Origin: a virus
Length of the DNA stretch: 64,000 nucleotides
UHGV virus genome: UHGV-1579991
Direction: 5' to 3' (one strand)
Shown here: positions 1 to 64,000 of the stretch, piece by piece
Numbering within the stretch: the stretch's first letter is position 1
How the letters are laid out: each line of letters begins with the position of its first letter
Made by a program: the position numbers and the translations under genes
The notes under the pieces: model-generated
Told to the model about the DNA's origin: nothing
Database searches by the model: none
The model's input: the letters and a program-made list of their open reading frames with translations, nothing else

Positions 1-874
1 TCTTCAGTTTAAGCGGCAATTCTTTGAATGCATCCATTGCTTGGAACGACTGACAAATTTGCTCAGCTTTCTTGACATTAAGACCTCGCCAATCAGGTGT
101 AAGCCACTGAGCTGCAAGAATATATGTCTTTGCATTCATCAATGTGTCTTTGTCAAGTGTTCGCATGTACTCTGCAAAAACTTTGCCAACGCCGATTGTC
201 GATGGCTTGAGTACAAGTTCGCCATACGAACGAGTTTGAACTCGATAGCAGCCGGTTTCAGAATCAATGTACTTGTCCATTGACTCATCGGGCTCATCCC
301 AAGTCATGTTATCAGCAGTCAAGTCAAGCTTAAAATTATGCTTGCAAGTGCCTGATGAAATTTCCAGCGTAATTGGATTTGTCAGCTCAGAGTTCTCAGG
401 GAATGTGAGGTCGTGAATCAACATTATTAAGCGCCACTTGTCATGTTCGTATATATCATCAACTGACCAATGATTCATACCAGACTTGCTGACACATCGA
501 ACACATACCTTGACAATGTCGTTCAAATATGTTGCTGCTTCAGCTGGATTTGCATTGTCATCAAGATTTGACCAGTGACGAATTTCACCTGCTCGGCAAG
601 CTCGATAGATAATTTGCAAATCACTTGGGTACAGTCGGCCTTGCTTAGCAAGCTTCGTCATGTCAACATTGAACCAGCCAGTATCTGTAACTTCTGATTG
701 ACGCGCTCTTTCTGCAATGCGCTCTTGAGCTACTTCAGTTGCAGCGTCAATTGCGCTGTCATTGATTTTTGTAGCTGCTTCAGCTTCTTCTACTGCAGAT
801 GCAAGTGGATTGTTTCGACCTGCATTCTCACCACCATCTGCTGGAATGCTAAGACGTTTTCTTTCTTGTGGCAT
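1..874 (-). CDS. hypothetical protein, partial (ORF runs off the low-coordinate edge of the window; C-terminus missing)
   Basis: Hand translation of the minus strand from ATG at 874..872 (MPQERKRLSIPADGGENAGRNNPLASAVEEAEAATK...) stays open to position 1; in-frame stop immediately upstream at 911..913. Absent from the ORF track because no stop lies inside the window. Confidence 0.45.
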   Translation of the reverse strand, partial: MPQERKRLSIPADGGENAGRNNPLASAVEEAEAATKINDSAIDAATEVAQERIAERARQSEVTDTGWFNVDMTKLAKQGRLYPSDLQIIYRACRAGEIRHWSNLDDNANPAEAATYLNDIVKVCVRCVSKSGMNHWSVDDIYEHDKWRLIMLIHDLTFPENSELTNPITLEISSGTCKHNFKLDLTADNMTWDEPDESMDKYIDSETGCYRVQTRSYGELVLKPSTIGVGKVFAEYMRTLDKDTLMNAKTYILAAQWLTPDWRGLNVKKAEQICQSFQAMDAFKELPLKLK

Positions 875-947
875 ATTGTAATGTATTTGAATGGTTTTGT
901 TTTGTTTTTGCTATCGCATTTCAAAGACAAATGATATAATCATTTGT

Positions 948-2222
948 TTATATATTTGACAGCTGTTTGCGTTGCAAAATTGCATGACCGCAGTCATATA
1001 CTGCAACATAACCTGCATCAATCATCTCTTGCTCATTTTGTCCGCAGTCTTCAATATGTTCTTTTGTCTTTAAATGACACCAGTGTTTGCGAATTGTTGA
1101 CTTGTCATCTGACAGTTGCGGATTAAGTGCGAAGTTAGTTGAGTCTACTGGTTCACCTGCAAGATGCTTTCGAATGACATCAATGACTTCATTGTCATCC
1201 ATCCATTCGAATATTGTAATGCAAGTGTAGCCAAGCTTAAGAGCAAGCTGAGTTTTGTCGAAGTGATAGAATTTGCTAACATGCTTATTGTGTGTAGTAC
1301 GGCCAATTAAATATGCAAAACCATATGTTGAATTGTGTGACCAAGTTGGATTGATTTCAATCAATAATTTGCAATGTTCATTACTGTAATTGAGGTCATA
1401 TGACCATCGCTCAAGATTGACATCATCAAGCCCACAATCAATCCCAAGTTCTTGCAGCAATTTGTCATGCCACCAATGGTTTGCTCGTGATTTTACATGA
1501 CCTTGAGCATCACGACATTTAGCAGTCATACAAAAATATGGGACACCATAGCGTTGCATGTTAGTTGACGCAATTTTTTGCAAATCGCCTGCAGCAGACC
1601 CATATTTTTGTCGTTTTGTTGCAACTGCTACTGCAATATTGCCAAATTTGTTGCCATATCGTTTCTGTTTAGTTTCAAGTGCTTTGTCAATATTTATGAT
1701 GCCTCTTGTACCATGTTCTTTTTCACGTTTAGCTAAAATTGTTTGCATGTCGCCAAGTTTGTTGCCATATCGTTGCAATTTAGTTTCATGCATTTTTGCA
1801 ATATTTGTCCAACTATCACCATAATGTTGTCTATGTGTTGCAGCGCAACGTGCTTTGTCACCAAACATGTGTCCAAACTTTGCTAAACGACGCTCAACAA
1901 ATTTTTGCATGTCACCCATGCCATTACCATATCGTTTCTGCTTAGTTGCAACAGCCTTTTGCATATTGACACCTCGATAGCCATAACGCATTTCTATTGT
2001 TGTAGTAATTTTATCACTGATGACTTTTGATTGCTGAGCATACTCAAAACCATATTTACGCAAGCAGCCAATTCGCTTATTATATTTCAAACGAATTTTA
2101 CCATGTGATGTCTTCTTTGGGCCATACCATTCATATGGCGTTTCTGCAATCAATTTATCACGTTCAGCTTCAAGTTCTTTTATTCGAGCTTCAAGAGCTT
2201 CACCTATTAATTGTGTTGCCAT
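948..2222 (-). CDS. putative homing-endonuclease-like protein (paralog family, intact archetype)
   Basis: 424 aa ORF. N-terminal coiled-coil (EALEARIKELEAERD), array of K/R-YG-N-x-x-G-D-x-Q repeats, C-terminal nuclease-like region (WWHD...LIEINPTWSHN...GYTCITIFEW) and terminal VYDCGH motif. Family assignment is by motif only. Confidence 0.55.
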   Translation of the reverse strand: MATQLIGEALEARIKELEAERDKLIAETPYEWYGPKKTSHGKIRLKYNKRIGCLRKYGFEYAQQSKVISDKITTTIEMRYGYRGVNMQKAVATKQKRYGNGMGDMQKFVERRLAKFGHMFGDKARCAATHRQHYGDSWTNIAKMHETKLQRYGNKLGDMQTILAKREKEHGTRGIINIDKALETKQKRYGNKFGNIAVAVATKRQKYGSAAGDLQKIASTNMQRYGVPYFCMTAKCRDAQGHVKSRANHWWHDKLLQELGIDCGLDDVNLERWSYDLNYSNEHCKLLIEINPTWSHNSTYGFAYLIGRTTHNKHVSKFYHFDKTQLALKLGYTCITIFEWMDDNEVIDVIRKHLAGEPVDSTNFALNPQLSDDKSTIRKHWCHLKTKEHIEDCGQNEQEMIDAGYVAVYDCGHAILQRKQLSNI

Positions 2223-2281
2223 TATAAAATATTGAGATATTCAATATATGTACATATAATACGAATATTCAAATTAAACAT

Positions 2282-4273
2282 ATGTCTGAAGTTAAGCATC
2301 AAGTATATGACCCTGTAGCACAATTCAAATCTGCAGAAGAAAAGGAAGCTGCAAGAGTCGTGTGGTGTTCAGAAAGTGTGCGTCGTGCATATGCAGCAGT
2401 TGACCAAGGCCTGCCATTACGGTCGAATCCCTGGTTCTTTGGCAATATTGCATTGCGTAAGCCAGGACTATTGTATAGATACTCTGACGTAGAGCTACGT
2501 GAATGGCTTAGATGTGCTTATGATATACTGTACTTTGCCAACACATACGCTACACTCATGACACCTGCAGGTGTGCGAATGCATATTACGTTGCGACCAT
2601 ATCAGAAAAAAATGCTTCGTGCGTATCAAAAGCAAAAGTACATTATAAGTTTGTGTGGACGACAAATAGGCAAAACTACGACTGCTGCAATTTTCCTCGC
2701 TTGGGCTGTCATTTTCAATCGTGAGCTCAACATAGCAGTACTTGGCGACCGCTTGGCTACATCAAGTGAAAACCTGAACAAAACAAAAGACATCATAAAC
2801 AATCTGCCATTCTTTATGAAGCCTGGTGTGTTTGTTTGGAATGGTGGAATGGTCGCATTTGACAATGGCTGCAAAATTATCACAGGTACTGCTCAAAAGT
2901 CATCACTTGTCGGTAAAACAATTCACATCTTGTATCTTGATGAGCTCGCAATTCCGCCTGCTCAGCAATCAAAGACTCTTGTAGACTATGCATTGCCCAC
3001 AATTGCATCATTGCCAACTGGCAAAGTTATCGTAACATCTACGCCATCTGGTGATAATGTGTTCAAGACTTTGTGGCTTGGTGCAATTAACAAAACAAAT
3101 GGATTCTTTCCAATTCAAGTAAACTGGTGGGACATTCCAGGTCGTGATGAAAAGTGGAAAGCTGAACAAATTGCAATTCTTGGTGAAGATGCTTTCAATG
3201 AGCAATACAACTGCGTGTTCTTGTCAGGTGCAACGTCAATTTTCAATTCAAGAGCAATTGATGATATTGCAAGACGACAACAAAAGTATGAATTTGTTGC
3301 TGATGAGCGTCTTGAATCGCTGCTCAGATTTTTCATTGCTGATTCAGATGTTGGCACTGAACCTGAGCCGCATTCATTTATGACTTGGCGTGCAGATATT
3401 GACCCAGCGACACTCAAAAATGAAACATGTATCATCAACATCGACATCGCTGAAGGCTTATCTGGCGACTTTTCTGTCATACATGTGCATCGTATAGTTG
3501 ACATTGCAAAAGATGCTGAACTTGAACTTGATGCAAGCAATCTGTATGATATGTTTGACGATGACAAAAAATCATTGTTTGCAAAAGCAGTTGAAATGCA
3601 ACGTCAAATGTCGGCAACACAAGCTCAAGATGATGACGATGATGACGATGACGACTGGTTTGGCGCAGACGATGATGTTGCTCAAGGAGTCGATGCATAT
3701 CAAGATTATGCGAATGCTGCAGTAGAAGAGATTGGCTTGTGGCGCTCAAATGTGACGTCAATTAAAGTCATGGCTCTGTATTTGCAGTTCTTAATGACAT
3801 ATGTGTTTGACGCAAACAAAACAAAGATTATCTATGAACGCAACAAATATGGTGGAGAGTTTCGTTCATATTGTTTGTCTGAACGTGCACGCAATATTGC
3901 AATTGATGAAGAGAGCTTCGTAAGCTTCCAACGAACTCTTGGTTCAGAACAACTTGCACCAGGCTGTTCAATTACGCCTGGCACCAAACCAGTGTACGTA
4001 AGACAGCTCAAAGACCTTATTGAAACTGGCAAGATTCTTGAAAACAATGCAGATACGCAAAGAGAGCTTACATACTTTGGCGGTGTCAAAGGCAAGAATG
4101 GTCATGTGTCATATCAGGCATCACCAGGCTTCCATGATGACATTGCAATGACTCTTGTATCTCTTGCAGCATTTATGGACACTCGATGCAACGATTGGCT
4201 TGAACTGCTTGATGTGTTCTACAATGGCAGCAGTCAAACAAGTTCTGATGATGACGATGATGACTGGATTTGA
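2282..4273 (+). CDS. terL: terminase large subunit
   Basis: 663 aa ORF with Walker A-like P-loop (LCGRQIGKTTTAA) followed by a nuclease-type C-terminal half; contains poly-Asp tracts (DDDDDDDDDW and C-terminal DDDDDDWI). Confidence 0.8.
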   Translation: MSEVKHQVYDPVAQFKSAEEKEAARVVWCSESVRRAYAAVDQGLPLRSNPWFFGNIALRKPGLLYRYSDVELREWLRCAYDILYFANTYATLMTPAGVRMHITLRPYQKKMLRAYQKQKYIISLCGRQIGKTTTAAIFLAWAVIFNRELNIAVLGDRLATSSENLNKTKDIINNLPFFMKPGVFVWNGGMVAFDNGCKIITGTAQKSSLVGKTIHILYLDELAIPPAQQSKTLVDYALPTIASLPTGKVIVTSTPSGDNVFKTLWLGAINKTNGFFPIQVNWWDIPGRDEKWKAEQIAILGEDAFNEQYNCVFLSGATSIFNSRAIDDIARRQQKYEFVADERLESLLRFFIADSDVGTEPEPHSFMTWRADIDPATLKNETCIINIDIAEGLSGDFSVIHVHRIVDIAKDAELELDASNLYDMFDDDKKSLFAKAVEMQRQMSATQAQDDDDDDDDDWFGADDDVAQGVDAYQDYANAAVEEIGLWRSNVTSIKVMALYLQFLMTYVFDANKTKIIYERNKYGGEFRSYCLSERARNIAIDEESFVSFQRTLGSEQLAPGCSITPGTKPVYVRQLKDLIETGKILENNADTQRELTYFGGVKGKNGHVSYQASPGFHDDIAMTLVSLAAFMDTRCNDWLELLDVFYNGSSQTSSDDDDDDWI

Positions 4274-4280
4274 TTTGTGG

Positions 4281-4338
4281 CACATCATCACAAAACAAGC
4301 CAGCAGAATTGTCTGCTGGCTTGTTTTGTGATGATGTG
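4281..4338. terminator. 58-bp perfect palindrome (27-bp arms) between convergent terL and DHFR genes; putative bidirectional terminator
   Basis: cacatcatcacaaaacaagccagcaga / tctgctggcttgttttgtgatgatgtg are exact reverse complements; located between the stop of terL (4273) and the stop of the DHFR gene (4342). Confidence 0.5.
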
Positions 4339-4341
4339 CTG

Positions 4342-4845
4342 TCATCGTTTTCGATGGAAGACTTTGAATTTGTATCGTAACGTTCTGTCATTATCTGTGC
4401 ATGTGTATAGTGCAGACTCAGATTTTTTAGTCCACATTCGCCAATTGACTGCAGGAAATCGAACGTCGCCCTCAACATAATTGTCAATCATCGTCAAGTA
4501 CATTCTGTCTGCATAAATCATTGCTTCTTCAAACAACTTAGAACCGCCGATGATAAACATGTTAGACGCAAATGCAGACTTGCAATATGCTATTGCATTG
4601 GCTAGCGTGCTAAATACGAAATAGTCGCTTGTTGGCTGCAATGTAGAGCTTATAACAATGTTAATTCTGTCAGGCAAGGGTTTGCAATTCATCGACTCAA
4701 AAGTCTTACGACCCATGATGACAATGTGATTCTTTGTGAGTTTCTTGAAGTGCTGCAAGTCATATGGAATATGCCAGGGCAAATCACCATTGCGACCTAT
4801 GACATTGTTATTTGATACTGCTGCTATGATATTGATGTATTGCAT
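4342..4845 (-). CDS. folA: dihydrofolate reductase
   Basis: 167 aa; N-terminal DHFR signature IIAAVSNNNVIGRNGDLPWHIPYDLQHFKKLT...IVIMGRKTFES. Confidence 0.85.
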   Translation of the reverse strand: MQYINIIAAVSNNNVIGRNGDLPWHIPYDLQHFKKLTKNHIVIMGRKTFESMNCKPLPDRINIVISSTLQPTSDYFVFSTLANAIAYCKSAFASNMFIIGGSKLFEEAMIYADRMYLTMIDNYVEGDVRFPAVNWRMWTKKSESALYTCTDNDRTLRYKFKVFHRKR

Positions 4846-4860
4846 TGTTGATGAAGTTGT

Positions 4861-5172
4861 TTATAATGAGTCAGACACTACAGATGCATATTGCAAGACC
4901 TGTTTGCGAATATCACTGCCAATCAGTCGTTCATATTGCAGACGCAGTTCTGTAACTGTCATATTATCTGGCAGCTCTTTGACTTTGATAAAGATGCCTG
5001 CAGTGTCACCTTTAGCAATATAGCCTGTTTTCTCGCACATGTTACGCAAACAGTCAATATATGAATGTCGCTCAGATTTGACTGCACATAGCATTTGCTG
5101 CCTGCTAAATGACTCACCTACTGCAATGCTTGCAATGAATGACTTAAATGCATGCCAACGTGTCATTGTCAT
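4861..5172 (-). CDS. hypothetical protein
   Basis: 103 aa minus-strand ORF co-oriented and tightly packed with neighbours. Confidence 0.4.
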   Translation of the reverse strand: MTMTRWHAFKSFIASIAVGESFSRQQMLCAVKSERHSYIDCLRNMCEKTGYIAKGDTAGIFIKVKELPDNMTVTELRLQYERLIGSDIRKQVLQYASVVSDSL

Positions 5173-5627
5173 TACAGATTTGATTTGTATGTTTCACAGC
5201 GTTTCCAATCTGTTGCAGCTTTCAGACCCTTCAAGTATTCTACATACATTGGATGTTCCCATGCAGGGTCATCAGTTACAGCAACATAGCCTTTGCTATG
5301 CTTGTCTTTGTCAATAAGCATCTCTGCATATTTTGGCGCAAGCAGTCGTTTGTTTGCAGCCCAAGCAAAATGACATTTGATAAAGTGTCGCGTAATTCTT
5401 GTGTATGCCGCTTTGACAGACTTTAGCATATCAGGGTCTGCAATAACATCTGCCAAATTCTGTGGCGCTGCTGCAATGAAAACTGCTTCGCAGTCTTTAT
5501 GCTTTGCAGCTATTTGCTGCAATAAGTCTTTATGTGAATTGAGATGCAGAATTGTCGAACAAATGACTACAATGTCTGTTGCAGGTTCAATTCGTTTTGC
5601 TTGTTCTTTAAGAGATGGTTGTTCCAT
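5172..5627 (-). CDS. hypothetical protein
   Basis: 151 aa minus-strand ORF, abuts neighbouring genes. Confidence 0.45.
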   Translation of the reverse strand: MEQPSLKEQAKRIEPATDIVVICSTILHLNSHKDLLQQIAAKHKDCEAVFIAAAPQNLADVIADPDMLKSVKAAYTRITRHFIKCHFAWAANKRLLAPKYAEMLIDKDKHSKGYVAVTDDPAWEHPMYVEYLKGLKAATDWKRCETYKSNL

Positions 5628-5633
5628 GTTGTG

Positions 5634-5888
5634 TCAGATTTTGATATGTCGTAGCAAAATTTTATGCAAATTCAACAATGATTGCGCTGCATATGCTGGA
5701 TTTGGTTGAAGCTCTTTGCAGTTGTCGCATTTCAATGACTGCTCAGTTATTTGAGCATCTGTGTCAATGTTAATTGCAGTTTGACAAACTATGCATTGCC
5801 ATTTAAGCGTATGCGTATGTAAGTTGTCTACGAACAATGTAGAGCCAAACTTATCTTGCCAGTCTTCTGCGCATTTTGGATGAAACAT
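5634..5888 (-). CDS. hypothetical zinc-ribbon-like protein
   Basis: 84 aa ORF with paired Cys motifs (CAEDW...CIVCQ...CDNCK). Confidence 0.4.
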   Translation of the reverse strand: MFHPKCAEDWQDKFGSTLFVDNLHTHTLKWQCIVCQTAINIDTDAQITEQSLKCDNCKELQPNPAYAAQSLLNLHKILLRHIKI

Positions 5889-5892
5889 ATTG

Positions 5893-6900
5893 TTATGCGT
5901 TGTGAGCCCAGTTCAGCCAAACGTCATCTATTGACTGTGTAGTGTATTCACAATCATACAAGAAATTTACAAGAGCATCATAATTGCGTCTGCCCCACAA
6001 TTTGTGCTTCAAACTGCCGATTTCTTCGTCTTTCTTGTAATTGTTGTAGATTCGTTCAAGCATTGCTGAAGAGCCTGCTTTTGTGTCATATTCTGCCTCA
6101 AACAAACAGCCACAACTTGCTTTCTTTACAATTATGCGGTCATACATTGACACTACTGCTCTCAAAATGCTTTTTGACTGCAATCGTAACACATCAAGTT
6201 TATTGCATTGAGACTCCCATTTTTTGTACAATGTGTTGAATGATGGATTGTCAAGCAGCTTGTCTGCAATTGCGTATGCAAACGACATTGCATGCCAATC
6301 ATCTGTTCTGAAGTCCTCTGTGTTATGCTTATTGTAATATGCGCCAGTCGGTGCACAACCAATAAATGCTTCAAGTTGTCCAGCGTCATTTCGCAATATA
6401 CGCAATGAATGCTTATTAAAGAATGACACCCATATGCGATTATGCGCAACTATCACAGAATACTTGTTTTCACATTTTGCTGCAGCATCGCTTATTGAAC
6501 GACAATCAATCTGCTTGCAAATTGATGTTATGAATGCTGCAAACTCTTCATGCTTCTTGAGCTTGTTTTGCGTGACGTCATATAGATGCAACAAACCATT
6601 GACAACAGAGTCAAGCTTAGCTTCATCAGACTCAAAACTACCAAATGTTTCAAAGACTCGCATCTCTTTGTCAACAAGCATTTCTACGATTGCGTCAATA
6701 TCTTTGCTAAGCAGTGTTTTGGGTTCTAACGTTGCATGCATAAATGTCAATTGAAGCAGCGCATTCGCAGTTTGTTCAGACAGCACGTCATTTGCGCGCG
6801 CAATGTCGATTGCAGCTTTAAGTTCTGTTCGTTTGACTTCAAAATATCGTTGCAGCTGTAGTTTAAGTTGCTGAGAATAGACATTATTTGGTCTGAGCAT
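5893..6900 (-). CDS. hypothetical protein
   Basis: 335 aa minus-strand ORF; no motif recognised. Confidence 0.5.
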   Translation of the reverse strand: MLRPNNVYSQQLKLQLQRYFEVKRTELKAAIDIARANDVLSEQTANALLQLTFMHATLEPKTLLSKDIDAIVEMLVDKEMRVFETFGSFESDEAKLDSVVNGLLHLYDVTQNKLKKHEEFAAFITSICKQIDCRSISDAAAKCENKYSVIVAHNRIWVSFFNKHSLRILRNDAGQLEAFIGCAPTGAYYNKHNTEDFRTDDWHAMSFAYAIADKLLDNPSFNTLYKKWESQCNKLDVLRLQSKSILRAVVSMYDRIIVKKASCGCLFEAEYDTKAGSSAMLERIYNNYKKDEEIGSLKHKLWGRRNYDALVNFLYDCEYTTQSIDDVWLNWAHNA

Positions 6901-7003
6901 ATTTGGGATGGACTCTTACGTTTATTTAAGAATAAAGTACCACAAGTTGTCAAGTTTTGCTAACTTTGACGACTTGTGGTACGTCTGTTTTATGCATGCA
7001 CTG

Positions 7004-7372
7004 TTATTTGATTGCGCGTTCAAACATTCTGCAGCACCAGTCTTTATATGCTGGATTGCCCTTAACATCTGCTCGGAATGCACAGTTGATAAGAGTCTTC
7101 TCTTCATCAACAAAGCATGCATAACGACAGTTTGCACAGCAACGAGCATCTTCTTGCTTAGTACAGAATGCTGCACATGTCATGTCATCTTCTGTGTTGC
7201 GAATTGTTTTTGTTGGCGTGTATTCATAAGTGCACTGACAAATGCCATTATGTTCACGATGAAAGAAGCAATTTTTGCAAACATGCGCAACTTCTTCAAC
7301 TGGTGCTGATGCTGCATATGTTTGTTCTTGCTCTACTGCAGACTGTGCAGCAGCTTTAGTCTTTTTTGCCAT
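7004..7372 (-). CDS. cysteine-rich hypothetical protein (start placed at internal Met, MAKKTKAA)
   Basis: The track ORF 7004..7456 begins inside a tandem repeat, so its first 28 residues are a repeat artefact; ATG at 7372..7370 is the likely start. Product carries more than 12 Cys (CKNCFF...CQC...CAAFC...CCANC...CC). Confidence 0.45.
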   Translation of the reverse strand: MAKKTKAAAQSAVEQEQTYAASAPVEEVAHVCKNCFFHREHNGICQCTYEYTPTKTIRNTEDDMTCAAFCTKQEDARCCANCRYACFVDEEKTLINCAFRADVKGNPAYKDWCCRMFERAIK

Positions 7373-7397
7373 TGTATCAAATGTTTGTATTTGTAAG

Positions 7398-7473
7398 TTG
7401 TTTTGATGCAAAATGCAAAACAATATAAAATTGTTTTGATGCAAAATGCAAAACAATATAAAATTGTTTTGAT
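7398..7473. repeat. 33-bp tandem direct repeat (about 2.3 copies), each unit containing an 8-bp inverted repeat
   Basis: Unit ttgttttgatgcaaaatgcaaaacaatataaaa at 7398-7430 and 7431-7463, partial third copy to 7473; internal ttgttttg...caaaacaa inverted repeat. Lies between the ligase stop and the Cys-rich gene start. Confidence 0.7.
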
Positions 7474-7475
7474 AT

Positions 7476-9380
7476 CTACAAAGATTTGAACAATTCCTCG
7501 TATGTTACAATTTTCTTGCCTTTTGCAAGTGCTGCTTTCATTTTGTTCGACAGCTTGTTGACATCATTTGTGACAACATAGTCACATGCATCAATGTTTG
7601 CACCGACATCTTCAAGCTTACCATTTGCTGCATCAATAAATGCACCTTTTGTTGCCCAAGTAGGCTTAGGCGAGCCTGTCATGACAACCTTGATTGTGTT
7701 AGCATGCGCAGATGCTTCTTTATGCATTTCATTGAACATCACGAAGCATTGTGGAAAGCGCTTGAGTAATCTTTGTATGACATTCAACTTTATGAGCCTG
7801 TCAATTGGCTCCATGCTCAAGCCCTTAAAGTCATACTGGCAATTGCTAAAGTACGCAGACAACTGATATGCAGCTTTACCACCGAGACCAGGAATCTGCA
7901 TGCATTCAATGAAATGCGACAAGTGAATGCTACTGAAGCGTTCACGTAAGCCTGCAATGACTGTACGGTCATTTTTGCTGTTTGTGTCAAACTGCAGCAG
8001 CTCAAACAGTCGTTCATTGTCAACTTCTTGCACAATGCAGAACAAGTCTTCAATTGTGGGCGCATCAGAGAATGTCAACATGACATCAAGATTGTCTTGT
8101 GCAATAAGCAATGCTTCACAAATTTTCGTAGCATAAACCCAGCCAAGCCCATCAATATTAAGCTTGCAAACGCCTTTGATAAACCTCGTGCATCTTGCAA
8201 ATTCCTCAGGCATCATCAAGTGAATGCCATCGACATATGCATGTACAGGAATGTCAGCTTTGCTGCTATCACCAGGTTCAATACATTCTTGAATGTCTGG
8301 AATAATGTCACCGCCCTTTTCAATACGAACAAGAGCGCCTGGCCAAATACCATTTGCATGCAAAAAGCCATAGTGAAATGCTGAAGCTGCTTTTACTGTA
8401 GTGCCATCAAGCTCAACAGGCTCAAGTTCAACTCTCGGAAAAAGCTCACCATTGATTCGCTGACGCCAATCAATTCGAGTCACTCGAGTTACAGCAGACA
8501 TTGCGTCAAGCTTCAATGCAACCATGTTTGCATATTCTGCTGCATTTGCAAACTGCTGCTCAATCCACAAGTCATCTGCAAAAGGCTTGACTACAATGCC
8601 ATCAATGCGATATTTGAATTCTGAACGCCCATTGGCAATTTTTGTGCAAGTTTCTGCAAACTCATTGTAATCAGTGACTTCAAAGACTTCTGCAATGAAT
8701 TCTGCAGGCCAGCCAACTTTAGCAAGAGCATCTGCAGGATTGGTTTGCTCATATGTTTTGCCATCAAGTGTGTCAGTCAGCATGTATGCCATAGGGTCAA
8801 TGTCTTCCATGCCACACATGTCTAATGACTTCACAAATGCTGCAGCAGTATTGCGCTCATTTTTGTATTTGACAGAGCCATCAGCATTGAAATGATATTT
8901 TTGTGCAAAAATGTCTTTTGCAATGACAGCCTCAAAGCGAATTTGATATGGCTGTTCTGCTGCAGCAAGCTGCATCGGCACTTTGCCTGCTACAACAAAT
9001 TTGCGCGTGACATCATAGCCCGTATAGCCATCACCACGAGTAACAACTTTTAGCAATCTGCCATCAGTGTCGTAATGTGCTTCACAGCCCATGCCATCAT
9101 ACTTGTGCATAAGCAGCATTTCATGACCAACAATGTTGCACACAGTATCATGCAACGCAGTTGTAAACTGTGACTTTGTATGAATTGCAGCAAGACTCAA
9201 TGCAGGTGTAAGATGCTTAACTTCTTGTTTATTTGACTCTTCAAAGCGAATCTTATGTTTAATGTCGCTATTTGCAAGAAGCTGCTGTTCAAGAGCATCA
9301 AATGCCTCATCAGACATTATCGGATTGCCTGCATAATACGCAGCTATTGCGTCATGGTACATATTGAGTGTATCAGTCAT
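7476..9380 (-). CDS. ligA: NAD-dependent DNA ligase
   Basis: 634 aa; LigA-type N-terminus (YYAGNPIMSDEAFDALEQQL), adenylation KxDG motif (MHKYDGMG), C-terminal HhH-like region (GLGGKAAYQL). Confidence 0.75.
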   Translation of the reverse strand: MTDTLNMYHDAIAAYYAGNPIMSDEAFDALEQQLLANSDIKHKIRFEESNKQEVKHLTPALSLAAIHTKSQFTTALHDTVCNIVGHEMLLMHKYDGMGCEAHYDTDGRLLKVVTRGDGYTGYDVTRKFVVAGKVPMQLAAAEQPYQIRFEAVIAKDIFAQKYHFNADGSVKYKNERNTAAAFVKSLDMCGMEDIDPMAYMLTDTLDGKTYEQTNPADALAKVGWPAEFIAEVFEVTDYNEFAETCTKIANGRSEFKYRIDGIVVKPFADDLWIEQQFANAAEYANMVALKLDAMSAVTRVTRIDWRQRINGELFPRVELEPVELDGTTVKAASAFHYGFLHANGIWPGALVRIEKGGDIIPDIQECIEPGDSSKADIPVHAYVDGIHLMMPEEFARCTRFIKGVCKLNIDGLGWVYATKICEALLIAQDNLDVMLTFSDAPTIEDLFCIVQEVDNERLFELLQFDTNSKNDRTVIAGLRERFSSIHLSHFIECMQIPGLGGKAAYQLSAYFSNCQYDFKGLSMEPIDRLIKLNVIQRLLKRFPQCFVMFNEMHKEASAHANTIKVVMTGSPKPTWATKGAFIDAANGKLEDVGANIDACDYVVTNDVNKLSNKMKAALAKGKKIVTYEELFKSL

Positions 9381-9612
9381 CGTCTTCTTCTGTTAAATCA
9401 TTTTCTTCTACCAATGTGTCAGTTGTGTCAATATCTGGAAATTCGTAGTTGTTAGGTCGTTTTACGCTAATGTCATGCAAATGCTTCATAAGTTCATCAC
9501 GAGTCATAAAGAACGTGTTATTATTGTCATTTGCATACATTAAAGACTTTGCTGTAGATTCATATGTAGTTGCCGTGCACATATACAACGGCAAGCCATT
9601 CAGTGTTGGCAT
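9373..9612 (-). CDS. hypothetical protein (acidic C-terminus)
   Basis: 79 aa ORF, co-oriented, overlaps ligase start by 8 nt. Confidence 0.35.
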   Translation of the reverse strand: MPTLNGLPLYMCTATTYESTAKSLMYANDNNNTFFMTRDELMKHLHDISVKRPNNYEFPDIDTTDTLVEENDLTEEDDD

Positions 9613-9613
9613 T

Positions 9614-10057
9614 TCATTGCAATTGTTTTTGATACGCTATCAATTCATTAAGCAGTTCATCTGCATGACATTGAACAAGTAGTTGCCACGTTTTTGAATC
9701 AATGTCTTCAGTTTGCATGTACAAGTCTACTACTCGTTTGTCAAACTTGTTTATTGCATCTATAGTAGCATTACTTACAGGCTTGTCAACTTTCTTACCG
9801 CTGATAAAAGACCATTTTGGCTGTCTTGCATTACTAAGTTCTCTATGATAAGCATTCATAACTTGTGTCATGTCCATACCGAGTTTGTTGAATGCTTGAG
9901 CAATCTGCGGAAAGGCTATGGCAACATTGCGATTTGTCATGAATGCATTGTCTGCTTTTTGTTTTGCAGTCAACTTATCATAATCGCTATCACGAACATA
10001 CAGCAACTCCTTAAATTTGAAGAAGTCTACTTTTTGTGTGATGAATTGTTCTGCCAT
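9614..10057 (-). CDS. hypothetical protein
   Basis: 147 aa ORF; preceded by the recurring upstream motif ATACAAC-N11-ATTTGCA at about 10080-10110. Confidence 0.45.
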   Translation of the reverse strand: MAEQFITQKVDFFKFKELLYVRDSDYDKLTAKQKADNAFMTNRNVAIAFPQIAQAFNKLGMDMTQVMNAYHRELSNARQPKWSFISGKKVDKPVSNATIDAINKFDKRVVDLYMQTEDIDSKTWQLLVQCHADELLNELIAYQKQLQ

Positions 10058-10111
10058 TGAAGTTTATTGTTATATAGTGATATAATACAACAAAAATCTC
10101 AAATTTGCACA

Positions 10112-10621
10112 CTACGATGGCTTTTTGTCATCAAATTTGAAAATGACTGGCATTGCAGAATCAGGCTTTATGTCGCCTTTGTTAACTGCGTCATTTAAGC
10201 ATTCTACAATCTTTTTGCCAAGGTCTTTTACTTCTGCAGGAATTTTCTCGTATGGCACATTTGATGACAGTTGAAGCTCATTTTGCTGATGCTCGTTTTG
10301 TTGAAGCTCTGCTGTTTCAGATAGCTGCTTGTCAATTCGAGTAAACATCAATTCATCACGTGCATCAATAAATTCTTGAATTGCTTGCAGCTGCTCAATG
10401 CTGCATATGACAACACATTGCAATAAGTTTGATGCATCATAGAATGACATGCCAATAATTCGTGTAGTGTCACAATCGAATGCGCAATTGATGTCTTTCA
10501 ATGTGTCCATAAATGACATTGATAAGTCTTCAATGCCTGATACATCTGCAATGCTGAACACAAATTGTGTGCTGCCAACGCATTCATGCTCATCTGAAAA
10601 TATGAGCTTATCTACTGTCAT
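10112..10621 (-). CDS. hypothetical protein
   Basis: 169 aa ORF. Confidence 0.45.
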   Translation of the reverse strand: MTVDKLIFSDEHECVGSTQFVFSIADVSGIEDLSMSFMDTLKDINCAFDCDTTRIIGMSFYDASNLLQCVVICSIEQLQAIQEFIDARDELMFTRIDKQLSETAELQQNEHQQNELQLSSNVPYEKIPAEVKDLGKKIVECLNDAVNKGDIKPDSAMPVIFKFDDKKPS

Positions 10622-10833
10622 TTCGTAGTTGCTTTTGTGATGATGCCCTTTGCAAGCATCTTTTTGTATGTGTCATAGCCGATAATGTCAATTGTTGTGT
10701 CGTTTACTCGCCGAACAATCAACTCTGCTTTATCTGCAGCAGACATGATGTTATCTGCAGCTTCTTTGTTTGCAGTGATAGCAGACCATTTACCATTACC
10801 GAGCTTAGTTATGTTTGCTTTGATTGATGTCAT
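10618..10833 (-). CDS. hypothetical protein
   Basis: 71 aa ORF, overlaps neighbour by 4 nt (translational coupling pattern). Confidence 0.35.
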   Translation of the reverse strand: MTSIKANITKLGNGKWSAITANKEAADNIMSAADKAELIVRRVNDTTIDIIGYDTYKKMLAKGIITKATTK

Positions 10834-10838
10834 TGTTG

Positions 10839-12182
10839 TCAGAATTGAAACATGTTATTGATAAATGCGTCGCCAAACTGCGCATCTGCAGCTTTTGACG
10901 TTGTGTCATACGTTGCTGCATTGATGCCAAGTGCAGTTATTGTTGATTGCGCATCTACAAGTTCATACACTTTGCAGCTCGGCTTTGTAATGTCTGTAAA
11001 CGACATTGTGTACATGAAGTTTTCAAAGATATGTCTTGGTACTTCACGTGCATTCAAACATGCAAGTTGTCTATTTTCTGCAAATCGCGCCTTGAGCCAT
11101 TCAAAGTCATCTGCAGGTACTGAGTCAACATTCATGAATGTCTTATATGCTGCAGTCAAAAACATTGCAATGACTTCGTCATCATACAAATCTTCACCAA
11201 GCATATATCGCATGCCAGGTTCCAACTGTTTTGCATTGTTAGTTTCAATACCAAGAGACTTCAATGCATCGTAGATTTGGCCTACAGATAAATGCGACCA
11301 ATTGTTGCCACGTTTCTTGAGCTTGCCAAACAATTCTGGGATGTTGTCACCAGCATCACCAAGCACAATCTTGTAAAACAAGAAACTTGGCACATGTTCA
11401 TGAATCTCAGCATCAACATACTCAAGCAATGCTGCATATGGGTTGTCAAGAATACGTGTTTTAACTTGAGCACCAGCAAAGCTGTCGAAGATGCTGCCGC
11501 CGACATTCTGCGACTTTTCACCAGCAAGTTCTTTGATGTGTTCAAGCACAAACTTGTCGCCCATCAGTACTCGAGACTTCTGCCACCCATTTGCTTTGCA
11601 GCCATTTTTGATGATTGCATATGCTGAACATGCGCCAGTGTTTGTGTTGACACATACACATTGAGTCAAGTCTTTATCAGTGCCTTGATACAGCACATTG
11701 CGGCCTTTTGATGTTGCATATCTACTAAGCATGAAGATGACATCATCAGCCTCTGCTTCAGAAAGCTTGATGTGACGAATGCCATGTACTTCTTGCATCA
11801 ACTTAAGCCATTCAAAATATACACCATAAACTTTGAGCCAGTTGATTGTCTGGTCATACGTTCGAGTGCCTTTGTAACCAGCATCTTCACCTTGTTCAAA
11901 GCCTTCTCTTGTCAAATATTGATGCTTTGAGCGCCACAAATTCGACTTTTTGTCATCGACAGCAATAATGACATCATCAACGACATCTTCAAGTCTACGA
12001 AGCTCATTACAAAGGTCGAGCGTTAACTTGGATATCAAAGACAGTCTTGATGCATTCTCATTCTTTTCGAATGACAAGTCTGTACCTGATTTTGCTAATA
12101 CTGGCACTCTGCTCTTAACCCACCAGCTCCCGTCAATTACGTAAATGAACTTGTGATTATGAGTATTGTCAAGCTTTGTCAT
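10839..12182 (-). CDS. 5'-3' exonuclease / flap endonuclease (RNase H-like)
   Basis: 447 aa; FEN/5'-3' exonuclease-like motifs (IYVIDGSWW, GYKGTR, SEAEADDVIFMLS, QGTDKDLTQ). Confidence 0.65.
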   Translation of the reverse strand: MTKLDNTHNHKFIYVIDGSWWVKSRVPVLAKSGTDLSFEKNENASRLSLISKLTLDLCNELRRLEDVVDDVIIAVDDKKSNLWRSKHQYLTREGFEQGEDAGYKGTRTYDQTINWLKVYGVYFEWLKLMQEVHGIRHIKLSEAEADDVIFMLSRYATSKGRNVLYQGTDKDLTQCVCVNTNTGACSAYAIIKNGCKANGWQKSRVLMGDKFVLEHIKELAGEKSQNVGGSIFDSFAGAQVKTRILDNPYAALLEYVDAEIHEHVPSFLFYKIVLGDAGDNIPELFGKLKKRGNNWSHLSVGQIYDALKSLGIETNNAKQLEPGMRYMLGEDLYDDEVIAMFLTAAYKTFMNVDSVPADDFEWLKARFAENRQLACLNAREVPRHIFENFMYTMSFTDITKPSCKVYELVDAQSTITALGINAATYDTTSKAADAQFGDAFINNMFQF

Positions 12183-12538
12183 TGTCTGAATGCTTTTGCA
12201 ATTGCTGATGTTGAGAGCATTGGCACACTACCATTTTTGAAGCGAGGCTTTTTGTTTGACAACGACCACTTTTGCTTATGCCACTTTGAACAGCTTGTGC
12301 CACGATTTGTTACATCTGCGCCGGACCTTGAGCACTTGAGTCGGAAATCTTGTGCAGATGTGCCATGCTTCTTTATTGAATGTTGACAATTATAACAGCA
12401 TTTATCGTGTCGTTCTACTGGATATCTCATGTCATTCAATGATAAGTGTATGACCAACTTCTTTCGCAAATGATACAATGCAGCCAAACAATTGCGGGTC
12501 GCACCAAGGTTTGATGAACTGCTGCCACCAGTGAACAT
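12179..12538 (-). CDS. hypothetical Cys-rich protein (start uncertain)
   Basis: 119 aa track ORF overlapping the upstream gene by about 100 nt; a shorter product from an internal Met is more likely. Confidence 0.3.
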   Translation of the reverse strand: MFTGGSSSSNLGATRNCLAALYHLRKKLVIHLSLNDMRYPVERHDKCCYNCQHSIKKHGTSAQDFRLKCSRSGADVTNRGTSCSKWHKQKWSLSNKKPRFKNGSVPMLSTSAIAKAFRQ

Positions 12539-12899
12539 CAGATGACACCATCATTTCTTTGACAAGGTCTTCCTTTTCCCTGTCAAGATATGCAATATCA
12601 CCCAACGCAAACATTGACTTCAAGATATTATCATCACTCATGTCAAACTTGCCAAGCCCTTGTTCGTCAACTTTTCGTGCAACTTTGATTGCATCGGGCA
12701 GCTTACATGCGCCATTTGCGCACAAACATGCTGCAAGAATTACAAATGCAGGCTTCTTATCCTGTGCAAGTCTGTATGCCCAATTGCGTGTAGCAGGAAA
12801 GTTTGGCACTCTGATGTCTACACCTTGAGGCAGATTGGATTCTTTAACTGCTTTAAGCTTGGCATCACTGCCAACCATGCCCATCTTTATTTGTGTCAT
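12432..12899 (-). CDS. hypothetical protein
   Basis: 155 aa ORF. Confidence 0.45.
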   Translation of the reverse strand: MTQIKMGMVGSDAKLKAVKESNLPQGVDIRVPNFPATRNWAYRLAQDKKPAFVILAACLCANGACKLPDAIKVARKVDEQGLGKFDMSDDNILKSMFALGDIAYLDREKEDLVKEMMVSSDVHWWQQFIKPWCDPQLFGCIVSFAKEVGHTLIIE

Positions 12900-13026
12900 A
12901 TATCAATCTTGGTCAAGAAATTGTTCTTCGTCATTTGGTTGTTTCTTTGTCGACTCATCGACATTGTCTGCATCAAGCCACTTGTCATCTTGCTCGACTG
13001 TTCCAGTATCTGGTGTGTTCATATTG

Positions 13027-13422
13027 TTATCGGTTCTTTGAAAATGAAACTTGCGTTGATTGCTGTGGTCGAACATCAACAAACACTGAATCTACTGCGT
13101 CAAACTTAAGCGTAGCAAGTGAATCAATTGTTTGCCTTGCTTTTTGCAAATTGCGTGCTTTGATGCCTGATACTGTTGCAGATTTTTCAAGCAGATATGC
13201 ATCACGAGGCGTCCAGTAGCGAGCCTGCCAACGCATATGCATAGAGTCGACAACCAAATTTTCTGCTGCAGCATCAATAATTGCTGCAGTTGATTGCTGA
13301 GTTGCATCAAGTCGTTGCTGCAATACTGCTAATTGCTTTGTGTGCTGCTGTTGATGTTTGAATACTATGCTGATTGCTCCAAATAAGAGAAACCATGCAA
13401 TAAAACGCAAAAATGACTTCAT
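13027..13422 (-). CDS. hypothetical membrane-anchored or secreted protein
   Basis: 131 aa; hydrophobic N-terminus MKSFLRFIAWFLLFGAISIVF. Confidence 0.45.
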   Translation of the reverse strand: MKSFLRFIAWFLLFGAISIVFKHQQQHTKQLAVLQQRLDATQQSTAAIIDAAAENLVVDSMHMRWQARYWTPRDAYLLEKSATVSGIKARNLQKARQTIDSLATLKFDAVDSVFVDVRPQQSTQVSFSKNR

Positions 13423-14462
13423 GATTGCTGCACGAATTTTGAGAGCTCGAATGACAATGCGAGCATTGTTATGAATTGGTCAATTGACTGTTTAGACTCT
13501 ACACTGTATTTGTGAGCTGCAATGACAATGTCTCCAAGTCGTGCAACAAAACCAGGCGTATTCTTTGAGAGCTTTGCATAGCACCAATTTGCAAAGTCAG
13601 TTGAGAGAGCATTGATGACTTCAGTTTCACGACCTTTGTATTGTGACAATGTTTTGTAAAATTCACGCGGGTCTTTGCATGCGACAATGAAGTCATACAG
13701 TTCTTCAAACTTTGCTGACATGCCCTTTGTGACATGCTCAAGCGTTATATGACGCTCACCTTGATTGAAGACAAAGTAGCAAATGTTCAGAATTTTGCGG
13801 AAGTCTGGATAGTTATCTTGAATTAGCTTGATGAGCGCTTCTTTTTCAATGGTGCATTCATTTTCCTTCAAGATATTGTAGACGCGAACCATGCACTTCT
13901 TCATCAACTGTTCTGCAATATCATCAGAAAAGTCGAATGACAGCATTTTGAGACGAGATTGAGCAATTGATGCATCAATACGGTCTGGATAATTGCAAGT
14001 TGCAATGAAAAACGCAATGCCTGCAAACTCTTCAATGGTGCCTCGCAAAGCCATCTGGCTTTGTGTCGATAGATAATCCATTTCATCAAGCAGCACAACC
14101 TTTACGCCACTTGACGACAATGACATATGCTGACAGAATTCTGAAATTGTGTTGCGAACTGTGTCAATGCCAGAATTCTTTGAGCAGTTGATTTGCAGAA
14201 TTGAACGTCTATCAGTCCACTTCAATGCCAATGCTCTTGCTGCGGTTGTTTTTCCACTTCCTGGTGCTCCTGCGAACAAATAATTTTGCGGCTGACCATT
14301 AAATGCCGCAGCATAATCATCAGGCACAATTAACTCTTCGACTTTTGTTGGCCTGTAGCGTTCTAACCAAGTTCTATCTTTAAGGGATGCCATTTGTTGT
14401 TTGTTGATATATGTAAAAATATTGTACAACAATACTGTCATTTTTGCACAGCATGGCCGCAA
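13419..14462 (-). CDS. sliding-clamp loader subunit (AAA+ ATPase, RFC/gp44-like)
   Basis: 347 aa; Walker A (FAGAPGSGKTTAARALA), Walker B (VVLLDEMD), sensor-like SRL region. Confidence 0.7.
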   Translation of the reverse strand: MRPCCAKMTVLLYNIFTYINKQQMASLKDRTWLERYRPTKVEELIVPDDYAAAFNGQPQNYLFAGAPGSGKTTAARALALKWTDRRSILQINCSKNSGIDTVRNTISEFCQHMSLSSSGVKVVLLDEMDYLSTQSQMALRGTIEEFAGIAFFIATCNYPDRIDASIAQSRLKMLSFDFSDDIAEQLMKKCMVRVYNILKENECTIEKEALIKLIQDNYPDFRKILNICYFVFNQGERHITLEHVTKGMSAKFEELYDFIVACKDPREFYKTLSQYKGRETEVINALSTDFANWCYAKLSKNTPGFVARLGDIVIAAHKYSVESKQSIDQFITMLALSFELSKFVQQS

Positions 14463-15629
14463 TCGTACACAGGCACATAACCAGCGTCAAGCATTTGTTG
14501 TTCATCTACTTCTGCAGTATGCGCAGCATACAGTCGCTTCTTGTAATTCCACCAATGTTTTCTAATAGTCAATTTGTCATTGCATATGACAGGATTTTTT
14601 GACAAGTCTGTGCTATCTACACGTTCATTGCATAAATGCTGTCGTATGATTTCTACAACGTCATCAGGGTTATCCCAATCCCATATTGTAATGCATATGT
14701 AGCCTGCTGTAAGTGCTGCTTGAGTTTTTCTAAAATGTCTATCATTAGGAATTGGCAAATTGCGTTTAGATTTGCCAATTGCATATGCAAAGCCAAATGC
14801 AGCATTATGTGAAAACGATGGGTTGATTTCTATTAGTAGATGCTTATAATGCAAATCATAAGAAAATCTGCCAATATTGACATCATCAAATGTGCAATCA
14901 ATGTTAAGTCGTTGCAGCAAAAAATCATGCCACCAACGATTAACCGTTGTAATGGTGCGCCCATTAGCATGCCGACAACGCTCAGTCATAACAAACCAAG
15001 GTACACCATAGCGTTCAAGATTTGTTTGCATGCGTTTTGCAGTGCCACCATATTCATCACCGTATCGTAATCTGCGTGTATGAACTGCTTTTAATGGGTT
15101 GCCAGCAGAATTGCCATATCGTAGCATCTTTGTTTGCTGCGCTTTAGCAGTAATTACACCATGGTCAGGATAGTGTTCGCGTATTGTTTGCTGCACTTTA
15201 GTAGCATTCCATGTGCGATAGCCGTACTTGTGTAATTTTGTTTGCTGGGCTTTTTGCATGTTGTTATAATATGGGTCGCCATAGCGTTCTTCTTTAATTT
15301 TGCACATTAACTGTTGGTCGCCAAATGCATTGCCATATTTTGCAAGTTTTGTTGCCTTAAATTTAGTCATGTCGCCAAGCCCATTGCCATATCTTTCTCG
15401 TTTTGTTGCGACACCTTTGTTTGTAAATTCTTTTTAATTGCGCAGTGTTTTCAACACCATATTTACGCAAATTGCTTATACGACTGTTATATGTACGTTT
15501 GCAAATTGTGTATTGTGAGTAGCGTTTATGCTGAGGTCGTTCTTTAGACGCAGTTTGCAATATCACATCTCTTTCCTCTTCAAGTTCTTTTATGCGAGCT
15601 TCAAGAGCTTCTCCAGTTAATGGTTCCAT
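14438..15629 (-). pseudogene. frameshifted member of the homing-endonuclease-like paralog family
   Basis: Track ORFs 15363..15629 (coiled-coil N-terminus, LRKYGVENTAQLK) and 14438..15370 (YG repeats, nuclease-like domain, VYDCGH tail) are the two halves of one paralog in different frames. The second frame stays open upstream to 15433 (KEFTNKGVATKRERYGNGLGDM...), so the shift lies at the A5 run at plus 15429-15436. Confidence 0.6.
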
Positions 15630-15865
15630 ATGTCATTTGTGTAAATGTCAACAAAAATAGCGCAGCAGTGTAATCTCACGACTAACTGCTGCGCTTGAAC
15701 ATTGTGCTATGAAAGAATGACCATCCCAAACACCCAAACAAGCACAAATGTTCCGACACAAGAAAACGGAAGAACCCGAAAGAAGCGAGGAGCACGCTTT
15801 GTTTGTGACTGGATTATGTTATCAATGTATGTACTTATAGGGTGTTTGTTCGTGGGTTCTTGTCA

Positions 15866-18800
15866 TCAAAAGCCTCGATTCATCAGTTCATCAGCAAGTC
15901 GTTCAAGTTCAGTAGCAGCTTTTTGTCGCTTGGCTTCTCTTTCTGCTTCAACATCTGCTTTGCTTACTGGCGATTCCAAGTCTTTTGCAGGTGCATCTTC
16001 AATAACAGTCAAATTGTTGTCATCAAACTTGTTGTCAATGTCAACTCGTTTGAATGATATGATGCCTGATGACACCTGAGCTTCTACTTGTTGTTTGTCA
16101 AATACAAGACTACTAATCGTTGATTGCAGTTTTGTAGATGCCAGCAATCGTTCTGTGTTATCTGCAAAAATGTCATCAGTAAACAATACATGCAGCATTT
16201 GAGCAATCGAATCACGACTTCTGCTGTAGCCACTGTCAAATGCAGGCAACTGCTTAATTGCATAGATGTCGCCATCATGTACAGTAATTGCATTGAACAT
16301 GCGTCTTGCAATTGATGCCACCGAATCAAGTACATCTGGTGATTGCGGCGTGTAGCCTCGTGAATCAAAGTATATGAGTGCAGAGTTCTTAACAATTTGA
16401 TCGACTACTTCTGATGCAATTGAGACTGCATCTTTGCTGTTATTGAAGACATCATTTAGCATATATGACACAATCTTGATGTTCGACTCATGCATTGTGC
16501 CACTTGAGCCAGCATCAAATATTGACACTGCGTCTTTGATTGATTTGAGTCTTGCAAGTCGATACATGTCTTTGTTATCAATGACATACATATCGATAGT
16601 CTTCATAATTGTGTCGAACAAGTAATGATGCGATAGTGTTCGCAATGCATGTCGCCAATCATCAAATACTCGTCTGTCTTCTACAAGATATGCAAGCTTG
16701 CCATTTTTCTTGACAAGTTCAAATCTGTCTGATTCTTGAATTTGCTCTGCCGGCAAATTCATGATGACTTCGAATGTAGCCTGATTGACAAATGATGCAA
16801 ACATTTTGCCAATCTTGCTGTTCTTTTCTTGACGGTACTCTGCTCGAGCTTCTTTTGCAGCATTGAGAACTTGAGCAATCATCATGTCATCTGCAACAAC
16901 ATCTTGCACGACTTTGCATTCATAGCCATACGATGACAATGTGTTCTGAATGATGACAAGCTGAGTAGCCCATTGTCGCCATTTCTGCTCAAACATATTG
17001 AGCTTATACGCAGTCAAGTGAATCTTGATTTCACCTGTGTACGGGTCACGATAAAAGTACGGTGCATTGAATGCCCATTCAAAGAAATCAAAGAGACTTC
17101 TTGAGTCATTGCGCTTTGTCTGCATTTGCAAAATGTCCCAGAATGTCAACTTTTCAACATTTGTTAATGTCAAGTCAAGCTCATCATATGCAGTGATGTT
17201 TCGTGGGTCACCATTCGCTTTTGTCATACTGAAATACACATATGACTGAATGGATATTTTGCGAAGTCGTGAGTTGAACTGCTCAATTTCTTGACCAGTG
17301 AATGCCTCGTCATAAATGACATCGAATTCGTAGCTGTCATTGATATCAATGCCAACTGACAAGTAATTTGTGCAGAATAGCAGTTCAATATCACCGATTG
17401 TGCCAGATTCATTGATTGATTGAACAAAGTCATGCATTGCATTGTCACGCTTGTAGTACTTGACTTTTGGATTTCTGCCAAGCATCATTCGAACTGCACC
17501 AACAATTGCATGAGTAAATGCATCGCCTTTGTTTGTTGGGAACAGAATTCGTTTGCCTGCTTTAATTGCTGTTGAGATATGTGATGCAAGTTTTGTAATC
17601 TTGTCGCCGTCATGTTTGCAGCAGACAAATCTGACACCTTTGTTGTAATTAAGTGGCTTATCGCAGAATACGACAGTATCAAAATGACAGAACATGTGTT
17701 CAGCTACAGGTGTGCCTGTCATCAAAATGACTTTTGTCTGTAACTTTGTTAAGTTGTCAATCACATTTGCAGGTACAACATCACGATATGCAGACATTGT
17801 CAACAAGTGCGACTCGTCGACGACGACGTAGTCATATAAAATTGACACTTCCTCTGGGTCAGCTAATGTAAATTTATCGAATGTCAAAGCTACATTGACA
17901 TGCTTAGACAATTCAAGACCACGCTGACCAAATGAGCAATACATGCCAAGGTCTGACATCTCAATCTTTGATTGCAAGATTGATGTGTATGGTTCAATCA
18001 GCATGACTCGTTTTCCATCACGAGTAAGCTGTTTGATGAATTCTGTCTTGCCTGAACCTGGTCGTGCAATCAAATAGTTGATGCCAGTTACAAATGCTTC
18101 TTCAAGTTCATGCTTGTATGTCGACAAATACTCATTTTCTGCAAGTTTGAAGACATGCGTATGTCGAAGTTCAAAGTCTTTTTGCTGTGCAACTTTCGAC
18201 ATAATGTATTGACTGATTGCGTCTTCTGTATTGTGTTCAGCAATCAGTTCATTGACAGTTACAGACGACTTGTTAGCAAACTTGAATTTGAAGCCATGTT
18301 TTTCACGAAGTTCTTTGACAGATGACCATACACATGGACAAGTGCCTGCTGCATTACGTTCAACTGCAGACCTGAATGAGTTTGCCCAGCTGTTATGCTC
18401 TGCATTGAACTTTGGATTGCCCGAACACATTTGCAAGAACATTTGCAACACATGTTGATATTGTGCAGAAGTCGTTGATTGCAAATCATATAAAAATGCT
18501 AAAGTATATGCAAGTCTGTATCTACCAGTGTTATCGTAGTTTTGTGGAGTGATTGTGAGCATTGTGCCCTCTTCAATCATTGTGATGTCGTCACGTTGAG
18601 TAAAGACTTGCTCGCCGTCAGTCATTGCAGTCATATGAGACTTCGGTGCATAATCAAAACGACCACGAAGTCTATCAAACATTGTCTTCAGTTTGTCGAT
18701 GCAGAATTTTGCATCAACTGAAGCATAAATGCTAACATCAAACTCTGGTTGCTCAATGAATTGCGCGTTTTGATTGATGATGACATCTTTATCTCGTGCA

Positions 18801-19465
18801 ACAAATAGTGGCTGACTAATTTTGCAAACAGACGCATCAACTACTCGAGATTCAGACATTTGACCTGACTTTTCAAGTCGTCTTGACAATGTATTGTTGA
18901 CAGGATGCACTTCTCGAGCCATGTCATGATTGCCCTCTGATTCAAGCTGGTCACTCAGCAACACAAGGCATTTCCAAATGACATACAGTTTTGCCTCATA
19001 TGCATCAAGATATACTTTCTTTGCTGCAGAAGCATTTTCAGATGACACAAATACAGCATCTTCAGTTTGAATTGACAGAGGCTTTGAGATTGTATAGACG
19101 TGCAAGCCTGAACCAGAAGTCGACTTAAGCACAGCAACACACCACGGATATTTGCAAAGCATTGCAGCCAAACGTGGTTTAATGACTTCTACAAGTTCTT
19201 TTGAGTGAAAGTCCAAATCGACTGGCTGTAAGCCTGACCAAGTCAAGTAGTCATGAACTTGTTGTTTTGGTCGAGCAAACATTGTCGATTGCGACACAAA
19301 GGGACGATGCGCTTTATCTACTGTGTCAAGTGACTCATCATTTGCAACTTTCATGATGAGGTCATACAATGAAATTTGTTGCTTATTGACAGTGTCTTCT
19401 GTTTTACGAACACTGTCGCCCATCATGAACTTTATGCCACTGAGCAAATCTTTGACGTTTGACAT
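15866..19465 (-). CDS. putative DNA helicase (DExH box; possibly primase-helicase)
   Basis: Track ORF 15866..19561; start moved to ATG at 19465 (MSNVKDLLSG) to avoid overlap with the upstream gene. Walker A ARPGSGKTEF, Walker B/DExH VVVDESHLLT. Confidence 0.6.
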   Translation of the reverse strand: MSNVKDLLSGIKFMMGDSVRKTEDTVNKQQISLYDLIMKVANDESLDTVDKAHRPFVSQSTMFARPKQQVHDYLTWSGLQPVDLDFHSKELVEVIKPRLAAMLCKYPWCVAVLKSTSGSGLHVYTISKPLSIQTEDAVFVSSENASAAKKVYLDAYEAKLYVIWKCLVLLSDQLESEGNHDMAREVHPVNNTLSRRLEKSGQMSESRVVDASVCKISQPLFVARDKDVIINQNAQFIEQPEFDVSIYASVDAKFCIDKLKTMFDRLRGRFDYAPKSHMTAMTDGEQVFTQRDDITMIEEGTMLTITPQNYDNTGRYRLAYTLAFLYDLQSTTSAQYQHVLQMFLQMCSGNPKFNAEHNSWANSFRSAVERNAAGTCPCVWSSVKELREKHGFKFKFANKSSVTVNELIAEHNTEDAISQYIMSKVAQQKDFELRHTHVFKLAENEYLSTYKHELEEAFVTGINYLIARPGSGKTEFIKQLTRDGKRVMLIEPYTSILQSKIEMSDLGMYCSFGQRGLELSKHVNVALTFDKFTLADPEEVSILYDYVVVDESHLLTMSAYRDVVPANVIDNLTKLQTKVILMTGTPVAEHMFCHFDTVVFCDKPLNYNKGVRFVCCKHDGDKITKLASHISTAIKAGKRILFPTNKGDAFTHAIVGAVRMMLGRNPKVKYYKRDNAMHDFVQSINESGTIGDIELLFCTNYLSVGIDINDSYEFDVIYDEAFTGQEIEQFNSRLRKISIQSYVYFSMTKANGDPRNITAYDELDLTLTNVEKLTFWDILQMQTKRNDSRSLFDFFEWAFNAPYFYRDPYTGEIKIHLTAYKLNMFEQKWRQWATQLVIIQNTLSSYGYECKVVQDVVADDMMIAQVLNAAKEARAEYRQEKNSKIGKMFASFVNQATFEVIMNLPAEQIQESDRFELVKKNGKLAYLVEDRRVFDDWRHALRTLSHHYLFDTIMKTIDMYVIDNKDMYRLARLKSIKDAVSIFDAGSSGTMHESNIKIVSYMLNDVFNNSKDAVSIASEVVDQIVKNSALIYFDSRGYTPQSPDVLDSVASIARRMFNAITVHDGDIYAIKQLPAFDSGYSRSRDSIAQMLHVLFTDDIFADNTERLLASTKLQSTISSLVFDKQQVEAQVSSGIISFKRVDIDNKFDDNNLTVIEDAPAKDLESPVSKADVEAEREAKRQKAATELERLADELMNRGF

Positions 19466-19532
19466 ATTTTGTTGATGCTTTTGTTTGGTCAAAATTATAT
19501 TGAATATGATACAACACTTGTGACATTTTTGC

Positions 19533-20174
19533 TTAGAATGCGACACCGACATGTGCGCCAATCATAGCAGCTTTTGAGTCAACTTGCTTCATGCAGCCAG
19601 CATCAATACCGACACGCCATTGTAAACTACCTTTGCCAAATTGACGAGTGTATGACAGCCAATACATGTCAATTGATTGCTTGTCAAATGTGCCAAATGC
19701 ATAATGAAAGTCTACATTATTTCGTGGCGCATCATGGTCAATGACTTTAATTGTCGTAGTTTGCACTTCACGAATGACTGTGTCTGCTTTGAACATCAAA
19801 ACGTCCCAATCACGTTGCTTAATTGCGTTTTGTGTGACATAGTCTTTTATTGCTATTTGCAGTTTGTCTGACTTCAATGTGTCTGCGTACTCATATTGTG
19901 CAAAGTAGTCATTAACATAATGCATAAGCTTTGTTGTGTCAATGTCAACTACAAGAGTCGTGTCACAATACACTGGCACTGGTATTGTCTTGCCAGGTAT
20001 ATGAACTGTGTCGTGTTTAATGAATGTGTCAACTTTGACAATTGGCTCTGCATTTATAGCATCTTGATATGTTTGCCAGTCTTTTGGGCTGACAAAATGC
20101 CAATCTTTGAAAATCATGACAGCAGTCAATACAATGACTGCTGTCATGACTATGATTTTGAGTGTCTTCAACAT
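19533..20174 (-). CDS. hypothetical protein with N-terminal transmembrane segment
   Basis: 213 aa; N-terminus IIVMTAVIVLTAVMIF. Confidence 0.45.
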   Translation of the reverse strand: MLKTLKIIVMTAVIVLTAVMIFKDWHFVSPKDWQTYQDAINAEPIVKVDTFIKHDTVHIPGKTIPVPVYCDTTLVVDIDTTKLMHYVNDYFAQYEYADTLKSDKLQIAIKDYVTQNAIKQRDWDVLMFKADTVIREVQTTTIKVIDHDAPRNNVDFHYAFGTFDKQSIDMYWLSYTRQFGKGSLQWRVGIDAGCMKQVDSKAAMIGAHVGVAF

Positions 20175-20180
20175 GGTTGC

Positions 20181-21776
20181 TTATGCTTTTGCAGTTACAG
20201 ATGATAAGACAATTCGCTGTAGGAAATTGCCCGTAGTGTCCATGATGTCCCAAGTAGTACTTGAGCCCTCATTGTTTGACAATGTAAATCTGATGTAATT
20301 CGATGTTCTTGTCAATTCATCGCGAATGATATTGTTGCCTGAACGTGCAATGTAACTACCAAATTTCTGCAATGCAATTTGAGCATTGTCTGTGTCAAGC
20401 AATGCAATTGATATGTCTACAGAAGAGCCTTTTGGACAGTTAATTGTCTTGACAACGAACAATGATTGAGCATCATCATTTATCACAAGCTTGCTGATAA
20501 GCGTAGGCACTGGTCTGTCAATCTGCAAGACTCTATCTACGCCTGCTTTAGCATTGCCAATGACAGTCTTTTGATTGATAACTTTATGCACAATGTCATA
20601 TGATTCAAATTTGACTTGAGGCTTACGATGCCAGCAAAGCATTGCAATGTCGTCTTCAGACAGAATCAATTGCATTGAACGACTTATACGCACTTGTCCA
20701 AGAGTCGACACGTAATCAAGTACAGCAGTAACATACACAAGAGCCATTTTTGGCTTGTTATCTGGATTGTCATTATCTACAATGATGGGTGACCATTCAA
20801 CTGCTTGTGTCGCATTGTCAACATTTGCAAATTGCATATGTCGTATGCTTGAGTCTATGAGAGAGCCTTCTGCATTGTATGCTTGCAAGATGACGTCATA
20901 TGTTACATTCGCATCATCAATCAACTCAAGTCTTGAAATCCAATCTGACAATTGCATTGTGCGATGCTTCATCTGCATTTCAATACATGCAGGCGCGTAT
21001 TCGGATTCTTGTCTAAGTACTACATCTGCATACAAAGTCTCATCTTCATTGCCGGTCAACAGCAATGCTTGTTTGATTTCTCGAAGAGCAAACTGAGTAA
21101 ACGTTCTGACTGCACCAGATACAAGTGACTGCTCAAATGAATAGACTTTGTCATCATATACAAGGCCAATTTCTACATTGATATTTGATTGCAGTGCTCG
21201 TCTTGTAGATGTACCAAACACGAACTCACGAACTTTAGACATTTCGTCACTGTTCATTGAACACAAAAAGTCAATATCAACAATTTTGAATTCAATTTCA
21301 GTAGTGAATTGCTCATTGTCAATGACAACAATTTTGTTCTTGACAGGTGCAAACAATGAACGTGCTTTGATGTCAAGCAATGACATCAAACTGTATTTGA
21401 CATCATCAATGTCAATTGACAGTCTAAGCCAAACGCCAATGACATTTGATGCATAACGAAATCCGCTGACTGCGTATAATCTGCATGTTAGATATTGCAG
21501 TTTGTCAAGCGATGTCGTTTTATATGCTGAATCTGCAAAATTTGCAACAATTGTGTCTGTGTATGAGTCTGGTGTCAGATATGTCGGCACCTGATATGTA
21601 GTGTTTTGTGCAACTGAACTATATTCACGAACATTGTGTGTTTCTGCACCATCGGCATTCAATAAATGCACAACACCACCACTTGCAATCTTATGCAAGG
21701 GCACATCTGTCATATCATAGACACTTGAATCACCAATCTCAAGGGCAAAATCTTCAGTCAGTCTCAGTCGTTGCAT
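20181..21776 (-). CDS. hypothetical protein
   Basis: 531 aa ORF; no motif recognised. Confidence 0.5.
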   Translation of the reverse strand: MQRLRLTEDFALEIGDSSVYDMTDVPLHKIASGGVVHLLNADGAETHNVREYSSVAQNTTYQVPTYLTPDSYTDTIVANFADSAYKTTSLDKLQYLTCRLYAVSGFRYASNVIGVWLRLSIDIDDVKYSLMSLLDIKARSLFAPVKNKIVVIDNEQFTTEIEFKIVDIDFLCSMNSDEMSKVREFVFGTSTRRALQSNINVEIGLVYDDKVYSFEQSLVSGAVRTFTQFALREIKQALLLTGNEDETLYADVVLRQESEYAPACIEMQMKHRTMQLSDWISRLELIDDANVTYDVILQAYNAEGSLIDSSIRHMQFANVDNATQAVEWSPIIVDNDNPDNKPKMALVYVTAVLDYVSTLGQVRISRSMQLILSEDDIAMLCWHRKPQVKFESYDIVHKVINQKTVIGNAKAGVDRVLQIDRPVPTLISKLVINDDAQSLFVVKTINCPKGSSVDISIALLDTDNAQIALQKFGSYIARSGNNIIRDELTRTSNYIRFTLSNNEGSSTTWDIMDTTGNFLQRIVLSSVTAKA

Positions 21777-21842
21777 ATTGTCGAAATCTTGTTTGTGTTA
21801 TATGTACACAAAACTGCACCAGCAAAATTGCTGGTGCAGTCG

Positions 21843-22100
21843 TTAATTGTTGAGATACTGCTGAAGCTCGGCTTCTGTTGCAAGTCTACATTGCTTAATA
21901 TTGAACACTGTCATAATATGACAACTCTTGCATTTATGCCAAATTTCAGCAACAGCAGTTTGTGTGTTCTTTGGCAATGAGTGTCTGTACTTGACAATGT
22001 CTGTAGTACCGCAGCATTTACATGTGCCAAGCACTACATACAATTTTGAGTTAGTCGCGCTCAATTGTGACATGTCTAACTTCTGCTTCTTCATAGCCAT
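21843..22100 (-). CDS. hypothetical zinc-ribbon protein
   Basis: 85 aa; CKCCG...CKSCH Cys4 arrangement; overlaps the topoisomerase ORF by 50 nt. Confidence 0.35.
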   Translation of the reverse strand: MAMKKQKLDMSQLSATNSKLYVVLGTCKCCGTTDIVKYRHSLPKNTQTAVAEIWHKCKSCHIMTVFNIKQCRLATEAELQQYLNN

Positions 22101-23511
22101 GCTCTCTTAGCTTTTCAATGAGCGCTTCAACATCTGCTCGATAAGTATCGCGATTGTCGGAACGTTCAACTATTTTGTACTCTTTCTTAAGTTCTACAAT
22201 CTTTGCTTTAAGCTTTTTCTGTTCATCTTGAGTCAATCTGCTGACTGCAATTTCAAGAACTTTGTGATTGATTGAATGCTCATCAAGAATAGACTTGACT
22301 TGCTTAGTCGTCATTTTGTGCAGCACAATGACTTCGTCAAGCACAAGTTGAATGAACTTCATGATGTCTTCATACCACTGAATTGTAGTACGAATGTCTT
22401 CAAGTCGTTTTTGCTTGCGAATTTCATAGAATTGCAAACGCCACTCGACAAATCGCATAATGAGTGAACCGACTGTTTTGTATCGACGAATCTTGTCATC
22501 GAAGTCAATGACAGTCAAGTTGTCACGTTCAATTCTGCAGAACATTGCAAGAGTCCAGTATAATGAATCTTTTGCAAGCAACTCAGCAAGTTTTGCTTTC
22601 GTAAACTTTATCTCATACAGAATCTTGTCTTTGTGAGAGTAATTTGTCCATGCTTCAATAATGTCACGGTCAAGCAGCATATTGAGATGGTTTTCATAGC
22701 CATCGAATGTGTTGTTGTATGGGATTGCAGTTACATTGACTGTAGTGTCATCAACAACTTCCATTCGACCATGATGCTCATATACACCATTGACAAGTCG
22801 CCATTCTCCTTGCAAGCCTTTGACATATGGCGTAATTTTACGTTCAGAAATATCTTCGCCATCAAGAGCATCAATAACAGCATTGCAAACTTCAATTGGA
22901 TTACGATTGATAATTGTGCTTGAGTAGCCAACCGCAATGCCCATAATTGAATTTAGCAAAATTGTGGGCACAATTGGCAGATAAAATTGCGGCTCAACTT
23001 CAATGCCCTCTTGCCAACGATTTGTAAGCAACTCATTGTCTTTCATAAGCAACTCAAATGCATCTGACAATCGAACAAAGATGTATCGAGGCGCACCTGC
23101 ATATGGGCTATAGAACGTACCAAACTGGCCTTCACCAATAAAATATGGAATGTTCTGCTTAAAGTCCTGAGACATGATTGTGATATTGCCCTCAAGACTT
23201 GTCTGGCCGTGTTCGTAACCACCCTCTGCTTTTACATAGCCTGCAAATGCACCTACAGTTTGCTTAACGCCACCTTTAAGACGCTTGAGTGCAACATACA
23301 TGATTTTTCGTGCAGTAGGCTTAAAGCCATCACGAACATCAGGTATCGCACGTTCAAATGCTGTGTGTAATGCGTACTCTTTATATCGAGTATTCAAAAA
23401 TTCCGCAATGGAAATTTGAATATCTTGTTCTGTCAATGGTTCTGTGTAAACTTCTTGTTTTCGTCGTGCCATTGTAGCTAATTTGATTTTATTTCCTATA
23501 TTATTGTACAA
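22051..23511 (-). CDS. DNA topoisomerase II, DNA-breakage/reunion subunit (GyrA/gp52-like)
   Basis: 486 aa; GyrA/ParC-type N-terminus (FLNTRYKEYALHTAFERAIPDVRDGFKPTARKIMYVA). Confidence 0.75.
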   Translation of the reverse strand: MYNNIGNKIKLATMARRKQEVYTEPLTEQDIQISIAEFLNTRYKEYALHTAFERAIPDVRDGFKPTARKIMYVALKRLKGGVKQTVGAFAGYVKAEGGYEHGQTSLEGNITIMSQDFKQNIPYFIGEGQFGTFYSPYAGAPRYIFVRLSDAFELLMKDNELLTNRWQEGIEVEPQFYLPIVPTILLNSIMGIAVGYSSTIINRNPIEVCNAVIDALDGEDISERKITPYVKGLQGEWRLVNGVYEHHGRMEVVDDTTVNVTAIPYNNTFDGYENHLNMLLDRDIIEAWTNYSHKDKILYEIKFTKAKLAELLAKDSLYWTLAMFCRIERDNLTVIDFDDKIRRYKTVGSLIMRFVEWRLQFYEIRKQKRLEDIRTTIQWYEDIMKFIQLVLDEVIVLHKMTTKQVKSILDEHSINHKVLEIAVSRLTQDEQKKLKAKIVELKKEYKIVERSDNRDTYRADVEALIEKLREHGYEEAEVRHVTIERD

Positions 23512-23708
23512 CGATGTTGTTAGATTTGCATCATTTGAATATCTTCAAATCTGCAAAGCTGCGCAGTAGACTGAATACGGAATACTAAGAATACACCGCA
23601 ATCAGTGACACGTTTAACAAGTGCATCTTCATTTGTAGGCGTATACAGTACAACATCCCAAGGTTCGAGTTGTTTTGCTTCTTCTGCTGTCATATTTGTA
23701 GTAATGTT

Positions 23709-24677
23709 TTAGTCGAGCCAATGCAGCATATTCTCGTCATCAAAACGAGATTCAAGCTCTGCTGTCGTAATGAATGCAAGTTTGTTCAGCATATACTGCT
23801 GCAATTCACGTTTGCGAATTGATTCAAATCTGACAAATGTTTCAGGCACTTCAAGCTCACCATCAGCATCATATGTTGCAACAGAAGTGTCAACATTGAT
23901 GTTGTGAATCTTTTCGCATGACACTCTGTACTTTGTCAAGTCAAAGCCTGGTTTGCCATCATTACGAGGCAACAAACTCCACATAGCAAAGTTTTCTACA
24001 GCTTCAGCAACAAATGCAAGAGCTTCATGCATGTCAACACTGTAGTCTTCTATAAGATTTGCGTATAGTGTAGCTACAATGTTTTGATGTGTCGCAAGGT
24101 CAAGCTTATTGCTAATTGCATGCTCAAAAATGTCTTTGAAGTTCTCATACATAGTAAAGTTCTTCAAGACAAGTCGCTGTAATGCTGTGCGGTCTTCAAG
24201 AGCTGCATATGCAGTGTCATCATGCATTGCAGAAGCCGCTGCTTGCTGAGCATTCAGTACAACTGATACGTCATGAATGACAAATTTTGAGTCAATCAGC
24301 ACTGACACTGCAATAAACGGTGCAACAGACTTTGAGTCTTTTTGAGCAAAGTCAATCTCAATGTGAAATGAATTGCCTTGTCGCGATTGCACCGAATGAT
24401 AAATTTCATAGTCATTGACGTACAGCTTAAAGTGCTGCTTAATTGCGTCATTGACTGCATTGATGCCCGCATCATAAATGTTGCCAATCACTTCAAGTGC
24501 ACGAGTGTTAAGTGTATGTGCAAGAAATGCTACATTTTGATAGTTGACGAGTTTGTGAGACAAATCAGTCGTGTTGTTAAGTTGTCTCATCAAATCATGC
24601 AGTGCATCATATGACAGTTTGATGTCATCTAACGTGTTGCACTCATGTATTGCGTTAATTTGCTGTGTCAGAGTCAT
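23709..24677 (-). CDS. hypothetical protein
   Basis: 322 aa ORF. Confidence 0.5.
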   Translation of the reverse strand: MTLTQQINAIHECNTLDDIKLSYDALHDLMRQLNNTTDLSHKLVNYQNVAFLAHTLNTRALEVIGNIYDAGINAVNDAIKQHFKLYVNDYEIYHSVQSRQGNSFHIEIDFAQKDSKSVAPFIAVSVLIDSKFVIHDVSVVLNAQQAAASAMHDDTAYAALEDRTALQRLVLKNFTMYENFKDIFEHAISNKLDLATHQNIVATLYANLIEDYSVDMHEALAFVAEAVENFAMWSLLPRNDGKPGFDLTKYRVSCEKIHNINVDTSVATYDADGELEVPETFVRFESIRKRELQQYMLNKLAFITTAELESRFDDENMLHWLD

Positions 24678-24921
24678 TTTGTGTATGTTCTTGATTTGCT
24701 TGTTCTGCTAAGTTGTTTATGAATGCTTTGAGCAATTCAATGATTGTTGTTAGTAACTGAATTTGAAACAATACAATGCTAAACATGACAATTGCTACAA
24801 TGCAAATTGAAATGAAGAGCATATTGATGTCAAATTTGTTTGCTATCAATGTTTGCAGCCAAGTTATGACTGCAAACATTGAAATCAGTATGAATACTTT
24901 GTGCTGTGATAACGATTTCAT
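24655..24921 (-). CDS. hypothetical small membrane protein
   Basis: 88 aa; two hydrophobic segments (VFILISMFAVITWL, ICIVAIVMFSIVLF). Confidence 0.4.
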   Translation of the reverse strand: MKSLSQHKVFILISMFAVITWLQTLIANKFDINMLFISICIVAIVMFSIVLFQIQLLTTIIELLKAFINNLAEQANQEHTQNDSDTAN

Positions 24922-25637
24922 TTGAAATGTGCGGATGTCGGATTAGTGTCGGTCATTCTAATGTGCCAGTCATAAATGAACCATCTTGCGAGGTCATCAT
25001 TTTTGATGTTATGAGTTTTGACATACTGTTCAGGGCCTAATGCCTCGCCGGTTTCAGGATTGACTGCGAAGTGGGATTCATCTACATTAGTAGACTTGTT
25101 TTTGATGTTTGAGATTCGGAGCTTTGTATGCAGTTCAGTGCCATCAGATTGCAGTGTTTTGACATAGAATGCAGTTTTTGTCGTTGCTTCATTGTCAAGC
25201 CATACACCGAACTTAACTCCGTGCGATTTCCAGTATGCATTGTCAGCATCCCTGATTGCTTTGAAGTTCGGGTCATCAAGCCAAGGCTTGAAGACATATA
25301 CAGCATGTTGTTCCTTTCGAGTGATTTCGCCTTTGCCTTCACAAACTGTATGATACAGCCGCATTGCAGTTTCTTCATCGAAATAATAAGTCAGATTGCC
25401 TGGCTTATCGAATGTGCCAAACTGCTGACCATCGATTACGAGAATGAATGTGTAACGTGAATCCTTGAAGAACTCTACTCGTACAGGCTGTTTGTGCTGT
25501 CTGCTGTTAAGCAGTCTGTCAATTGTAATGACTGCCCAGTTGGTGCCTGTCTTTGTTTTGTTGCCGTGAAACAGTTCAGGATATGAAACTGTGTAAGGCA
25601 ATGCTTTGTACTTCCAATGTTCATTAAAACTTTTCAT
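24918..25637 (-). CDS. hypothetical protein
   Basis: 239 aa ORF; two copies of the upstream motif at 25700-25830. Confidence 0.5.
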   Translation of the reverse strand: MKSFNEHWKYKALPYTVSYPELFHGNKTKTGTNWAVITIDRLLNSRQHKQPVRVEFFKDSRYTFILVIDGQQFGTFDKPGNLTYYFDEETAMRLYHTVCEGKGEITRKEQHAVYVFKPWLDDPNFKAIRDADNAYWKSHGVKFGVWLDNEATTKTAFYVKTLQSDGTELHTKLRISNIKNKSTNVDESHFAVNPETGEALGPEQYVKTHNIKNDDLARWFIYDWHIRMTDTNPTSAHFK

Positions 25638-25900
25638 ATGTAGAGATTTTTGTAGTTTGTATCAATTGCATTCTATATCAATTGCATCTTGTATCAAATA
25701 CATTATATTGATATATGATAATTGTACTACAAAAATCCCAAATTTGCACACTTTGATAATCAAAAGTGCAAACAAAATTCAAAGTTATATTGTACATCAT
25801 AAAGTGCAAATTTGCACTTTATGATGCTGCAAAATGTTTGCATAAAAAAATAAGCAGCTTAGATTGCTAAGCTGCTGTCATTGTATGTATGCAGTCACTG

Positions 25901-26437
25901 TCATTTGTAGTGTTCAGTTATGTATGCAGAGCATAGCAAAACAACTGATACACAAATGACAATGTATGTTGGCGTAATCAGTGTCACATTGAATAACAAT
26001 GCAGTCAATGCGCATACTGTTACTGATATGAGTGTTGAAATGAATGCAGCATATGCACTAAACTTGCTTTTTAACAAACGTTCGATGATATATGTTGTCG
26101 CAACAGACAGTAAGACTACACATGCAAATAACAACAGCCAAGTTGAGTTTGACGTTGTCGGCTCTTCAATAAACTGCAATGTTGCTGATGGCACTTCAAT
26201 ATTGTTTGATGCTTGTAATGTGCCACTTGCAGCATCTGCGTACATCACAGTTAAGTAGTGTCGTTGAATTTCTGCTGCGTCTACTTTATAGATTCTATGC
26301 CATGCAACATCTGATATGATGTATGTTGCAGCCATAAATGCAGCAATGCATAGCATATAAGAGCCAAACTTTGCAATCGGTTTCATGCAAATATATTTTT
26401 GTTTGTATATGTACATAAAAGAGCAAGTTCTCCACAT
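25901..26437 (-). CDS. hypothetical multi-pass membrane protein
   Basis: 178 aa with several hydrophobic stretches. Confidence 0.45.
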   Translation of the reverse strand: MWRTCSFMYIYKQKYICMKPIAKFGSYMLCIAAFMAATYIISDVAWHRIYKVDAAEIQRHYLTVMYADAASGTLQASNNIEVPSATLQFIEEPTTSNSTWLLLFACVVLLSVATTYIIERLLKSKFSAYAAFISTLISVTVCALTALLFNVTLITPTYIVICVSVVLLCSAYITEHYK

Positions 26438-26764
26438 TGAGAACTTGCTCAGCTGACCTGTTACCAGGTGAAAGCGTGGTGCAGCACCTTGTGCTGCAAT
26501 GGCTATGCTGCCATCGCCATAACGGGCTGAGCATTGCCCAGCATCATTACACGACCAGCTGCATTAAGCGTACGCTTTGCTTTGTTGAAAAATTTGCCAG
26601 TTATCTGGTATCTGCACATCTATTCAAGCGACCTACTATGCAATCAAATGCCTGTCGAGCCCAATGTTTGAGCAGTTGTTTGTCAGATGCTCAGCTGACT
26701 GCAGTCTTTCTGAGTGTATCAAGTTCAGCGATTCTGCATCTTTGCTAAATGGCAATGGTTCAGG

Positions 26765-26800
26765 TGGACTCGCCGAGAATCGAACTCGGGTCTTACATAG
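26765..26800 (-). other. tRNA-like fragment (T-arm plus acceptor 3' strand only)
   Basis: Minus-strand read CCGAG-TTCGATT-CTCGG-CGAGTCC-A is a canonical T-arm plus acceptor 3' strand, but I could not find a matching 5' acceptor strand, D-arm or anticodon arm before the next tRNA. Confidence 0.3.
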
Positions 26801-26845
26801 CGCATCCTTGACTTGGTCCTGTAAACAGGGTTGTCAACATGCATT

Positions 26846-26916
26846 GCAATACGACAGGACTCGAACCTGCGACCTCGGATTGGACGTCCGCGCTCTTACC
26901 GCTGAGCTACGTATTC
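26846..26916 (-). tRNA. tRNA, anticodon uncertain (possibly Gly-UCC)
   Basis: Minus strand: acceptor GAATACG/CGTATTG (G1-G72 mismatch), D-arm GCTC-AGCGGTAA-GAGC, T-arm GCAGG-TTCGAGT-CCTGT; anticodon stem irregular (4 bp), loop CGTCCAA. Confidence 0.5.
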
Positions 26917-27009
26917 TTATCAATTGACTGCACTGCAATGCAATCAATCGTGCCAATGATATTTGACACGCATAATTGCAGTTATGCGTAACAATTCAAA
27001 TGTCATTTG

Positions 27010-27082
27010 AGCCAACTGCAGGAATCGAACCTGTAACCTGCTGAGTACAAATCAGCTGCTCTACCAATTGAGCTAAGTTGGC
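27010..27082 (-). tRNA. tRNA-Thr (anticodon UGU)
   Basis: Minus strand: acceptor GCCAACT/AGTTGGC, D-arm GCTC-AATTGGTA-GAGC, anticodon stem GCTGA/TCAGC with loop TTTGTAC, T-loop TTCGATT. Confidence 0.75.
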
Positions 27083-27164
27083 ATAAAGTCGTTGGGCCAT
27101 TGCAACCCAAACCTATCATCTTTGCCTAACCAAAGATGCAAGCGCTCTCTTACACCACGACTTG

Positions 27165-27235
27165 TAGCCGAACTTGGAGTCGAACCAAGCTTTCGAGAAT
27201 GAAAATCTCGCGTCCTAACCGATAGACGAAACGGC
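27165..27235 (-). tRNA. tRNA-Glu (anticodon UUC), non-canonical acceptor stem
   Basis: Minus strand: D-arm GTCT-ATCGGTTA-GGAC, anticodon stem CGAGA/TCTCG loop TTTTCAT, T-arm CTTGG-TTCGACT-CCAAG; acceptor GGCCGTT/TTCGGCT has two U-U mismatches at its base. Confidence 0.5.
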
Positions 27236-27419
27236 CAAGAGCAGTTCAAGTCTGCAGCATTGAACTGCGGAAACAATGCCTGTACGGGCAACCAATTGTG
27301 CAGATACAGCGACATTGCAAAATCACACCGAACCAAGTTTGTGGCTCTTCTGTCTCATAAAAACAAGTAATCATTACACTTGGCACCAATGATTTTGATG
27401 TAAAAATCGGTGTGTTACG

Positions 27420-27504
27420 CGGAGAGTAAGGGATTCGAACCCCTGGTACGTTGCCGTACAGTGGTTTTCAAGACCACCGCCATCGACCGCTCGGCCAACT
27501 CTCC
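27420..27504 (-). tRNA. tRNA-Ser (anticodon UGA), type II
   Basis: Minus strand: acceptor GGAGAGT/ACTCTCC, anticodon stem GTGGT/ACCAC loop CTTGAAA, 16-nt variable arm, T-arm AGGGG-TTCGAAT-CCCTT. Confidence 0.75.
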
Positions 27505-27697
27505 ATAAAACATTGCATAAGCATTCTTATCTCTTGATGAGGCCAAGTAGCTAATTTGGCAAGTTTGTTATATCTATCGTGACTGTTGCAGTTTGTTGTC
27601 ACTCAATACACAAAACTTTCGAACATTCATTGACAACACTGCAATATCGCTTTTTAAGCTCAGCCATCAATGTATTTATGCAATGTATAACAATTCG

Positions 27698-27779
27698 TAG
27701 CCAAACCGGGACTTGAACCCAGACTCCTAATGGAACAACATTTTGAGTGTTGCGTGTCTACCAATTCCACCATTTGGCC
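27698..27779 (-). tRNA. tRNA-Leu (anticodon CAA), type II
   Basis: Minus strand: acceptor GGCCAAA/TTTGGCT, anticodon stem CAACA/TGTTG loop CTCAAAA, 13-nt variable arm, T-arm CTGGG-TTCAAGT-CCCGG. Confidence 0.7.
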
Positions 27780-27876
27780 ATTTGCAAATGCAAGCTGTTT
27801 CACAACTGTTTGCATTTGCATTTGCATTGTTTAACACACTAAAATATGATTCATCTAATCAAAAACCAGAGAATTG

Positions 27877-27949
27877 TCGAGAATGTGCGATTTGAACGCC
27901 AATTATACGTCCCAAACGTATCGTGTTACCGGATTACACTACATTCTCG
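27877..27949 (-). tRNA. tRNA-Pro (anticodon UGG)
   Basis: Minus strand: acceptor CGAGAAT/ATTCTCG, anticodon stem ATACG/CGTAT loop TTTGGGA, T-loop TTCAAAT with a weak 3-bp T-stem. Confidence 0.6.
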
Positions 27950-27956
27950 TTAATTG

Positions 27957-28027
27957 TTGAACTGTCTGGACTCGAACCAGAAATATATCATCCAAAGTGA
28001 TATGTGTTACCATTACACCACAGCTCA
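27957..28027 (-). tRNA. tRNA-Gln (anticodon UUG)
   Basis: Minus strand: acceptor TGAGCTG/CAGTTCA (one G-U), D-arm GTG-TAATGGTAA-CAC, anticodon stem TATCA/TGATA loop CTTTGGA, T-arm TCTGG-TTCGAGT-CCAGA. Confidence 0.7.
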
Positions 28028-28132
28028 GTATATAATGTATGCTTGTGTTATTATGTATATTTGTTAGTAATTATATGAATAATATACTACATTTATTTAT
28101 GATTTGCACCATATACTGCAACTTTGTATCAC

Positions 28133-28495
28133 TTAATTGCACAATGTGACTCTGTCTTTAAGTTTATGCATGTGTAGCACGTTTGCAATATCTACTGGCA
28201 ACTTATATGACCCATCAGATATTGCAAATGCTGCAAGTTGCATAATCAAATCTGCATTGTCTGTAAGAACTTCTGCAAATTTACTGGCATCACAACATGC
28301 GTAATACTTGCGAATTGTTGCTGCTTGCTTTTGTATGATGACACGCACATATACAGTTTGAGCAATGACTGCGCGTCGTAAATCAACTTTGACAATACAC
28401 ATAGTGTCATCGTCGTCTTTCACGACATGTCGCCATACGCCGTCATTGCAAATGCCATGCTGTGCTATAAGTGTTTTAGTGATATCAGACATCAT
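28133..28495 (-). CDS. hypothetical protein
   Basis: 120 aa ORF immediately downstream (in transcript sense) of the tRNA array. Confidence 0.45.
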   Translation of the reverse strand: MMSDITKTLIAQHGICNDGVWRHVVKDDDDTMCIVKVDLRRAVIAQTVYVRVIIQKQAATIRKYYACCDASKFAEVLTDNADLIMQLAAFAISDGSYKLPVDIANVLHMHKLKDRVTLCN

Positions 28496-28540
28496 CTCTA
28501 CTCAAATATAATTTTTTGATAATAAAATTCCATACAAATA

Positions 28541-29038
28541 TCATTCGATGTTACCAGATAATATCCGAATGGCATCCAATGCATTTTCTCGTATCAAGCC
28601 AAACTTACCTATAACTTGAACAAAATGTTTGTCATTTTCAAATGTTGAGTCATCAAGAATGACATATTGTTTGATGTTATGTTTCTCAACAAGCGCAGGC
28701 ACTGCAGCAAATCTGTCATGAAAGCCCTCAGCATAAATTGATGGCAACAAATAGCCTGGCATATTGCGCTTAAGCCACATTATCTTGCAGTCATCAAGAA
28801 TAGCCCAACTGCTTATTAAGCATATTGCACCAACATCTGACATTTGACAAATGTATCTCAACCAGCCAACACAACGTTCATCGAACAATTGGCCAAACTC
28901 ATCTTTTGACTGCACATCCATGTTTGCACGATGCTTTGACATGTGCAACATATTGAGATTATCTTGGCTATTCAGAACACCATCAATGTCCAAGAATATC
29001 ACTTTGTCAGGCCAAATCACTTTGTTTGTTGTGTTCAT
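28541..29038 (-). CDS. HAD-superfamily hydrolase-like protein
   Basis: 165 aa; HAD motif I FLDIDGVLNS near the N-terminus and a C-terminal ILDDS acidic motif. Confidence 0.5.
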   Translation of the reverse strand: MNTTNKVIWPDKVIFLDIDGVLNSQDNLNMLHMSKHRANMDVQSKDEFGQLFDERCVGWLRYICQMSDVGAICLISSWAILDDCKIMWLKRNMPGYLLPSIYAEGFHDRFAAVPALVEKHNIKQYVILDDSTFENDKHFVQVIGKFGLIRENALDAIRILSGNIE

Positions 29039-29906
29039 GACGATGTTTTGTTATGTCTTCTACTGTTAGCTTGAGTTCAGGCCAAGTGTCAAACACTTTC
29101 TGCAGCTGCTCATCTGACTTGTTAAGAAGCTTCTTGTATATTGTGTGTATTGATTGATAATGAGCATCAAGAGCTTTGCCGATGTGCACAAACGGTATTT
29201 GCAAATGCACAATGCAATGCAGTATGAATGCTTGTTTACGAAGTCTTTGAACACCGCCATCCAAACGCCAAATTTGTAGTACACCTGCATTCAGTGCATC
29301 TTCATACAATGACTGTACAACTTGTATGTTATGTTCTGCTGTAGCACGTTTGTTATCGCGCTTTGCTGCTGCAAGCGACCTACGTGAATCTGGCATTGCT
29401 CTTGTGTGCTTAGTAGTCTGTACTGTGACATCATTGATATGACTATGAATGTTCTCAACATCAATGAATTCAGTACGATGTTCTTTTGCTGCAGTTTTTC
29501 GTCTGCCAAGTATATGTTTATCATACACTTGTTCTTGCAGTCGTTCAGACAACTCTGCTTGCAAATCTGCAACTTGTTTGCGTAATACAACATTCTGCGC
29601 AGATTGCTGTGCTGCAATATCTGCAACAGACATAATGTCAAAGACTGTGTTGAGCTGCAGCCATACATTATATGCGCATTCTACAATATGACGTTTGGCT
29701 GCATCAATTGTGGCAAATTGCTCACGAGTCTTAAATGCATCAAGCATTGTGCTTATGACATACACATGCTCACGTTGAATTATGGTGACATTGATGCTGC
29801 CAATGGTTGCAGTCCATTGCATTGGTGCAGATAACTGCACATTGACAGATGCATCGATAGACTTGCGCAATGAATCAAACATGGTTGCTTGGGGGTGGGT
29901 GGTCAT
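29007..29906 (-). CDS. hypothetical protein
   Basis: 299 aa ORF. Confidence 0.5.
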   Translation of the reverse strand: MTTHPQATMFDSLRKSIDASVNVQLSAPMQWTATIGSINVTIIQREHVYVISTMLDAFKTREQFATIDAAKRHIVECAYNVWLQLNTVFDIMSVADIAAQQSAQNVVLRKQVADLQAELSERLQEQVYDKHILGRRKTAAKEHRTEFIDVENIHSHINDVTVQTTKHTRAMPDSRRSLAAAKRDNKRATAEHNIQVVQSLYEDALNAGVLQIWRLDGGVQRLRKQAFILHCIVHLQIPFVHIGKALDAHYQSIHTIYKKLLNKSDEQLQKVFDTWPELKLTVEDITKHRHEHNKQSDLA

Positions 29907-30415
29907 TATAACATTACGAGTTGTTGACGTGCCTGCATCTGTTCAATGCAATCATCGCCTATTATGCACAAATACTGAGGCAGCTTATCAAGTGAAATGA
30001 GCGTGCAAATGTATGGGTCAAAGAACTTATTTGTTGATGCAAGCAAATCGTAAAATAGACATGCTTGTTCTGCGTCAAGTCGAGTAACAACAAGTCTATT
30101 GTATCCAGGCGCATCAAACCCGCATTTGAGCAAATGTCTACCGACATGTATGTCATTGCCCATTGTCAATGTGGCTGCAAGCATGCTGTCGCATTCTACT
30201 GCAGGTTCTGAGTAATGCCAGTTAATTGATGCATATGCAGTTAGCACATACATGCCAGCAGTCACATCCCATTCAGACTCTGCAATAATTGCCCATGTGC
30301 GCTTGCCATTATGTTCAATTTCGACAAAGTCACCTCTTGTGAATGAATCTACAAGCTTTGCAGTTATCAGATATTGCAGTTGTTCTGTGCTATTGTATTT
30401 GATGCAAGTTTTCAT
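29906..30415 (-). CDS. hypothetical protein
   Basis: 169 aa ORF. Confidence 0.45.
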   Translation of the reverse strand: MKTCIKYNSTEQLQYLITAKLVDSFTRGDFVEIEHNGKRTWAIIAESEWDVTAGMYVLTAYASINWHYSEPAVECDSMLAATLTMGNDIHVGRHLLKCGFDAPGYNRLVVTRLDAEQACLFYDLLASTNKFFDPYICTLISLDKLPQYLCIIGDDCIEQMQARQQLVML

Positions 30416-30710
30416 AATCTGTCAATATAAAACATCTAACAAGTTTTGAAACAAGTCGTCTATGACCCGTCTCAACTCGTATCATATGCTTGGTGAATAG
30501 TGGACCTGCTGCTGTAACACAATGTCTGTCAAGGGCATTTAGTACTTTGTTCATTGCAATCAATGGGTGCAAATGACTATTCGGCCAGCATTCTTCTGCA
30601 ATGTCTGTCAGAATGTCATCACCATATGACACAACTGAACATTTGTCTGCAATAAGATGCTTCTTAGCAATCTCTGCAACTTTTTGTGTAGAACAACGCA
30701 TAACAATCAA
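30390..30710 (-). CDS. hypothetical protein
   Basis: 106 aa ORF overlapping both neighbours by a few nt. Confidence 0.4.
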   Translation of the reverse strand: MIVMRCSTQKVAEIAKKHLIADKCSVVSYGDDILTDIAEECWPNSHLHPLIAMNKVLNALDRHCVTAAGPLFTKHMIRVETGHRRLVSKLVRCFILTDYENLHQIQ

Positions 30711-32803
30711 TCATCTGCAGCGTCACCATCGAAGCCCATGAGCACTTTGCGTACATGCGCATTGCCGCCGAGCCATGCATTGATTGCATCCCATGAGTCT
30801 TCTTTAGCGACTACTTGTTCGAGTACAGGTGCAGACATAATGTCTTCAAACTCTGTAGAAGTCAATGATGCAAGACCCTTCTTATGATTAACTTCCCAAT
30901 CTTTGCTGCCATTGAATTTGTCTGCGACTTTATTGTAGTCATCATAGAAGTAGAACTTTCGTTCTTCACCAGTTTTGCGATTGTTGCAGATGATGATTGG
31001 CGTGACTACATTATACACAAGACCCATGTCAAACAACTCAGGCCAGAACTTGTAGAAGAACAGCTGCAGCAATGATGAAATGCTGTAGCCATCAACATCT
31101 GCATCAGTCAAAATGCAAATCTTGCCATAGCGTAATTTGCGTGGGTCTGCTTTTTCATTGAATCGCAAACCAAGTGACTGCATCAAACCTGCAATTTCAG
31201 GCTTTTCTATGAGTTTCTTTGGATTGTCATAGTAGCAATTGCCAATTGACTTACCACGAATACAGTAGAAGCCTTGGGTCAATGCATTTCGATTGACTCG
31301 AATACCTTGTGATGCAGAATCACCTTCTACAATGAACAACATGCATTCATTACGATTTGTCTTTTGTGCAGCATCTACAAGCTTATTGACATGAAACTGC
31401 TTTGTCTTGACTTCAAGTTTCTTATTGAGCTCCTTGGCTTCTTTGGCTTTCTCTTTCTCTTCTTCAATCTGTTTCTTGATTTTGCAGTCCATCAAGATGC
31501 GGTCAAGAATTTCAGTTTTTGTCAAGTACTTCTTGAGCTTATCTGAAATGAGAATTGGGAAGCCGAACTTTTGCGTCTTTGTAGCCAATTTGTCTTTGAC
31601 CTGCGCATCGAATTCAGGATTAGGAATTTTCCACATTGACAAGATTGACATGTGCTTGAACACGTCTTTCTTTGCGGGTTCAAATCCATATTTGTTTTTG
31701 ATGTGGTCAATCAAAAAGTCTGCGCATACATTCGCGATGAAGTCCATATGCGTGCCATAGTCACATCGAATTGAATTGACTATTGCAAAGCTTTCAAAGA
31801 AGCCTGCTCTACTTGGGCCAATCTCGAAACTATAGTTCTCGTTTTCATCACCACGAAATTCTTTGGTGTGTTCCCACAAGTCTTTGTACTCCCAAAAGTG
31901 CTTGAACTTGAATTCATAGTTTTCGCCAGTAGCTTCATTGTGCCATTCAACTACAAGTGGATTGTTTACATCGCAGCCCATAACTGCGACTTCGATTGCT
32001 CGTGACAGCCACTTGTCTACAGTGTCATCTGGAATGTGGTCAAGCGGAGCTGCGTTAATCCACTCCCATCTGCCAAGGTCAAGATGAGCTTCGATGTATG
32101 TAAAATGTTCAGACTTACGGCATTTGCTGACTTTTGCCTCATCATGTCGCCCCATGTTGTCATACCAGCAAATTTCAAGTTTTTTGCCATCTTTTGCTGT
32201 AATGACTTTGAATGACTTAGACATCACATTGACAAGTGACGCGCCAAGACCATTTGTGCCAGACAATGCGCCGCGGTCAGCAACAAAATTTGAACCAGAC
32301 CTCAATGAGCCAAATACCATCTGCGGTATGTACTCATTGTACTCTGGATGCATCACTACAGGAATGCCACCGTTGTCCCATACTGCAAGCTTGCCTGTTT
32401 TTGGGTTGACTGTGACTGATATGCGATTGACGATGCTACTGTCATGTCGTTGTATGCTACGTTCATGTTCATCAAATGAGTTTGAAATTAACTCATTAAA
32501 CATAGTATTCAATGCAAGTGATTGATATGTTGTATAAACACGTCGAATTGGTCTTTCAGCGTCCTCATATGGACGATACAGCTCACATTCTTGTTCTGCA
32601 AGAAATTCAAGCGACCCTATGTACATACCAGGCTTCAGTAGACAATGTTCGCGCGTTGAAAGTTTTTTGAACTTTTCTGTCAGATTGTTTATGTCAGACA
32701 TGTCTGTAAATTGAGATGTTTGTATATGTATATTGTACAACAAGAATGCAAAACTTGCACTGAAAATATACACATTTTCACATAGCTGCAAGCATAATGC
32801 CAA
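30707..32803 (-). CDS. DNA topoisomerase II, ATPase/TOPRIM subunit (GyrB/gp39-like)
   Basis: 698 aa; GHKL-ATPase-like N-terminal half and TOPRIM signature (MLFIVEGDSASQ), then GRxxxxGK-type lysine-rich region. Confidence 0.8.
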   Translation of the reverse strand: MALCLQLCENVYIFSASFAFLLYNIHIQTSQFTDMSDINNLTEKFKKLSTREHCLLKPGMYIGSLEFLAEQECELYRPYEDAERPIRRVYTTYQSLALNTMFNELISNSFDEHERSIQRHDSSIVNRISVTVNPKTGKLAVWDNGGIPVVMHPEYNEYIPQMVFGSLRSGSNFVADRGALSGTNGLGASLVNVMSKSFKVITAKDGKKLEICWYDNMGRHDEAKVSKCRKSEHFTYIEAHLDLGRWEWINAAPLDHIPDDTVDKWLSRAIEVAVMGCDVNNPLVVEWHNEATGENYEFKFKHFWEYKDLWEHTKEFRGDENENYSFEIGPSRAGFFESFAIVNSIRCDYGTHMDFIANVCADFLIDHIKNKYGFEPAKKDVFKHMSILSMWKIPNPEFDAQVKDKLATKTQKFGFPILISDKLKKYLTKTEILDRILMDCKIKKQIEEEKEKAKEAKELNKKLEVKTKQFHVNKLVDAAQKTNRNECMLFIVEGDSASQGIRVNRNALTQGFYCIRGKSIGNCYYDNPKKLIEKPEIAGLMQSLGLRFNEKADPRKLRYGKICILTDADVDGYSISSLLQLFFYKFWPELFDMGLVYNVVTPIIICNNRKTGEERKFYFYDDYNKVADKFNGSKDWEVNHKKGLASLTSTEFEDIMSAPVLEQVVAKEDSWDAINAWLGGNAHVRKVLMGFDGDAADD

Positions 32804-32888
32804 GCACTACTGCAAGACATATCAAACCTATGCCAAGAACAATAAAGTCCAGCATAGAATAAGTGTCATTAGACTGTTTCATAAGTAA

Positions 32889-33815
32889 TTATCGCAATTG
32901 ATTCTTTGCAATGAATGCATTGATGTGCTCTGGCTTGCATACAGCACGATAGTAGAGTTCAAATACTCGTTTAGCAGATGGCAATTTGCATGCAGTCAAA
33001 TCTTTATCTTGCATTACAACACCAGTAATGTACTTAATGTCATGCAGCTCAATGTCTGAACAATGATGCTTTGCTGCAAACTCAAATGCTTGCTTAACAA
33101 TTTTTGAGCATTCTGCTGTAGTACATTGCTGAAATGCTGCACAAAACTCTGCATAAGTGCTGCAGTCATTTTGCAGATGTAATGCAACAGATGATTTCAA
33201 CATTGCTTCTGTTAAGTACTTTGGCAGCTTGCACAAAATTTTGACGTACTTGCACTTGTCATCTGTCACATGCACGTAGCCAGACACTGCAAGCATTCTA
33301 ACATATCGAACAAGTTCTCTATGCTGTAGTGCTGTGCGCAGTATGACATTGTTTTGCAGCAAAATCTCATTGTCAACTGTGCAGTTAAGTGGCAATGTGT
33401 TGTATGCTACTTTAAGATACGATAGCTTCGTTAATTGTTGTAAGCCATCATAGCCAACAAAATCTGCTGGCACAATCAGTGGCAGACTGCAAACGACTTG
33501 TCGATTATTTCTGTCAACAATTGTGATTGCTGGGTTTTGCAAGTCAAGCACAGATTTTGAACAAAACACTTGCATTGTGTCTTGAACTGTAACAAATCCG
33601 AAGTTCTTGCACAATTGCATATTGCATGTACGAGCTTCTGCTGCGCTAATTGTTGCAATGGGCAACTGTTTGTCGCTACACACATGCATCGGAGTTGGCC
33701 ATATTGGGTCAGCTCTCAATACAAGCACATGTTTGTTGCAGTCATATATTGCAGCAAAATCTGCAAGATTGCTGATGTATCTTAAAGTAGTGTTACAAAT
33801 CCCATTCATATGCAT
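32889..33815 (-). CDS. hypothetical protein (start moved to internal Met)
   Basis: Track ORF 32889..34007 overlaps the upstream gene by more than 200 nt; ATG at 33815 (MHMNGICNTT) leaves a 23-nt overlap. Confidence 0.4.
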   Translation of the reverse strand: MHMNGICNTTLRYISNLADFAAIYDCNKHVLVLRADPIWPTPMHVCSDKQLPIATISAAEARTCNMQLCKNFGFVTVQDTMQVFCSKSVLDLQNPAITIVDRNNRQVVCSLPLIVPADFVGYDGLQQLTKLSYLKVAYNTLPLNCTVDNEILLQNNVILRTALQHRELVRYVRMLAVSGYVHVTDDKCKYVKILCKLPKYLTEAMLKSSVALHLQNDCSTYAEFCAAFQQCTTAECSKIVKQAFEFAAKHHCSDIELHDIKYITGVVMQDKDLTACKLPSAKRVFELYYRAVCKPEHINAFIAKNQLR

Positions 33816-34626
33816 TGTCTTGTACAGGTCCGCTAATTTGAACATCGAGGCCAAAGCGCTCAAGATAGCCATCGCAGAAATCAAGCCCATATTTGTTGCA
33901 CTGTCTGAATGCATACTGGAACTTATCCAAGATTGCCCATAGATAAGGCTTCGAGCCCTCGGTGGGATATCCACCCTTTCTGTAATGCCACCAGCGCATG
34001 ATATCATGAAACTCCCAATCTTCTGCTTCGCATTCTACTGTAAAGCAGTCATGATATTTTGTCATCTGAGGCCAGAGCTCAGTGTTGATGCGCTGACGAG
34101 TTGCTGCACAGTCATCAAGCAACTCAAGAAACTCTTCAGGCGCATCAATCATGGGCAGATTTGCTTCATTGACATCGATTTCTGCATCATTCGACAGCAG
34201 CTTTGTGATACGACCATTGTGCTCTGCAATGTCTTCATAGACTTTTTTGCGCGTAGCATCCATAGTCGCAGTCCACTTCGTGCCCTCTTCAATTTTCGGA
34301 AGTTGCTTGTCTTTGTTTTCATTCCATTCAGGTGACTGGTCGAATATTGCCTTGCGACGAATATCGACAAGCTCCAAAAAGAAGGGCTTCGTCAACATAA
34401 CAGTATCACCCAGAATTTCTTTTGCTTGTTCAAAGCCCTCAATTTTGATTGAGTCTGCTGCAGCACAAATCTGCTCCTGAATTTTGTCTGCAGCTTCAAG
34501 AATGATGCGAGCTTTTGTTTTGATGTCGTAAGATGCAGAATGTAAGCCAAGCTGCTCTGCAATTTCTACGGAATTTTGAAGACGAGCCTGCATGGCTTCT
34601 TCATTGTTCTTCTTTCCTCGTGCCAT
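33793..34626 (-). CDS. hypothetical protein
   Basis: 277 aa ORF. Confidence 0.5.
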   Translation of the reverse strand: MARGKKNNEEAMQARLQNSVEIAEQLGLHSASYDIKTKARIILEAADKIQEQICAAADSIKIEGFEQAKEILGDTVMLTKPFFLELVDIRRKAIFDQSPEWNENKDKQLPKIEEGTKWTATMDATRKKVYEDIAEHNGRITKLLSNDAEIDVNEANLPMIDAPEEFLELLDDCAATRQRINTELWPQMTKYHDCFTVECEAEDWEFHDIMRWWHYRKGGYPTEGSKPYLWAILDKFQYAFRQCNKYGLDFCDGYLERFGLDVQISGPVQDNAYEWDL

Positions 34627-34641
34627 AATGTTATTGTTTTG

Positions 34642-34890
34642 CTATATGAGACTTGTTATGACTTCAAGCACATGTTCTTTTGAATAGCACTTATCAAACT
34701 TATGCTTGAAGTCAATTAGTGACTCAAGCTTTGTTAAGTACCATTGATTGTCATACTTGAACCAGACTCGAGCATTTGCCGAACATATTGCATGCATTGC
34801 AGCATTCTGGTCTTCTTCAGGATTACGCCACATAGACCCAAAGTGATATTGCAATGTAATGCCGCATTTATGAATTTCGTGCAATTTCAT
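34642..34890 (-). CDS. hypothetical protein
   Basis: 82 aa ORF. Confidence 0.4.
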   Translation of the reverse strand: MKLHEIHKCGITLQYHFGSMWRNPEEDQNAAMHAICSANARVWFKYDNQWYLTKLESLIDFKHKFDKCYSKEHVLEVITSLI

Positions 34891-34899
34891 GTGTACTTG

Positions 34900-35154
34900 C
34901 TAAAATGTTAACTGTAATGACTTGATATTGACGCATTCAATTTTTAACATGACAAGCTTATCATGTGCAGCCATTGCGTCATATTTGATGTTTGCAATTT
35001 CGAGCTTTTGTGCAATTTTGTATGCAGTGGCGCCATCAGTAGATATGCAGATGCAATTGCCAATGACAATATTTGCTGCATCTGTTATATTAACTTTGCA
35101 TGCATTATCATTGTTATCAATGACTTCTATGCATTTGATTGAGTTAAAGTCCAT
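34900..35154 (-). CDS. hypothetical protein
   Basis: 84 aa ORF; its start lies directly downstream of the promoter cassette at 35161-35230. Confidence 0.4.
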   Translation of the reverse strand: MDFNSIKCIEVIDNNDNACKVNITDAANIVIGNCICISTDGATAYKIAQKLEIANIKYDAMAAHDKLVMLKIECVNIKSLQLTF

Positions 35155-35160
35155 ATTGCA

Positions 35161-35230
35161 GAGGTTTAGTATATTTGACAGTATATTATTTATAGATATA
35201 TAATACTACATACTTGCAGATTTTGCACTT
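35161..35230 (-). promoter_or_regulatory. putative late-type promoter cassette (TATAAATA box on the minus strand)
   Basis: Minus-strand read GTGCAAAATCTGCAAGTATGTAGTATTATATATCTATAAATAATATAC...; shares the core attatttatagatatataatactac...attttgcac with 51127-51200; sits 10-70 nt upstream of the 34900..35154 start. Confidence 0.45.
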
Positions 35231-35361
35231 AGTTGATAAATAATTTATAAACATTTTCACAAACTTTTAACAGCTCTTTCGCTTATGAAAACTACTCAAC
35301 TCTGGTTTGAACGCCAGCAGTCAATCGCGGGGGGGCTCTTCGTGCTCCTGATTACATAGAT

Positions 35362-36054
35362 GTGCGGTTTACACTCGTAGATGATATGAGCATACCTTGT
35401 GCATATATGCCAAACATATATGTGTTTGCTGATGGCAATGAGTATGCAATATCTCCAATAGGTTCACAATCACTTGATTATGACGGCTCATGTATTGTAC
35501 GTATTACCAAGTCAGACTGGATTGAAATGTTTGGCGCTGGTGTTACACAAGGCAGACTTAAATTTGGCTATGGCACAAATGAGCTTGAATTTTGTGAATT
35601 GATAAGCGCTGCAACTGCTGAAGTCAAATTCGTTATTGGTTATGAACAAAGCCAGTCTGTCACTGCAACATTTAGTGATTTGCTGCATAATCCACTTGTC
35701 GCAACAAACAACAATTCTGCACAAGCAACAATTACATATACATTTAGTCATGCGACATTTAGAACAGCAGCATTTAAGATTATCGGTAATGTGACATTAT
35801 TACCAGGCGGTGATGTAAGTAACACAGCTACAATTCTTGCGCCTAATTATAGTACAACAATTAAGTACACTACGTCATCAACGCCAAAACTATTTGAGCA
35901 TTCAATGACATTTGAGCGTAACAATGAAATGCTTGAGTATGTTGGCACTGAAGTAGACAGACATGCGTATTGTCAAATGAGACGTAGAACTACGGGCTTA
36001 ACTGTATATTGTCATGTGTATATTGATGATAGCATGCTTAATATGATGAATTGA
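35362..36054 (+). CDS. hypothetical protein (GTG start)
   Basis: 230 aa plus-strand ORF beginning at GTG 35362; one of the few plus-strand genes, convergent with the large minus-strand gene. Confidence 0.45.
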   Translation: MRFTLVDDMSIPCAYMPNIYVFADGNEYAISPIGSQSLDYDGSCIVRITKSDWIEMFGAGVTQGRLKFGYGTNELEFCELISAATAEVKFVIGYEQSQSVTATFSDLLHNPLVATNNNSAQATITYTFSHATFRTAAFKIIGNVTLLPGGDVSNTATILAPNYSTTIKYTTSSTPKLFEHSMTFERNNEMLEYVGTEVDRHAYCQMRRRTTGLTVYCHVYIDDSMLNMMN

Positions 36055-36071
36055 TAGTTGTGTAACATTGC

Positions 36072-36117
36072 GCAAAAAGAAAGCCGAACTGAAATTCAGT
36101 TCGGCTTTCTTTTTGCA
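36072..36117. terminator. 46-bp perfect palindrome; putative bidirectional intrinsic terminator
   Basis: gcaaaaagaaagccgaactgaa / ttcagttcggctttctttttgc; T-run on the plus strand and A-run upstream (T-run on minus); lies between convergent genes 35362..36054 (+) and 36133..39339 (-). Confidence 0.6.
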
Positions 36118-36132
36118 TACGCTTATGCTATG

Positions 36133-39100
36133 TTAGAACAGAGCAATGATGTTGTCGACAAACATAAAGCATGCATGCAGCAATTCAGCTGTCGGCGTCA
36201 TCTCATATGCTTTGCCATCATACATGAATCGCACAGTGACAATTGGTGATACTTCGTCTTTGAATGCAAGCACTGGAATGTCTACGCCTGCAGTCAATTG
36301 CACTTCAACGTCCTTGTCAGCTGCTGCATCTTTAGCAATCACTGCGATATCTCGACAACGACCAGCAGCTACTGCATACCGAACATTTGTCAATGCTGCA
36401 GACATATCAACAAGAGCTTGCATAATTTGCTGTTGAGTAAATTGCTCGACTGACTTCTTTGCAGCCTTGACTGCTTCGATATCTTGCGTATTTGCAAGAA
36501 TCAATGCTACCACTGCAGGGTCAGAAGTAGTCCACCAACGGCCATCAATTGCAAGCCACAGTCGATTGCCATTGACGTCAATTGCATATGCATATTGAGT
36601 GTTTGGTGCCAATGTGACTTTTCGAGTGTTCTTTAAGAACTCTGCTGCATCAGGAGCTGCAACAATGTTCTTGACAAATGACGGCAGCATTTCAGCTTCA
36701 AATGTTTGTGTAGCTTCAAAGACACCGCCACGTGCATCGTCATCAATTCTGCCTGCAAAGCGTTTGCAGATTTGAATGATTGTAGCCATGCCTACTGTTG
36801 GAACGACTTGACGTTTCATTGCAGGCATTTGCAGAGGCATTGTATCTTGTGCAATGTACAATGATGCAACATCAACTGTGTCAAGTACTCGTACAATGTC
36901 AGCAGCGTCAACAATTACAAACCAGTCACCATCATGACAAACAATCAGTTGCTTGCTATCATTTGCGAATGTTAACAGCACTGCAACGTCATTTTTGATT
37001 GATATTGCAGGAATCCATGCTTGTTGCAGAGGTAAGTCAAGATTTGGTGTGCCGCATGGATAAAGCGCAGATGGCTGCATAATTGAGCGGCAATCAAAAC
37101 CTATTGAACTTACAAGCTGCAGAACTTCGCCACGAATGCAAGCATTACTTTGATTCTGTGTCATATCATATGCAAGCCAACTGCAAATTGCTTTGATTGA
37201 TGACACTGGAAATGCTATGCCAATTGTGCTGTATGCAATCTTGCCGTCTGCTGACAATGACTCATCAACTGCAATGCCAGCATCATTGAACAATGACATA
37301 TCAATTGAACAATGGAATTCGCCACCAGGCATTGGACCTGCAGCAATACCATAGCCAGGACCAAGTGACAGCCATTCTTTCATTGCATCTGAATTGTATG
37401 ACGAGAACTTGTACAACACATATGACTTATGCGGGTCACTAACTGACTTGCGAATCTCCATCTTGGCGCCTGCTTTCTTTGCAATTGCTTTGATGTTGTC
37501 AGCATGCTTCTTTGCCTCAGACTTGTCAAATTTGCCTTCATCAAGTTGAGCAATCTTGCCAAGCGCATAAGCAGTCCATGCAATTGACAATTGATTCAGT
37601 GCACCAACTTCTGACCACGACTTTTCTGCAAACCATGAGCCAAGACCAGATTTGTCAAGAGTTGCTTTGCGTTCAGCTTTTGTTGCAGCATCCCACCACT
37701 TGCCTGTTGCAGGCAACACAATGTCTTTGATTTGCTCCTTGCGAAGCTCATTGACGCCAATTTTGCCCTCATGAATATGCGCATTTGCATGATATGCTCT
37801 AAGAGCAGCCAATGCAGCATCATATGAGTCATAGTCTTGCGGCCAGAATTCCCCATTCTTGCCAATGATGCCCCATACGCCCTTTGACTTTTCTTGGATG
37901 ACAGAGTCTTTGTCACCAGCAGCTTCATTGACAAATGCAGTGTTAAGATATGCAATGACATGCTGAAGCTCTTTGTCGTCTGCAGACTCATTGACGTTCT
38001 TAGCGTAATCACCAAGAATTGATTCAACTTTGCCACGTAAATTGCTTGGCATATCATCAAGGTCAAGATTGCCATACTTCGTGACTTCTGGTTGAGACAA
38101 TCCAAGCAATTTCAACACCTTATCACGGTACTTGTTTGCGAGCTTCTTCCAAATCCAGCGGAATGTTACAGCGCCAATCAAGAATTTGATGAGGCCCTCA
38201 TCAAGTACATGTTGTTCACGCAAATATGCTGTAATGCATGAACGTTGACCATCAGTTAAGTCAACCCACATTTTATCAAGCAGTATTGAATCTGGGTTGC
38301 TTGCAATGCCAGCGCCACTGCGGTTGTACACATTCATTCTGTCAATTGCTGGTGTTGCGTCATTGTCCCACCAAGCTTGCGCATATGAACATCCAGCAGG
38401 ATTTGAGATTGCCTCATCAATGTACATGACATTGAAAATTTCGCAAAGACGCTTGCGACATTCAGGTGACATAACTTGCCATTGTGTTGCAATTTTGTCT
38501 TCTGACCACTGCAACAGCATGTCTGCAAATTCTTTACCTGCACATTGCTCAACTGCGCCATGTTTCGAACGCCAATAATTGTCAGGCTCAATCTGCGCAA
38601 TTGCATGAACAAATGAAGTCAGATTGTATGACGCAGATTCGCAAATGCAATGCTGTTCAATGTAGCTACGAACAGCAAGTGCAGTGTCTTCCGGCAAGTT
38701 GCTATATGGTGACTCATAGATGTTTGCTTGCTGATTGAGCATATGTGGAGCGACTTCTGCAATGATTTGTTTGCGAACATTCAATGGCCATGCATTCCAC
38801 GAAGATTCCACAGATTCATCAAGATGCATACCAATTGCATCCATAACTGCATCAGCATCTTTGCCCGACAGTTCGTCAAACAATTTGTCTACTACTGCAG
38901 CGTCATATCGCAAATTTGGCTGAGCTTTTGCAAGAGCATCCATCATTGCTTTGCGTTCTTGTTTTGACGCATTGTTCCATGTGCCAGCATACAATTCTGC
39001 TGTCGCGCTTTCACAAACAATATCTGCAGTAGCATATGCTTGCTTCATAATGTCCATGAAGATTGACTTCATTTTTGGATGCATCACATGATACTTTTCA

Positions 39101-39339
39101 TTGTAAATGTCAAGTGTGCCATAGACATCTTTCAATGGTCTAATGCTTTCTGATGAGCCGAATGATGGCTTCAAAATTGAATTGCATACACGTTCAACGG
39201 TGCCACGCATAAACTTGACATCACTTCGCTTGTCACTGATAGACATAAATGCATCAATGACAGACTTGATGGTGTCATCTGCGGCTTCATTAACAAAGCC
39301 TACTGGTCGACCGCCAAACTTGTTTGTTTGTGTTGTCAT
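36133..39339 (-). CDS. large hypothetical protein (1068 aa)
   Basis: Long uninterrupted minus-strand ORF; no polymerase, ATPase or other catalytic motif recognised by eye. Confidence 0.55.
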   Translation of the reverse strand: MTTQTNKFGGRPVGFVNEAADDTIKSVIDAFMSISDKRSDVKFMRGTVERVCNSILKPSFGSSESIRPLKDVYGTLDIYNEKYHVMHPKMKSIFMDIMKQAYATADIVCESATAELYAGTWNNASKQERKAMMDALAKAQPNLRYDAAVVDKLFDELSGKDADAVMDAIGMHLDESVESSWNAWPLNVRKQIIAEVAPHMLNQQANIYESPYSNLPEDTALAVRSYIEQHCICESASYNLTSFVHAIAQIEPDNYWRSKHGAVEQCAGKEFADMLLQWSEDKIATQWQVMSPECRKRLCEIFNVMYIDEAISNPAGCSYAQAWWDNDATPAIDRMNVYNRSGAGIASNPDSILLDKMWVDLTDGQRSCITAYLREQHVLDEGLIKFLIGAVTFRWIWKKLANKYRDKVLKLLGLSQPEVTKYGNLDLDDMPSNLRGKVESILGDYAKNVNESADDKELQHVIAYLNTAFVNEAAGDKDSVIQEKSKGVWGIIGKNGEFWPQDYDSYDAALAALRAYHANAHIHEGKIGVNELRKEQIKDIVLPATGKWWDAATKAERKATLDKSGLGSWFAEKSWSEVGALNQLSIAWTAYALGKIAQLDEGKFDKSEAKKHADNIKAIAKKAGAKMEIRKSVSDPHKSYVLYKFSSYNSDAMKEWLSLGPGYGIAAGPMPGGEFHCSIDMSLFNDAGIAVDESLSADGKIAYSTIGIAFPVSSIKAICSWLAYDMTQNQSNACIRGEVLQLVSSIGFDCRSIMQPSALYPCGTPNLDLPLQQAWIPAISIKNDVAVLLTFANDSKQLIVCHDGDWFVIVDAADIVRVLDTVDVASLYIAQDTMPLQMPAMKRQVVPTVGMATIIQICKRFAGRIDDDARGGVFEATQTFEAEMLPSFVKNIVAAPDAAEFLKNTRKVTLAPNTQYAYAIDVNGNRLWLAIDGRWWTTSDPAVVALILANTQDIEAVKAAKKSVEQFTQQQIMQALVDMSAALTNVRYAVAAGRCRDIAVIAKDAAADKDVEVQLTAGVDIPVLAFKDEVSPIVTVRFMYDGKAYEMTPTAELLHACFMFVDNIIALF

Positions 39340-39452
39340 ATATCAACTATTTTGATTGTCAATCAATTGATTTGTTTGTTATATGTATGCAACAATGCAA
39401 AATGAACCTGCAAATTTCTTCGCAGGTTCATTTTTGTATGCATCATGCAGCA

Positions 39453-42400
39453 TCAATTACATGCTGAATGTCCGCAGTTGGTGCATCGAACACAGCCGTC
39501 AAACTTGACCATGTCACCACCGCATTCAGGACACTTTGCATACATCTTTGAGCCATCTTGAATGTGTAGTTTCAATGCGCGACCAATTGCTTTGCAGAAT
39601 GTGCCAACAGATGCAAAGCTTTTTGCAGTTTGGTCGACAATTTCACCAAGGTCGATGCCATTGCGAAGCATCGTTGAGTACAGTCGAGTAATTGTTTGCT
39701 GCTCATCTGAACCAAGACGTTCTGAGATATTGTCATAGTGTTGCAAGAATGACAAATTATCACCAAGCTTGTAGTGCTTCTTATCAGTCTTTGTGATTGT
39801 CGTTTGTTCAATGCCTTGCAACTTGTCAAATTCGTCTTTGTCAAGTTCAAATGCAAAGATTTCATAGGGTCGACCATCATCACAACCTACAAGAATACAC
39901 CACTTACGCTTATACACTGATACACAATACACTGCAGCAGGCAATACAGGTTTTCGTTTTGAGCGATGACCAGACTGCAAGACATGCGACTTATCCTTAG
40001 ACTGCTTATCATCTTTTACGAGAACACCTGCACGTGAGCCATCTCGATAAATTGTGCAACCCTTGCAGCCAGATTTCCATGCAGTCAGATAAATTTCACG
40101 AACAAGCTCTTTTGTTGCAGAGTTTGGAATATTGACTGTTACAGAAATTGATGAGTCAATGTACTTTTGCAACGCGCCTTGCAGTTTAACCTTGCCAATC
40201 CAGTCAACATCTTCAGTAGTTGCCTTATAGTATGGTGATTGAACAAGCAATTCATCAATGACTGCTTGCGAAGCATTTGACAACCAAGCTTTGATACGAG
40301 ACATTTCTGCTTCTGACCATTCAATGCCAGTATCTTTGACAAGGGTGAATTTGTCATCACCAAGCTGCACTCGTTTGCAAATCCACTGCATCAATGGGTA
40401 GTGAACTACAGCGTATTCAATGAACTTGTCACCAGTAGTCTCATCAATGAAGTTGATGTCTGCTTCATTATCAACTGCAGTAGGCTTTCGACGACGTTTG
40501 TGCAGTGGCATAAAAACAGGTTCAATGCCAGAAGTTGTCTGAGTCATCAAAGCTGTGGTGCCAGTTGGCGCAATTGTTGTTGTGTTGATGTTTCGACGAC
40601 CAAATTGTTGATAAGTTGTGATGTGCTCATCATCAATCAGTTCAGATAACATACGCTGAATGAACTTTGACTGCACATCTGTGTCATAGTCGAATATTGC
40701 AAATGAGCCACGAATCTCTGCCAAGTCAATTGACGCTTCATAAGTCGCCTTTACAAGCCATTGTTGCATAGTGACTGCGAAGTCAATTGACTCTTGTGAA
40801 CCATAGCGCAAGCCAAGCATTGCCATTGCATCGCCAAGTGCAAGAAAGCCCATGCCATATCGACGAGTATTTGTCAATTTGTCATAGACTTTATGCCACA
40901 AGTCAAGCTCAGTTTTCTTAATGTCAAATGATTCTTTGTCTGATTCAACCTTTGCAATGATTCGTTGAACTGCTTCAATTTCAAGCTGCACAAGGTCATC
41001 CATGATGACTGCACAGTCATATGTATCTTTGTAGAATGCTTCAAAGTCAAATGATGCATCAGCAGTCCAAGGATTAAGCACATATGCAGTCAAATTGCGA
41101 TGTGATAAAATGCAGCTTGCATATGCTGCAAGAGGCTGTTCACCGCACTGCCTGTTGTTTACAAATACTTGCATATGTCTGTCATTTGTATCATTGACAG
41201 CGTCAAATGACCCTACAAAAAAGTTGTGATAATCATCTACAGTGCCATTATACACATCTTCTACACCATCAAGTTCAACAGTGTGTACCCTATGATTGTA
41301 GTAATCTGCAAACTGCTTAAACTTTCTGTATGACGCATGAATAGCAGCGTCAACATTGTTAGATTTGCATTCATTTGCAAATTCTTCATAATTTGGTCGT
41401 TTGCCAAGTTTTTGCTTTGCTGCAGTATATACAAGCACTTGTTCTTTAGACCATTTTGCTTGCTGAGCTGCGTGGCCGCATTCGGCAGAACAATATGCAA
41501 CTTCTCTATAAAACCAGTGCGCCCAAAATTCAGAGCCGCAATGTTCGCAAATACGTTTAACATACACTTGTTTGTCAACAAATTTAGTGTCATAGCCCAT
41601 ATTGCGAACTTTAATTGCTGTTGCTATGCATCTGCTATCAATGCCAACTAAATCAGGATATTTAACATTAGCGCGCGTTGCACAATGACTTAAAAATGCA
41701 TCAATAGAGCCAAATGTTTCTACTAATTTATTGTACCTGTAGCCAGACCATGCAACAGTATTATTGCCTGGCGCATAGCGCATATAGTATTCTAATTCTT
41801 TGCGACTAAGGCCTCTTCCAACTTTTGCAGTGCATTGCGTAACATAGTCTACAATTGATTGCACAGTTGTATCAATATCATATCTGCCATTACGTTCACC
41901 AGAAGTAGATGCACTCATTTTAGCAGAATACTGTGCAAAACGTTCTGCATTTGCTTTAATTTTGTATATTGGATTGTTAGTGCCTCTACGTTCAAGTGCA
42001 TGTAATGCATCATGCTCTTTTTTGCTTAGTACTTGTAAGTTATTTGGGTCATTGTTTAATGAATTGCCATCGATATGATGCACTACTGTGTGTGTAGCAT
42101 CAAACTGTTCAGCATGACAGTATTCTGCTATTAAACGATGCTCAAACTTATATACACCATTATTCAACACTGCATAATATGGTGCAGATTTGCTATTTGT
42201 TTGATAGCTAAGCACTTCATCAAATGAACATTGTTGTCTTGCAATAATTGCTAAGCTATCACCATGCTGTAATTGTCGTGCTTCTTTGTATGTGCCATCT
42301 GTTAACTTAAACTTGTGATTACCTGTGCAACGAATAACATCACCAGAATCAAGTGTAACTTTGTATATTTGCACATTTGAGCCTGTTTTGCGTGGATGCC

Positions 42401-43439
42401 GCATTTTGCGTACAACTACATTATTGTTGTCATCATAGCAATACACATTAACATCATCGCCAATATCTGCAAGTTCACGTATTGTCATTGTTTGTCTGCC
42501 ATCAGCAAGCATAACTTTAGTGCTGCCAACAATGCATGGATTTGTTGAGCGCTCTTCATACATTTTACCGTATGCTTTCGAGTTCGACTCTTCCATAATG
42601 CGGTCCCAAAAGAACACGCCGGGTTCTGCAGATGCCCATACATTGTCAACAATTTTGTCAAATAATGCTTTTGCATCTGATGTCTTATGCAGCTCTTGGC
42701 CATCAGAGCCACGCCAAATATGTTCAAACTGCTGTTCTGCAAGCACTGCACGCATAAATGCATCAGTAAGCTTGATGGAAATGTTTGCACCTGTGATTTT
42801 TGTCAAGTCTTTTTTTGCGTCAATGAACTTATCTGCATCAGGATGCTCAATTGACAATGACAACATCAATGCGCCACGCCTGCCATTTTGTGCAACTTCT
42901 TTTGTCGATGTTGAAAAGCGTTCCATAAATGACACGACACCAGACGTCGTAATAGCACTGTTATGTACTTCTACGCCTTCTGGGCGAATATGCGACAAAT
43001 CATGGCCAACACCACCACGACGTTTCATCAACTGAACTTGCTCTTCATCTGTTTTGAAGATGCCGCCATATGAATCTGCATCATTGCCTATTACATAGCA
43101 ATTTGACATTGATGTGTAACCGCCAAGACCGATACCAGCCATTGGAGAACCACCAAGTACAAATCGCTTAAATGGCTCAAGCAAATATGCAAGTCGCTCT
43201 TTTGACAATACACGTTTGCCTGTCTGTTCTTCAAATTGTGATTCTATACGGTCAAATTCATTGACCCAGCGCTCATGCATATCAGACAATGAGTGTTCAT
43301 ACAAATTGTCTTTGTCATGATGCAAGTATTTTGACATGCATATGTCAGCAGCCATTGAGTCGCCCGTAAATTCATGCGTCAGTGTAGTGTGCACTTCAGC
43401 ATATTCAGGCGACCCAATTTGAATGGGACGTTTTGTCAT
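39453..43439 (-). CDS. nrdJ: ribonucleotide reductase, class II (NrdJ)-like, intein-containing precursor
   Basis: Track ORF 39453..43499; likely start at ATG 43439 (MTKRPIQIG). Exteins reconstitute the RNR active-site motif NP-CGEQPL...AYASC; C-terminal Cys-rich zinc-ribbon-like tail. Class assignment is tentative. Confidence 0.7.
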   Translation of the reverse strand: MTKRPIQIGSPEYAEVHTTLTHEFTGDSMAADICMSKYLHHDKDNLYEHSLSDMHERWVNEFDRIESQFEEQTGKRVLSKERLAYLLEPFKRFVLGGSPMAGIGLGGYTSMSNCYVIGNDADSYGGIFKTDEEQVQLMKRRGGVGHDLSHIRPEGVEVHNSAITTSGVVSFMERFSTSTKEVAQNGRRGALMLSLSIEHPDADKFIDAKKDLTKITGANISIKLTDAFMRAVLAEQQFEHIWRGSDGQELHKTSDAKALFDKIVDNVWASAEPGVFFWDRIMEESNSKAYGKMYEERSTNPCIVGSTKVMLADGRQTMTIRELADIGDDVNVYCYDDNNNVVVRKMRHPRKTGSNVQIYKVTLDSGDVIRCTGNHKFKLTDGTYKEARQLQHGDSLAIIARQQCSFDEVLSYQTNSKSAPYYAVLNNGVYKFEHRLIAEYCHAEQFDATHTVVHHIDGNSLNNDPNNLQVLSKKEHDALHALERRGTNNPIYKIKANAERFAQYSAKMSASTSGERNGRYDIDTTVQSIVDYVTQCTAKVGRGLSRKELEYYMRYAPGNNTVAWSGYRYNKLVETFGSIDAFLSHCATRANVKYPDLVGIDSRCIATAIKVRNMGYDTKFVDKQVYVKRICEHCGSEFWAHWFYREVAYCSAECGHAAQQAKWSKEQVLVYTAAKQKLGKRPNYEEFANECKSNNVDAAIHASYRKFKQFADYYNHRVHTVELDGVEDVYNGTVDDYHNFFVGSFDAVNDTNDRHMQVFVNNRQCGEQPLAAYASCILSHRNLTAYVLNPWTADASFDFEAFYKDTYDCAVIMDDLVQLEIEAVQRIIAKVESDKESFDIKKTELDLWHKVYDKLTNTRRYGMGFLALGDAMAMLGLRYGSQESIDFAVTMQQWLVKATYEASIDLAEIRGSFAIFDYDTDVQSKFIQRMLSELIDDEHITTYQQFGRRNINTTTIAPTGTTALMTQTTSGIEPVFMPLHKRRRKPTAVDNEADINFIDETTGDKFIEYAVVHYPLMQWICKRVQLGDDKFTLVKDTGIEWSEAEMSRIKAWLSNASQAVIDELLVQSPYYKATTEDVDWIGKVKLQGALQKYIDSSISVTVNIPNSATKELVREIYLTAWKSGCKGCTIYRDGSRAGVLVKDDKQSKDKSHVLQSGHRSKRKPVLPAAVYCVSVYKRKWCILVGCDDGRPYEIFAFELDKDEFDKLQGIEQTTITKTDKKHYKLGDNLSFLQHYDNISERLGSDEQQTITRLYSTMLRNGIDLGEIVDQTAKSFASVGTFCKAIGRALKLHIQDGSKMYAKCPECGGDMVKFDGCVRCTNCGHSACN
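41148..42536 (-). mobile_element. intein (Hint domain plus HNH homing-endonuclease domain) inside the RNR gene
   Basis: In-frame 463-aa insertion from Cys at 42536 (CIVGSTKVMLADG) to ...VFVNNRQ at 41148, followed by the +1 Cys of CGEQPL. Contains HNH motif HHIDGNSLNNDPNNLQVLSKKEHDALH and intein block-F-like VYNGTVDDYHNFFVG. Confidence 0.75.
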
Positions 43440-43504
43440 TGTAACAGTGCATTTAAGTGTTTTAACAGTTTTATGTATAAATTGTACAACAATGGGCAAA
43501 ATTT

Positions 43505-43558
43505 TGCATCAACTCAAAACAGCCAAGCAATTCATTGCTTGGCTGTTTTGAGTTGATG
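43505..43558. terminator. 54-bp palindrome (26-bp arms); putative terminator or operator immediately upstream of the RNR gene
   Basis: gcatcaactcaaaacagccaagcaat / attgcttggctgttttgagttgatgc are exact reverse complements, separated by 2 nt; between the stop of 43565..43870 and the RNR start. Confidence 0.5.
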
Positions 43559-43564
43559 CTGCGC

Positions 43565-43870
43565 TTAGTATTGCTTGTATTGTATCTGCATTGCATCATA
43601 CAAAAGCAGTCGAACATCTTTGTTCATTGTAAGCTTTGACATTGTAGTTTCATGTTTGTCTTTGCCAATGTTAAAATTTACAATGGTGCTACCTACTGCA
43701 GACATCAATTGCAGAAAATTCAACTTTGTCATTGCTTTGCCATTATAACGTATCTGCTGTTGTTTGATAAGTTCGTCCATGTAGTCAAACAGCTGCCAAT
43801 TTTCTACATTGTTAGCTTTGACCGCTAATTCAAGTGTTTGACGATACTTGCTAAGCTTGTTTGTTGCCAT
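43565..43870 (-). CDS. hypothetical protein
   Basis: 101 aa ORF. Confidence 0.45.
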   Translation of the reverse strand: MATNKLSKYRQTLELAVKANNVENWQLFDYMDELIKQQQIRYNGKAMTKLNFLQLMSAVGSTIVNFNIGKDKHETTMSKLTMNKDVRLLLYDAMQIQYKQY

Positions 43871-43886
43871 AGTGCATAGTATTTAG

Positions 43887-44348
43887 TTATTGTGCTTTTG
43901 CTTGTGCAGTGTAATAAGTGATTGCATCAATGTAAGGTAGTTCTTTAGACATTAGCCAATCAATGCCAAATACTGTATCTTGGCGAAATCTTCGTTGTGC
44001 AATCATTTGAACTTCGATTGGCATATCTACGTCCTTGCCAAATCTGATTGTATTTGCAAGTTCTGTGATTGCATATCTGAGAATTTTATCGGTACTCATT
44101 GTTAAGGTGCTTTCCGGCAATTGCCAATAACGTTCTTGGAATGCTCGATTTGCTGAGTAAGTCCAAAGTTCAAGTCTTGCATTTCTGCAATCATATGAAA
44201 CAATCAGACTTAATCCTTTTGTCCAGCAATGTGCTATCTTAATGATTGGCTTGTCATCATTGATAGATGACATTGCTTGCAGTTTTTCGAAATCTTTAAC
44301 ATATCTGTTATCATTCGAAAGCTGTTCCATTATTTCACCGTAAGTCAT
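43887..44348 (-). CDS. hypothetical protein (start at MTYGEIMEQ)
   Basis: Track ORF 43887..44426 begins inside the upstream motif region; ATG at 44348 is preceded by the leader AACCTCTACTACA, identical to the leader of 50253..51125. Confidence 0.45.
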   Translation of the reverse strand: MTYGEIMEQLSNDNRYVKDFEKLQAMSSINDDKPIIKIAHCWTKGLSLIVSYDCRNARLELWTYSANRAFQERYWQLPESTLTMSTDKILRYAITELANTIRFGKDVDMPIEVQMIAQRRFRQDTVFGIDWLMSKELPYIDAITYYTAQAKAQ

Positions 44349-44540
44349 TGTAGTAGAGGTTAAAATATATTGATATATAATAATTATACTACAAAGTTGC
44401 CAGATTTGCACCAGAATGTATAACAAGTTTGCATAAAAAAGTTTTTACATAAAATGGCAAACAAAAAACAAGCAGACTGCAATTGCAGCCTGCTTGCGCC
44501 AAAACAGAAAAAGATGATAACTTAACCCAAAAACCTAACT

Positions 44541-46082
44541 TTATCTACTTGCAGAATCTCGCATTGAAATCATAACTTGCTCTTGAATTGATATAGGTAT
44601 GATGTTGAAGTCTGACACTTCAGCAACGTCATCAACATCAAGAGCTCTCAATGTATCTGTGTCACAGCAAGTCACAATGATTGACTTGCGAACATACTCA
44701 TCAGCAACATTCCACAGCAGCTGACAAATTGCCCTATTATCAAGACAAATTTCATTGACTGTGCGAACAAGACTATACCATGCAGTCACATTATTGCGCT
44801 TCAGAGTTTCAAGCATATATCGTGCAAGCCCAAAACCTGCTACATATGACCCAGTCTGCTTATTGAATGACTCAATTGCGTATGCATCAAACAATGCTTC
44901 TGTCATCAAAGGCATTGCTGCAGTCATTCTGTAGTATCGATAGTCAACACATACAATCAACCAGTTAACATATGAATTGACTGCATATGCATGTGCCTTG
45001 AAGCCAAGGTCATTCAAGATTGTGCAGATGGCATTGTAAGTCGATTCATCAGCATTGCCAAAGTTTGCAAGCAGCTTAACTTTAAGAATGTCTTCGCCAA
45101 TTGCATTTCTTGTAGCAGTGAATGATGGCATGCATGCAAAGCTTCTTTTGCAGATGTCTGTGATAAGTTGCTGTGCGTCATTTACAAGCTGTCTTGCAGC
45201 TTCAGCACGTTTTTCAGACTGTGCTTGATATTTTGGCCGCAACTGTGATGAGCCAGTTGCAGCGCCATATCGCATAGCAGCTTGCCAGTCCTTGAGATTA
45301 TTTTGCAATTCACGAACATAGTCTGCAGCAACAATTGCAGATGGAGTTCTTTGTTGCTCGATTAGTTTGTTGATGTTTGCAAGCACATCTGATGCAAACA
45401 TATCTTTTGGCTTGACTCTTGCAATTTCAGCAAGCACTGCCGGTACACGAGCAATACCGCGAGGTTCATTTGAAACTACTACTGCATAGTCTACAAGCGC
45501 CTCACATACAAGCTGCTCATCAACAAAGTACTCAGGATTCTGCACAGCATCTTCAACAACTGCAATCAATGTTGCTCTACGATTGCTGTCAGGTTTGTTG
45601 CCAAACAGCTCAATGTACAGCATGTCTGCTTGCTGATCTGTCATTGAACCTGCGATGTCAATTGTCTTTGCAAGTTTGTTAAGCAGTTCAGCTTGCTTAC
45701 TTGACAATCTGACTTTGTATGACGACTCTACGGCTTCTTTGACTGCTTTGAGTTTTCTGTCAATGTCAAGGCTGCTTTCATTGACATTCATGCCGACAAT
45801 GCCTGCAGCATCAGTATTAAATTGCTCAACAGTTTCTGCTGCAGTTATTGGCAATGACACAATAGATTGTTTTGCATTTGCTGCAAGCTGATTGAGTCGA
45901 GTGACTGCTTCAGAATCTTGCGCAACTGCAAGATATCTTACGCACAGCTCATCAATCTGTGAAAGATAACTTTGGGTCATGTTTATTGAAAAATTGTTGT
46001 TTCTTGACGAATAGCTGTTGGATGCAATTTGCGGAAACACTTCGACATTTCTAAGTTCCGATGATGACAACAATGTTTCCAT
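44541..46082 (-). CDS. hypothetical protein
   Basis: 513 aa ORF. Confidence 0.5.
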   Translation of the reverse strand: METLLSSSELRNVEVFPQIASNSYSSRNNNFSINMTQSYLSQIDELCVRYLAVAQDSEAVTRLNQLAANAKQSIVSLPITAAETVEQFNTDAAGIVGMNVNESSLDIDRKLKAVKEAVESSYKVRLSSKQAELLNKLAKTIDIAGSMTDQQADMLYIELFGNKPDSNRRATLIAVVEDAVQNPEYFVDEQLVCEALVDYAVVVSNEPRGIARVPAVLAEIARVKPKDMFASDVLANINKLIEQQRTPSAIVAADYVRELQNNLKDWQAAMRYGAATGSSQLRPKYQAQSEKRAEAARQLVNDAQQLITDICKRSFACMPSFTATRNAIGEDILKVKLLANFGNADESTYNAICTILNDLGFKAHAYAVNSYVNWLIVCVDYRYYRMTAAMPLMTEALFDAYAIESFNKQTGSYVAGFGLARYMLETLKRNNVTAWYSLVRTVNEICLDNRAICQLLWNVADEYVRKSIIVTCCDTDTLRALDVDDVAEVSDFNIIPISIQEQVMISMRDSASR

Positions 46083-46094
46083 GTGATATGTATT

Positions 46095-46700
46095 TTAGCC
46101 TGCAAACTCATTGATTTTTAGGTCATTTGTCGTAACTGCAAAGCAATCAATGTGCAGCCATGTGACGTCTTTTTCTATACGACAACGATGCGGCAATTCA
46201 TCTGCATGTTCTTTAATGAGCTTTCGCATTTCTGCAGCAGTCATATCTGCAGACTGACAATCAATTGCTGCACCATTACAATGAGCACTCAAATAAAGCT
46301 TGTTTGCAAGTGTCTTGTCTTTTGGGATTTGACAGATATTGCATCGTAAGCCCCGTTGACTCATTGTGCCACCTTTAGCCCAATTATTGACACACAACGG
46401 AACTTTCAGCACAAACTTGCGTAATGCAAGCAGCAAGTCAAGCAGTTCTCTGTCAAGAAACTGCCAAGAATTATCGCCAAACTTGTCATAGCAATGTTTG
46501 CATACAAGTTCTTTTATGCTGAAGTACTGCTTAAGCTCTGCAATAACAGAGTCTCTTGAAGCACTTGCAATATCTGCAATGTTAGTTATGCTGTTGTTGC
46601 TGTTCATGTTGTCTGTCAAGTTCTTTGCATTTGCACTCATTTCGTTCACCCATGACTTTTGTAATGCCTGCAGTTGCAAACATGCCTGCGACTGCACCAA
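46095..46700 (-). CDS. putative endolysin, peptidase M15-like (zinc D-Ala-D-Ala carboxypeptidase / L-Ala-D-Glu peptidase fold)
   Basis: 201 aa; SxHxxGxAxD motif (LSAHCNGAAIDC) and downstream His (WLHID); true start may be an internal Met. Overlaps the holin-like ORF. Confidence 0.6.
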   Translation of the reverse strand: MVQSQACLQLQALQKSWVNEMSANAKNLTDNMNSNNSITNIADIASASRDSVIAELKQYFSIKELVCKHCYDKFGDNSWQFLDRELLDLLLALRKFVLKVPLCVNNWAKGGTMSQRGLRCNICQIPKDKTLANKLYLSAHCNGAAIDCQSADMTAAEMRKLIKEHADELPHRCRIEKDVTWLHIDCFAVTTNDLKINEFAG

Positions 46701-46890
46701 TTATGCCTGCAACTGCGCCAAGCTGTTCAGTTGTTTTACCAGTTGCTACGACTTCCCATATGATAGCAAAACAAACAACGAGCAATATAAAGATGCCTAT
46801 AAAAGTCACAGCTACAACAAAAAATGATTTGACTGACACACCTGTGTCATTCGTCACTAAGTTGCGCATTGTAAATTTGTTGTTATTCAT
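46582..46890 (-). CDS. holin-like small membrane protein
   Basis: 102 aa; two hydrophobic helices (FFVVAVTFIGIFILLVVCFAIIW, AVAGIIGAVAGMFATAGI) and a charged C-terminus; 3' end overlaps the endolysin start. Confidence 0.45.
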   Translation of the reverse strand: MNNNKFTMRNLVTNDTGVSVKSFFVVAVTFIGIFILLVVCFAIIWEVVATGKTTEQLGAVAGIIGAVAGMFATAGITKVMGERNECKCKELDRQHEQQQQHN

Positions 46891-47050
46891 AGGGATGGCG
46901 AACTGTACACATTGTACACATTGTACACACTTATATTGTATGTGTTTGTATATGTATTTTAACAGGCATTAGCAAACAATACAAAAATGCAAAATGAAAG
47001 TGGCTCAGATGTATATCTGGGCCACTTTCATTTGTCATATACGTTGTCTA

Positions 47051-48706
47051 TTATGCAAGCAATGTTTGCAGCATGTAGCAGCCTTTTGCATATGCGACAA
47101 TTGCTTTTGCAGGGTTGTTCTTGATGTATGCAGGCAACTTGAGCCAAATCAATGCCACAAGCACTTTCTGTCGCAGCGTCAAATCAAGTTCATCAATGTT
47201 GTAGCCAATGACTTTTGCTCTGACGTCGCCATCAACATAATCGAATTGCTGATATGCTGACTGATTGAATACATCATAGCCAGACAAACCATATGCAAAC
47301 TTTGCAATGTCATAATCGATGTCACCTGTCATCTTAACGTCACCAAAGTAGCCTCTGGGGTCAATGAACATGCATTTTGATGAATCTGCACTGAACATTG
47401 TATTTGACGTATTCGGGTCACCATGAATGAATGACCAATTTTCGCATGCATAGTCAATTGAATCTTCTTGTGACAAGAAGAATCTTAACTTGCTCATCAG
47501 TTCATCGAATGGCATCAATGCAATACCATTGAATGATTCGATGCCTGCTACAAGTGACTTGACTTCAGCATATCTTGCAATAGTAGTCTCAATGTACTCT
47601 TTGCGCATTGCGTCAATCATTTGCTGTCTGCTAACTGGCCAAATCTCGTCATTGTCAAGATTGCTTGCATGCAATTCATTGATTGACTGCTTGAATGTCG
47701 TCATGCAGCCACGTGCAATTGTAGCATATCTACGCTCAATATCAACTTTGTTGAGGAACTGATGTACAGTCACTCCGTTAATTTTCGACATTTTGATGAA
47801 GTCTTCACCAGTTTCAAATATCGATGGAATGACTGTCGATTCTGCATTCATAGCATGACGATACCATTCTTGTTCTTTCTGAATGAGTGCCAAACCACGA
47901 GCATTTGTAGCAGATTTCGTAACAATATCGCCATCAATGCTAATGCTATTGAAATACCGTACTTCATTATCACGTGCAGCCTTGACTGCTTCACTGACAA
48001 ATGCTCCGCGTTCGCCATATGAATGACAGCCAGCAATTTCATATCTGTCTACAAATGTAACGTTGGTCATTAAATCAGCAAAATCAGCATTGTTATCATT
48101 ATGCTGCATATCAATGACATTGTTATGAAACGCTGCAGGTACATAATATGCGCCAACAATGCCACTATGATATGTAGACTCATACAAATGGTCGAGCACA
48201 TATGCTTCTGCATCTGCATAAGACCCTACTTTGTAGAATGCATCAGTAGGAATGAGATGCAGTCTGCAATCAATGTCATTTGACGTGCAGCAAGTTATGC
48301 AGCCAGTTTTGAATTTGTCAAGTGGCAATTTAATGTCACCAAGCCATACGTCAGACCAGTGATAGAATACATTGCAGCCACCAATGTTGTTAGCAACATA
48401 CAGTGCTACATCTGCGCATGCTTTTGCTGAGCCATCAGCTTTGTCATGCACAATAGTTGACAATTTGATATCTGGTGCAAATGCTGCAGCATGTTCATGA
48501 ATCATTGCTGCATGAGTGTCATTTGCACATGCAACAATGACTTCATCAAACTGTCGAGCATAGGATGTCAAAATTTTTGCGAGCACGGTTTGTTTGCCCG
48601 CATTTACAAGAGTTTTAGGGATGTAATTGTTGCCAGTCATTGTTGACATGCGAGTGCCCAAACCACATGCAATGATTGCTAACACATTTGGATATTGATG
48701 AGACAT
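47051..48706 (-). CDS. bifunctional sugar-1-phosphate nucleotidyltransferase / kinase (APH or choline-kinase-like) fusion
   Basis: Start placed at internal Met (MSHQYPNVLAIIACGLGTRM). N-terminal NTP-transferase G-x-G-T-R motif; C-terminal kinase Brenner motif FIHGDPNTSN and FIDPRG. Confidence 0.6.
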   Translation of the reverse strand: MSHQYPNVLAIIACGLGTRMSTMTGNNYIPKTLVNAGKQTVLAKILTSYARQFDEVIVACANDTHAAMIHEHAAAFAPDIKLSTIVHDKADGSAKACADVALYVANNIGGCNVFYHWSDVWLGDIKLPLDKFKTGCITCCTSNDIDCRLHLIPTDAFYKVGSYADAEAYVLDHLYESTYHSGIVGAYYVPAAFHNNVIDMQHNDNNADFADLMTNVTFVDRYEIAGCHSYGERGAFVSEAVKAARDNEVRYFNSISIDGDIVTKSATNARGLALIQKEQEWYRHAMNAESTVIPSIFETGEDFIKMSKINGVTVHQFLNKVDIERRYATIARGCMTTFKQSINELHASNLDNDEIWPVSRQQMIDAMRKEYIETTIARYAEVKSLVAGIESFNGIALMPFDELMSKLRFFLSQEDSIDYACENWSFIHGDPNTSNTMFSADSSKCMFIDPRGYFGDVKMTGDIDYDIAKFAYGLSGYDVFNQSAYQQFDYVDGDVRAKVIGYNIDELDLTLRQKVLVALIWLKLPAYIKNNPAKAIVAYAKGCYMLQTLLA

Positions 48707-48749
48707 TGTGTAGTGTTGTTTATATGAGAATATTGTACAATATGCATTG

Positions 48750-49007
48750 CTATTTTGCAAGATGACAATGCTTACGCCATACTGCAATTTCAACATCTGT
48801 AGCAAAATCAAAGTGCAAGCCATGCAATTGTTTCATGCCATATTGACGTCTTGCAATATACTTATTGCCAACTCGCTCAACAACGGAACCAATTTCTACT
48901 ACATTTTTAGAATGTCGTGGCTCATGTAATGGCACTCTGAATATGTATCTGCCATCTAATGTTGACATTATGTCACCATTATCAATTATGCCTGTTTGCC
49001 TGCTCAT
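48750..49007 (-). CDS. hypothetical protein
   Basis: 85 aa ORF. Confidence 0.35.
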   Translation of the reverse strand: MSRQTGIIDNGDIMSTLDGRYIFRVPLHEPRHSKNVVEIGSVVERVGNKYIARRQYGMKQLHGLHFDFATDVEIAVWRKHCHLAK

Positions 49008-49022
49008 TGTTAAAGCATCAAG

Positions 49023-49697
49023 TCATTTTTGAATGCCTACAAGTTCTGCAACAATTCTATTGTATGCTAATAAGTGCTTAGTTGCGTCATCAAGCAGCTT
49101 GTTAAATTCAAGATACTGCTGCAGCACTTTGTCATTATGCAATGACTGCTCAAGCGCAGCATAATCACCTGCAAACGGGCGATTCATTGACAGGCCAAAG
49201 TTCTTCGCACATTTAGCATAAAATGCATTGTACTCTGCAGCATCAATTGGTGTCGCGTCATGCGCATTAAGCGCACTTTTACTGAGCAATGGAATGCTGA
49301 GTTTTCTGCAACGAGTAAACTCATCTTTGTCGACATACAGCACAGAACAACGAACCACATGGTCTTCTGCATTCATGCCACCTGTCAACAAATCCATTTC
49401 CCAATCGAAGCAAATGTTGTAGATGTACAGCATCACAGTTCGATGCTTGTTATCAACAAACTTCCAATATCGAGACTTTTTGCAGATAGCTTTGATATGC
49501 TGCAAGTCATGCATAAACTTATCATGCGATATCGCATCAAAGCGAGGCAATGATTTGTTGTCAATGAATGCGTTTGCTGCATCTGCACAACGTTTGAATT
49601 CTGCTTGATGCATATTCAGCTCTTCTATGCGCTTTGCTACAAGCGCTTCATATTCTGCTTTTGCAAGAGCAAGTCTTGCTTCATACAAACTTTGCAT
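49023..49697 (-). CDS. hypothetical protein
   Basis: 224 aa ORF. Confidence 0.45.
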   Translation of the reverse strand: MQSLYEARLALAKAEYEALVAKRIEELNMHQAEFKRCADAANAFIDNKSLPRFDAISHDKFMHDLQHIKAICKKSRYWKFVDNKHRTVMLYIYNICFDWEMDLLTGGMNAEDHVVRCSVLYVDKDEFTRCRKLSIPLLSKSALNAHDATPIDAAEYNAFYAKCAKNFGLSMNRPFAGDYAALEQSLHNDKVLQQYLEFNKLLDDATKHLLAYNRIVAELVGIQK

Positions 49698-49722
49698 ATT
49701 TGTGTATGTTTATGAGTTTCTG

Positions 49723-50178
49723 TTAAAATTTGCCATCTGCTACTTGAAAGCATCGATAGCCAAGCTCTCGCCATTTAGCGACCATGGAATCGCGGTCTTC
49801 AAGCACAAATGCAATTTGTTGCAGTTCGTCTTCAGACAATGCTTCTACAAGCAATTCAGGTTTGACAAGCGTATCATGACGTTTATCACCATCTTTTCGC
49901 ATAAGAATTTGCGGATTAACGATTCTGTAATCTGTATGCTGTGCAAGCCAAACTTCTGTCATTTGTCTGCAGCTTTCACGACGGCCTGTGCAGAATATGA
50001 TTCTATAGCCAACTTGCTGCAAATCGCAAAGCAAGTCAAGCACAGTCATAATAGGCTTGTCTTCATAACAGTGTGCATAAAATGCATCCCAATCTTTGTT
50101 TTGCTGTTGAAGATATTTTAGACGGTCGCCAACTTTTGAAATTGTTCCGTCAATGTCGCATATGATGATATTTGCCAT
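49723..50178 (-). CDS. HAD-superfamily phosphatase
   Basis: 151 aa; HAD motif I IICDIDGTIS at the N-terminus, motif II-like FCTGRRE, motif III/IV-like RKDGDKRHD. Confidence 0.55.
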   Translation of the reverse strand: MANIIICDIDGTISKVGDRLKYLQQQNKDWDAFYAHCYEDKPIMTVLDLLCDLQQVGYRIIFCTGRRESCRQMTEVWLAQHTDYRIVNPQILMRKDGDKRHDTLVKPELLVEALSEDELQQIAFVLEDRDSMVAKWRELGYRCFQVADGKF

Positions 50179-50196
50179 GATGTGTATGCTTATGAA

Positions 50197-50222
50197 AGGA
50201 AGAGCTCAATTGAGCTCTTCCT
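50197..50222. terminator. 26-bp perfect palindrome; putative terminator
   Basis: aggaagagctcaattgagctcttcct; between the start of 49723..50178 and the stop of 50253..51125; shares the AGCTCAATTGAGCT core with the palindrome at 54522-54549. Confidence 0.5.
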
Positions 50223-50252
50223 GATAGTCAACTTGATAAACCTCTACGAAAA

Positions 50253-51125
50253 TCAAGCTTGACTACTTTTGTTGATTACGAGATACTTGTATCGTTCTTT
50301 GATTGTGATGTTCTTTGATTTTGCCGCCTCGATTTCTTTGCGTTCCTTGGAGGAATAGTTGAACTTAATGTAGTCGGAGAACAATTCGGGCTTATCTGCT
50401 ACTTCATTGTTCTTGACTTCTTTTACAAGAGTTTGCTGAAACTCATTGATTGTAGTGAAACCAAGGAATGACTGGAACTTGTTAAGCGGAAACAGCTTAT
50501 CTGTGTTGTCCTCGAATGTCGGGAATTCGTCGGAATACGTAATTTCGATTTGGTCTACGAAATATCTAAGTTTTTCCCAAGGTTCCTTGCCAATGAGGAG
50601 AATGTTCTGATGGTCAAGTTTTTCCTCGAACATTTCCAGGAGACATTCGTATGATTTTACGAGACGAACTCCAGGATATGTAATTGATGCAATTGAACGA
50701 GGTTTGTGAGTCGTCTTGACTTCTTTATTGTATGTTTCCTCGTCGATGCAATAGATGTATCGCTTGACCTTGTCGTATTCTTTCGGAAGATAGTTGTTGT
50801 CAAGGAATTGCTTGTCAACTACAATGAAACTGAAAGGATAGAGTTCATTGAATCGTTGACGAAGCTGTTCTGTTGCAAGGAAGAAATGCGAGCCATCTTT
50901 TGCTGCAAATTCCATATTTGAATTGCATCCTGCATATGCAATGTATCTGTTTCGCTTCCATTTGAGGAATCGACTTACCAGGTTCTTTTCGAAGATGTCC
51001 TTGTATTTGAAGTAGGTGTCCCAGTACTCCTTAACAATTCCATCTTGCATTTTTCTTGACAATTTTGAATTGTCTACCGGCCTATCAGTAAAAACTGATG
51101 GTTTGTTTGCGTTGTATAATCCCAT
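50253..51125 (-). CDS. hypothetical protein (compositionally distinct)
   Basis: 290 aa ORF; codon usage looks richer in G/C-ending codons than its neighbours (judged by eye); preceded by the promoter cassette and the leader AACCTCTACTACA-ATG. Confidence 0.5.
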   Translation of the reverse strand: MGLYNANKPSVFTDRPVDNSKLSRKMQDGIVKEYWDTYFKYKDIFEKNLVSRFLKWKRNRYIAYAGCNSNMEFAAKDGSHFFLATEQLRQRFNELYPFSFIVVDKQFLDNNYLPKEYDKVKRYIYCIDEETYNKEVKTTHKPRSIASITYPGVRLVKSYECLLEMFEEKLDHQNILLIGKEPWEKLRYFVDQIEITYSDEFPTFEDNTDKLFPLNKFQSFLGFTTINEFQQTLVKEVKNNEVADKPELFSDYIKFNYSSKERKEIEAAKSKNITIKERYKYLVINKSSQA

Positions 51126-51126
51126 T

Positions 51127-51200
51127 GTAGTAGAGGTTTGTTAATTTATTATTTATAGATATATAATACTACGACAATGCAAATTTTGCACTGTCGTAGC
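51127..51200 (-). promoter_or_regulatory. putative late-type promoter cassette (TATAAATA box on the minus strand), duplicate of 35161-35230
   Basis: Minus-strand read GTGCAAAATTTGCATTGTCGTAGTATTATATATCTATAAATAATAAATTAACAAACCTCTACTACA-ATG; shares the core attatttatagatatataatactac with 35183-35208. Confidence 0.5.
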
Positions 51201-51220
51201 ATAAAAGTTTACACATTTTT

Positions 51221-51559
51221 TTACAAATGCGAGAACAACTTATTCGTAACTCGTTCAATTGCAAATTCAACACCATATTGCAACAACTGTTCAGTGCTAA
51301 ATGCTTTTGCTGCATGCGCAGGCGCAATATGCTTTGTCTGTGCATACAAAGTCCAAGTATCAGTTGGCCTGTCATAAGTAACTGTCAGTCTGTATGTTTG
51401 CAACACAAACTCTTGACTAAAGTATTCTCTTCGCCAAAACTCTGGTTCTGCAATATGCAAATCAAGCCAAGCAAACTCAAACAGAATTTGTTTAAGTTGA
51501 CGTTGATGCTTACGTTCAGCACGATATGTGCCACTAAACAGATACTTGATGATGTTCAT
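51221..51559 (-). CDS. hypothetical protein
   Basis: 112 aa ORF. Confidence 0.4.
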   Translation of the reverse strand: MNIIKYLFSGTYRAERKHQRQLKQILFEFAWLDLHIAEPEFWRREYFSQEFVLQTYRLTVTYDRPTDTWTLYAQTKHIAPAHAAKAFSTEQLLQYGVEFAIERVTNKLFSHL

Positions 51560-51578
51560 TTATTTAAGTTTTGTGTTA

Positions 51579-52565
51579 TTATACTACAGCAGACAATTGT
51601 TGCAATGTTGACTGCATAACGTCATCAGTTACAAATAATTCGTTTTCAGTGAACACATAAAATTTTAAGCCATGTTGTTTTGCATATTGCACTGCTGCAG
51701 TAGATTTTTTACGTACTGCATCACAAAATGCATATGCACATGGCTTAATTTCTATTAGCAATCCATATGTAGGCAAATAGAAATCTACAATGTATTTATG
51801 ATGCCCATTGTATGGCACTGCAACAGTTTCATATTCATATTGAATGCCAAGACGTTCTAATGTCAATACAAAATGAGTTTCATAACTACTGCGTGTATGC
51901 AATTGCGTTGGCATTGCAATAGAATGACATTTTACACACTGCTGAACAAGTACTAATGCGCGTTTGCCCTTACCACAGTTTTGCATTTTGCCATTTTGCA
52001 TTGCTCGTGCAACACCTGCAGCAACGTGCATAGCAAATGATGGGTCTTCTTTATATTTTCGTCGTAACCCTGCAGATACACGAGACTTAAAGTCTGGGTC
52101 TTCTGCATAGCGTCTGTTCAAACCAGCAGTTACTCGTTGGCTAAATGTCGGGTCATTCACTACAGCAACCATTGCTTTTCGCGTGCCAATTGACACATTT
52201 TTACATCGAGTTTCATCTCGCCATACTTTAGACATAGATGCTGTCCAGCGTTTAACATATTCAGGGTCATCAAACGCATGTTTTGCGCGACAGCATTTAC
52301 AAACATTATTAAAGTAGCCATATCTAATGCCTATGTATGCTATAGCAGCCCCACAATATTTGCAATGTTTTGCTGCGTCATCATACAATAGATATTTGTC
52401 ATAGTAGTCTTGTTCATGCATATTAACAGATTGTAATGCTCTGCGTATTGTGCATGATGTACACCATTTGTTAAGCTCTGGTACATAATACTCATAACGT
52501 TGCTGCCCCTTTGGTGTTATTCGTGCAAGTCTTTTATATTCCGGATGATATGTAGGATTTTTCAT
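51579..52565 (-). CDS. homing-endonuclease-like paralog (divergent N-terminus)
   Basis: 328 aa; C-terminal nuclease-like domain (YIVDFYLPTYGLLIEIKP) as in the other paralogs; N-terminal Cys-rich region with repeated DPxFKxRVxAGLxRxY motifs. Confidence 0.45.
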   Translation of the reverse strand: MKNPTYHPEYKRLARITPKGQQRYEYYVPELNKWCTSCTIRRALQSVNMHEQDYYDKYLLYDDAAKHCKYCGAAIAYIGIRYGYFNNVCKCCRAKHAFDDPEYVKRWTASMSKVWRDETRCKNVSIGTRKAMVAVVNDPTFSQRVTAGLNRRYAEDPDFKSRVSAGLRRKYKEDPSFAMHVAAGVARAMQNGKMQNCGKGKRALVLVQQCVKCHSIAMPTQLHTRSSYETHFVLTLERLGIQYEYETVAVPYNGHHKYIVDFYLPTYGLLIEIKPCAYAFCDAVRKKSTAAVQYAKQHGLKFYVFTENELFVTDDVMQSTLQQLSAVV

Positions 52566-52659
52566 AGAATATGTATATGCACGTTATGCACCAGGATGCA
52601 CAAACAAAAACTCACAGTAACTATGTATAGTTACTGTGAGTTATCACAACATGCTTTAA

Positions 52660-53382
52660 TTAGTTATCATGCACAGCAGCTATATAACGGCCTTGCGAAT
52701 CCAAATGAATCGCAGTTTGCATTGTAATTTCTGGCTGCGCTTTGTTGTGTTGTTGCTCTGCATCATATTCACGTCGCAACCCACCATTCGGATGACATAG
52801 GTAAAACCTATCAAAATCTGTACCCAACTGTTCAGCGACAGACAGCATAATATTGTCGCCTACAAGCTGAGATGCTAGCAGAGAATTTGTTGGGATTCGT
52901 GGATTGCGTGAGTCCTCGTCAATTGCTGGCAATGATACAAGCAAGTCTGCCCAAGCATTCATATCAGTGACCTTGCCACCGGCAAAGTTGATGCCAATGA
53001 TTTGACAATTCGGTGCAAGCAATTCACGATGTTCACGAAGATATGTCATTGCAGTTGCAAGTTCAGATGTGTTGCCAGTTTTGCTGAATGCTACAATAAC
53101 ATCGTTGTTTCGAATCATGCCAAAGTCACCATGCATTGCATGCACTGCATCAAAGAATGATGCGTTCAATGACAAGCAATAACATGTTGCAGCAAGTTTT
53201 TCACAGCAATGCACATTTTTGCCGATGCCAGTGAACAACACTTTGCCATCAGACTTCAATGCATTTGCAATGATATCTGCTGCAATGCCAAGAACATCAT
53301 ATTGCGCATCTGAAATGTTGTTGTGCCATGCTACAAGCGATTCAACTGATGCAGCAATGCCTTTGTGTACAAGTGTTTTCAT
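52660..53382 (-). CDS. SIS-domain sugar-phosphate isomerase (KpsF/GutQ arabinose-5-phosphate isomerase-like)
   Basis: 240 aa; SIS signatures VLFTGIGKN, HAMHGDFGMI and FSKTGNTSEL. Confidence 0.65.
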   Translation of the reverse strand: MKTLVHKGIAASVESLVAWHNNISDAQYDVLGIAADIIANALKSDGKVLFTGIGKNVHCCEKLAATCYCLSLNASFFDAVHAMHGDFGMIRNNDVIVAFSKTGNTSELATAMTYLREHRELLAPNCQIIGINFAGGKVTDMNAWADLLVSLPAIDEDSRNPRIPTNSLLASQLVGDNIMLSVAEQLGTDFDRFYLCHPNGGLRREYDAEQQHNKAQPEITMQTAIHLDSQGRYIAAVHDN

Positions 53383-53400
53383 TTTGTGATGTTTGAAGGT

Positions 53401-54081
53401 TCAAAAAAACTTAAGTTTTGATAGCATTTCAGTGTCTTGTTCTGTGTTGATGCCAAGCTCTTGCATGACATCAAGCAATGCAGACCATAATTGCTCATAT
53501 GATTTGCCGCTGTTCATAACAACAGCGTCAACAAACAACTCGTCGATATATTGTTCACTTGAATGATTGATGCTTTGCTTGACATCGTCATTGATAATTT
53601 TAATGAGTTTGAAGCCTCTTGAACGCAATGCGGTCGCTTCATTTGGATATCGACAATCGCCAACACAAATAAGAGCTTCATTATGACAATTGTCAAGTCG
53701 ATACAGCAAACTGTTTACAAAGAAGTCTTCACCATACAGTTTCTTGAGCGCATCTGAAACATCAAGATGCACATTGCGAATCGATGAACCTGCAAACTCT
53801 ACAAAGTGTTTCTGTTTGAATGCATTGTTATGCAAGTCTTGCAAATTGTAGCCCAGTGTACTTGCAATAAATGCTTTCAGTGGCTTTGCAAAGCACTCAT
53901 ATGCAAGATTGCAGCCACATGACCAGTATGGATTCGCTTCAATTTGCTGTAAAGTTGATGTGTAAATGCCATCAACTACAGTGAACTTGCATTTAGTCAT
54001 GACTCGAATCATCGCCCAAGCCAAATCTTTGCCTACGCCTGCATGACCAACAAGCGCAATTTTTGTTATGTCATCATTCAT
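53401..54081 (-). CDS. deoxynucleoside monophosphate kinase (T4 gp1-like)
   Basis: 226 aa; P-loop-like LVGHAGVGKD and VGDCRYPNE motif resembling the RFxNE element of phage dNMP kinases. Confidence 0.5.
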   Translation of the reverse strand: MNDDITKIALVGHAGVGKDLAWAMIRVMTKCKFTVVDGIYTSTLQQIEANPYWSCGCNLAYECFAKPLKAFIASTLGYNLQDLHNNAFKQKHFVEFAGSSIRNVHLDVSDALKKLYGEDFFVNSLLYRLDNCHNEALICVGDCRYPNEATALRSRGFKLIKIINDDVKQSINHSSEQYIDELFVDAVVMNSGKSYEQLWSALLDVMQELGINTEQDTEMLSKLKFF

Positions 54082-54463
54082 TGCACCACTGTTTAAGAGT
54101 CACAAAATTGTTGAAGTCTGCATAAAAGTCATCGCCACCGTTAAGCATTGCGACATTCTCAAGTTCATTGAGAATGATTTGCTTATCAATGACTATTGCA
54201 AGAGCGTCAAAGTCTTCTTTTGATTGCAAGTCAAGTAGCACAGGATGACCTTTGAGTCTTGTAGTTAATGTTGCTGGCAGTCTATGCACAGACTTCTTTT
54301 TCTTTGACTGCGTAGGATGTTTTGAGCGCTTTCTTGTAGCAGTCAGCTGAATATCATAATCAATTTCAAGCAAACCTGCATCTTGCATTACAAAATTGAG
54401 ATTAACATGCACAGGATGCTTTTGCTGAATGTCTATGAATTCTTGTAATTTGTCGTTTATCAT
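54074..54463 (-). CDS. hypothetical protein (start at MINDKLQEF)
   Basis: Track ORF 54074..54556 would read through the palindrome at 54522-54549; ATG at 54463 is more plausible. Confidence 0.4.
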   Translation of the reverse strand: MINDKLQEFIDIQQKHPVHVNLNFVMQDAGLLEIDYDIQLTATRKRSKHPTQSKKKKSVHRLPATLTTRLKGHPVLLDLQSKEDFDALAIVIDKQIILNELENVAMLNGGDDFYADFNNFVTLKQWCNE

Positions 54464-54521
54464 TTGAAATGCATTTGTATATGATAATTGTACCACGCAT
54501 GCATCAACTTTGCACACAAAA

Positions 54522-54549
54522 CAAGACCAGCTCAATTGAGCTGGTCTTG
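54522..54549. terminator. 28-bp perfect palindrome; putative terminator
   Basis: caagaccagctcaattgagctggtcttg; directly downstream (transcript sense) of 54568..55140; CAATTG centre as at 50197-50222. Confidence 0.5.
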
Positions 54550-54567
54550 CGGTCATATGTAGACTTC

Positions 54568-55140
54568 TTAAAATTTGGATAGACTCGTAGTATCAAGCGA
54601 TGCAATTGAATCAATGCGCAAAGAATCTGCTATAGGTGCGCAATCATCAATTGGGTGACTTGCAGGCTTAACTTTGAGCATATACATTCTGCAATTGCCA
54701 ATATCTATAAGGGAACCAGAACGTGTCATATAATCACAGCCCAAAATGCCAACGACTTCATGACCAAGTGCTTTGCTAAGCTGAACTAAAATAGGTGAAA
54801 TATCATCAATAAACATATCCAACTGTACAGAGCCATTTGCGATAGTAATATCTGCGTCTATTGCATGAGATACTTGAAGAGCCCCTGTAACATATGATAA
54901 TCGCTTAACTGAACGCTCTTTGCCAACCATGTCATGAGTAGCAACAAATGTGCTATCAATCAATGACAATGACGCGCCAGTATCAAGCAAAAGCCATGCA
55001 TCGACACCATTGACATTTGCATGCACAAATGGCAGGCTCTTCAAAACAATTGGTGACTGTGATTGCTGCAATGCTTCATTGCACATTGTCAGCGTCATAA
55101 TCGCAAGTAGCGATATGAGAAACAATTTGAATGCTTTCAT
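54568..55140 (-). CDS. secreted retropepsin-like aspartic protease
   Basis: 190 aa; N-terminal signal-peptide-like hydrophobic segment (LFLISLLAIMTLTM), catalytic D-T-G-A-S (LLLDTGASLSLIDS) and downstream GILGCDYM motif. Confidence 0.5.
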   Translation of the reverse strand: MKAFKLFLISLLAIMTLTMCNEALQQSQSPIVLKSLPFVHANVNGVDAWLLLDTGASLSLIDSTFVATHDMVGKERSVKRLSYVTGALQVSHAIDADITIANGSVQLDMFIDDISPILVQLSKALGHEVVGILGCDYMTRSGSLIDIGNCRMYMLKVKPASHPIDDCAPIADSLRIDSIASLDTTSLSKF

Positions 55141-55154
55141 AAGGCTACTCTGCT

Positions 55155-57104
55155 TTAGTCATTTGCTTTAGTTGCTTGCATCAGTTCAGCAAAGCTTACA
55201 GTGTAAGCGTCTTCGCCAACGGTCACGTATGCAGCATTGACATTTGAGTCATTGCCTGTGTATGTAACCAAGGTGCCTGCAGGAATTTCCACACCGTCAA
55301 TGGTTCGCATCGAATTGACAAGCTTGTATGTCTTGTTATCTTCGAAGTTCTCATTGACATATGCAGCAGCAATCATTGTTGAACGCTTACGAGATTCATT
55401 GATGAAACTTGCGCCAACAAGTTCTGACAACTTCTTCTTTGTTACAGCAGAGCATTTGTCATATGCAATGTCAATTGCGAGGTCTACATCACCAAGTTCC
55501 TTTGCAATGAGTTCATCAATCTGAGACAGCTTCTTGTCATCTTTGACAGCGACAAAATTCATTGCAAACTTGCGAGCGTTGTCTGACAATGATTCATCAA
55601 TGTTCCACTGTTTCATCAATGTCTGCTTCAGTACCTTGTCAAGTTCCGACCAGTCCTTATCTGCAAGAGTAGTTGCATCAAAGTCTTCATTGCTGAACTG
55701 CTTCAGCACTTTGACTTTGTCATCATGTGACAATGCAGCCCACTTGTTTGCAGCCTCTTCAGCAGATTCAAGCAAAGGCTTGATTGCATCTTTGAGTTCT
55801 TGCGGCCAAGTTTCAGGCGCTTTGAGCAGCATCTCAGATGAGTTGTACTCAAGCATGTCAGTCATGATTGCAAGCTTAACATTGTTAGCTTTCTCCTCGG
55901 GTGACAGAGCTTTGAACTTTTCAGCCCAGTCTTCAGATTCAGTTACAATTGACACTGGTTTTGCAAAACCAGCAACAAAGACAAGCTTATACATGATATT
56001 CGTCATGAATGAGCAAACTGCATCAATGTCTGACTGTGTTGCTGCAGATTGAGCATCACGAATGTTGAGCAATGCCTGACGAAGAGACATAATGCCTACA
56101 ACAGGGTCAGACCATGTCAACACAACAGAGCTGTCAATTGTGATACCCTTGTCGAATCGCATATTTTCTGCAATACGGTCAGCAAGTTCAGGCAGTTCAG
56201 TGTAGTACTGCTCAAGTGCTGCATGTGTAGCAGGAATCGAAACTTTTGCAGCATCAAATGGGTTGTTGATGTGCATAACATGTGCAGTTTGAATTGACTG
56301 CATCAGCATCGACACTACTGCAGATTCTATTGCAACATCATCTGCAGCAGCTTCATCAAGATTTGCAAGTTTTAGCAATGTCTTTTTGTCTGCATCTGAC
56401 AATCGCAGCCAAATGTATTCCCATTGACTGTTTGCATCATAGCCACGGTCAGTAGCAAACTTGGTGAGTTCTGCAGATTTCTTTGCTGCGTCATCGTCAT
56501 CAAGCCAATCCAAGAATGCTTTCAGTTTGTCGTCAAATGCTTCATTAACAAATGACGCCATTGCATTTTGCAGCAAATATTGATGGTCTCGTACTGGCGA
56601 CTCAACAATTTCAAAGCCTTCAAGAGACTTTGGCGAGTCAGTTGCTGAACCAGCTTCAAGACACTTCTTTGATGCATTGTCAATGACAAACCACATCTTT
56701 TGTGCTTTGAGTGCAATGTAAGTCTTGTCTTTTGATTGCTGAACAGTCATGTTGTCAAGAGCCAATGCACTGATTGGCAAATTCTTGACTGCTGACTTGT
56801 CAAGTGCTTCATTGACTGCTACATTGTCATCACTCATTAACTGAGTATTTGCAGCAAATGTTGCAGAATCAATGTTAAGCTCTTTGCCATCAGGCATAGA
56901 GAACTTAACTGCATCTGCAACATCAAGCACTTGTACCATGGTACCTGCTTCGACTTTGTCATCACCAACAGCGAACTCAGTTACAACCTGATATGCCTTG
57001 TTAGCTTCAACAGTTTCAACAGACTCCATAATGAACTTTGCTGTACTGCAAGAGATTTTGTGCTTTTTCATGTTCATGTATGAATTTGAGTGTTTGTTGT
57101 TCAT
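55155..57104 (-). CDS. hypothetical acidic protein (649 aa)
   Basis: Long minus-strand ORF rich in Asp/Glu/Ala; no catalytic motif recognised; possibly structural or scaffold. Confidence 0.5.
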   Translation of the reverse strand: MNNKHSNSYMNMKKHKISCSTAKFIMESVETVEANKAYQVVTEFAVGDDKVEAGTMVQVLDVADAVKFSMPDGKELNIDSATFAANTQLMSDDNVAVNEALDKSAVKNLPISALALDNMTVQQSKDKTYIALKAQKMWFVIDNASKKCLEAGSATDSPKSLEGFEIVESPVRDHQYLLQNAMASFVNEAFDDKLKAFLDWLDDDDAAKKSAELTKFATDRGYDANSQWEYIWLRLSDADKKTLLKLANLDEAAADDVAIESAVVSMLMQSIQTAHVMHINNPFDAAKVSIPATHAALEQYYTELPELADRIAENMRFDKGITIDSSVVLTWSDPVVGIMSLRQALLNIRDAQSAATQSDIDAVCSFMTNIMYKLVFVAGFAKPVSIVTESEDWAEKFKALSPEEKANNVKLAIMTDMLEYNSSEMLLKAPETWPQELKDAIKPLLESAEEAANKWAALSHDDKVKVLKQFSNEDFDATTLADKDWSELDKVLKQTLMKQWNIDESLSDNARKFAMNFVAVKDDKKLSQIDELIAKELGDVDLAIDIAYDKCSAVTKKKLSELVGASFINESRKRSTMIAAAYVNENFEDNKTYKLVNSMRTIDGVEIPAGTLVTYTGNDSNVNAAYVTVGEDAYTVSFAELMQATKAND

Positions 57105-57354
57105 ATGATATGATATATATCAAGTGCAGCAATTGAACAGATTGCAAAAACAATGCTCAGACTTTACAGTCTGAGCATTGAACGACTAAATTGTACATCT
57201 TCCACAATGATATAGAATCATTGTTAATATTGTATTGATATTGTACAACATGCATTGCATATTTGCAATGATACAACATGCAAAATGCACTTGCACTTTG
57301 ATGCAAAGTACTGCGTACACAACATGCATTGCATATTTGCATTTTGACGCAATG

Positions 57355-58425
57355 TCATTGTTGTTTATGCCAGCCATATGATGCCTGACCAGCATCATAC
57401 ACTTCTACAAAACCATGGTCGTACATAAAATCTTCATTACGAGTGCCCTTGCCACCATTAGTGCCAAGAATACGGTCTGCACCATGCATAAGTAGCATGT
57501 TATTTGTGACATGTTGCTTTGTCAGCATATTGAACCAGTGTTTGCTATATGACAAACCAAGACCATCAAAGCCCAGCTTTGTGTACACACCACCGTCAAA
57601 CTTGCTTAAATCACAATATGATAACACAGATTCAGGGTCATATGTCTTGATAAAGTGCTTAAAGATTCGTTCAGCACCACCAACAACTTTGGTTGCTGCA
57701 CAAAGACGTAGCAATTCATATTGATAGCGCTTATTGTATCGTGGACGACCAAATGTCATAAGTTGATGAATGACATAACCACCAAGCAACTCAAGTGGAT
57801 GACCTTCAATCAACGCAAGATTGATAAAATTGCCTGAGCACTTGCCTTGCAAATGATGTTCAATCAAAAATTGATTTGCAGTATACTTGTCAATTTCAAC
57901 AACTTTAAGCTTGCGAGCATATACAATCTTTGATTTGTCTACGATTTGATGCTTGATGTGATTGATAACTTTCTTGGCGTCATCCCAATCCCACACATGA
58001 ATACAATGAAAGCCTGCAGCTTTTGCAATGTCTGTTTTCTTTGCATGAACATCACAAGGCAAATGTGCATCTTTTGCATCATGCATAAACAAGTGCTCAA
58101 ATGAATGCGTACTGTTATGCGAAAATGCAGGATTGATGTTAATGACAATATTGTCATGTCGAAAATCGAAGACTTCATCACCAATGACAAAGTTGCGCTC
58201 AAAATCTATACCGACATGTTTGAGCAACACTTGATGCCACACGTCTTTATAGGCTGATTCAAGCTTGCTTAGCTCATCACAGTTTGCAATGTTTTTGTAA
58301 CGTTGAATAGCAGCATCAAAGTCAAGATTGACTTCAGCGTAGTCTGCATTTTTATCATAGTGAAATTTTGAGCTCATGCGTATAATTTTGTGTATATAAT
58401 TATTGTACAACATGCAAATGCACAT
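57355..58425 (-). CDS. homing-endonuclease-like paralog (nuclease-like domain N-terminal)
   Basis: 356 aa; N-terminal IVININPAFSHN...GFHCIHVWDWDD nuclease-like domain and C-terminal FVEVYDAGQ tail homologous to the family VYDCGH motif. Confidence 0.5.
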   Translation of the reverse strand: MCICMLYNNYIHKIIRMSSKFHYDKNADYAEVNLDFDAAIQRYKNIANCDELSKLESAYKDVWHQVLLKHVGIDFERNFVIGDEVFDFRHDNIVININPAFSHNSTHSFEHLFMHDAKDAHLPCDVHAKKTDIAKAAGFHCIHVWDWDDAKKVINHIKHQIVDKSKIVYARKLKVVEIDKYTANQFLIEHHLQGKCSGNFINLALIEGHPLELLGGYVIHQLMTFGRPRYNKRYQYELLRLCAATKVVGGAERIFKHFIKTYDPESVLSYCDLSKFDGGVYTKLGFDGLGLSYSKHWFNMLTKQHVTNNMLLMHGADRILGTNGGKGTRNEDFMYDHGFVEVYDAGQASYGWHKQQ

Positions 58426-58468
58426 TGCATTTGATACAACATACAGTATAAGTTTGCTTTTGACAGAC

Positions 58469-59530
58469 TTATTTTGTATTGCTACGCGTCATTGTTAAAT
58501 GACCGCAATCATACACATCAACTTCTGTTTTGCCAAGCATACATGTATGACAATTTATTTTGAAATCTGCTGCAGTGTAATCAGGATAGTTTAGCGGAGA
58601 TTCTTTTGACAAATCAATTTCAATTGTGTCAGTAGTTTTAAGTTGTTCAGTGCCTGCAATGATATCTGCAATAAGATTGATAACTTCTTCTTGTGAATCC
58701 CAATCAAACACAGTTATGCAACGATAGCCTGCATCAAGTGCAAGTTTTGTTTTGTTGTAATGGTATTGAGCACCAATAACATTGTTGTCTTTTGCTCGAC
58801 CAGTTAAATATGCAAAACTAACAGTGCAGTTGTGCGTAACTGTTGGACAAATTTCTATAAGTAACTTTGCAGGCTCATACTGCAAATCATATGTTTGATT
58901 ATTGATGTTAAACTCGTACTGTGTATCAATTGCCAACTGTCGTAATAACGCATCATGCCACATCATATTACATTTAGAAATTGTTTTGGATGACAATCTG
59001 CATTGCGGCAATTGACATGGCCAATCTACGCCGTACATTTGTTGTGTTGTTTGACGCATTTTGTTAACATCACCAAAATGATTGCCATATCGATGCTCTT
59101 TGGTTTTAAGCGACTGCTCAATATTGACATTGCCTACACAACCATAACGTTCAAGTTTTGTTGCAGCAGTTTTGCTAACATCACCATGCCCATTGCCAAA
59201 TTTGGCGACTTTAGTTGCAAGTATTTTATGACTTGGGCCAAATGCATTGCCATACAATTCTTGTTTAGTCGCAAGCATTTTGTCGATATTACAACCAGCG
59301 CCATAAGTGTTATGCATAGTTTGCATACGTTGTCGAATAAATTTTGGCACAGATAAAGGACTTTCTACACCATATTTGCGTAAGCAACTGATTTTGCATG
59401 CGTACTTTTGCTTGATGACAGAATGTGCATTTCGACGTCCTATGTAAGTGTTTTCTGATGTAGCAGCAAGCTCTGCATCTCTAAGAACTTCAAGTGCAGC
59501 AATTCGTGCTTCAATTTCTTCAGATGTCAT
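58469..59530 (-). CDS. homing-endonuclease-like paralog
   Basis: 353 aa; coiled-coil N-terminus (EIEARIAALEVLRD), YG-x-x-x-G-D repeats, LIEICPTVTHN...GYRCITVFDWD nuclease-like domain, VYDCGH tail. Confidence 0.55.
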   Translation of the reverse strand: MTSEEIEARIAALEVLRDAELAATSENTYIGRRNAHSVIKQKYACKISCLRKYGVESPLSVPKFIRQRMQTMHNTYGAGCNIDKMLATKQELYGNAFGPSHKILATKVAKFGNGHGDVSKTAATKLERYGCVGNVNIEQSLKTKEHRYGNHFGDVNKMRQTTQQMYGVDWPCQLPQCRLSSKTISKCNMMWHDALLRQLAIDTQYEFNINNQTYDLQYEPAKLLIEICPTVTHNCTVSFAYLTGRAKDNNVIGAQYHYNKTKLALDAGYRCITVFDWDSQEEVINLIADIIAGTEQLKTTDTIEIDLSKESPLNYPDYTAADFKINCHTCMLGKTEVDVYDCGHLTMTRSNTK

Positions 59531-59610
59531 TTTTTATCATATTGATAATTGTACAACATGCAAATGGCGTTTGCATTTGATGCAACAATGACTTAGCTTG
59601 TACAGTTTGC

Positions 59611-59647
59611 AAAAAAGAACCGCTTGCAATCTAATTGCAAGCGGTTC
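59611..59647 (-). terminator. intrinsic terminator downstream of the putative capsid gene
   Basis: aaaaaa-gaaccgcttgcaat-cta-attgcaagcggttc: 14-bp perfect stem, 3-nt loop, followed on the minus strand by a T6 run. Confidence 0.65.
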
Positions 59648-59876
59648 AATGAATACGTTTGTCAGAAACTGTCAATGGTGCAATCGCTTGAAGAGTTAGC
59701 TGAACAACTTGTTGATGCGATTGCTGCATTGGTGACTACCAAGCAGCCCATTGAACATTGGATTCGACATCAACGTCTTTGTGGTTGTTGTTAAACTCCC
59801 CAAGCCAGCAAGTATCATTTAGCAAGTTTCCAAACTTAACGTACTTGTCGTTCCCCGGCTTGGGTGGCGCAGGTTG

Positions 59877-61592
59877 TCAAATCCAGCCGTAGTCGCTGTG
59901 GATAGCGAAGGTGAGGTAAGCCAACTCGGGATACATACCCGTCTCCGCGAGAGCGTAATCCGACTCAATCAGCAACTTAGGCGCTGCTGTACCTTCGGCT
60001 GTTAATTCCACACTTGATGCAAGGTCATATGGCATGAATACGCATCCCTGGTTGACATTCTCTACGTCAACGCCGTCAGCAGTTTTGTTCGTACGAAGAA
60101 CGAGAACAGTGTTATCGTTCAGCGGCTGCTTAGGATTGCAATAGATTTTAATGCCAGCAAGGTCACCTGCATAATACAGGTTCTTGTTGTCCTGTACCAG
60201 CGTATTGTCAAGAGCTGCAACAAAGTTCTTCTGAGCCTTAATTGCAACCAAGGCAATCGTATTGACCACGGCAGCATCACCGGCACCGAAACGCGACAGG
60301 TTGCCAATGATTGCCGAAGCAGCCAGGATACGAGTTGCGATACGAGCCTGACGGGTAATCTGGTTCTCAGCCGAGCTGTTCGATTCAGCGTTCGGAACCA
60401 TACCGAATTCAGCCGTACGGTCTACACCCATCTTGTCGACAAATGCAGGAGCCTGGAATTCTGAGAATGCCTTGGCGGTTGAACCAGCGTAGCCAATGTA
60501 CAAGTTCAGGTTGTAGCCCTGAGCAGCCAACAGCTGAGCATGTGTCGTAACACCAAGTGCACGCATGCGCTTCAGACCATTGTCGTTAATTGACTGCGTG
60601 ATTTCATTCTGCATTGCATTCTTGATGATTGCAACTGCATCCAAACCGCGAGCACGGAGGTCCTTAACCTGTCGACGAGTCAGAGCACCCCAAGTCTGGT
60701 ACGTCTTAACTTCGATAGCCTTTGAGAAGGTGCGGAGCTCCAGCATGTTCGGGTTGCCAGCCTCAGCCTCAGAACGAGACATTGGGTTGCCGTCAATGTC
60801 ATCCATTGCAGCGAAGCCGTGGATGTGTTCGTCACCAGCCGAAACCAGGTCGAACATAACCTCAGTCATGCCAGTCAGCATGTCAGTTACAGCACCTGCA
60901 GCGTCAACCGAGTAGATTTTCGATGCAGCCATTGCAACATCAGCCAACGACTTGTCAGGAGCAACTGTCATTGCGCCACCTGCGCCTACAGTGTACACGC
61001 CCTCATTGCGAACTACGAGGTAGCCTGCAACACGCGATACCTGTACAAACGTTACCTTGGCAGCAAGCTCACCGGCAGCTGAACCGCCGATGTACAGAAC
61101 TTGACCCTTCTTGAGGCCATGAACCATTGTCTGCGAAGCAACATTGTACAACTCCTTCCACTTGATGAGGAAGTAACGAGGACCCTTGGCTGCATTCAAC
61201 TTGCCACCGCCATATACGTAGTCTACATAGTCCAGCTGAACCAGCGGGCTGTAAACAGGAATGGTCGGGAGCAGGTCGAACAGAATCGTGTTGGCTGCGA
61301 TGTTCATGTTCAGAGCCAGAACATTGGCAGCTACATCTATTGAACCACGCTTACGCGACGGGTCATGGAACTGTGCTTGCGTACCTGGGTCAGCAGGGAA
61401 AGCGACCGGACCTACGCCATTGAGATTCTGCGAATACGTCGACTCAAACGACTCGTTCATATACTGAACGTTCTGAGCGATTGATGCGAGCAGATACTTC
61501 TTAGCGGGCGAGAGCTTGGAGTCAAACGACTCATCAAGAACAGGACCCCACTTTTTCAGCAATGCATCAATCTGTGTACGTTTTGCGTTCAT
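59877..61592 (-). CDS. putative major capsid protein
   Basis: 571 aa ORF in a locally GC-richer stretch with distinct codon usage (highly expressed gene signature, judged by eye), followed by a strong intrinsic terminator; no catalytic motifs. Functional call is inference, not a recognised motif. Confidence 0.4.
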   Translation of the reverse strand: MNAKRTQIDALLKKWGPVLDESFDSKLSPAKKYLLASIAQNVQYMNESFESTYSQNLNGVGPVAFPADPGTQAQFHDPSRKRGSIDVAANVLALNMNIAANTILFDLLPTIPVYSPLVQLDYVDYVYGGGKLNAAKGPRYFLIKWKELYNVASQTMVHGLKKGQVLYIGGSAAGELAAKVTFVQVSRVAGYLVVRNEGVYTVGAGGAMTVAPDKSLADVAMAASKIYSVDAAGAVTDMLTGMTEVMFDLVSAGDEHIHGFAAMDDIDGNPMSRSEAEAGNPNMLELRTFSKAIEVKTYQTWGALTRRQVKDLRARGLDAVAIIKNAMQNEITQSINDNGLKRMRALGVTTHAQLLAAQGYNLNLYIGYAGSTAKAFSEFQAPAFVDKMGVDRTAEFGMVPNAESNSSAENQITRQARIATRILAASAIIGNLSRFGAGDAAVVNTIALVAIKAQKNFVAALDNTLVQDNKNLYYAGDLAGIKIYCNPKQPLNDNTVLVLRTNKTADGVDVENVNQGCVFMPYDLASSVELTAEGTAAPKLLIESDYALAETGMYPELAYLTFAIHSDYGWI

Positions 61593-61680
61593 GATTGAAT
61601 TTGTTTGTTATTGAAAGTGAAACATATATTTCTGTATAATATGTATAGAACTACTGACATTGATTGAATTGTGAAAATGG

Positions 61681-62970
61681 TCATTTTTCAATCTTTTTGA
61701 GCAATGCATGACCGCAATCATAGACTTCGACGAAGCCTGAAGCAATCAATGAGTCAACATCTATAGAAGACGTTCGTATAATATGTTCGTGTGTCTTGAT
61801 ATTGTATAGATGACACTGAACCCATGTTTTGACGACTTCATAATTTGGATACAATCGAGGGTCTTCTTTTGACAAATCAAGTTCTATGACATCATCAGTT
61901 TTGAGCTGCTCAGTTTTGTTTATGACATCTCTAATGTGCAGCAACATATCATATCTACAATCCCAGTCAAATATTGTTATACATCGATAGCCATTGCGTG
62001 CTGCAACATCTGTTTTGAATTTGTGAGCATACGCAGGTTTGGCGTCATTATCAACAGAATGCCCAGTTATGTAACCAAAGCCCTTTGTTGCATTGTGTGT
62101 AACAGTTGGATTGATTTCAATTACAACAGCATCTTTTCGCAAATCATATAACAAGTTCTCAATAGGATGCTCAGTAACAAAATCAAGATTGCAAGAATGT
62201 TTCAAATCCCATTGCCACGACATATTGATGTTTGATGTCAACCTTGCAGATGCTTGCGGCAATTGCAATGCATGTTCTACACCATAGCGTTCACGTAATG
62301 TTGCATGAGCCTTTTGCATATTTTGCATTGCTGGACCCCAATGCTTAAATTTTGTTGCATTTATCTTCGCAATTTTGTCTGGCAGCTTATTTGTACTATC
62401 TACACCATATTTAATAAGACAGCTGATGCGAATATTGTATTGTCGTTTTATTCGAGAATGTGATGTAGCACATCTACTAAATCGTTCAAATGGTGTTGAT
62501 GCAATCAATGCATCTCGTTCTGACTCAAGAGCTTTGACATGTTCAAGCACTTCTGCTGGCACATTATCATAGTCAATCACATATTGCTGACGTGGTTGCG
62601 TTACATGAGTTTTGCCATATGTCTTAAGCTTATTGATTTGCATGCTATACTTTCTGCGTATATGTGGATGTCTTGATGCATCAGATTGCGCAATTTCATG
62701 CTCTCGTTGCTCTTCAAGTTTAGCTATTTGCTCAACAATAGCTGGTTCAATGTCTGGTTTGTCTGATATGACTATACTTTTAAGCTCATCAAGACGTTTG
62801 TTTAGATATTTGACACGTCTTGTGTATGTTATCTTTGCAACTTGATGGTTTGTATGATGCTTACCTACTTGCTGTTCTGGTTGATTCAGCGTGTCATCAA
62901 GGCGTTGCTTAGCGAGCTCAAATTCATTATCAAGCCATGCTTTGTGTGTGTCAAATTCGTCTTGTGTCAT
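61681..62970 (-). CDS. homing-endonuclease-like paralog
   Basis: 429 aa; coiled-coil region, YG repeats, VVIEINPTVTHN...GYRCITIFDWD nuclease-like domain, FVEVYDCGHA tail. Confidence 0.55.
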   Translation of the reverse strand: MTQDEFDTHKAWLDNEFELAKQRLDDTLNQPEQQVGKHHTNHQVAKITYTRRVKYLNKRLDELKSIVISDKPDIEPAIVEQIAKLEEQREHEIAQSDASRHPHIRRKYSMQINKLKTYGKTHVTQPRQQYVIDYDNVPAEVLEHVKALESERDALIASTPFERFSRCATSHSRIKRQYNIRISCLIKYGVDSTNKLPDKIAKINATKFKHWGPAMQNMQKAHATLRERYGVEHALQLPQASARLTSNINMSWQWDLKHSCNLDFVTEHPIENLLYDLRKDAVVIEINPTVTHNATKGFGYITGHSVDNDAKPAYAHKFKTDVAARNGYRCITIFDWDCRYDMLLHIRDVINKTEQLKTDDVIELDLSKEDPRLYPNYEVVKTWVQCHLYNIKTHEHIIRTSSIDVDSLIASGFVEVYDCGHALLKKIEK

Positions 62971-63095
62971 ATGTGTAGTACCTGATTAATCATGTTATAT
63001 ATCATATGACTGCTAACTACTTTGCACACAACAAAAAGAAGCCAAGTCATTTTGACTTGGCTTCAAATTATTCTAACTTATTGATAGTTAATAAG

Positions 63096-63671
63096 TTAAA
63101 ATTGAGAACCTACAACGCGTGGCACTGCAAGTTCGCTGGTAAGAACGACTTGACAAGTGTAAATGTCGTCACTATTCTTGTCATGTGAATCAACTGCGCT
63201 GATAGGACCCTTAGGAAATCCATTCTTGTACGACGTTACTCTCCAGGCTGTTCCAACCTGATTATTTTCAACGAGAATCCAAGAACCCACATAGCCCTTC
63301 TTGAGACCCATGGCTCCCGTGAGAGGATTCCTGCGTTTCGCATTCCAACTTTGGAAAGCATTGTAAATCACAGGGTCATTGGTGTCTGGTCCATGCAAGT
63401 TCAGATTCATTGTGATAGTCAGGTTGTGAATGTTGCTGACTGTCAATGCTGAGAACTGACGAGACTGATTTTGCGCAACTTTTTGTGAAACCACATCAGG
63501 TGCATTGTCAAGTGTGCCCAAACCTGAAATTGACTGAATTTGCTCATCAATTGTATCTGGAATCACAACGCCTGCAGGTGGCATAAGTGTGAGCTCGAAC
63601 AATGAACTGAACACGGGTTCAGCATATTCGGCAGTCACTTCGCTGTTTTTGATATGCGGTAACTTCGGCAT
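63096..63671 (-). CDS. hypothetical protein (possibly structural)
   Basis: 191 aa ORF adjacent to the putative capsid region. Confidence 0.45.
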   Translation of the reverse strand: MPKLPHIKNSEVTAEYAEPVFSSLFELTLMPPAGVVIPDTIDEQIQSISGLGTLDNAPDVVSQKVAQNQSRQFSALTVSNIHNLTITMNLNLHGPDTNDPVIYNAFQSWNAKRRNPLTGAMGLKKGYVGSWILVENNQVGTAWRVTSYKNGFPKGPISAVDSHDKNSDDIYTCQVVLTSELAVPRVVGSQF

Positions 63672-63704
63672 GATTGTAATGTTTGTTAAATTGTTCTTGT
63701 TTTG

Positions 63705-64000
63705 TTATGCGTCATCGTACAGTGAATGACTTATCGTCATCTTCTGTAGTAGTTGGGTCATCAATTACATCGTGGCCAATACCTGACATGGGCTCTGGCT
63801 CAGGTTCCGGTTCTGGTTCCGGTTCTGGTTCCGGTTCTGGTTCCGGTTCTGGTTCCGGTTCTGGTTCCGGTTCTGGCTTTGGCTCCGGCTTAGGCTCTGG
63901 CTTAGGCTCTGGCTCAGGTTCCGGCTCAGGTTCCGGTTCTGGTTCCGGTTCTGGTTCCGGTTCTGGTTCCGGTTCTGGTTCCGGTTCTGGTTCCGGTTCT
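63705..64000 (-). CDS. hypothetical protein with (Glu-Pro)n / (Lys-Pro)n dipeptide-repeat region, partial (N-terminus beyond window)
   Basis: Minus-strand frame is open from the window edge to stop TGA at 63707..63705; ggttccggttct repeats translate as EPEPEP...EPKPEPKP, ending ...[29 protein letters not shown]. Confidence 0.5.

Follow-up and report, generated by a model that had tools for sequence, protein, structure and literature searches.

A perfect 54-bp palindrome before the ribonucleotide reductase gene of a large uncultured phage is a probable intrinsic terminator

Results

The window analysed here, a 64,000-nt stretch of virus genome UHGV-1579991, comes from a large uncultured phage, near-identical contigs of which (175–181 kb) are found in human-gut-type samples. 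The window encodes a terminase, DHFR, an NAD-dependent ligase, two topoisomerase II subunits and a major head protein, together with a cluster of seven tRNA genes on the minus strand (26846–28027). A megablast search of the region against 50,697 phage records returned no match. The gene downstream of the palindrome (39453–43439, minus strand) encodes the large subunit of a ribonucleotide reductase (RNR) of class II type, 1328 aa long with an HNH endonuclease-containing intein (Ribonuc_red_lgC match, E = 1.6e-73), which bears out the identity that an earlier note on this DNA had given it. The N-terminal part of the protein is most like B12-dependent class II reductases of uncultured gut and crAss-like phages (37–54% identity). 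Upstream on the same strand lies a 101-aa ORF, cassette A (43565–43870). Searches of Pfam and PHROGs gave no match for this protein or for the neighbouring 179-aa and 513-aa proteins, and the 101-aa protein has only five homologues in a set of 5.8 billion proteins.

Between these two minus-strand genes sits a perfect palindrome of 54 bp, composed of two 26-nt arms (43506–43531 and 43534–43559) that are 100% complementary and flank a 2-nt loop. The earlier note had placed it at 43505–43558; the element is real and its true position, 43506–43559, is one base further on. The exact 26-bp inverted repeats do lie, as claimed, between the stop codon of the upstream gene (TAA, 43567–43565) and the start codon of RNR (ATG, 43439–43437). 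Among perfect stems with loops of at most 8 nt, none longer than 11 bp arose in 30 first-order Markov shuffles of the window, and stems of at least 10 bp occurred at a mean of 0.83 per shuffle, compared with 15 in the window itself. The RNR palindrome is thus far beyond chance. As minus-sense RNA, the hairpin alone is a 25/26-bp stem at −42.6 kcal/mol, and the segment 43600–43430 folds at −52.1 kcal/mol (z = −5.7 against dinucleotide shuffles). At the palindrome, Rfam returned only generic hairpin matches to miRNA models, at 20–33 bits against thresholds of 37–100, and across the whole window only the seven tRNAs. A riboswitch or a known sRNA was ruled out, as gathering and permissive thresholds alike gave hairpin noise and tRNAs.

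Read along the coding (minus) strand, 5 nt separate the TAA of the 101-aa ORF from the start of the palindrome. Its outer 5′ arm, GCATCAACTC (43559–43550), pairs with the outer 3′ arm, GAGTTGATGC (43515–43506). Inside these arms, an A-tract (AAAA, 43549–43546) lies 5′ of an inner hairpin and mirrors the U-tract on its other side, where TTTT (43519–43516) pairs with it in the full palindrome. The inner hairpin (43520–43545) consists of CAGCCAAGCAAT (43545–43534), the loop dinucleotide GA (43533–43532) and ATTGCTTGGCTG (43531–43520), forming a 12-bp stem with six G-C pairs and a folding energy of −16.9 kcal/mol, and is our proposed terminator core. Directly 3′ of it runs a U-rich tract, TTTTGAGTT (43519–43511), the first four T of which are those that pair with the A-tract. 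The palindrome is followed by AAAATTTTGCCCATTGTTGTACAAT and then by 41 nt up to the RNR ATG (43439). The sequence therefore holds a G+C-containing stem-loop, an adjacent U-rich tract and a site past a gene end in the sense orientation, as intrinsic terminators do. In addition, the mirrored arrangement AAAA-stem-loop-stem-TTTT is fully symmetric, such that a hairpin followed by a U-run is read alike on both strands.

Most of the 15 perfect hairpins in the window are intergenic. Those of the ordinary gene-end class have perfect stems of 12–16 bp at −18 to −21 kcal/mol, with a T-rich tail (for example TTTTGTGTGC or TTTTTTGCAA) on the minus-sense side only. The RNR inner hairpin, with its tail TTTTGAGT, is slightly weaker than these and close to them in kind; the RNR element differs from the class by its mirrored A-tract and ten pairs outside the A/T tracts, which together make it symmetric and twice as stable. 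Three of the gene-end hairpins (44469–44496, 50197–50222 and 54522–54549) are centred on CAATTG (e.g. GAGCTCAATTGAGCTC) and carry T-rich minus-sense tails. The shorter hairpins show single-sided changes among relatives, and through such a change the hairpin at 44469–44496 has a G·U pair in minus-sense RNA, which becomes an A·C mismatch when the plus strand is read.

The mirrored A/T design recurs in three longer elements of the window. A perfect 60-bp palindrome at 4280–4339 (28-nt arms, loop ATTG) lies between the convergent stop codons of the terminase and DHFR genes, carries 12 extra outer pairs, and has an arm approximately 75% similar to the outer arm of the RNR palindrome. A perfect 45-bp palindrome at 36072–36116 (22-nt arms, 1-nt loop A) also lies between convergent genes and is of plain bidirectional-terminator design. 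The third, at 46987–47038, is imperfect, with 24-nt arms; one of its pairs occurs in three states (T/G in the window, T/A in relative L001 and C/A in relative L002), the intermediates of a compensatory change. No convergent transcription is directed into the RNR palindrome, since the flanking genes and all 12 copies of the promoter-like motif described below are on the minus strand. The bidirectional design is therefore without evident use at this site.

Given its position, strand and core anatomy, and its resemblance to the remaining gene-end hairpins, the element is most likely an intrinsic terminator. This agrees with the suggestion of the earlier note that the palindrome could end upstream transcription, for which the predicted anatomy and the placement after a minus-strand gene both speak. 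A consensus terminator scan does not list the RNR palindrome; we attribute this miss to the stem-length and tail rules of the scan and not to a real absence. The ten outer base pairs (43550–43559 with 43506–43515) are more than a terminator needs.

The sequence that follows the palindrome matches a motif shared across the window. There are 12 copies of TGTWGTAYWAT, each of them on the minus strand (at 10082, 14421, 25721, 32732, 35200, 35849, 43481, 44383, 51578, 57240, 58402 and 59548), against 0.44 expected; none of 100 shuffles reaches 12, and the window holds no plus-strand copy. Alignment of the sites yields the consensus TGCAAA-N16-TAcAAT, with TGTTG just before TAcAAT, which on motif statistics is a putative promoter. 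The RNR copy (43481–43508) comprises TGCAAA (43508–43503), a 16-nt spacer and TGTTG-TACAAT (TGTTGTACAAT, 43491–43481), and its TGCAAA box shares 3 nt with the last bases of the palindrome. The overlap with the RNR promoter region that the earlier note described thus holds for 3 nt of the −35-like box and not for the promoter as a whole. Its further suggestion that RNR is under separate control is plausible, given that the gene has a consensus promoter-like motif of its own that starts at the last 3 nt of the palindrome. The same order, a hairpin and then the motif, is seen in several other intergenic regions, including 44349–44540 and 59531–59876.

Several copies of the motif contain a small TGCAAA...TTTGCA dyad in the spacer. 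In the RNR leader, positions 43503–43497 read TTTTGCCC in most lineages and TTTTGTGC in two relatives (L007 and L024), and the latter variant produces a more symmetric TGCAAAATTTTGTGCA dyad within the promoter spacer. The leader also shares the string TTGATGCAAAAT with an intergenic tandem repeat located just downstream of the end of the NAD-ligase gene (7398–7473; a perfect 33-bp repeat, 2.3 copies, unit TTGTTTTGATGCAAAATGCAAAACAATATAAAA).

The dyad symmetry and the 3-nt overlap with the −35-like box would also suit an operator, in which a dimeric protein, either phage-encoded or a host protein like NrdR, binds the symmetric arms and controls the RNR promoter. The outer-arm word TTGCATCAA is approximately threefold enriched in the window (16 copies against 5.3 expected) and stands upstream of a few other promoter motifs, but most copies are intragenic on either strand. 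The NrdR box is a 16-bp sequence, acaCwAtATaTwGtgt. Allowing at most three mismatches, we find two weak matches in the window against 2.3 expected, and none within 43440–43565, which rules out an NrdR operator near RNR. The 26-nt arms are also far longer than typical operators, and their core has the look of a common terminator stem. A comparable palindrome is found where two genes converge on their stop codons and no promoter is close by, and in distant phages that encode a related RNR the gene is not preceded by a palindrome. The operator role raised in the earlier note does not hold up against the missing box, the mostly intragenic word and these distant relatives; it is the least supported of the readings, and we regard it as highly improbable. 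As binding-site candidates, TTGCATCAA and GCATCAAM were set aside, as a two- to threefold enrichment made up mostly of intragenic copies is too weak.

Collections hold only a handful of relatives of this phage, which we grouped into seven distinct lineages, the window's included, that are 3–5% apart in the adjacent 960 nt of RNR. Logan and MEGAHIT assemblies made from other samples also contain the window's strain (L010, L011, L015–L017). The other lineages are represented by two IMG/VR contigs (L001 and L002), a SPAdes contig (L007), and L020/L021, L022/L023 and L024, which were found through homologues of the 101-aa protein. The palindrome is kept in all seven lineages and so are its outer pairs, with the outermost pair in L007 as the sole loss. 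In the more distant RNR relatives L025, L026 and L008, the palindrome is absent upstream of the gene; conservation of the palindrome as a companion of RNR was ruled out on this ground.

The gene on the other side of the palindrome is variable. L001, L002 and L007 carry an unrelated 52-aa ORF in place of the 101-aa ORF, and the element sits just past the stop codon of that ORF as well. These relatives are homologous to the window from 47598 to about 43885; the homology then breaks off and resumes at 43559 (L001 and L002) or 43562 (L007), which places the breakpoint at the outer edge of the palindrome or at most 3 nt away. The second breakpoint of the replacement lies near the stop codon of the preceding gene, where there is neither a hairpin nor a module. 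In L022–L024 the 101-aa gene is truncated or frameshifted. Replacement, truncation and frameshift together indicate that the slot holds a dispensable accessory gene, as the 101-aa gene appears to be. The disrupted forms are a truncation to 71 aa or a split into 54 + 62 aa (L022 2501–2716, L023 653–868 and L024 2382–2689). The 52-aa cassette is absent from the rest of the window, nor did the two IMG/VR relatives yield the 101-aa one; these three sequences give no sign of cassette shuffling within the genome.

The intein is a second variable feature of the locus. At the intein region (41147–42534; approximately 41213–42515), L001, L002, L020 and L021 have a much shorter insert and an RNR of 1073 aa, and the long form is common to L007 and the window strain. 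L007 combines the 52-aa ORF with the long intein of the window, indicating that cassette and intein types assort independently. No hairpin is found at the intein, the other nearby break in homology.

Across the lineages the arms of the RNR palindrome are otherwise identical, and its loop occurs in two forms. In the RNR orientation the window strain, L002 and L020/L021 have GA, and L001, L007 and L022/L023 have its reverse complement, TC, as an inversion of the palindrome would produce. In each of the three sister pairs of a neighbour-joining tree built on the adjacent 960 nt, one lineage has GA and the other TC. Given the star-like shape of this tree and the likelihood of recombination, the number of flips lies anywhere from one to three or more. 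The two perfect sister palindromes behave in the same way: the loop at 4280–4339 is ATTG in the window, L012, L018 and L019 and CAAT in L013, and the loop at 36072–36116 is A in the window and T in L014. An exact reverse-complement loop between unchanged arms, which is the pattern expected of template switching or hairpin inversion, is thus found at all three sites.

Such flips could in principle arise during assembly, since a De Bruijn assembler with a k-mer shorter than one arm plus the loop cannot orient the loop, and flips appear only in palindromes with arms of at least 22 nt, the class that is ambiguous for small k-mers. However, the orientation is constant within a strain across assemblers, which argues against an artefact: for the window's strain, GA is read in the window itself, in two Logan assemblies and in a MEGAHIT k79 contig, and Logan and k119 contigs agree with the window on ATTG at 4280. 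The contig names also imply final k-mers of 79–141 or SPAdes multi-k assembly, which span one arm plus the loop, and the asymmetric or altered arms of L007 and L024 show real sequence evolution at the site. We judge an assembly origin to be very unlikely.

Changes are also seen in the arms. In L024 the A-tract has become AACA and the mirrored TTTT has become TGTT, leaving a stem that is still perfect (25 bp) and a U-rich tract that is interrupted and weakened (TGTTGAGTT instead of TTTTGAGTT). In L007 the tracts are A6 against T4, and the outermost pair is gone. The outer arms at 4280–4339 decay without compensation in L012 and L013, with core and A/T tracts intact. Variation in L007, L012 and L013 is concentrated on the outer or A-tract side, and the core hairpin is invariant.

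Discussion

We propose that the RNR palindrome is an intrinsic terminator of the symmetric, bidirectional type placed before RNR's own promoter, with its excess length and its loop flips produced by template switching; as a whole we hold this to be probable. A factor-independent terminator here would close a transcription unit that starts at the promoter motif 44383–44393 and comprises a 153/179-aa gene and the variable accessory ORF. The inner 12-bp hairpin (43545–43520) and the UUUUGAGUU that comes after it would do the work on the coding strand; we infer from this anatomy that transcripts stop there. Lying directly before the RNR promoter motif, the terminator would form with it a module that insulates RNR expression from upstream transcription. 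Because such a module must stay intact, it would also serve as the downstream border of the slot in which accessory ORFs are replaced.

The A-tract and the ten outer pairs would be superfluous for termination. This point counts against a terminator, as the RNA would be released before the outer 3′ arm is synthesized, leaving ten extra pairs idle that are nevertheless kept in seven lineages. Template switching is known to homogenize the arms of inverted repeats, extend their stems and invert their loops (PMC8794818, PMC8604942). Copying within the palindrome during replication could likewise have homogenized and extended the arms and inverted the spacers here, and would account for both the flipped loop and the change of both arms seen in relatives. 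The outer pairs would then be made and kept symmetric by the mutation process itself and decay in some lineages. Judged from the pattern of changes, template switching would be the most economical account of the extra pairs.

A role for the extra pairs in RNA would make the palindrome a double-stranded processing site, at which read-through RNA folds into a 26-bp helix and is cut by host RNase III, perhaps alongside termination. Cutting would detach the RNR mRNA from the message ahead of it, or would leave behind a 3′ hairpin with a protective effect, as at the intergenic RNase III sites of phage T7. RNase III needs roughly two helical turns, and the perfect helix of 25/26 bp (−42.6 kcal/mol) is longer than this. 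The full stem, including the outer arms, is present in seven lineages, L024 keeps it at the expense of the U-run, and processing would give work to pairs that are idle under termination. The change in L024 is less well explained by selection for termination than by neutral conversion of the arms or by selection on the long stem. But arm-to-arm conversion explains it without any selection, the uncompensated decay of the outer arms at 4280–4339 indicates that this genome does not as a rule preserve long stems, and the other gene-end stems, at 12–16 bp, we judge too short for the enzyme. We consider processing by RNase III distinctly unlikely.

The palindrome could instead act as DNA: extruded as a cruciform or hairpin, it would be a hotspot for recombination or nicking, or a site recognised by these processes, and would actively mediate the exchange of accessory genes and flip by recombination between its arms, termination being secondary. 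The replacement breakpoint at its edge or within 3 nt, the loop inversions in three separate long palindromes and the three sister pairs each split in loop orientation are all in keeping with this, and stem-loops of the promoter-early stem-loop (PeSL) type in T4-type phages have been proposed as possible recombination targets (PMC2839356). However, a single replacement event is seen and its other breakpoint has no palindrome, nor does the intein homology break fall at a hairpin. Loop orientation is stable within a strain across samples, indicating that flipping is rare and that no active switch operates, and selection on recombinants would also leave a breakpoint at the edge of an essential module. 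We think a DNA-level role unlikely. The broader proposition that the long palindromes are active DNA or RNA elements, as substrates for recombination or nucleases or as RNase III sites, which flip repeatedly and form the junctions of cassette exchange, is also on the unlikely side, though slightly less so. If true, it would give an unrelated gut phage a palindromic counterpart of the T4-type PeSL system.

As a terminator before a promoter, the palindrome would not be a special switch for RNR and would be part of the ordinary punctuation of this phage: terminator hairpins with a common promoter motif behind them. That motif offers a working transcription map for an uncultured gut phage of approximately 175 kb. 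Nothing about the element is new in kind; it is a neat example of palindrome dynamics at a predicted phage terminator. The comparative data are the more useful result: the replacement of the accessory ORF is precise and bounded by the module, and the series of loop inversions over three phage palindromes, with one change of both arms, bears the signature of template switching or hairpin-mediated conversion. Template switching would provide a simple reason why some phage terminators exceed in length and perfection what termination requires. If the flips are real, the sites would serve as handy markers with which to follow palindrome dynamics and the exchange of cassettes among phage populations.

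Among known systems, the intergenic RNase III hairpins of T7 resemble the RNR palindrome as long intergenic hairpins within a polycistronic phage transcript. T7 sites have internal loops and are not known to carry an adjacent U-run, in contrast to the perfect stem and adjacent U-run found here.

The intrinsic bidirectional terminators of bacteria and phages are closer, with a G+C-containing hairpin, a U-run, a mirrored A-run and a position a few nucleotides past a stop codon; the sister palindromes at 4280 and 36072 even lie between convergent genes, as classic ones do. The RNR stem differs from these in being perfect and, at 26 bp, roughly twice the usual length, with ten pairs outside the A/U tracts, and its site has no convergent gene or plus-strand promoter motif.

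The published template-switch mutations (PMC8794818, PMC8604942) share with our series the long perfect arms and the exact reverse complement of a loop between unchanged arms, seen here in three palindromes, and a change of both arms that keeps pairing, seen here in L024. Those cases come from rRNA and microRNA genes and yeast coding sequence; ours are phage gene-end palindromes.

PeSLs combine a sigma70-like promoter with a terminator stem-loop and are found at the borders of ORFs that have been inserted, deleted or replaced between close relatives (Arbiol et al. 2010, PMC2839356; Comeau et al. 2014, PMC4122927). The stem-loops described here are much longer and differ in sequence from site to site, with only 4280 approximately 75% similar; the module flanks the replaced ORF on one side only, and its promoter consensus, TGCAAA-N16-TACAAT, is a different one. 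In common with PeSLs, a predicted terminator stem-loop abuts a sigma70-like promoter motif in a large virulent-type phage, a resemblance drawn from sequence motifs; the composite recurs in several intergenic regions, borders an ORF replacement among close relatives and would isolate the cassette transcriptionally. By analogy, the RNR module may be called PeSL-like, a term that describes its design and implies no membership of the family.

Follow-up and report, generated by a model that had tools for sequence, protein, structure and literature searches.

A shared leader without a Shine-Dalgarno element at the end of a repeated promoter-like cassette, and a candidate loop-leader RNA interaction, in a T4-like phage of the human gut

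The locus and its genes

The window analysed here is a stretch of 64,000 nucleotides of the virus genome UHGV-1579991 and represents part of a T4-like myovirus of the human gut with a genome of about 175 kb. Nearly all genes of the window are carried by the minus strand, and two of these, p153 (43887–44348; 153 aa) and p290 (50253–51125; 290 aa), start with the same 16 nucleotides including the ATG, AACCTCTACTACAATG, found exactly at 44346–44361 and 51123–51138 of the minus strand, respectively. The p153 leader contains the core AACCTCTAC (44353–44361) and the start codon (44346–44348), and the p290 leader, AAACCTCTACTACAATG (51123–51139), the 10-nt core AAACCTCTAC (51130–51139) and the start codon (51123–51125). 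The identity, which the initial annotation of the window had already recorded, ends on both sides of the 16-mer, the reverse strand reading ...TTTTAACCTCTACTACAATGACT at the start of p153 and ...ACAAACCTCTACTACAATGGGA at that of p290. The same annotation rightly pointed to a related leader on a third minus-strand gene, p84 (34900–35154; 84 aa), which reads AAACCTCTGCAATATG (35152–35167). A weak variant, AAATCTCTACATATG (25635–25649, minus strand), at the start of gene 24918–25637 (p239) is a doubtful member of this set and is not conserved in the related lineage L027. When the whole 64 kb is searched for the leader, the coding strand yields just three copies of AACCTCT and four of AAYCTCTRC, each immediately preceding the start codon of a gene that comes first after a promoter-like cassette. 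Three matches at up to three mismatches were reached in none of 100 shuffles. The leaders of the window are compositionally biased and often end in (C)TACA-ATG, which could make two A/C-rich leaders alike by chance; however, a position-specific model of the 56 gene starts expects only 4e-4 identical 13-mer pairs and relatives of the phage carry further exact copies, so that coincidence can be discounted almost entirely.

The proteins encoded behind the two identical leaders are unrelated, as their first description had suggested (best BLASTP E value 0.043 over 17 aa). None of p153, p290 and p84 matches a Pfam or PHROGs family, and a sequence profile search of the PDB with p290 returned nothing, while the AlphaFold model of p290 suggests a DHFR-like fold. 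Relatives of p290 were absent from the GTDB genomes searched, and the more distant ones come from human-gut metagenomes. The surrounding gene content includes a T4-type large terminase (2282–4273), a Gp23-type major capsid protein (59877–61592; Gp23 match E 5e-11), topoisomerase II subunits, an NAD-dependent DNA ligase, a ribonucleotide reductase large subunit split by an intein with an HNH endonuclease, and seven tRNA genes. These tRNAs are the only matches in the window to Rfam covariance models at gathering score, with none at the leaders or at the hairpin SL1 described below, and a 'tmRNA*' proposed by ARAGORN at 26412–26854 lacks Rfam support and was set aside. Megablast found no match to phage records at the DNA level. 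The capsid protein shares 27–37% identity with those of jumbo or T4-like phages of Chryseobacterium, Tenacibaculum, Flavobacterium and Prevotella (Lak), a range that also includes Sphingomonas phage PAU. Because of the hosts of these capsid relatives and the human-gut origin of the p290 relatives, the host most probably belongs to the Bacteroidota. Two near-identical genomes of about 175 kb, 3300045988_152288 and 3300045988_149023 (hereafter 152288 and 149023), are present in IMG/VR.

A repeated promoter-like cassette

Upstream of minus-strand genes, the coding strand contains about 17 copies of a cassette composed of (G)TGCAA, a 17-nt spacer and TACAAT, TATTAT or TATAAT, often built around the palindrome TGCAAAnTTTGCA. 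The three leader-bearing genes are preceded by a subfamily with GTAGTAT(T/A)AT, whose alignment runs from a conserved promoter core through a spacer that varies in length to AAACCTCT(A/G)C, 3–4 nt and the ATG. All three promoter-like cores lie on the minus strand: that of p153 at 44383–44411 (GTGCAA 44406–44411, 17-nt spacer, TATAAT 44383–44388), that of p290 at 51163–51202 (GTGCAA 51186–51191, 17-nt spacer, TATTAT 51163–51168) and that of p84 at 35200–35228 (GTGCAA, 17-nt spacer, TATTAT). The p290 cassette is covered from -35 to -10 by a 17-bp hairpin (51166–51202, minus strand; z=-5.0) whose arms differ in L027 and are still complementary, so that the stem covaries. Immediately upstream of the p153 cassette, a strong 13-bp terminator-like hairpin followed by a T-run is predicted (44468–44497, minus strand). 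The cassette is unlike the Bacteroides sigma-ABfr consensus TAnnTTTG, and the -7 box of that consensus is unlinked to the cassettes and occurs only in isolated cases near gene starts (e.g., 28510 and 15659). The T4 late promoter TATAAATA is found twice in 64 kb, which is the chance level, and is thus not a general late promoter of this phage.

The suspicion that the leaders belong to a duplicated promoter cassette is borne out, since they stand within these approximately 17 repeats and the subfamily alignment ends in the leader. This would not reduce them to a by-product of promoter duplication located ahead of the transcription start. The leader core lies 22–24 nt downstream of the -10-like hexamer, and judged from this promoter geometry it would be transcribed as part of the 5' UTR, whereas the doubt raised initially was that transcription might start downstream of the shared motif. 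The spacer between promoter and leader core varies among copies in both length and sequence. Since 13 of the approximately 17 cassettes are without the core, it is unnecessary for translation as such. Sequestration of the leader in read-through transcripts, by pairing of GUAGUA in the -10 region with UACUAC, was considered and rejected: in p153 the fold is predicted and is no better than in shuffled sequences (z=+0.6), and in p290 it is pre-empted by the promoter hairpin and its apparent covariation fails in L002.

Comparison with the relatives reveals that genes change behind the cassette. Genome 152288 has the exact leader a third time, ahead of an unrelated gene for a 78-aa membrane-type protein, behind another cassette and with a longer spacer. 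In genome 149023 the homologue of the p84 cassette drives an extra 76-aa Cys-rich ORF with the leader AAACCTCTAC-ATCT-ATG; this ORF sits between the cassette and p84, and the leader of p84 itself is core-less there. The window is without the 76-aa ORF and its junction reads AAACCTCT|GCAATATG. A gene has therefore been gained or lost, in this one case, exactly at the 3' edge of the cassette, and the related leader of p84 is the junction of this event. The G in the p84 leader stems from the junction and is not a mutation that preserves a wobble pair, as had been considered for it; the p239 variant was likewise dropped as evidence for wobble-preserving pairing, given its lack of conservation in L027. 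Another idea, that the leaders are inverted repeats at the ends of a p290 segment that could move or flip, was discarded: no inverted counterpart exists for the other leader copies, all five genomes or contigs show one orientation, and distant orthologues occupy the same position without repeats.

These observations agree with a pure history of cassette duplication or gene conversion, in which recent copying would account for the identity, the core would be merely an adequate start and any complementary loop elsewhere would be unrelated, serving 3' stability or attenuation. All leader copies stand behind the same cassette subfamily, the gene insertion or deletion falls exactly at the cassette edge, and core copies outside p290 could be passive passengers of a p290-type cassette. 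Against copying as a full explanation stands the promoter-to-core spacer, which differs in length and sequence between copies, as well as the constraint on core and loop outlined below. On this evidence, copying that leaves the core without a function of its own is unlikely, though it is the most serious competitor to the reading preferred here.

The arrangement resembles the PeSL (promoter-early stem-loop) of T4-type phages, in which a strong sigma-70-like promoter and a stem-loop carry an RBS and ATG at the 3' extremity, the whole being conserved over about 100 bp and serving as a site of recombination by which genes are shuffled (Arbiol et al., 2010, PMC2839356; Comeau et al., 2014, PMC4122927). 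PeSL are further characterized by a promoter active early in infection, a stem-loop that can work as a terminator, and mini-circles. Both are multi-copy intergenic cassettes of about 100 bp with a sigma-70-like promoter; the PeSL spacing of 16–18 nt between -35 and -10 includes the 17 nt found in the approximately 17 phage copies. A stem-loop lies between or over the -35 and -10 elements, or just upstream of them, as do the p290 promoter hairpin and the predicted p153 terminator-like hairpin, respectively. An RBS region and the ATG form the 3' end, the genes that follow have no known homologues, and an insertion or deletion of a gene between close relatives is seen at the edge. The differences are that the host of this phage is a probable member of the Bacteroidota, that the 3' end is occupied by AAACCTCTAC and not by a Shine-Dalgarno (SD) element, and that PeSL stems are GGGG/CCCC whereas the phage stems are built around the palindrome. 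Furthermore, PeSL belong to T4-type phages, and this phage is only distantly T4-like, its likeness to the PeSL being drawn from sequence. To our knowledge, the PeSL concept has so far been limited to T4-type phages of Proteobacteria and to SD-bearing cassettes. The window would extend the arrangement to a distant T4-like phage of gut Bacteroidota, with a documented gene insertion or deletion at the cassette edge.

Initiation without a Shine-Dalgarno element

A C/U-rich leader without a purine run had initially been considered unusual. This premise fails, since the leader matches the norm of the window: between -20 and -4 of the 56 gene starts GGAG occurs once and GAGG and AGGA never, so that SD elements are nearly absent window-wide, and the shared leader likewise has no GGAGG-like purine element 5–10 nt upstream of its start codon. 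Such rarity is to be expected from a phage whose capsid relatives infect Bacteroidota. At the same starts, A makes up 42% and G 12% of positions -20 to -1. Strong enrichment of A is seen at -14, -13 and -12 (37 of 56 at -13) and at -3/-2, and G is almost missing at -14, -2 and -1. In Flavobacterium johnsoniae, A is over-represented from -14 to -11 upstream of starts, A at -3, -6, -12 and -13 is a positive determinant, and structure around the start is low (Baez et al., 2019, PMC6847099). Exactly these four positions, -13, -12, -6 and -3, are A in the shared leader, which contains no G and is predicted by folding to be single-stranded. Window-wide profile, A positions and unstructured folds are thus those of Bacteroidia-type SD-less start regions (PMC6847099; PMC7797042), with which the leader shares the missing SD, the A-rich stretch from -11 to -14, A at -3 and -6, the depletion of G and the low structure near the start codon. 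The shared leader is a good example of the local start-region norm, with one difference: the Bacteroidia features are statistical preferences, and the phage leader is a specific, conserved and repeated 10-nt word.

It had been proposed that this word is a shared initiation signal. In its strictest form, this would be a dedicated recruitment signal that replaces the SD by pairing with rRNA or by addressing a phage-modified ribosome, and both the conservation of the motif and its location at -14 to -5, where an SD would sit, speak in its favor. However, the motif is found on only 3–4 of the 56 genes and 3–4 of the approximately 17 cassettes, and orthologues in related phages that keep the promoter do without it. 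Its ACCUCU also has the same sense as the anti-SD and cannot pair with it; by this sequence logic, pairing with the 3' end of the 16S rRNA and mimicry of the anti-SD were both dismissed. In addition, Bacteroidia ribosomes keep their anti-SD sequestered (Jha et al., 2021, PMC7797042). A dedicated signal of this kind is thus highly improbable. What stands of the proposal is that the leader fits the SD-less optimum of the Bacteroidia, is unstructured and contains a core under additional constraint; what does not stand, given the few genes that carry it, is its dedicated role.

Age and constraint of the leader core

Orthologues of p290 at 43–52% identity (L023, L028, L030 and L032) keep the promoter motif and have quite different leaders, and L037 and L038 are likewise without the core. 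Its only carriers are the clade of the window and the 77%-identical lineage L027, in which it appears as AAACCTCTACAACAATG. From this confinement the core word appears to be young and lineage-specific and not a deep requirement, which is also what a history of recent duplication would predict. Within its carriers the word is held constant. In four orthologous comparisons none of 36 core positions is changed, as opposed to 24 of 153 positions in the adjacent spacer and at -4 to -1 (Fisher p=0.009), and changes start immediately 3' of the core (TACA, AACA, AATA and ATCT). Significantly higher conservation of the core than of the adjacent UTR is not expected if the core is a mere passenger of a copied cassette.

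A complementary hairpin in the p290 3' UTR

A possible reason for this constraint is located at the other end of the p290 transcription unit. The leader search with three mismatches also matched the plus strand at 50239, where the coding-strand form GUAGAGGUU(U) has its sole copy in 64 kb, 5 nt past the p290 stop codon. It forms the 3' two-thirds of the loop of a predicted hairpin, SL1 (50225–50265, minus strand), made of a 5' arm (50252–50265) that includes the p290 stop codon TGA (50253–50255), a 14-nt loop, UUUCGUAGAGGUUU (50238–50251), and a 3' arm (50225–50237), with a stem of 13 bp. Loop bases 50238–50247 (GUAGAGGUUU) complement the leader core perfectly, and when the loop is read as its reverse complement, AAACCUCUACGAAA, its match to the core spans precisely the 10 conserved leader nucleotides. 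SL1 is directly followed by a terminator-like hairpin, SL2 (GGAAGAGCUCAAUUGAGCUCUUCC, 50198–50221, then UUUCAU; together 50192–50221, minus strand). The two hairpins fold together with z=-6.8, and the L027 homologue has the same two-hairpin architecture (z=-3.7). Between the two lineages the loop is identical in 14 of 14 positions while the terminator hairpin is wholly different in sequence, and of the six inner stem pairs of SL1 four show compensatory changes, two are unchanged and none is broken; this covariation comes from one comparison, as only two independent lineages carry SL1. An exact search of IMG/VR with the 14-mer loop is swamped by random matches and serves only as a control, in which, among 120 random matches, only the cognate one has at least five flanking pairs.

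Complementarity to the loop amounts to 10 of 10 positions in the p290 leader, 9–10 in that of p153 and 10, with one G.U pair, in that of p84. Among the 56 gene starts these three form the best predicted duplexes with the loop (35154 and 51125, -14.5 kcal/mol each; 44348, -13.8 kcal/mol; median -5.3 kcal/mol), and when the loop is slid along the whole coding strand, 35154 and 51125 come out as the two best sites. A stable conserved hairpin with a conserved loop complementary to ribosome-loading regions is what would be looked for in an antisense regulator. Complementarity of 10 nt is frequent in itself, with 219 cases found and 87 expected in which a start region has a complement somewhere along the strand, a point that favors an unrelated loop and because of which the case for pairing rests on context and not on the match alone. 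The context comprises the placement of the complement in a hairpin loop, its presence in the same transcription unit, its invariance beside a covarying stem and its coincidence with the conserved part of the leader. A history of duplication alone explains neither why the loop stays invariant over 14 nt despite turnover of stem and terminator nor why the invariant stretch of the loop is precisely complementary to that of the leader. Two lineages, the clade of the window and L027, have the core as well as the loop, and six orthologues at 43–52% identity have neither; within the carriers neither side varies, and their joint presence probably reflects a single gain. The six distant p290 orthologues also show no complementarity of their leaders to their 3' UTRs.

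T4-type phages are known to use translational operators that overlap start codons, and the core could be the operator of a phage protein, either an RNA-binding repressor like T4 RegA, whose operator is AU-rich and covers the start codon, or a DNA regulator of AAACCTCTAC acting in either orientation, with SL1 as an extra site. A short, conserved motif that is asymmetric and keeps a fixed spacing to the ATG in several genes is what such an operator would look like. SL1 argues against it, since the SL1 RNA carries the complement of the motif, so that an RNA-binding protein would meet a different sequence there, and since a DNA site would leave unexplained why a covarying stem presents the motif in a loop. 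No RegA-like protein was detected among the approximately 40 window proteins scanned against Pfam, about 110 kb of the genome lying outside the window. A protein operator is therefore improbable, if less so than a dedicated recruitment signal.

Proposed model and comparison with known RNA regulators

In the model preferred here, the identical 16-mer would be the ribosome-loading end of one cassette subfamily that reads GTGCAA, 17-nt spacer, TATTAT/TATAAT/TACAAT, variable spacer, AAACCTCTAC, 3–4 nt and ATG. The leader would provide a Bacteroidia-type start region that lacks both structure and G. Copying and recombination would have placed the cassette, and the leader with it, ahead of unrelated genes, as happens with PeSL in T4-type phages, with the 3' edge of the cassette as the boundary at which genes are inserted or deleted. 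That a repeated cassette and an SD-less host explain the shared leader is very probable. Selection would hold the 10-nt core constant, and the likeliest reason for this would be pairing with the 14-nt loop of SL1, which at -14 to -5 would occlude the binding site of the 30S subunit. The p290 3' UTR could act either in cis, on the leader that p290 itself carries, or in trans, as part of the whole mRNA or as a processed 3' fragment, and would then co-regulate every gene behind this cassette subfamily. Since the stop codon lies within the SL1 stem, pairing might alternatively produce a closed 5'-3' loop that favors re-initiation. We infer both the pairing and its repressive direction from the sequences compared, and a functional interaction between loop and leader has at best an even chance of being real. 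The composite of cassette leader, SD-less host and RNA control by loop and leader is, on balance, the probable account of the locus. Still tentative is its most specific form, in which a mobile cassette would spread a 10-nt operator word while the 3' UTR hairpin of an early DHFR-like gene would supply the antisense loop.

Bacteria offer parallels to such an interaction. The C-rich loops of RNAIII and RsaE of Staphylococcus aureus and the sRNAs derived from 3' UTRs in enterobacteria are antisense to the ribosome-loading sites of several mRNAs. SL1 would resemble these regulators, and that of Bacteroides described below, in having a stable hairpin followed by a terminator and a conserved single-stranded loop whose complement lies immediately ahead of the AUG in several mRNAs. 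In contrast to RNAIII and RsaE, the polarity is reversed, with a G-rich loop in the phage and a C/U-rich, SD-less leader. Unlike all these regulators, SL1 is phage-encoded, and the mRNA whose 3' UTR contains it also bears a target, so that pairing in cis would be possible, and the loop is known as a predicted part of the p290 mRNA and not as a separate small transcript. A precedent for pairing in cis is the hok mRNA of plasmid R1, whose 3'-terminal element pairs with its own 5' leader in the fbi/tac fold-back and controls translatability. By analogy, the 3' element of p290 could pair with the 5' leader of its own mRNA. The context of hok is that of a toxin-antitoxin system with 3' processing and Sok RNA, of which nothing is evident at the phage locus.

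The loop of SL1 also begins with UUCG, a YUNR-type motif, and in antisense recognition loops the YUNR motif presents the bases that follow it (PMC6562991), which in SL1 are the pairing bases. The closest parallel with respect to translation is the Bacteroides sRNA GibS, which anneals to an SD-less start region and represses it, a case that its authors in 2020 called the first example of such control in Bacteroidia (PMC7366714). A non-systematic search of the literature found no phage example.

Concluding remarks

For the most part the finding follows known principles, namely Bacteroidia-type initiation without an SD and a repeated cassette resembling PeSL, and the element that it adds is the candidate interaction between loop and leader. 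An identical leader on two genes is by itself ordinary where a regulatory cassette is repeated and the host does not use Shine-Dalgarno elements. Together with its exact complement in a covarying 3' UTR hairpin, the leader core becomes a compact candidate for RNA-based control of SD-independent initiation. In addition, the leader may serve as a short, strong start region in Bacteroides expression constructs. If the interaction is real, any gene that lands behind the cassette would automatically join a post-transcriptional regulon, and the phage would possess a portable combination of promoter, leader and RNA operator in a setting in which the control of SD-less translation is poorly understood.

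Palindromes and shared elements in the promoter-like cassettes

In many of the repeated promoter-like cassettes, TGCAAAnTTTGCA forms the centre of a perfect or near-perfect palindrome, as in the minus-strand copies at 51166-51202 and 25785-25816 and at 376-402 of L027, a lineage 77% identical to that of the window. The palindrome arms vary from copy to copy and show covariation between the window and L027 (CTACGACAG.../ACAGCGA...), and the palindrome would either fold into a hairpin, as RNA or DNA, or serve as the operator of a dimeric regulator. A further element, ATGT(G/A)AAAACTTTT(TT)ATGC, is common to the cassettes of the genes p153 (44412-44445, minus strand) and p290 (51196-51218, minus strand), where it lies immediately 5' of the -35-like hexamer and may function as an UP-like element. 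The cassette of the gene p84 is associated with gene gain or loss: in the near-identical genome 149023, an ORF encoding a 76-aa Cys-rich (CxxC...CPCC) protein separates the cassette from p84 (L179 3834-4075). The window lacks this ORF at the corresponding site (35157-35159), which is the sole difference in gene content seen between the two genomes over the ~9 kb compared (~96% identity).

Other upstream motifs

A second recurring motif, (T)GTACATATAA, is found upstream of several genes, including the divergent pair 948-2222/2282-4273, with sites on both strands (-/+) at 2244-2259, 15487-15496 and 21798-21807. It may represent another promoter class, with 9 matches versus 4.5 expected when up to one mismatch is allowed. 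The canonical Bacteroides-type -7 box TAnnTTTG is present on the minus strand at 28503-28510, 15 nt before the start of 28133-28495, and at 15652-15659, 30 nt before that of 15363-15629; these two sites apart, TAnnTTTG is not enriched upstream of the window genes.

RNA genes and repeats

ARAGORN called a permuted tmRNA (26412-26854, minus strand) adjoining a cluster of seven tRNA genes (26846-28027). This call is probably a false positive, since Rfam gave no tmRNA match for it at the gathering score. At the window end, a tandem array of ~33 GGTTCC/GGTTCCGGTTCT hexamers (63803-64000), which continues past this end, would encode on the coding strand a short-period repeat protein segment. Repeats with a periodicity of ~54 nt (families D3-D18) occur within four scattered minus-strand paralogues with weak DUF7487 matches (948-2222, 14438-15370, 58469-59530 and 61681-62970). 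Two of the four flank the major capsid gene, one on either side, and these paralogues may be selfish or mobile genes.

Nucleotide metabolism and the p290 fold

The surroundings of p290 (50253-51125, minus strand) hold nucleotide-metabolism genes: a PNKP-phosphatase HAD domain (49723-50178), a dNMP-kinase-like gene (53401-54081) and the ribonucleotide reductase (RNR) large subunit (39453-43499, minus strand; 1348 aa), which is split by an intein splicing domain with an HNH endonuclease. Sequence-family searches returned no match for p290. Its AlphaFold model, built on a 9-sequence alignment (pLDDT 70, pTM 0.67), is matched by PDB dihydrofolate reductases (Foldseek E ~1e-8, target TM 0.67-0.74, identity 11-13%), and p290, as modelled, may be a divergent Frd-like enzyme.

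Follow-up and report, generated by a model that had tools for sequence, protein, structure and literature searches.

Class II holins, such as S21 68 of lambdoid phage 21, have two transmembrane domains and an N-in/C-in topology. S21 is a pinholin and is paired with a SAR endolysin; holins unlinked to the endolysin gene, such as T4 t, which is separate from the endolysin gene e, are well known too. As for the enzyme, the crAss-like proteins cr115_1 gp04 and cr6_1, the "peptidase" of Bacteroides phage C3_41T2LP, the "L-Ala D-Glu endopeptidase" of csAssE-Sib, and PHROG 894 belong to the same family as the endolysin described below, and the crAss-like, C3_41T2LP, and csAssE-Sib phages have gut Bacteroidota as hosts. 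Pfam PF08291 (Peptidase_M15_3), MEROPS M15A, and the Streptomyces albus G D-Ala-D-Ala carboxypeptidase (1lbu) share its fold and the H-x6-D...H zinc motif. LysECD7 (T5 EndoT5-type, 8q2g) and Listeria Ply500/Ply118 are likewise small single-domain zinc endolysins of the same fold with an SxHxxGxAxD-type signature, and belong to other Pfam subfamilies, M15_4 and VanY.

The locus lies in a 64-kb window (64,000 nucleotides, the whole stretch of DNA analyzed) of the ~175 kb virus genome UHGV-1579991. The ORF listing confirms both reading frames on the minus strand, at 46582–46890 and 46095–46700. They probably form the lysis module of a Bacteroidota phage of ~175–180 kb, consisting of a holin with two TM segments (2-TM) and a LAS/M15 zinc endolysin, and the holin–endolysin interpretation of the preliminary description is supported. 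Both genes are real, the small protein has a two-helix architecture, the peptidase combines invariant proposed metal/catalytic residues with a predicted M15 fold, and the 2-TM family recurs beside unrelated endolysins. The module follows the ordinary textbook holin–endolysin scheme, and its mildly new part is the holin-like family, which comprises 114 representative clusters (50% identity) and has no name in Pfam, PHROGs, or NCBIfam. No DNA similarity to 44500–49000 was found among GenBank phages, and the literature search turned up no study devoted to this endolysin or to the 2-TM family. The pair sits in a metabolic/replication region, away from the structural genes.

Table 1. Features of the putative lysis locus and its flanks (positions in the 64-kb window; KD, Kyte–Doolittle; AF2, AlphaFold2)
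Feature	Position	Strand	Properties
Terminator-like hairpin with T-rich tail	46992–47033	−	−26 kcal/mol, z −7.6
Three tandem copies of TGTGTACAA	46903–46930	−	Leader of the holin-like gene
Holin-like gene	46582–46890	−	102 aa; ORF, dN/dS, AF2 helices, family of 114 representative clusters, endolysin neighbours
Conserved internal Met M8, candidate alternative start	46869	−	
TM1 core, aa 23–45, FFVVAVTFIGIFILLVVCFAIIW	46756–46824	−	KD maximum 3.17; AF2 helix 17–50, pLDDT ~87–94
TM2, aa 57–77, LGAVAGIIGAVAGMFATAGIT	46660–46722	−	KD maximum 1.83; AF2 helix 57–101
Charged, predicted cytoplasmic C-tail and stop codon	46582–46659	−	Overlap with the endolysin 5′ end in its 3′ part
M15-type (LAS, PF08291-related) zinc peptidase endolysin	46095–46640	−	181 aa from ATG 46640
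N-terminal extension, endolysin aa 1–38	46527–46640	−	Clade-specific, hydrophilic, poorly conserved
C47-K-H49	46494–46502	−	Half of putative second (structural) metal site; C/H/C/C pattern
C100-N-I-C103	46332–46343	−	Other half of putative second metal site; C/H/C/C pattern
SAHCNGAAID	46260–46289	−	H120 and D127, proposed zinc ligands; invariant in 121/121 homologues
H163-I-D165	46146–46154	−	Proposed third zinc ligand and catalytic acid; invariant in 121/121 homologues
gene3, conserved downstream gene	44541–46082	−	513 aa in the longest ORF; probable start M35 at 45980, 479 aa
Terminator-like hairpin with T-run	44468–44497	−	Closes the three-gene unit; 13-bp stem, 7 G-C pairs, tail TTTTTGTTTG

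The small ORF had previously been described as encoding a two-helix membrane protein, and both points hold. The 102-aa frame is present and begins with ATG, its product has two hydrophobic segments (Kyte–Doolittle, 19-residue windows), and its AlphaFold2 model consists of two helices joined by a 6-residue loop, with a mean pLDDT of 80. Since the frame is short and overlaps its neighbour gene, and the mechanical ORF list also contains antisense frames of comparable length, it might be read as a chance or overprinted frame without function. However, in its core (aa 8–82) compared with the 72%-identical L007 homologue, pN is 0.115 and pS is 0.60, so that synonymous sites are nearly saturated and dN/dS is ~0.10, which identifies the ORF as a real gene. 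Together with a motif conserved over the 114 homologous clusters and the confident helical-hairpin model, this effectively refutes the chance-ORF reading.

TM2 is rich in Gly, Ala, and small residues, suggesting a Gly/Ala zipper-like face, and its pattern IGAVA.LF..AG.TK is kept across the family. The C-tail of the window protein is strongly charged (KVMGERNECKCKELDRQHEQQQQHN), and its length and sequence are variable among members. The positive-inside charge pattern of the family (N-flank +1.5, loop −1.5, after TM2 +1.1) implies an N-in/C-in topology. Thus, the protein resembles S21 68 in size (~70–100 aa), its two TM helices, the short loop predicted to be periplasmic, the charged C-tail predicted to be cytoplasmic, the abundance of small residues in TM2, and the placement of its gene immediately before that of the endolysin, although sequence homology between the two is absent. 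In comparison with S21, the dual-start motif (M1-NNNKFT-M8 in the window protein) is restricted to the window's sub-clade: M8 is kept in the near clade, and Met plus the upstream extension occur in 8/108 members, the position being simply hydrophobic (F/L/I/M) family-wide. The motif weakly suggests a dual-start holin/antiholin arrangement.

Searches against curated holins gave no match for the small protein or its family. Phage_holin_3_6 of Pfam scores 17 bits against the 102-aa protein, below the cut-off of 28.4; NCBIfam returns nothing; PHROGs report only unnamed families, for 3/40 members; and the holin model, compared by fold with BFVD, yields no annotated holin and a single uncharacterised relative. 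We infer the holin role of the protein from its genomic context. Members of the 2-TM family are the immediate upstream neighbours of an M15 peptidase in the window, L001–3, L007, and L015, of a PF00959 lysozyme in L016, L088, and L101, and of a GH108+PG_binding_3 enzyme in L097. The preliminary description called the arrangement typical of holin–endolysin pairs, which is borne out by the position of relatives directly 5′ of three endolysin types but does not extend to the gene overlap, since the latter is not family-wide. Overlap of 2-TM and M15 genes is limited to the window's sub-clade (window, L001–3, and L007); the 2-TM and endolysin genes of L101 and L088 overlap by 38 nt.

Two of these loci, L101 (Prevotella sp. 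HCN-7019 isolate, apparently a prophage) and L097 (human-faecal phage scaffold MT836190), have the 2-TM homologue directly upstream of the endolysin, with 62% identity to the A6 query and 47% identity to the window protein, respectively. Their endolysins, however, are a GH24 lysozyme and a GH108 muramidase instead of an M15 enzyme. In both four-gene cassettes, the pair is flanked by a TM+coiled-coil gene upstream and a u-spanin-like lipoprotein gene downstream, whereas the window has neither and carries the soluble gene3.

According to a less likely, though not negligible, reading of these neighbourhoods, the peptidase serves as the endolysin while the holes are made by another protein. The 2-TM protein would then act as an antiholin or holin regulator, in superinfection exclusion, or as another membrane protein, and the holin would be encoded elsewhere, for example by the 88-aa multi-TM ORF at 24655–24921 or by a gene outside the window. 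Besides the missing matches to curated holin families, this reading is favoured by IMG/VR, where most members lie amid unrelated small genes: in 78/80 family loci, neither the M15 profile nor the seeds for GH24 and GH108, the three types screened, find a match within 2.5 kb, and the next gene downstream is mostly an unrelated small ORF. In addition, the window holds other small TM ORFs, and the second membrane protein (TM + coiled coil) found just upstream in L097 and L101 could be the true holin there, because such a protein is the sole predecessor of the M15 peptidase in C3_41T2LP. However, the window has no homologue of this protein, and the 2-TM gene is therefore the sole membrane-protein gene in the terminator-bounded unit. 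Solitary 2-TM copies are a weak argument against a holin role, since unlinked holins such as that of T4 are known. The family also keeps its place just ahead of endolysin genes of three unrelated types, a classic holin signature.

Regarding the second gene, the SxHxxGxAxD signature reported earlier is found as SAHCNGAAID, and H120, D127, H163, and D165 are kept without exception in 121/121 homologues; the order of the motifs leads us to propose the first three as zinc ligands. The assignment to an M15-type endolysin made in the preliminary description is backed by the match to PHROG 894 "endolysin" (E 2.5e-16, 60.7 bits, residues 43–186 of the 201-aa ORF), the fold, and the invariant residues, but the Pfam M15 HMM check suggested along with it is negative for the query: Pfam and NCBIfam give no M15 match even at E 0.1. 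Among relatives, PF08291 matches 2/30 aligned sequences (best E 2e-6), and a few of the 593 homologues have a precomputed PF08291 match. Searching PDB by sequence, whether with the query alone or with its profile, returned chance matches only.

The endolysin is 40–44% identical, over ~85% of the query, to annotated endolysin/peptidase proteins of crAss-like phages and Bacteroides phage C3_41T2LP, with which it shares the H, D, H, D residues and a ~150-aa core. In comparison with these proteins, it adds a poorly conserved N-terminal extension of 30–38 aa that overlaps the upstream gene; the extension is missing from the ~150-aa homologues and from L015 and shows pN of 0.35–0.50 against L007. 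Their upstream genes also differ from that of the window: cr115_1 carries an ORF of 63 aa that lacks a TM segment, and in C3_41T2LP the upstream gene encodes a coiled-coil protein with one TM segment, a u-spanin-like gene being found downstream.

The AF2 model of the endolysin has a pLDDT of 91.7, with residues 1–12 modelled as disordered (pLDDT <50). The top PDB match reported by Foldseek is 1lbu, the Streptomyces Zn DD-peptidase, with a probability of 0.96 but weak scores (E 0.033, TMq 0.46); identity to it is 16% at a TM-score of 0.46, and the window protein has an extra conserved Cys/His/Cys/Cys cluster. Other PDB matches are Hedgehog N-domains, LysECD7 (rank 3, a weak match with E 0.39 and TMq 0.36), and VanY-like LdcB, and in BFVD "Peptidase M15/M15A" proteins are matched with E from 3.5e-9 to 1e-3. 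As modelled, the endolysin has the Hedgehog/DD-peptidase (LAS/M15) fold. The cluster (C47/H49/C100/C103), kept in 115/121 homologues and lost together, partly or wholly, in P0115 and the csAssE-Sib homologue, may form a second metal site.

M15A-like domains in BFVD also occur in tail/baseplate proteins (gp5-like OB-fold; up to ~1190 aa), and the crAss-like homologue adjoins tail-fibre and structural genes, which would fit a virion-associated or entry-stage hydrolase whose adjacency to a membrane protein is coincidental. Such a role is very improbable for the window peptidase. According to the AF2 model, it is a small single-domain protein without a virion-attachment domain; its relatives are annotated as endolysin; sister lineages fill the 2-TM/gene3 slot with a stand-alone T4-type lysozyme; and its own gene belongs to the metabolic/replication region, not to the structural genes.

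With the peptidase taken as the endolysin, it also differs from the SAR endolysin paired with S21. No signal or SAR segment was found in the protein: its 38 N-terminal residues are hydrophilic, and the sole hydrophobic window (aa 66–84) is located inside the confident core, mostly in helix 64–77. The enzyme therefore needs a (large-hole) holin and, lacking an N-terminal SAR segment, does not fit a pinholin/SAR-endolysin system.

By analogy with known systems, the 102-aa protein would adopt class II holin topology in the inner membrane, as a helical hairpin with an N-in/C-in orientation. It would build up in the late phase of infection and then, at a set time, form holes large enough to let the endolysin out. 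The latter would be a cytoplasmic enzyme of ~170–181 aa, soluble and fully folded, and a zinc metallopeptidase that has the LAS/M15 fold and is akin to Pfam Peptidase_M15_3. It would bind zinc via H120, D127, and H163 and cleave peptidoglycan at a peptide bond of the stem or the cross-link. These steps are taken from the standard holin–endolysin model; hole formation, its timing, the cleaved bond, and the true start codons are inferred.

As for the overlap between the two genes, its existence as described earlier is confirmed, but its length is not: position 46700 is a TTG that begins the longest mechanical ORF (201 aa) and is unlikely to be used, since homologues start ~30–38 residues inside this frame. 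The likely start is ATG 46640 or ATG 46607, giving an overlap of 59 or 26 nt, respectively, instead of 119. Shine–Dalgarno (SD) motifs are absent from ~45 window genes, so that SD evidence was dropped as a means of choosing the start. Upstream, the hairpin at 46992–47033 separates the lysis pair from an NTP-transferase/kinase gene, and L007 has a hairpin of other sequence at the equivalent place. Given the 26–59 nt overlap and the flanking terminator-like hairpins, the holin-like and endolysin genes are probably co-transcribed, and they may be translationally coupled. A sigma-70 promoter scan gave no signal above the shuffled background. The 9-bp tandem repeat in the leader was considered as a regulatory site and rejected: it occurs at no other place, and near-identical relatives differ in the number of copies (one of TGTGTACAA in L003, none in L007), so it is probably not essential.

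The Gram-negative host with which the preliminary description found the peptidase type compatible is supported, as a member of Bacteroidota, by capsid and endolysin relatives, the absence of SD motifs, and a Prevotella isolate genome that carries the 2-TM family (L101). Capsid relatives infect Chryseobacterium, Tenacibaculum, and Prevotella, and also include Sphingomonas phage PAU, which is not a phage of Bacteroidota. The host is probably a gut Bacteroidota. Annotation of lysis genes is poor in Bacteroidota phages, among them the abundant gut crAss-like phages and the jumbo phages. This locus and its relatives provide a context-based functional label for a widespread unnamed 2-TM family and point to an M15-type endolysin sub-family largely missed by the Pfam model, possibly with a second Cys/His metal site. 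Both could be used in phage genome annotation and in the search for enzymes active on Bacteroidota cell walls.

The absence of a recognisable spanin, also noted earlier, is reproduced for the 64-kb window: phmmer (E<=1) finds no ORF resembling the families of u-spanin-like or TM+coiled-coil proteins seen in L004, L049, L097, and L101, and no minus-strand ORF has a lipobox together with a C-terminal TM segment. The ORF at 13027–13422 (N-terminal TM, Q-rich) was rejected as an i-spanin, since no lipoprotein partner accompanies it and it belongs to a replication module, beside a clamp-loader-like gene.

The gene 3′ of the endolysin, gene3, encodes a conserved protein of 480–510 aa in which no TM segment or signal peptide was found, with no informative match in Pfam, PHROG, NCBIfam, or PDB and only 3 clusters of homologues. 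It is improbable that gene3 is a third lysis component (an outer-membrane spanin substitute or a lysis regulator) and that the 2-TM protein founds an undescribed holin family specific to Bacteroidota phages. The order of TM gene, endolysin, and gene3 is kept in L007, L015, and L016. In L012, the 2-TM member is directly followed by the gene3 homologue, which is fused to a 2H/Acb1-like phosphoesterase, and no endolysin lies between them. Within this jumbo-phage clade, four lineages have gene3 after the holin-like gene and the endolysin, and a fifth has it as a fusion.

The two ORFs and the peptidase motif of the preliminary description are real, and its two-helix small membrane protein is borne out by hydropathy and structure prediction. 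On the Kyte-Doolittle scale the product has a strong first segment (core aa 23-45, FFVVAVTFIGIFILLVVCFAIIW, maximum 3.17) and a weaker, Gly/Ala-rich second one (aa 57-77, LGAVAGIIGAVAGMFATAGIT, maximum 1.83), followed by a charged tail (KVMGERNECKCKELDRQHEQQQQHN). AlphaFold2, given an alignment of 40 family members, predicts a helical hairpin with helices 17-50 and 57-101, a 6-residue loop and a mean pLDDT of 80. Against the 72%-identical homologue on the related contig L007, the core of the ORF shows pN of 0.115, pS of 0.60 and dN/dS of ~0.10, and 114 related clusters (38 with E<=1e-10) turned up when 1.84 billion representatives were searched with a profile. Their conserved pattern is LI.NNTGVSSK.FFLV...(TM1)...TDL.G.A..IGAVA.LF..AG.TK.WSEK.E, with a variable charged tail behind it. 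Given this dN/dS and the clusters with a common pattern, the small ORF is, by sequence criteria, not a chance ORF. The family-wide charge distribution (+1.5 in the N-flank, −1.5 in the loop, and +1.1 after TM2) implies an N-in/C-in hairpin, as in class II holins.

The holin reading is based on gene order, in which the 2-TM gene holds its position while the adjacent endolysin belongs to three unrelated enzyme classes (M15, GH24/PF00959, and GH108). It lies immediately 5' of the M15 peptidase in the window's clade and in contig L015, and 5' of a T4-type lysozyme (PF00959, E 3e-46) in L016. The order in L088 is a TM+coiled-coil protein, the 2-TM protein, and a GH24 lysozyme; the Prevotella sp. 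HCN-7019 isolate genome (L101) has the same order, followed by a u-spanin-like lipoprotein that has a TM segment at its C-terminus. The human faecal scaffold MT836190 (L097) shares this four-gene order with GH108+PG_binding_3 (E 7.5e-25) as the enzyme, and in L049 a u-spanin-like gene follows the 2-TM gene. A membrane protein fixed in place beside exchanged endolysins is a classic holin signature.

Other neighbourhoods, however, count against this role. For 78 of the 80 IMG/VR loci with the 2-TM family, mostly 90-100 kb contigs, no M15-profile match was found within 2.5 kb, the positive controls of that search having succeeded. These neighbourhoods were screened by the M15 profile, a GH24 seed, and a GH108 seed alone; the GH24 seed matched in L088 only and the GH108 seed in none. 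In most cases a small, unrelated ORF comes immediately after the 2-TM gene; in L012 its place is taken by a homologue of gene3, the gene directly downstream of the endolysin in the window, with no endolysin. Holins unlinked to endolysins are well known, e.g., T4 t and e; even so, this counter-evidence holds our confidence at the level of a probable holin. As for databases, Pfam's Phage_holin_3_6 reaches 17 bits (cut-off 28.4), NCBIfam gives no match, PHROGs returns unnamed families only, for 3 of 40 family members, and a fold search with the model finds one uncharacterised relative and no named holin. Within the limits of sequence evidence, the protein corresponds to a class II holin in the functional sense, and it lies outside the described holin families. 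Two further small multi-TM ORFs of the window (88 and 178 aa), neither with a PHROG match, could be alternative membrane effector or holin candidates.

For the peptidase, the expected SxHxxGxAxD signature is present as SAHCNGAAID. Assignment to Peptidase_M15 families by HMM fared worse: neither Pfam nor NCBIfam detects the window protein, and PDB sequence and profile searches gave chance hits only. PHROG 894 ('endolysin') matches with E 2.5e-16, and a search of 5.8 billion proteins found 593 homologues, with PF08291 (Peptidase_M15_3) in a few. The motif residues do align across the family: in the query and its best 120 homologues H120, D127, H163, and D165 (counted from ATG 46640) are invariant (121/121), R96 is kept in 120/121, and R99, E156, and most of the motif are likewise conserved. 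AF2 models the protein with confidence (pLDDT 91.7). The model's matches to solved structures are uniformly weak (best E 0.033, TMq 0.46), the best being Streptomyces Zn DD-peptidase 1lbu (probability 0.96), and the others Hedgehog N-terminal domains, endolysin LysECD7, and VanY-like LdcB; predicted viral 'Peptidase M15/M15A' structures match clearly (E 3.5e-9 to 1e-3). The nearest annotated phage proteins, at 40-44% identity, are endolysins or peptidases of crAss-like cr115_1 and cr6_1, Bacteroides phage C3_41T2LP, and csAssE-Sib. Judging by these matches and the model, the protein is an endolysin of the annotated phage family PHROG 894, with a predicted LAS/M15 fold and motif, that the Pfam M15_3 model does not pick up. 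Second among the viral fold matches was a 501-aa 'Phosphoesterase' of uncultured phage cr53_1 (BFVD A0A7M1RQN9; TMq 0.74, though with an rmsd of 13.6 across 505 aligned columns), a hint that this crAss-like protein may contain an M15-like domain.

The peptidase has no signal or SAR-like segment, so the endolysin should build up in the cytoplasm and would require a hole-forming holin; for the same reason, this is not a pinholin/SAR system. The locus seems to work like a canonical pair of holin and cytoplasmic endolysin. It involves no new mechanism, and the additions are modest: a context-based label for an unnamed 2-TM family, a possible second metal site, and a conserved third gene. The putative site, C47, H49, C100, and C103, is family-specific, being kept in 115/121 sequences and partly or wholly lost together in two divergent homologues, which suggests a possible second, structural metal site. 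To our knowledge, none has been described for M15 endolysins.

The claimed overlap of the two ORFs stands, but its extent is likely only 59 or 26 nt (starts at ATG 46640 and ATG 46607, respectively). The TTG of the longest form is an unlikely start, since homologues are shorter (~150 aa, beginning near residue 30-38) and the preceding stretch is poorly conserved (pN 0.35-0.50 against L007) and hydrophilic, with residues 1-12 modelled at pLDDT <50. A Met of the L007 protein aligns with ATG 46607. Shine-Dalgarno motifs are essentially absent within 25 nt upstream of the minus-strand starts of ~45 window genes, where leaders are A/C-rich, consistent with Bacteroidota-type initiation; without them, sequence cannot pick between the two ATGs. 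Gene finders call the overlap in the window, L001-L003, and L007. In L015 the M15 gene begins 23 nt past the TM gene and lacks the N-terminal extension, and in L088 and L101 the TM gene overlaps the GH24 lysozyme gene by 38 nt. Because the arrangement varies among relatives, overlap is, on this comparison, common but not defining.

Every gene in this region lies on the minus strand, and two terminator-like sites enclose a unit that holds the 2-TM and peptidase genes together with gene3. The upstream site is a strong hairpin, and its position in L007 is taken by a hairpin of another sequence. The leader of the holin-like gene carries TGTGTACAA in three tandem copies; with one copy in L003 and none in L007, it was rejected as a conserved site and is a variable microsatellite. 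Gene3 lacks a TM segment and matches nothing informative in the databases, and its close clusters number 3 only in a word-index search of 5.8 billion proteins. In L007, L015, and L016 it likewise follows the endolysin gene, and we treat it as a conserved neighbour of the lysis pair rather than an established lysis gene. The L012 homologue carries a fused N-terminal 2H phosphoesterase/anti-CBASS Acb1-like domain (Pfam E ~1e-7).

Coordinates of the features in the window and in related loci
Sequence	Feature	Position	Strand	Remarks
Window	2-TM (holin-like) gene	46582-46890	-	102 aa, ATG start
Window	Peptidase ORF, longest form	46095-46700	-	TTG start at 46700
Window	Candidate peptidase start	ATG 46640	-	181 aa
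Window	Candidate peptidase start	ATG 46607	-	170 aa
Window	SAHCNGAAID	46260-46289	-	
Window	C47 + H49 region	46494-46502	-	half of putative metal site
Window	C100 + C103 region	46332-46343	-	half of putative metal site
Window	Gene3	44541-46082	-	479-513 aa
Window	Terminator-like hairpin, T-rich tail	46992-47033	-	-26 kcal/mol, z -7.6; just past upstream gene's end
Window	Second terminator-like site	44468-44497	-	
Window	TGTGTACAA repeat	46903-46930	-	
Window	Multi-TM ORF	24655-24921	-	88 aa
Window	Multi-TM ORF	25901-26437	-	178 aa
Window	Metabolic cluster genes	47051-48823, 49723-50178, 52660-53382, 53401-54081	-	
Window	Ribonucleotide reductase large subunit	39453-43499	-	
Window	Aspartyl protease-domain protein	54568-55140	-	190 aa
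Window	Homing or HNH endonuclease gene	57355-58425	-	
Window	Intervening ORF	58469-59530		
Window	Major capsid protein	59877-61592	-	
L012	Gene3 homologue	3389-5419		
L004	One-TM+coiled-coil/u-spanin-like loci	2112-2504, 2983-3327		
L097	One-TM+coiled-coil/u-spanin-like loci	3057-3485, 4472-5065		
L101	One-TM+coiled-coil/u-spanin-like loci	2077-2586, 3224-3634		
L049	One-TM+coiled-coil/u-spanin-like locus	2894-3295		

The earlier remark that no spanin lies nearby holds throughout the 64-kb window (genome ~175-181 kb), where none is recognisable. Two further lysis-cassette families recur in Bacteroidota phages, each with detectably homologous members. One consists of proteins with a single TM segment, a coiled coil, and Cys in the C-terminus; the other is u-spanin-like and combines a lipobox at the N-terminus with a TM segment at the C-terminus. 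Neither is present in the window.

The suggested Gram-negative host is supported and, more specifically, is probably a member of the Bacteroidota, given the capsid and endolysin relatives, the lack of Shine-Dalgarno motifs, and the 2-TM family in a Prevotella genome. The major capsid protein is 34-37% identical to those of the large phages Chryseobacterium MA9V-1/-2, Sphingomonas PAU, and Tenacibaculum PTm1, PTm5, and pT24; with the capsid proteins of Prevotella Lak phages it shares 28% identity. The window reads cleanly under the standard bacterial code. Among related gut-phage contigs, L005, L008, and many of L017-L096 have in-frame TAG or TGA within conserved genes, which indicates stop-codon recoding.

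Sugar- and nucleotide-metabolism genes cluster just upstream of the lysis pair. One encodes an NTP-transferase with a fused kinase-like domain, which is APH-like in L012; the other products are a phosphatase (HAD_PNKP), a protein with a SIS domain that matches the PHROG 'arabinose 5-phosphate isomerase', and a dNMP kinase. These look like a nucleotide-sugar pathway, possibly, by analogy, for DNA hypermodification; phage RB69 has arabinosylated DNA. The ribonucleotide reductase large subunit is broken by an intein/HNH endonuclease-like insertion (1348 aa versus 1073 aa in near-identical relatives). A 190-aa protein combines a hydrophobic lipoprotein-like N-terminus with an aspartyl protease domain of the retropepsin type (DTGA motif; Asp_protease_2, Pfam E 1.8e-6). 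One ORF separates the capsid gene from a gene for a homing or HNH endonuclease.

Follow-up and report, generated by a model that had tools for sequence, protein, structure and literature searches.

Which acceptor is served by a sugar-nucleotide cassette that a phage encodes beside a deoxynucleoside monophosphate (dNMP) kinase? The question is raised by a 64 000 nt stretch of DNA (the window), amounting to ~36 % of the 175 kb genome of an uncultured gut phage, in which an initial annotation had placed an NDP-sugar cassette that might feed a DNA sugar modification. The best reading of the data presented here is that the cassette serves to make an NDP-pentose, probably UDP-arabinose, for the glycosylation of 5-hydroxymethylcytosine in phage DNA; a probability of roughly 0.6 is assigned to its being the sugar-donor half of a two-locus cytosine hypermodification system. 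The data comprise domain identities, homologies, gene linkage and active-site signatures, all taken from sequence, and the enzymatic activities named below are predicted from them. All of the ORFs that the initial annotation had described were recovered on the minus strand, with the same coordinates and domains. Its T4-like context held in part: a Gp23 match was found (5e-11), but the likeness is only distant. The phage falls outside the Straboviridae, and its core proteins are 35–41 % identical to those of its nearest cultured relative, Chryseobacterium phage MA9V-1 (OR050627.1).

The fusion gene (47051–48706, minus strand) encodes an AfhE-like bifunctional protein of 551 aa, from a start codon also chosen by metagenome gene calls. 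An NTP_transferase domain (PF00483, 4.5e-5, over the Pfam cutoff) occupies residues 11–121, a weak APH match covers residues 423–471, and the protein matches phrog_4098 at 1e-76; the N-terminal domain is thus a predicted sugar-1-phosphate nucleotidylyltransferase and the C-terminal domain a predicted APH/choline-kinase-like sugar kinase. The residues G15-x-G17-x-R19, K31, H428-G-D430-x4-N435 and I448-D-P-R-G452 were invariant when five distant homologues were compared. Full-length tblastn matches were obtained in 372 phage records, among them JS98 orf42 (annotated as RB69 orf052c-like), and the family of RB69 gp52:53, JS98 orf42 and Thanatos TH1_060 is homologous to the fusion over its full length (~29 % identity, E 2e-38). 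The HY126 member of this family, AfhE, is reported to act as a D-arabinose-5-phosphate 1-kinase and UDP-arabinose pyrophosphorylase (PMC13326640). Because the identity to characterized AfhE-family proteins is only ~29 %, the sugar and nucleotide specificity of the fusion is not secured.

The isomerase gene (52660–53382, minus strand) encodes a 240 aa SIS-domain protein of the KdsD/GutQ type that lacks the CBS pair. It matches Pfam SIS (PF01380, 5e-8), phrog_5670 ('arabinose 5-phosphate isomerase', 5e-26) and the NCBIfam KpsF/GutQ/KdsD models (~1e-19), and is 38 % identical to the MA9V-1 KpsF/GutQ protein (E 1e-38). The catalytic residues of E. coli KdsD (K59, H88, E111, E152 and H193) are all retained (5/5). 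Taken together, the fusion and the isomerase (API) are the predicted counterpart of the phage UDP-arabinose module (AfhE/API) that was characterized in 2025–26 in RB69, DLP3 and HY126. The grouping is not a matter of chance, since in 56 of the 80 fusion-carrying IMG/VR loci the gene directly upstream of the fusion codes for an API, and the identical cassette was found again on independent assemblies. Beside the isomerase gene lies that for a gp1-like dNMP kinase of 226 aa (53401–54081, minus strand; phrog_139, 5.5e-27), for which the Pfam DNMK match (2e-5) falls slightly under the cutoff; in the related locus L034 its homologue adjoins the DHFR-fold and fusion genes. By analogy with the cognate dNMP kinases whose role was demonstrated in PMC13326640, this enzyme would be expected to phosphorylate modified dCMP.

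The third activity, removal of the 5-phosphate, had been ascribed to a small HAD phosphatase. Such a protein is indeed present (49723–50178, minus strand; 151 aa), but it is of the PNKP-phosphatase type (PF25109 HAD_PNKP, 1e-31; phrog_415/505) and was seen only in contigs of the same species. It was considered as an orthologue of AfhF and rejected, being only 23 % identical (E 0.017) to JS98 orf41, an EcbF/BcbF-type protein. It is possibly a sugar-bisphosphate phosphatase, and is regarded as a candidate for that role. The order of reactions given in the initial annotation, dephosphorylation and then 1-phosphorylation, has to be reversed if HY126 is followed, where 1-phosphorylation comes first and 5-dephosphorylation second.

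These features bring in a different view, in which the genes are merely adjacent and form no single pathway: the HAD protein would be a nucleic-acid 3′-phosphatase of RNA or DNA repair, the DHFR-fold gene and the ORFs of 224, 112 and 85 codons would be fillers, and only API and the fusion would cooperate. The best matches of the HAD protein, to polynucleotide-kinase phosphatase families, agree with this, as do another RNA-repair-type HAD at 28541–29038 of the window, a better-conserved HAD candidate adjoining the hydroxymethylase gene, and the lack of the HAD, 224 aa and 85 aa genes in four relatives (L004, L007, L034 and MA9V-1). Against it, the HAD gene sits between two conserved partners, the DHFR-fold and fusion genes, on the same strand and with short gaps. 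Moreover, the PNKP phosphatase domain and the GmhB-type sugar-bisphosphate phosphatases both belong to HAD subfamily IIIA. This view, which merits serious weight while falling short of an even chance, touches the accessory genes only and is compatible with the sugar-donor interpretation.

It was of interest to determine whether a base-modifying enzyme accompanies the cassette. No ThyA homologue or recognizable transferase was found in the window. The rest of the genome, where the initial annotation had suggested that a hydroxymethylase be sought, yielded a T4 gp42-type ThyA homologue at a second locus 63–64 kb from the cassette. This locus was located on two near-identical IMG/VR genomes (contigs 3300045988_149023 and _152288), in which the fusion is 98 and 96 % identical, the ThyA-like gene 99 and 98 % identical, and the spacing consistent. 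All nine active-site positions compared with T4 gp42 are the same (D143, C146, T147, R166, S167, N168, D169, G173 and D177), and the protein is a predicted cytosine-specific hydroxymethylase of the gp42 type; a separate canonical ThyA is also encoded in the genome (4e-76). A TMK-like kinase is found at the second locus as well. The genes of MA9V-1 are arranged similarly: DHFR-fold (172), API (175) and fusion (178, annotated 'GlmU') occur in the same order, and the neighbours of a hydroxymethylase-type ThyA (088) are a TMK-like kinase (087), a helicase and a KdsC-like HAD protein (084). The hydroxymethylase-type ThyA, TMK-like kinase and a HAD-containing protein also occur together in locus L024. 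MA9V-1 differs in the long C-terminal extension of its ThyA homologue (447 aa), and BLAST did not detect in it a homologue of the 391 aa transferase-like protein described below.

The initial annotation had cited arabinosylated hydroxymethylcytosine as a known base; the base in question, from the 2018 RB69 report, was later reassigned as arabinosyl-5-hydroxycytosine (PMC13326640, PMC13390438). The system that makes it is known from Straboviridae (RB69 gp45–55, DLP3 gp76–83 and the HY126 Afh genes; PMC13326640 and Mahler et al. 2025 cited there). Might the present phage carry the same system, with ether-linked arabinosyl-5-hydroxycytosine, no methylene bridge, and a ThyA homologue acting as a flavin-dependent 5hodCMP synthase? 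The sugar modules are homologous: shared are the fusion with its domain order, the adjoining SIS isomerase, a clustered small HAD phosphatase and, taking the genome as a whole, a cytosine-specific (N177D) ThyA homologue, TMK-like and gp1-like kinases and GT-B transferases. By the residue criteria of PMC13326640, however, the ThyA homologue retains D169, the T4 hydroxymethylase signature, and lacks the D169N mark of 5-hydroxycytosine synthases, whereas all examined 5-hydroxycytosine-type sequences (those of JS98, L038 and L071 included) carry E143 and N169; D169 and D177 are kept in 118 of the 120 closest homologues of the MA9V-1 enzyme. The D169N rule is empirical, drawn from the RB69 and DLP3 enzymes and nine further tested homologues. 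Other differences are that the transferases here resemble T4 β-GT or other GT-B proteins, with no homologue found of the JS98 orf38-type arabinosyltransferase or RB69 gp46:47, that the HAD protein is PNKP-type rather than EcbF/BcbF-type, that the DHFR-fold protein is a lineage-specific companion, and that a single cluster of ~8 kb is replaced by two distant loci. A 5-hydroxycytosine system in this phage is accordingly judged quite improbable.

The Shewanella phage Thanatos (TH1_060, TH1_062 and TH1_063) presents a similar case. Its 561 aa nucleotidyltransferase/phosphotransferase fusion, TH1_060, has the same architecture, its inactivation nearly abolishes phage propagation, a ThyA homologue and a glycosyltransferase-fold protein are encoded close by, and LC-MS revealed a pentose attached to cytosine (PMC12838424). 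Unlike the present phage, Thanatos is a Straboviridae relative with clustered genes, and its ThyA homologue is of the D169N type, which yielded 5hodC when assayed in PMC13326640.

As for transferases, the second locus encodes a T4 β-GT-like protein of 391 aa (phrog_7922, the T4 β-GT family, 1.4e-7; alignment to T4 BGT, E 6e-7), in which segments around T4 D100 and R269/E272 align. It also encodes a 412 aa protein with weak GT-B matches and a 364 aa protein in which a KdsC-like HAD is fused to a GT-B-like segment; these glycosyltransferase matches are weak overall (1e-4 to 1e-7). API and fusion have a T4-BGT-like gene within 10 kb in three loci (L042, L057 and L065) and a homologue of the 391 aa protein within the same distance in L058, and T4-BGT-like genes adjoin hydroxymethylase-type ThyA genes in five more (L145, L147, L156, L165 and L166). 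Homologues of the 412 aa protein occur 1.5–2 kb from such ThyA genes (L135–L138 and L141), and those of the KdsC-like HAD directly follow the fusion in L071 and L098. The glucosyl-hydroxymethylcytosine system of T4 consists of the gp42 dCMP hydroxymethylase, the gp1 dNMP kinase and α- and β-glucosyltransferases, and the present phage shares with it the full gp42 signature, a gp1-like kinase and a β-GT-family transferase. It differs in encoding a pentose-activating module of its own, whereas T4 draws its UDP-glucose from the host and lacks genes for sugar nucleotides; overall identities are low (22–27 %), and no gp56/MazG-type dCTPase has been seen so far in the ~105 kb examined.

It is conceivable, though unlikely, that the NDP-sugar is destined for an acceptor other than DNA, in host LPS or capsule remodelling or virion protein glycosylation, with hydroxymethylcytosine carrying no sugar, or else glucose that the β-GT-like enzyme takes from host UDP-glucose. 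The distance of 63–64 kb between the cassette and the hydroxymethylase/transferase locus counts in favour of this and against the DNA-directed interpretation, and in T4 the closest transferase family, phrog_7922, works with UDP-glucose; the β-GT-like enzyme could simply draw on the host supply. Approximately half of the viral loci with API and fusion, including those of jumbo phages and giant-virus MAGs, had no ThyA-like or glycosyltransferase gene detected within 10 kb; the module need not always serve DNA. Arabinose-5-phosphate also stands at the start of Kdo synthesis, as its first intermediate. The bacterial Kdo pathway (KdsD, KdsA, KdsC and KdsB) resembles the cassette in opening with the same isomerization and in including both a nucleotidyltransferase and a HAD phosphatase. 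The window showed no KdsA- or KdsB-type gene, however; the HAD protein there is not KdsC-type, and the nucleotidyltransferase is kinase-fused and matches sugar-1-phosphate uridylyl- and thymidylyltransferase families, not KdsB. Nor was a membrane glycosyltransferase or flippase-like gene seen. The flanking dNMP kinase, the β-GT-like genes within 10 kb of API and fusion in four other lineages, and the fact that fusion-family members with a function or phenotype in the cited literature all come from phages with pentose-modified cytosine likewise argue for DNA.

In the DNA-directed pathway, the kinase domain at the C terminus of the fusion would phosphorylate C1, the window HAD and/or the KdsC-like domain of the 364 aa protein would remove the 5-phosphate, and the N-terminal nucleotidyltransferase would yield an NDP-pentose, probably UDP-arabinofuranose. 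At the second locus, the gp42-type homologue would form 5-hydroxymethyl-dCMP, which the gp1-like and TMK-like kinases would take towards the triphosphate for replication. The β-GT-like protein, together with one or two additional GT-B-like proteins, would then place the sugar on hydroxymethylcytosine in DNA, an inferred pairing of transferase and donor, and the modified DNA would be shielded from host nucleases. These homologies bear out the core of the initial annotation at the level of sequence: a UDP-arabinose-type module and a T4-type hydroxymethylcytosine enzyme in one genome may make a sugar-modified base. If so, the base would be one not yet confirmed in any phage, and the system a variation on the known phage arabinose-DNA system in a very distant lineage.

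The remaining ORFs of the cassette also lie on the minus strand. Two had been proposed as places to look for a glycosyltransferase. The first (49023–49697) encodes a 224 aa ORFan with long terminal helices, for which AF2 gave no reliable model (pLDDT 51) and which has only three homologues (89–92 % identity), no match in Pfam, PHROG or NCBIfam and no similarity to the JS98 ThyA homologue; nothing supports that assignment. The second (50253–51125; 290 aa) has instead the DHFR/RibD-C fold, and accompanies the fusion gene throughout the lineage. Pfam and PHROG searches gave no family for the 112 aa ORF (51221–51559; 90–92 % identical in the sister genomes L032 and L033) or for the 85 aa ORF (48750–49007), which is confined to the same species, being 98–99 % identical in L032 and L033 and missing from the other loci. 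A mobile insertion (51560–52689) lies within the cassette and outside the pathway. It consists of a 328 aa TnsA/endonuclease-I-like homing endonuclease (51579–52565; Pfam Phage_endo_I and TnsA-like N, 2e-4; phrog_22215, 1e-19) and a strong hairpin (52609–52642), and ~35 bp stand in place of this 1130 bp segment in L032 and L033. The canonical dihydrofolate reductase that had been noted elsewhere in the window was confirmed at 4342–4845 (minus strand; PF00186, 1.2e-50), and forms part of the context outside the cassette.

All of the open reading frames proposed in the initial annotation of the cassette (47051-54081) were recovered on the minus strand with the same boundaries. The fusion gene (47051-48706, minus strand) encodes a 551-aa protein in which, as had been claimed, a nucleotidyltransferase is joined to a kinase: Pfam detected NTP_transferase at the N-terminus (PF00483, 4.5e-5, above the Pfam cutoff) and, weakly, APH at the C-terminus, and PHROG 4098 was matched at 1e-76. 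The nucleotidyltransferase domain matches PF00483/GlmU/MurU-type families. Full-length homologs were found by tblastn in 372 phage records (approximately 29% identity, E 2e-38), with a query coverage of 98-100% in the listed records and of at least 80% in 327 of the 372. The carriers include JS98 and phages of Acinetobacter, Klebsiella and Vibrio, and the annotation of JS98 orf42 notes its similarity to RB69 orf052c. Invariant in the fusion and four distant homologs were G-x-G-x-R and a lysine in the nucleotidyltransferase, and H-G-D-x4-N and I-D-P-R-G in the APH-type kinase. The protein thus resembles RB69 gp52:53 and JS98 orf42 over its full length, with an N-terminal nucleotidylyltransferase and a C-terminal APH-like kinase in a single chain; a sequence search of the PDB with it returned no match.

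The isomerase gene (API, 52660-53382, minus strand) had been described as KpsF/GutQ-like, and its SIS-domain product indeed matches phrog_5670, 'arabinose-5-phosphate isomerase' (5e-26), and the NCBIfam KpsF/GutQ/KdsD family (about 1e-19). Mapped on the E. coli KdsD sequence, it retains all of K59, H88, E111, E152 and H193, and only the CBS pair is missing. The API and fusion genes lie 4 kb apart in the window, with inserted and accessory genes between them. Because API is immediately upstream of the fusion in 56 of 80 IMG/VR loci that carry the latter, the two are considered, on gene order, to be a conserved functional unit.

RB69 gp52:53, DLP3 gp82 and HY126 AfhE are bifunctional enzymes (PMC13326640, NAR 2026). 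In the pathway to which they belong, the SIS isomerase converts ribulose-5-phosphate to arabinose-5-phosphate, the C-terminal kinase turns this into arabinose-1,5-bisphosphate, the HAD phosphatase AfhF takes off the 5-phosphate, and UDP-arabinose is the product of the N-terminal domain (PMC13326640). Inactivation of TH1_060 of phage Thanatos, which has the same architecture as the fusion, nearly abolishes propagation (PMC12838424). This arabinose pathway was worked out in 2025-26, only for Straboviridae making 5-hydroxycytosine (5hoC). By sequence, the module in the window is assigned to the known AfhE/API kind, and we infer, from homology to the HY126, RB69 and DLP3 proteins only, that its product would be UDP-D-arabinofuranose, formed from arabinose-5-phosphate via arabinose-1,5-bisphosphate. 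A Kdo pathway was rejected, since no KdsA- or KdsB-type Pfam match was obtained among the scanned window ORFs of at least 110 aa (nearly all of that size) and the kinase is fused to a nucleotidyltransferase.

The occurrence of the module extends far beyond the Straboviridae, to which its characterisation had been confined. Homologs of the fusion (24-30% identity), mostly full length and in a few cases the kinase half only, were observed in giant-virus MAGs (L070, L077, L082, L083, L092, L093, L099, L101, L104, L108 and L111) and in jumbo phages (L035, L039, L042 and L058, contigs of 310-342 kb). An isomerase gene is often adjacent to them, and no ThyA-like gene was found within 10 kb.

The proposed dNMP kinase beside the cassette (53401-54081, minus strand) is gp1-like, as in T4-type systems (phrog_139, 5.5e-27). 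The proposed small HAD phosphatase (49723-50178, minus strand) is present as well, and is of the PNKP type (PF25109, 1e-31), not of the AfhF type. It has 23% identity (E 0.017) to JS98 orf41, an EcbF/BcbF-type protein, and TIGR01689, which is matched by JS98 orf41, is not matched by the window protein; it is therefore not considered an ortholog of AfhF (RB69 gp51/JS98 orf41 type). It is, moreover, restricted to the species of the window phage. The better-conserved candidate for the 5-phosphatase is a KdsC-like HAD domain in a 364-aa protein encoded at a second locus of the same genome (L229); beside it, the PNKP-type protein is a possible participant. A second HAD in the window (28541-29038) is of the 'Swiss Army Knife RNA repair' type (PF18143, 2e-14), so that the phage possesses HAD phosphatases unrelated to sugar metabolism.

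Two unassigned ORFs of the cassette had been suggested as the first places to look for a glycosyltransferase, and neither bore this out. Similar in size to JS98 orf38 and orf39, the 224-aa (49023-49697) and 290-aa (50253-51125) products were rejected as transferase or ThyA homologs when neither BLAST nor hhalign detected any similarity. The former is an ORFan, with homologs known only at 89-92% identity, and its structure model has a pLDDT of 51; nothing, therefore, favours a transferase. The latter has a DHFR fold. It gave no match in Pfam, PHROG or NCBIfam, it does not carry the sequence signature of an active DHFR, and its NADPH motifs, judged by eye from the alignment, are degenerate. The DHFR noted elsewhere in the window is genuine (4342-4845, 1e-50). 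Despite this canonical enzyme, a DHFR/RibD-fold protein is a constant neighbour of the fusion in this lineage (window, 50253-51125; relative L004, 10001-10918; L034, at about 8496; MA9V-1, 142417-143700).

A variable segment of 1,130 bp (51560-52689) is situated between the isomerase gene and ORF112. It encodes a 328-aa TnsA/endonuclease-I-like nuclease (ORF 51579-52565), includes a hairpin (52609-52642) whose stem is 15 bp long, and takes in the codons for the C-terminus of the isomerase. In two sister genomes approximately 35 bp stands in its place, and the segment is therefore interpreted, from this comparison, as a homing-endonuclease insertion, with the presence/absence polymorphism typical of such elements. 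Directly downstream of the fusion, a 201-aa ORF (46095-46700) has LAS/M15 peptidase-like motifs by eye (SAHCNGAAID ... WLHID) and no Pfam match; a 102-aa ORF overlapping it (46582-46890) seems, by eye, to be hydrophobic, and in L004 a homolog of this ORF likewise follows the fusion gene. The two may be lysis genes.

Among 50,697 phage records, megablast found no close match to the DNA of this region. A Logan contig matches the window at 100% identity, and the same phage was found on ENA contigs reaching 181 kb and as two IMG/VR genomes, one of 175.6 kb (IMGVR_UViG_3300045988_149023, 175,564 bp) and one of 174.6 kb; given these assemblies, the window covers approximately 36% of the genome. The nearest cultured relative is the Chryseobacterium phage MA9V-1 (OR050627.1), with core-protein identities of 35-41% (terminase 41%, capsid 37%, topoisomerase II 38-39%). 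Since these values are low and the Gp23 Pfam match of the window phage is just 5e-11, the phage is placed, on sequence, as only distantly T4-like and outside the Straboviridae. The gene set of MA9V-1 comprises a KdsC-like HAD (084), a TMK-like kinase (087), a ThyA homolog with D169 and D177 (088), a DHFR-fold protein (172), an isomerase (175) and a fusion annotated 'GlmU' (178); its published description reports no DNA-modification analysis. Seven tRNA genes (Gly, Thr, Glu, Ser, Leu, Pro and Gln) are clustered on the minus strand of the window at 26412-28027, where ARAGORN also called a permuted tmRNA (26412-26854) with an odd 31-residue tag, which may be a false positive.

A Pfam scan of nearly all window ORFs of at least 110 aa found no thymidylate-synthase homolog and no glycosyltransferase; in a control, the JS98 5hodCMP synthase was detected by Pfam (3.6e-13) and the JS98 transferase was missed. 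The 10-kb extensions on both sides of the window contain large structural genes only, and no ThyA-like gene. Besides a canonical ThyA (gene 040), MA9V-1 encodes the second homolog, gene 088, next to its TMK-like kinase, and the family returned by a query with gene 088 combines D169 with D177 in 118 of 120 members. An IMG/VR scan with an alignment of the MA9V-1 type did not reach the target, because the enzyme of the window phage lacks both peptide patterns that were used. An IMG/VR walk with a 563-aa protein encoded just beyond the window found nothing, and a scan anchored on the syntenic helicase missed the target genomes. Look-ups of P0014, P0017 and P0018 led to other phages or samples. The enzyme belongs to a shorter ThyA-like subfamily (P0023, P0024 and P0021) without the patterns of the first scan; of these, P0021 was traced only to a 1.1-kb contig, from a sample that is not one of those with the window phage. 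A scan with this subfamily placed P0023, the ThyA-like protein of L229, on both IMG/VR contigs bearing the cassette, at 99% and 98% identity, with 63-64 kb between its gene and the fusion gene in each assembly. The search of the rest of the genome for a dCMP or dUMP hydroxymethylase, suggested earlier, thus has a candidate outside the window, a ThyA of the hydroxymethylase type.

In the ThyA fold, N177D indicates a dCMP substrate and L143D/E a product other than methyl, and D169N is the mark of 5hodCMP synthases, as validated for nine diverse homologs with this change (PMC13326640). P0023 has D143, C146, T147, R166, S167, N168, D169, G173 and D177 (E. coli numbering); T4 gp42 and an Erwinia phage IT22 enzyme annotated as dCMP hydroxymethylase have the same residue at 9 of 9 positions. 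The residues were mapped with a MAFFT alignment and an E. coli ThyA sequence, and the T4, IT22, JS98 and Ackermannviridae controls behaved as expected: E143 and N169 are present in the positive controls JS98 orf39, L038 and L071, and N177 is kept in the Ackermannviridae enzymes. P0023 therefore carries the combination expected of a dCMP hydroxymethylase (catalytic Cys, N177D, L143D/E and D169) and not the D169N and N177D of a 5hodCMP synthase. Given the identity to gp42 with D169 retained, its predicted product is 5-hydroxymethyl-dCMP, not 5-hydroxy-dCMP.

An RB69-like 5hoC product is accordingly disfavoured by the active-site signature, and the transferase types speak against it as well. Approximately 28 Straboviridae-type loci have a D169N-type ThyA, an orf38-type transferase, an orf41-type HAD and a TMK-like kinase within 5 kb of the fusion; both the D169N ThyA and the orf38-type transferases of the arabinosyl-5hoC family are missing from the system of the window phage. 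BLAST and hhalign found no homolog of the RB69 gp46:47/JS98 orf38 transferases in the window, its extensions or L229; in 29 other loci such homologs were readily detected. Such a product is thus regarded as very improbable.

The gene order at L229 is TMK-like kinase, 391-aa protein, 412-aa protein, Mre11/Rad50-like nuclease, 364-aa protein, ThyA-like gene (10001-10882; 293 aa; Pfam Thymidylat_synt, 3.7e-24), helicase, canonical ThyA (4e-76) and exonuclease. The kinase has 33% identity to MA9V-1 gene 087. Putative glycosyltransferases at this locus, assigned at E-values of 1e-4 to 1e-7, include the 391-aa protein, which matches phrog_7922, the T4 beta-glucosyltransferase (BGT) family, at 1.4e-7. 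Its similarity to T4 BGT is significant but remote (about 240 aligned residues, E 6e-7, 22% identity), and takes in a TD-R-PF segment around T4 D100 and an R-V-x-E segment at R269/E272. The 412-aa protein has weak GT-B matches (1.5e-4) and no match in a sequence search of the PDB. The 364-aa protein is KdsC phosphatase-like at its N-terminus (PDB 2p9j, 1.6e-4), and the rest of it, at the C-terminus, is similar to the C-terminal portion of the GT-B enzyme glucan phosphorylase (0.006).

When compared with the T4 hmC family, the phage has a hydroxymethylase-type enzyme and a gp1-like dNMP kinase and, as a weak candidate for the transferase, the remotely matching 391-aa protein; T4 lacks a sugar supply of its own, whereas the window phage encodes one. 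A search of the window, L012, L016 and L229, together roughly 105 kb of the genome, turned up no gp56-type dCTPase; in L004 a weak MazG-like ORF adjoins the fusion gene. A GC-rich hairpin of 30 nt, GCAAGCAGACTGCAATTGCAGCCTGCTTGC, is present at a single place in the window (44464-44497) and, in near-identical form, at L227 (5055-5088), just downstream of a 118-aa ORF that follows the hydroxymethylase gene, and may be a shared terminator.

Linkage between these genes was apparent in other phages. In L042, L057 and L065, three contigs of large or jumbo phages, T4-BGT-like genes are found within 10 kb of API and the fusion, as is a homolog of the 391-aa protein in a fourth such contig, L058, and they stand beside hydroxymethylase-type ThyA genes in L145, L147, L156, L165 and L166. 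In five gut-phage contigs (L135-L138 and L141) the distance from a homolog of the 412-aa protein to such a ThyA gene is 1.5-2 kb, and homologs of the KdsC-like HAD domain directly follow the fusion gene, the position of AfhF, in L071 and L098. One 336-kb contig has all four kinds of gene (fusion, API, hydroxymethylase-type ThyA and BGT-like) within approximately 30 kb. The main rival reading is that the NDP-sugar goes to an acceptor other than DNA, hydroxymethylcytosine being left bare or glucosylated from host UDP-glucose. The distance between the cassette and L229 is in keeping with it, as are the many API and fusion loci, giant-virus MAGs included, that have no ThyA or glycosyltransferase nearby; it is nevertheless judged unlikely.

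Considered as a whole, with all functions assigned from sequence, the data favour, at a probability of roughly 60%, the cassette as the sugar-donor half of a split cytosine-hypermodification system, of which L229 would supply the base and the transferases. The isomerase would convert ribulose-5-phosphate to arabinose-5-phosphate, which would then be 1-phosphorylated, relieved of its 5-phosphate and nucleotidylated to an NDP-pentose, probably UDP-arabinofuranose; L229 would be the source of 5hmdCMP and of the DNA transferases, and the dNMP kinase of the cassette would bridge the sugar and base halves.

A broader proposal, tentative and somewhat doubtful, is that the window phage, MA9V-1-like phages and some jumbo phages place a phage-made pentose, probably arabinose, on 5hmC, a T4-type hydroxymethylase and beta-glucosyltransferase-like transferases having been recombined with the AfhE/API module and the DHFR-fold protein being a new component. 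The base would then be arabinosyl-5hmC, once wrongly assigned to RB69 and withdrawn there in favour of arabinosyl-5hoC (PMC13326640, PMC13390438). Since a literature search found no paper reporting a verified arabinosyl-5hmC in any phage, a pentosyl-hmC here would be a new nucleoside made from known parts. Phage DNA hypermodifications set sensitivity to restriction enzymes, CRISPR nucleases and type IV systems, and hamper sequencing and phage engineering. The sugar-activating module is now placed in a distant, apparently gut-associated lineage, where, as in several jumbo phages, it is combined with hydroxymethylase-type enzymes and T4 beta-glucosyltransferase-like transferases. This points to a modular mixing of 'base' and 'sugar' pathway halves, which predicts one specific new nucleoside, and the prediction is directly testable in MA9V-1, a related phage in culture with the same gene set.

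Mobile elements were also observed elsewhere in the window. Judged by the Pfam families that the called gene matches, the gene for the RNR large subunit (39453-43499) contains an intein that includes an HNH endonuclease, and approximately 1.2 kb within the intein region (41148-42309) differs from the sister IMG/VR genomes. Five further genes probably encode mobile endonucleases (57355-58425, 948-2222, 14438-15370, 58469-59530 and 61681-62970): one is a homing endonuclease gene (phrog_3339, 1e-41) and the other four match DUF7487 weakly. Some of the five flank the major capsid gene. The genome thus seems to be heavily colonised by selfish elements.
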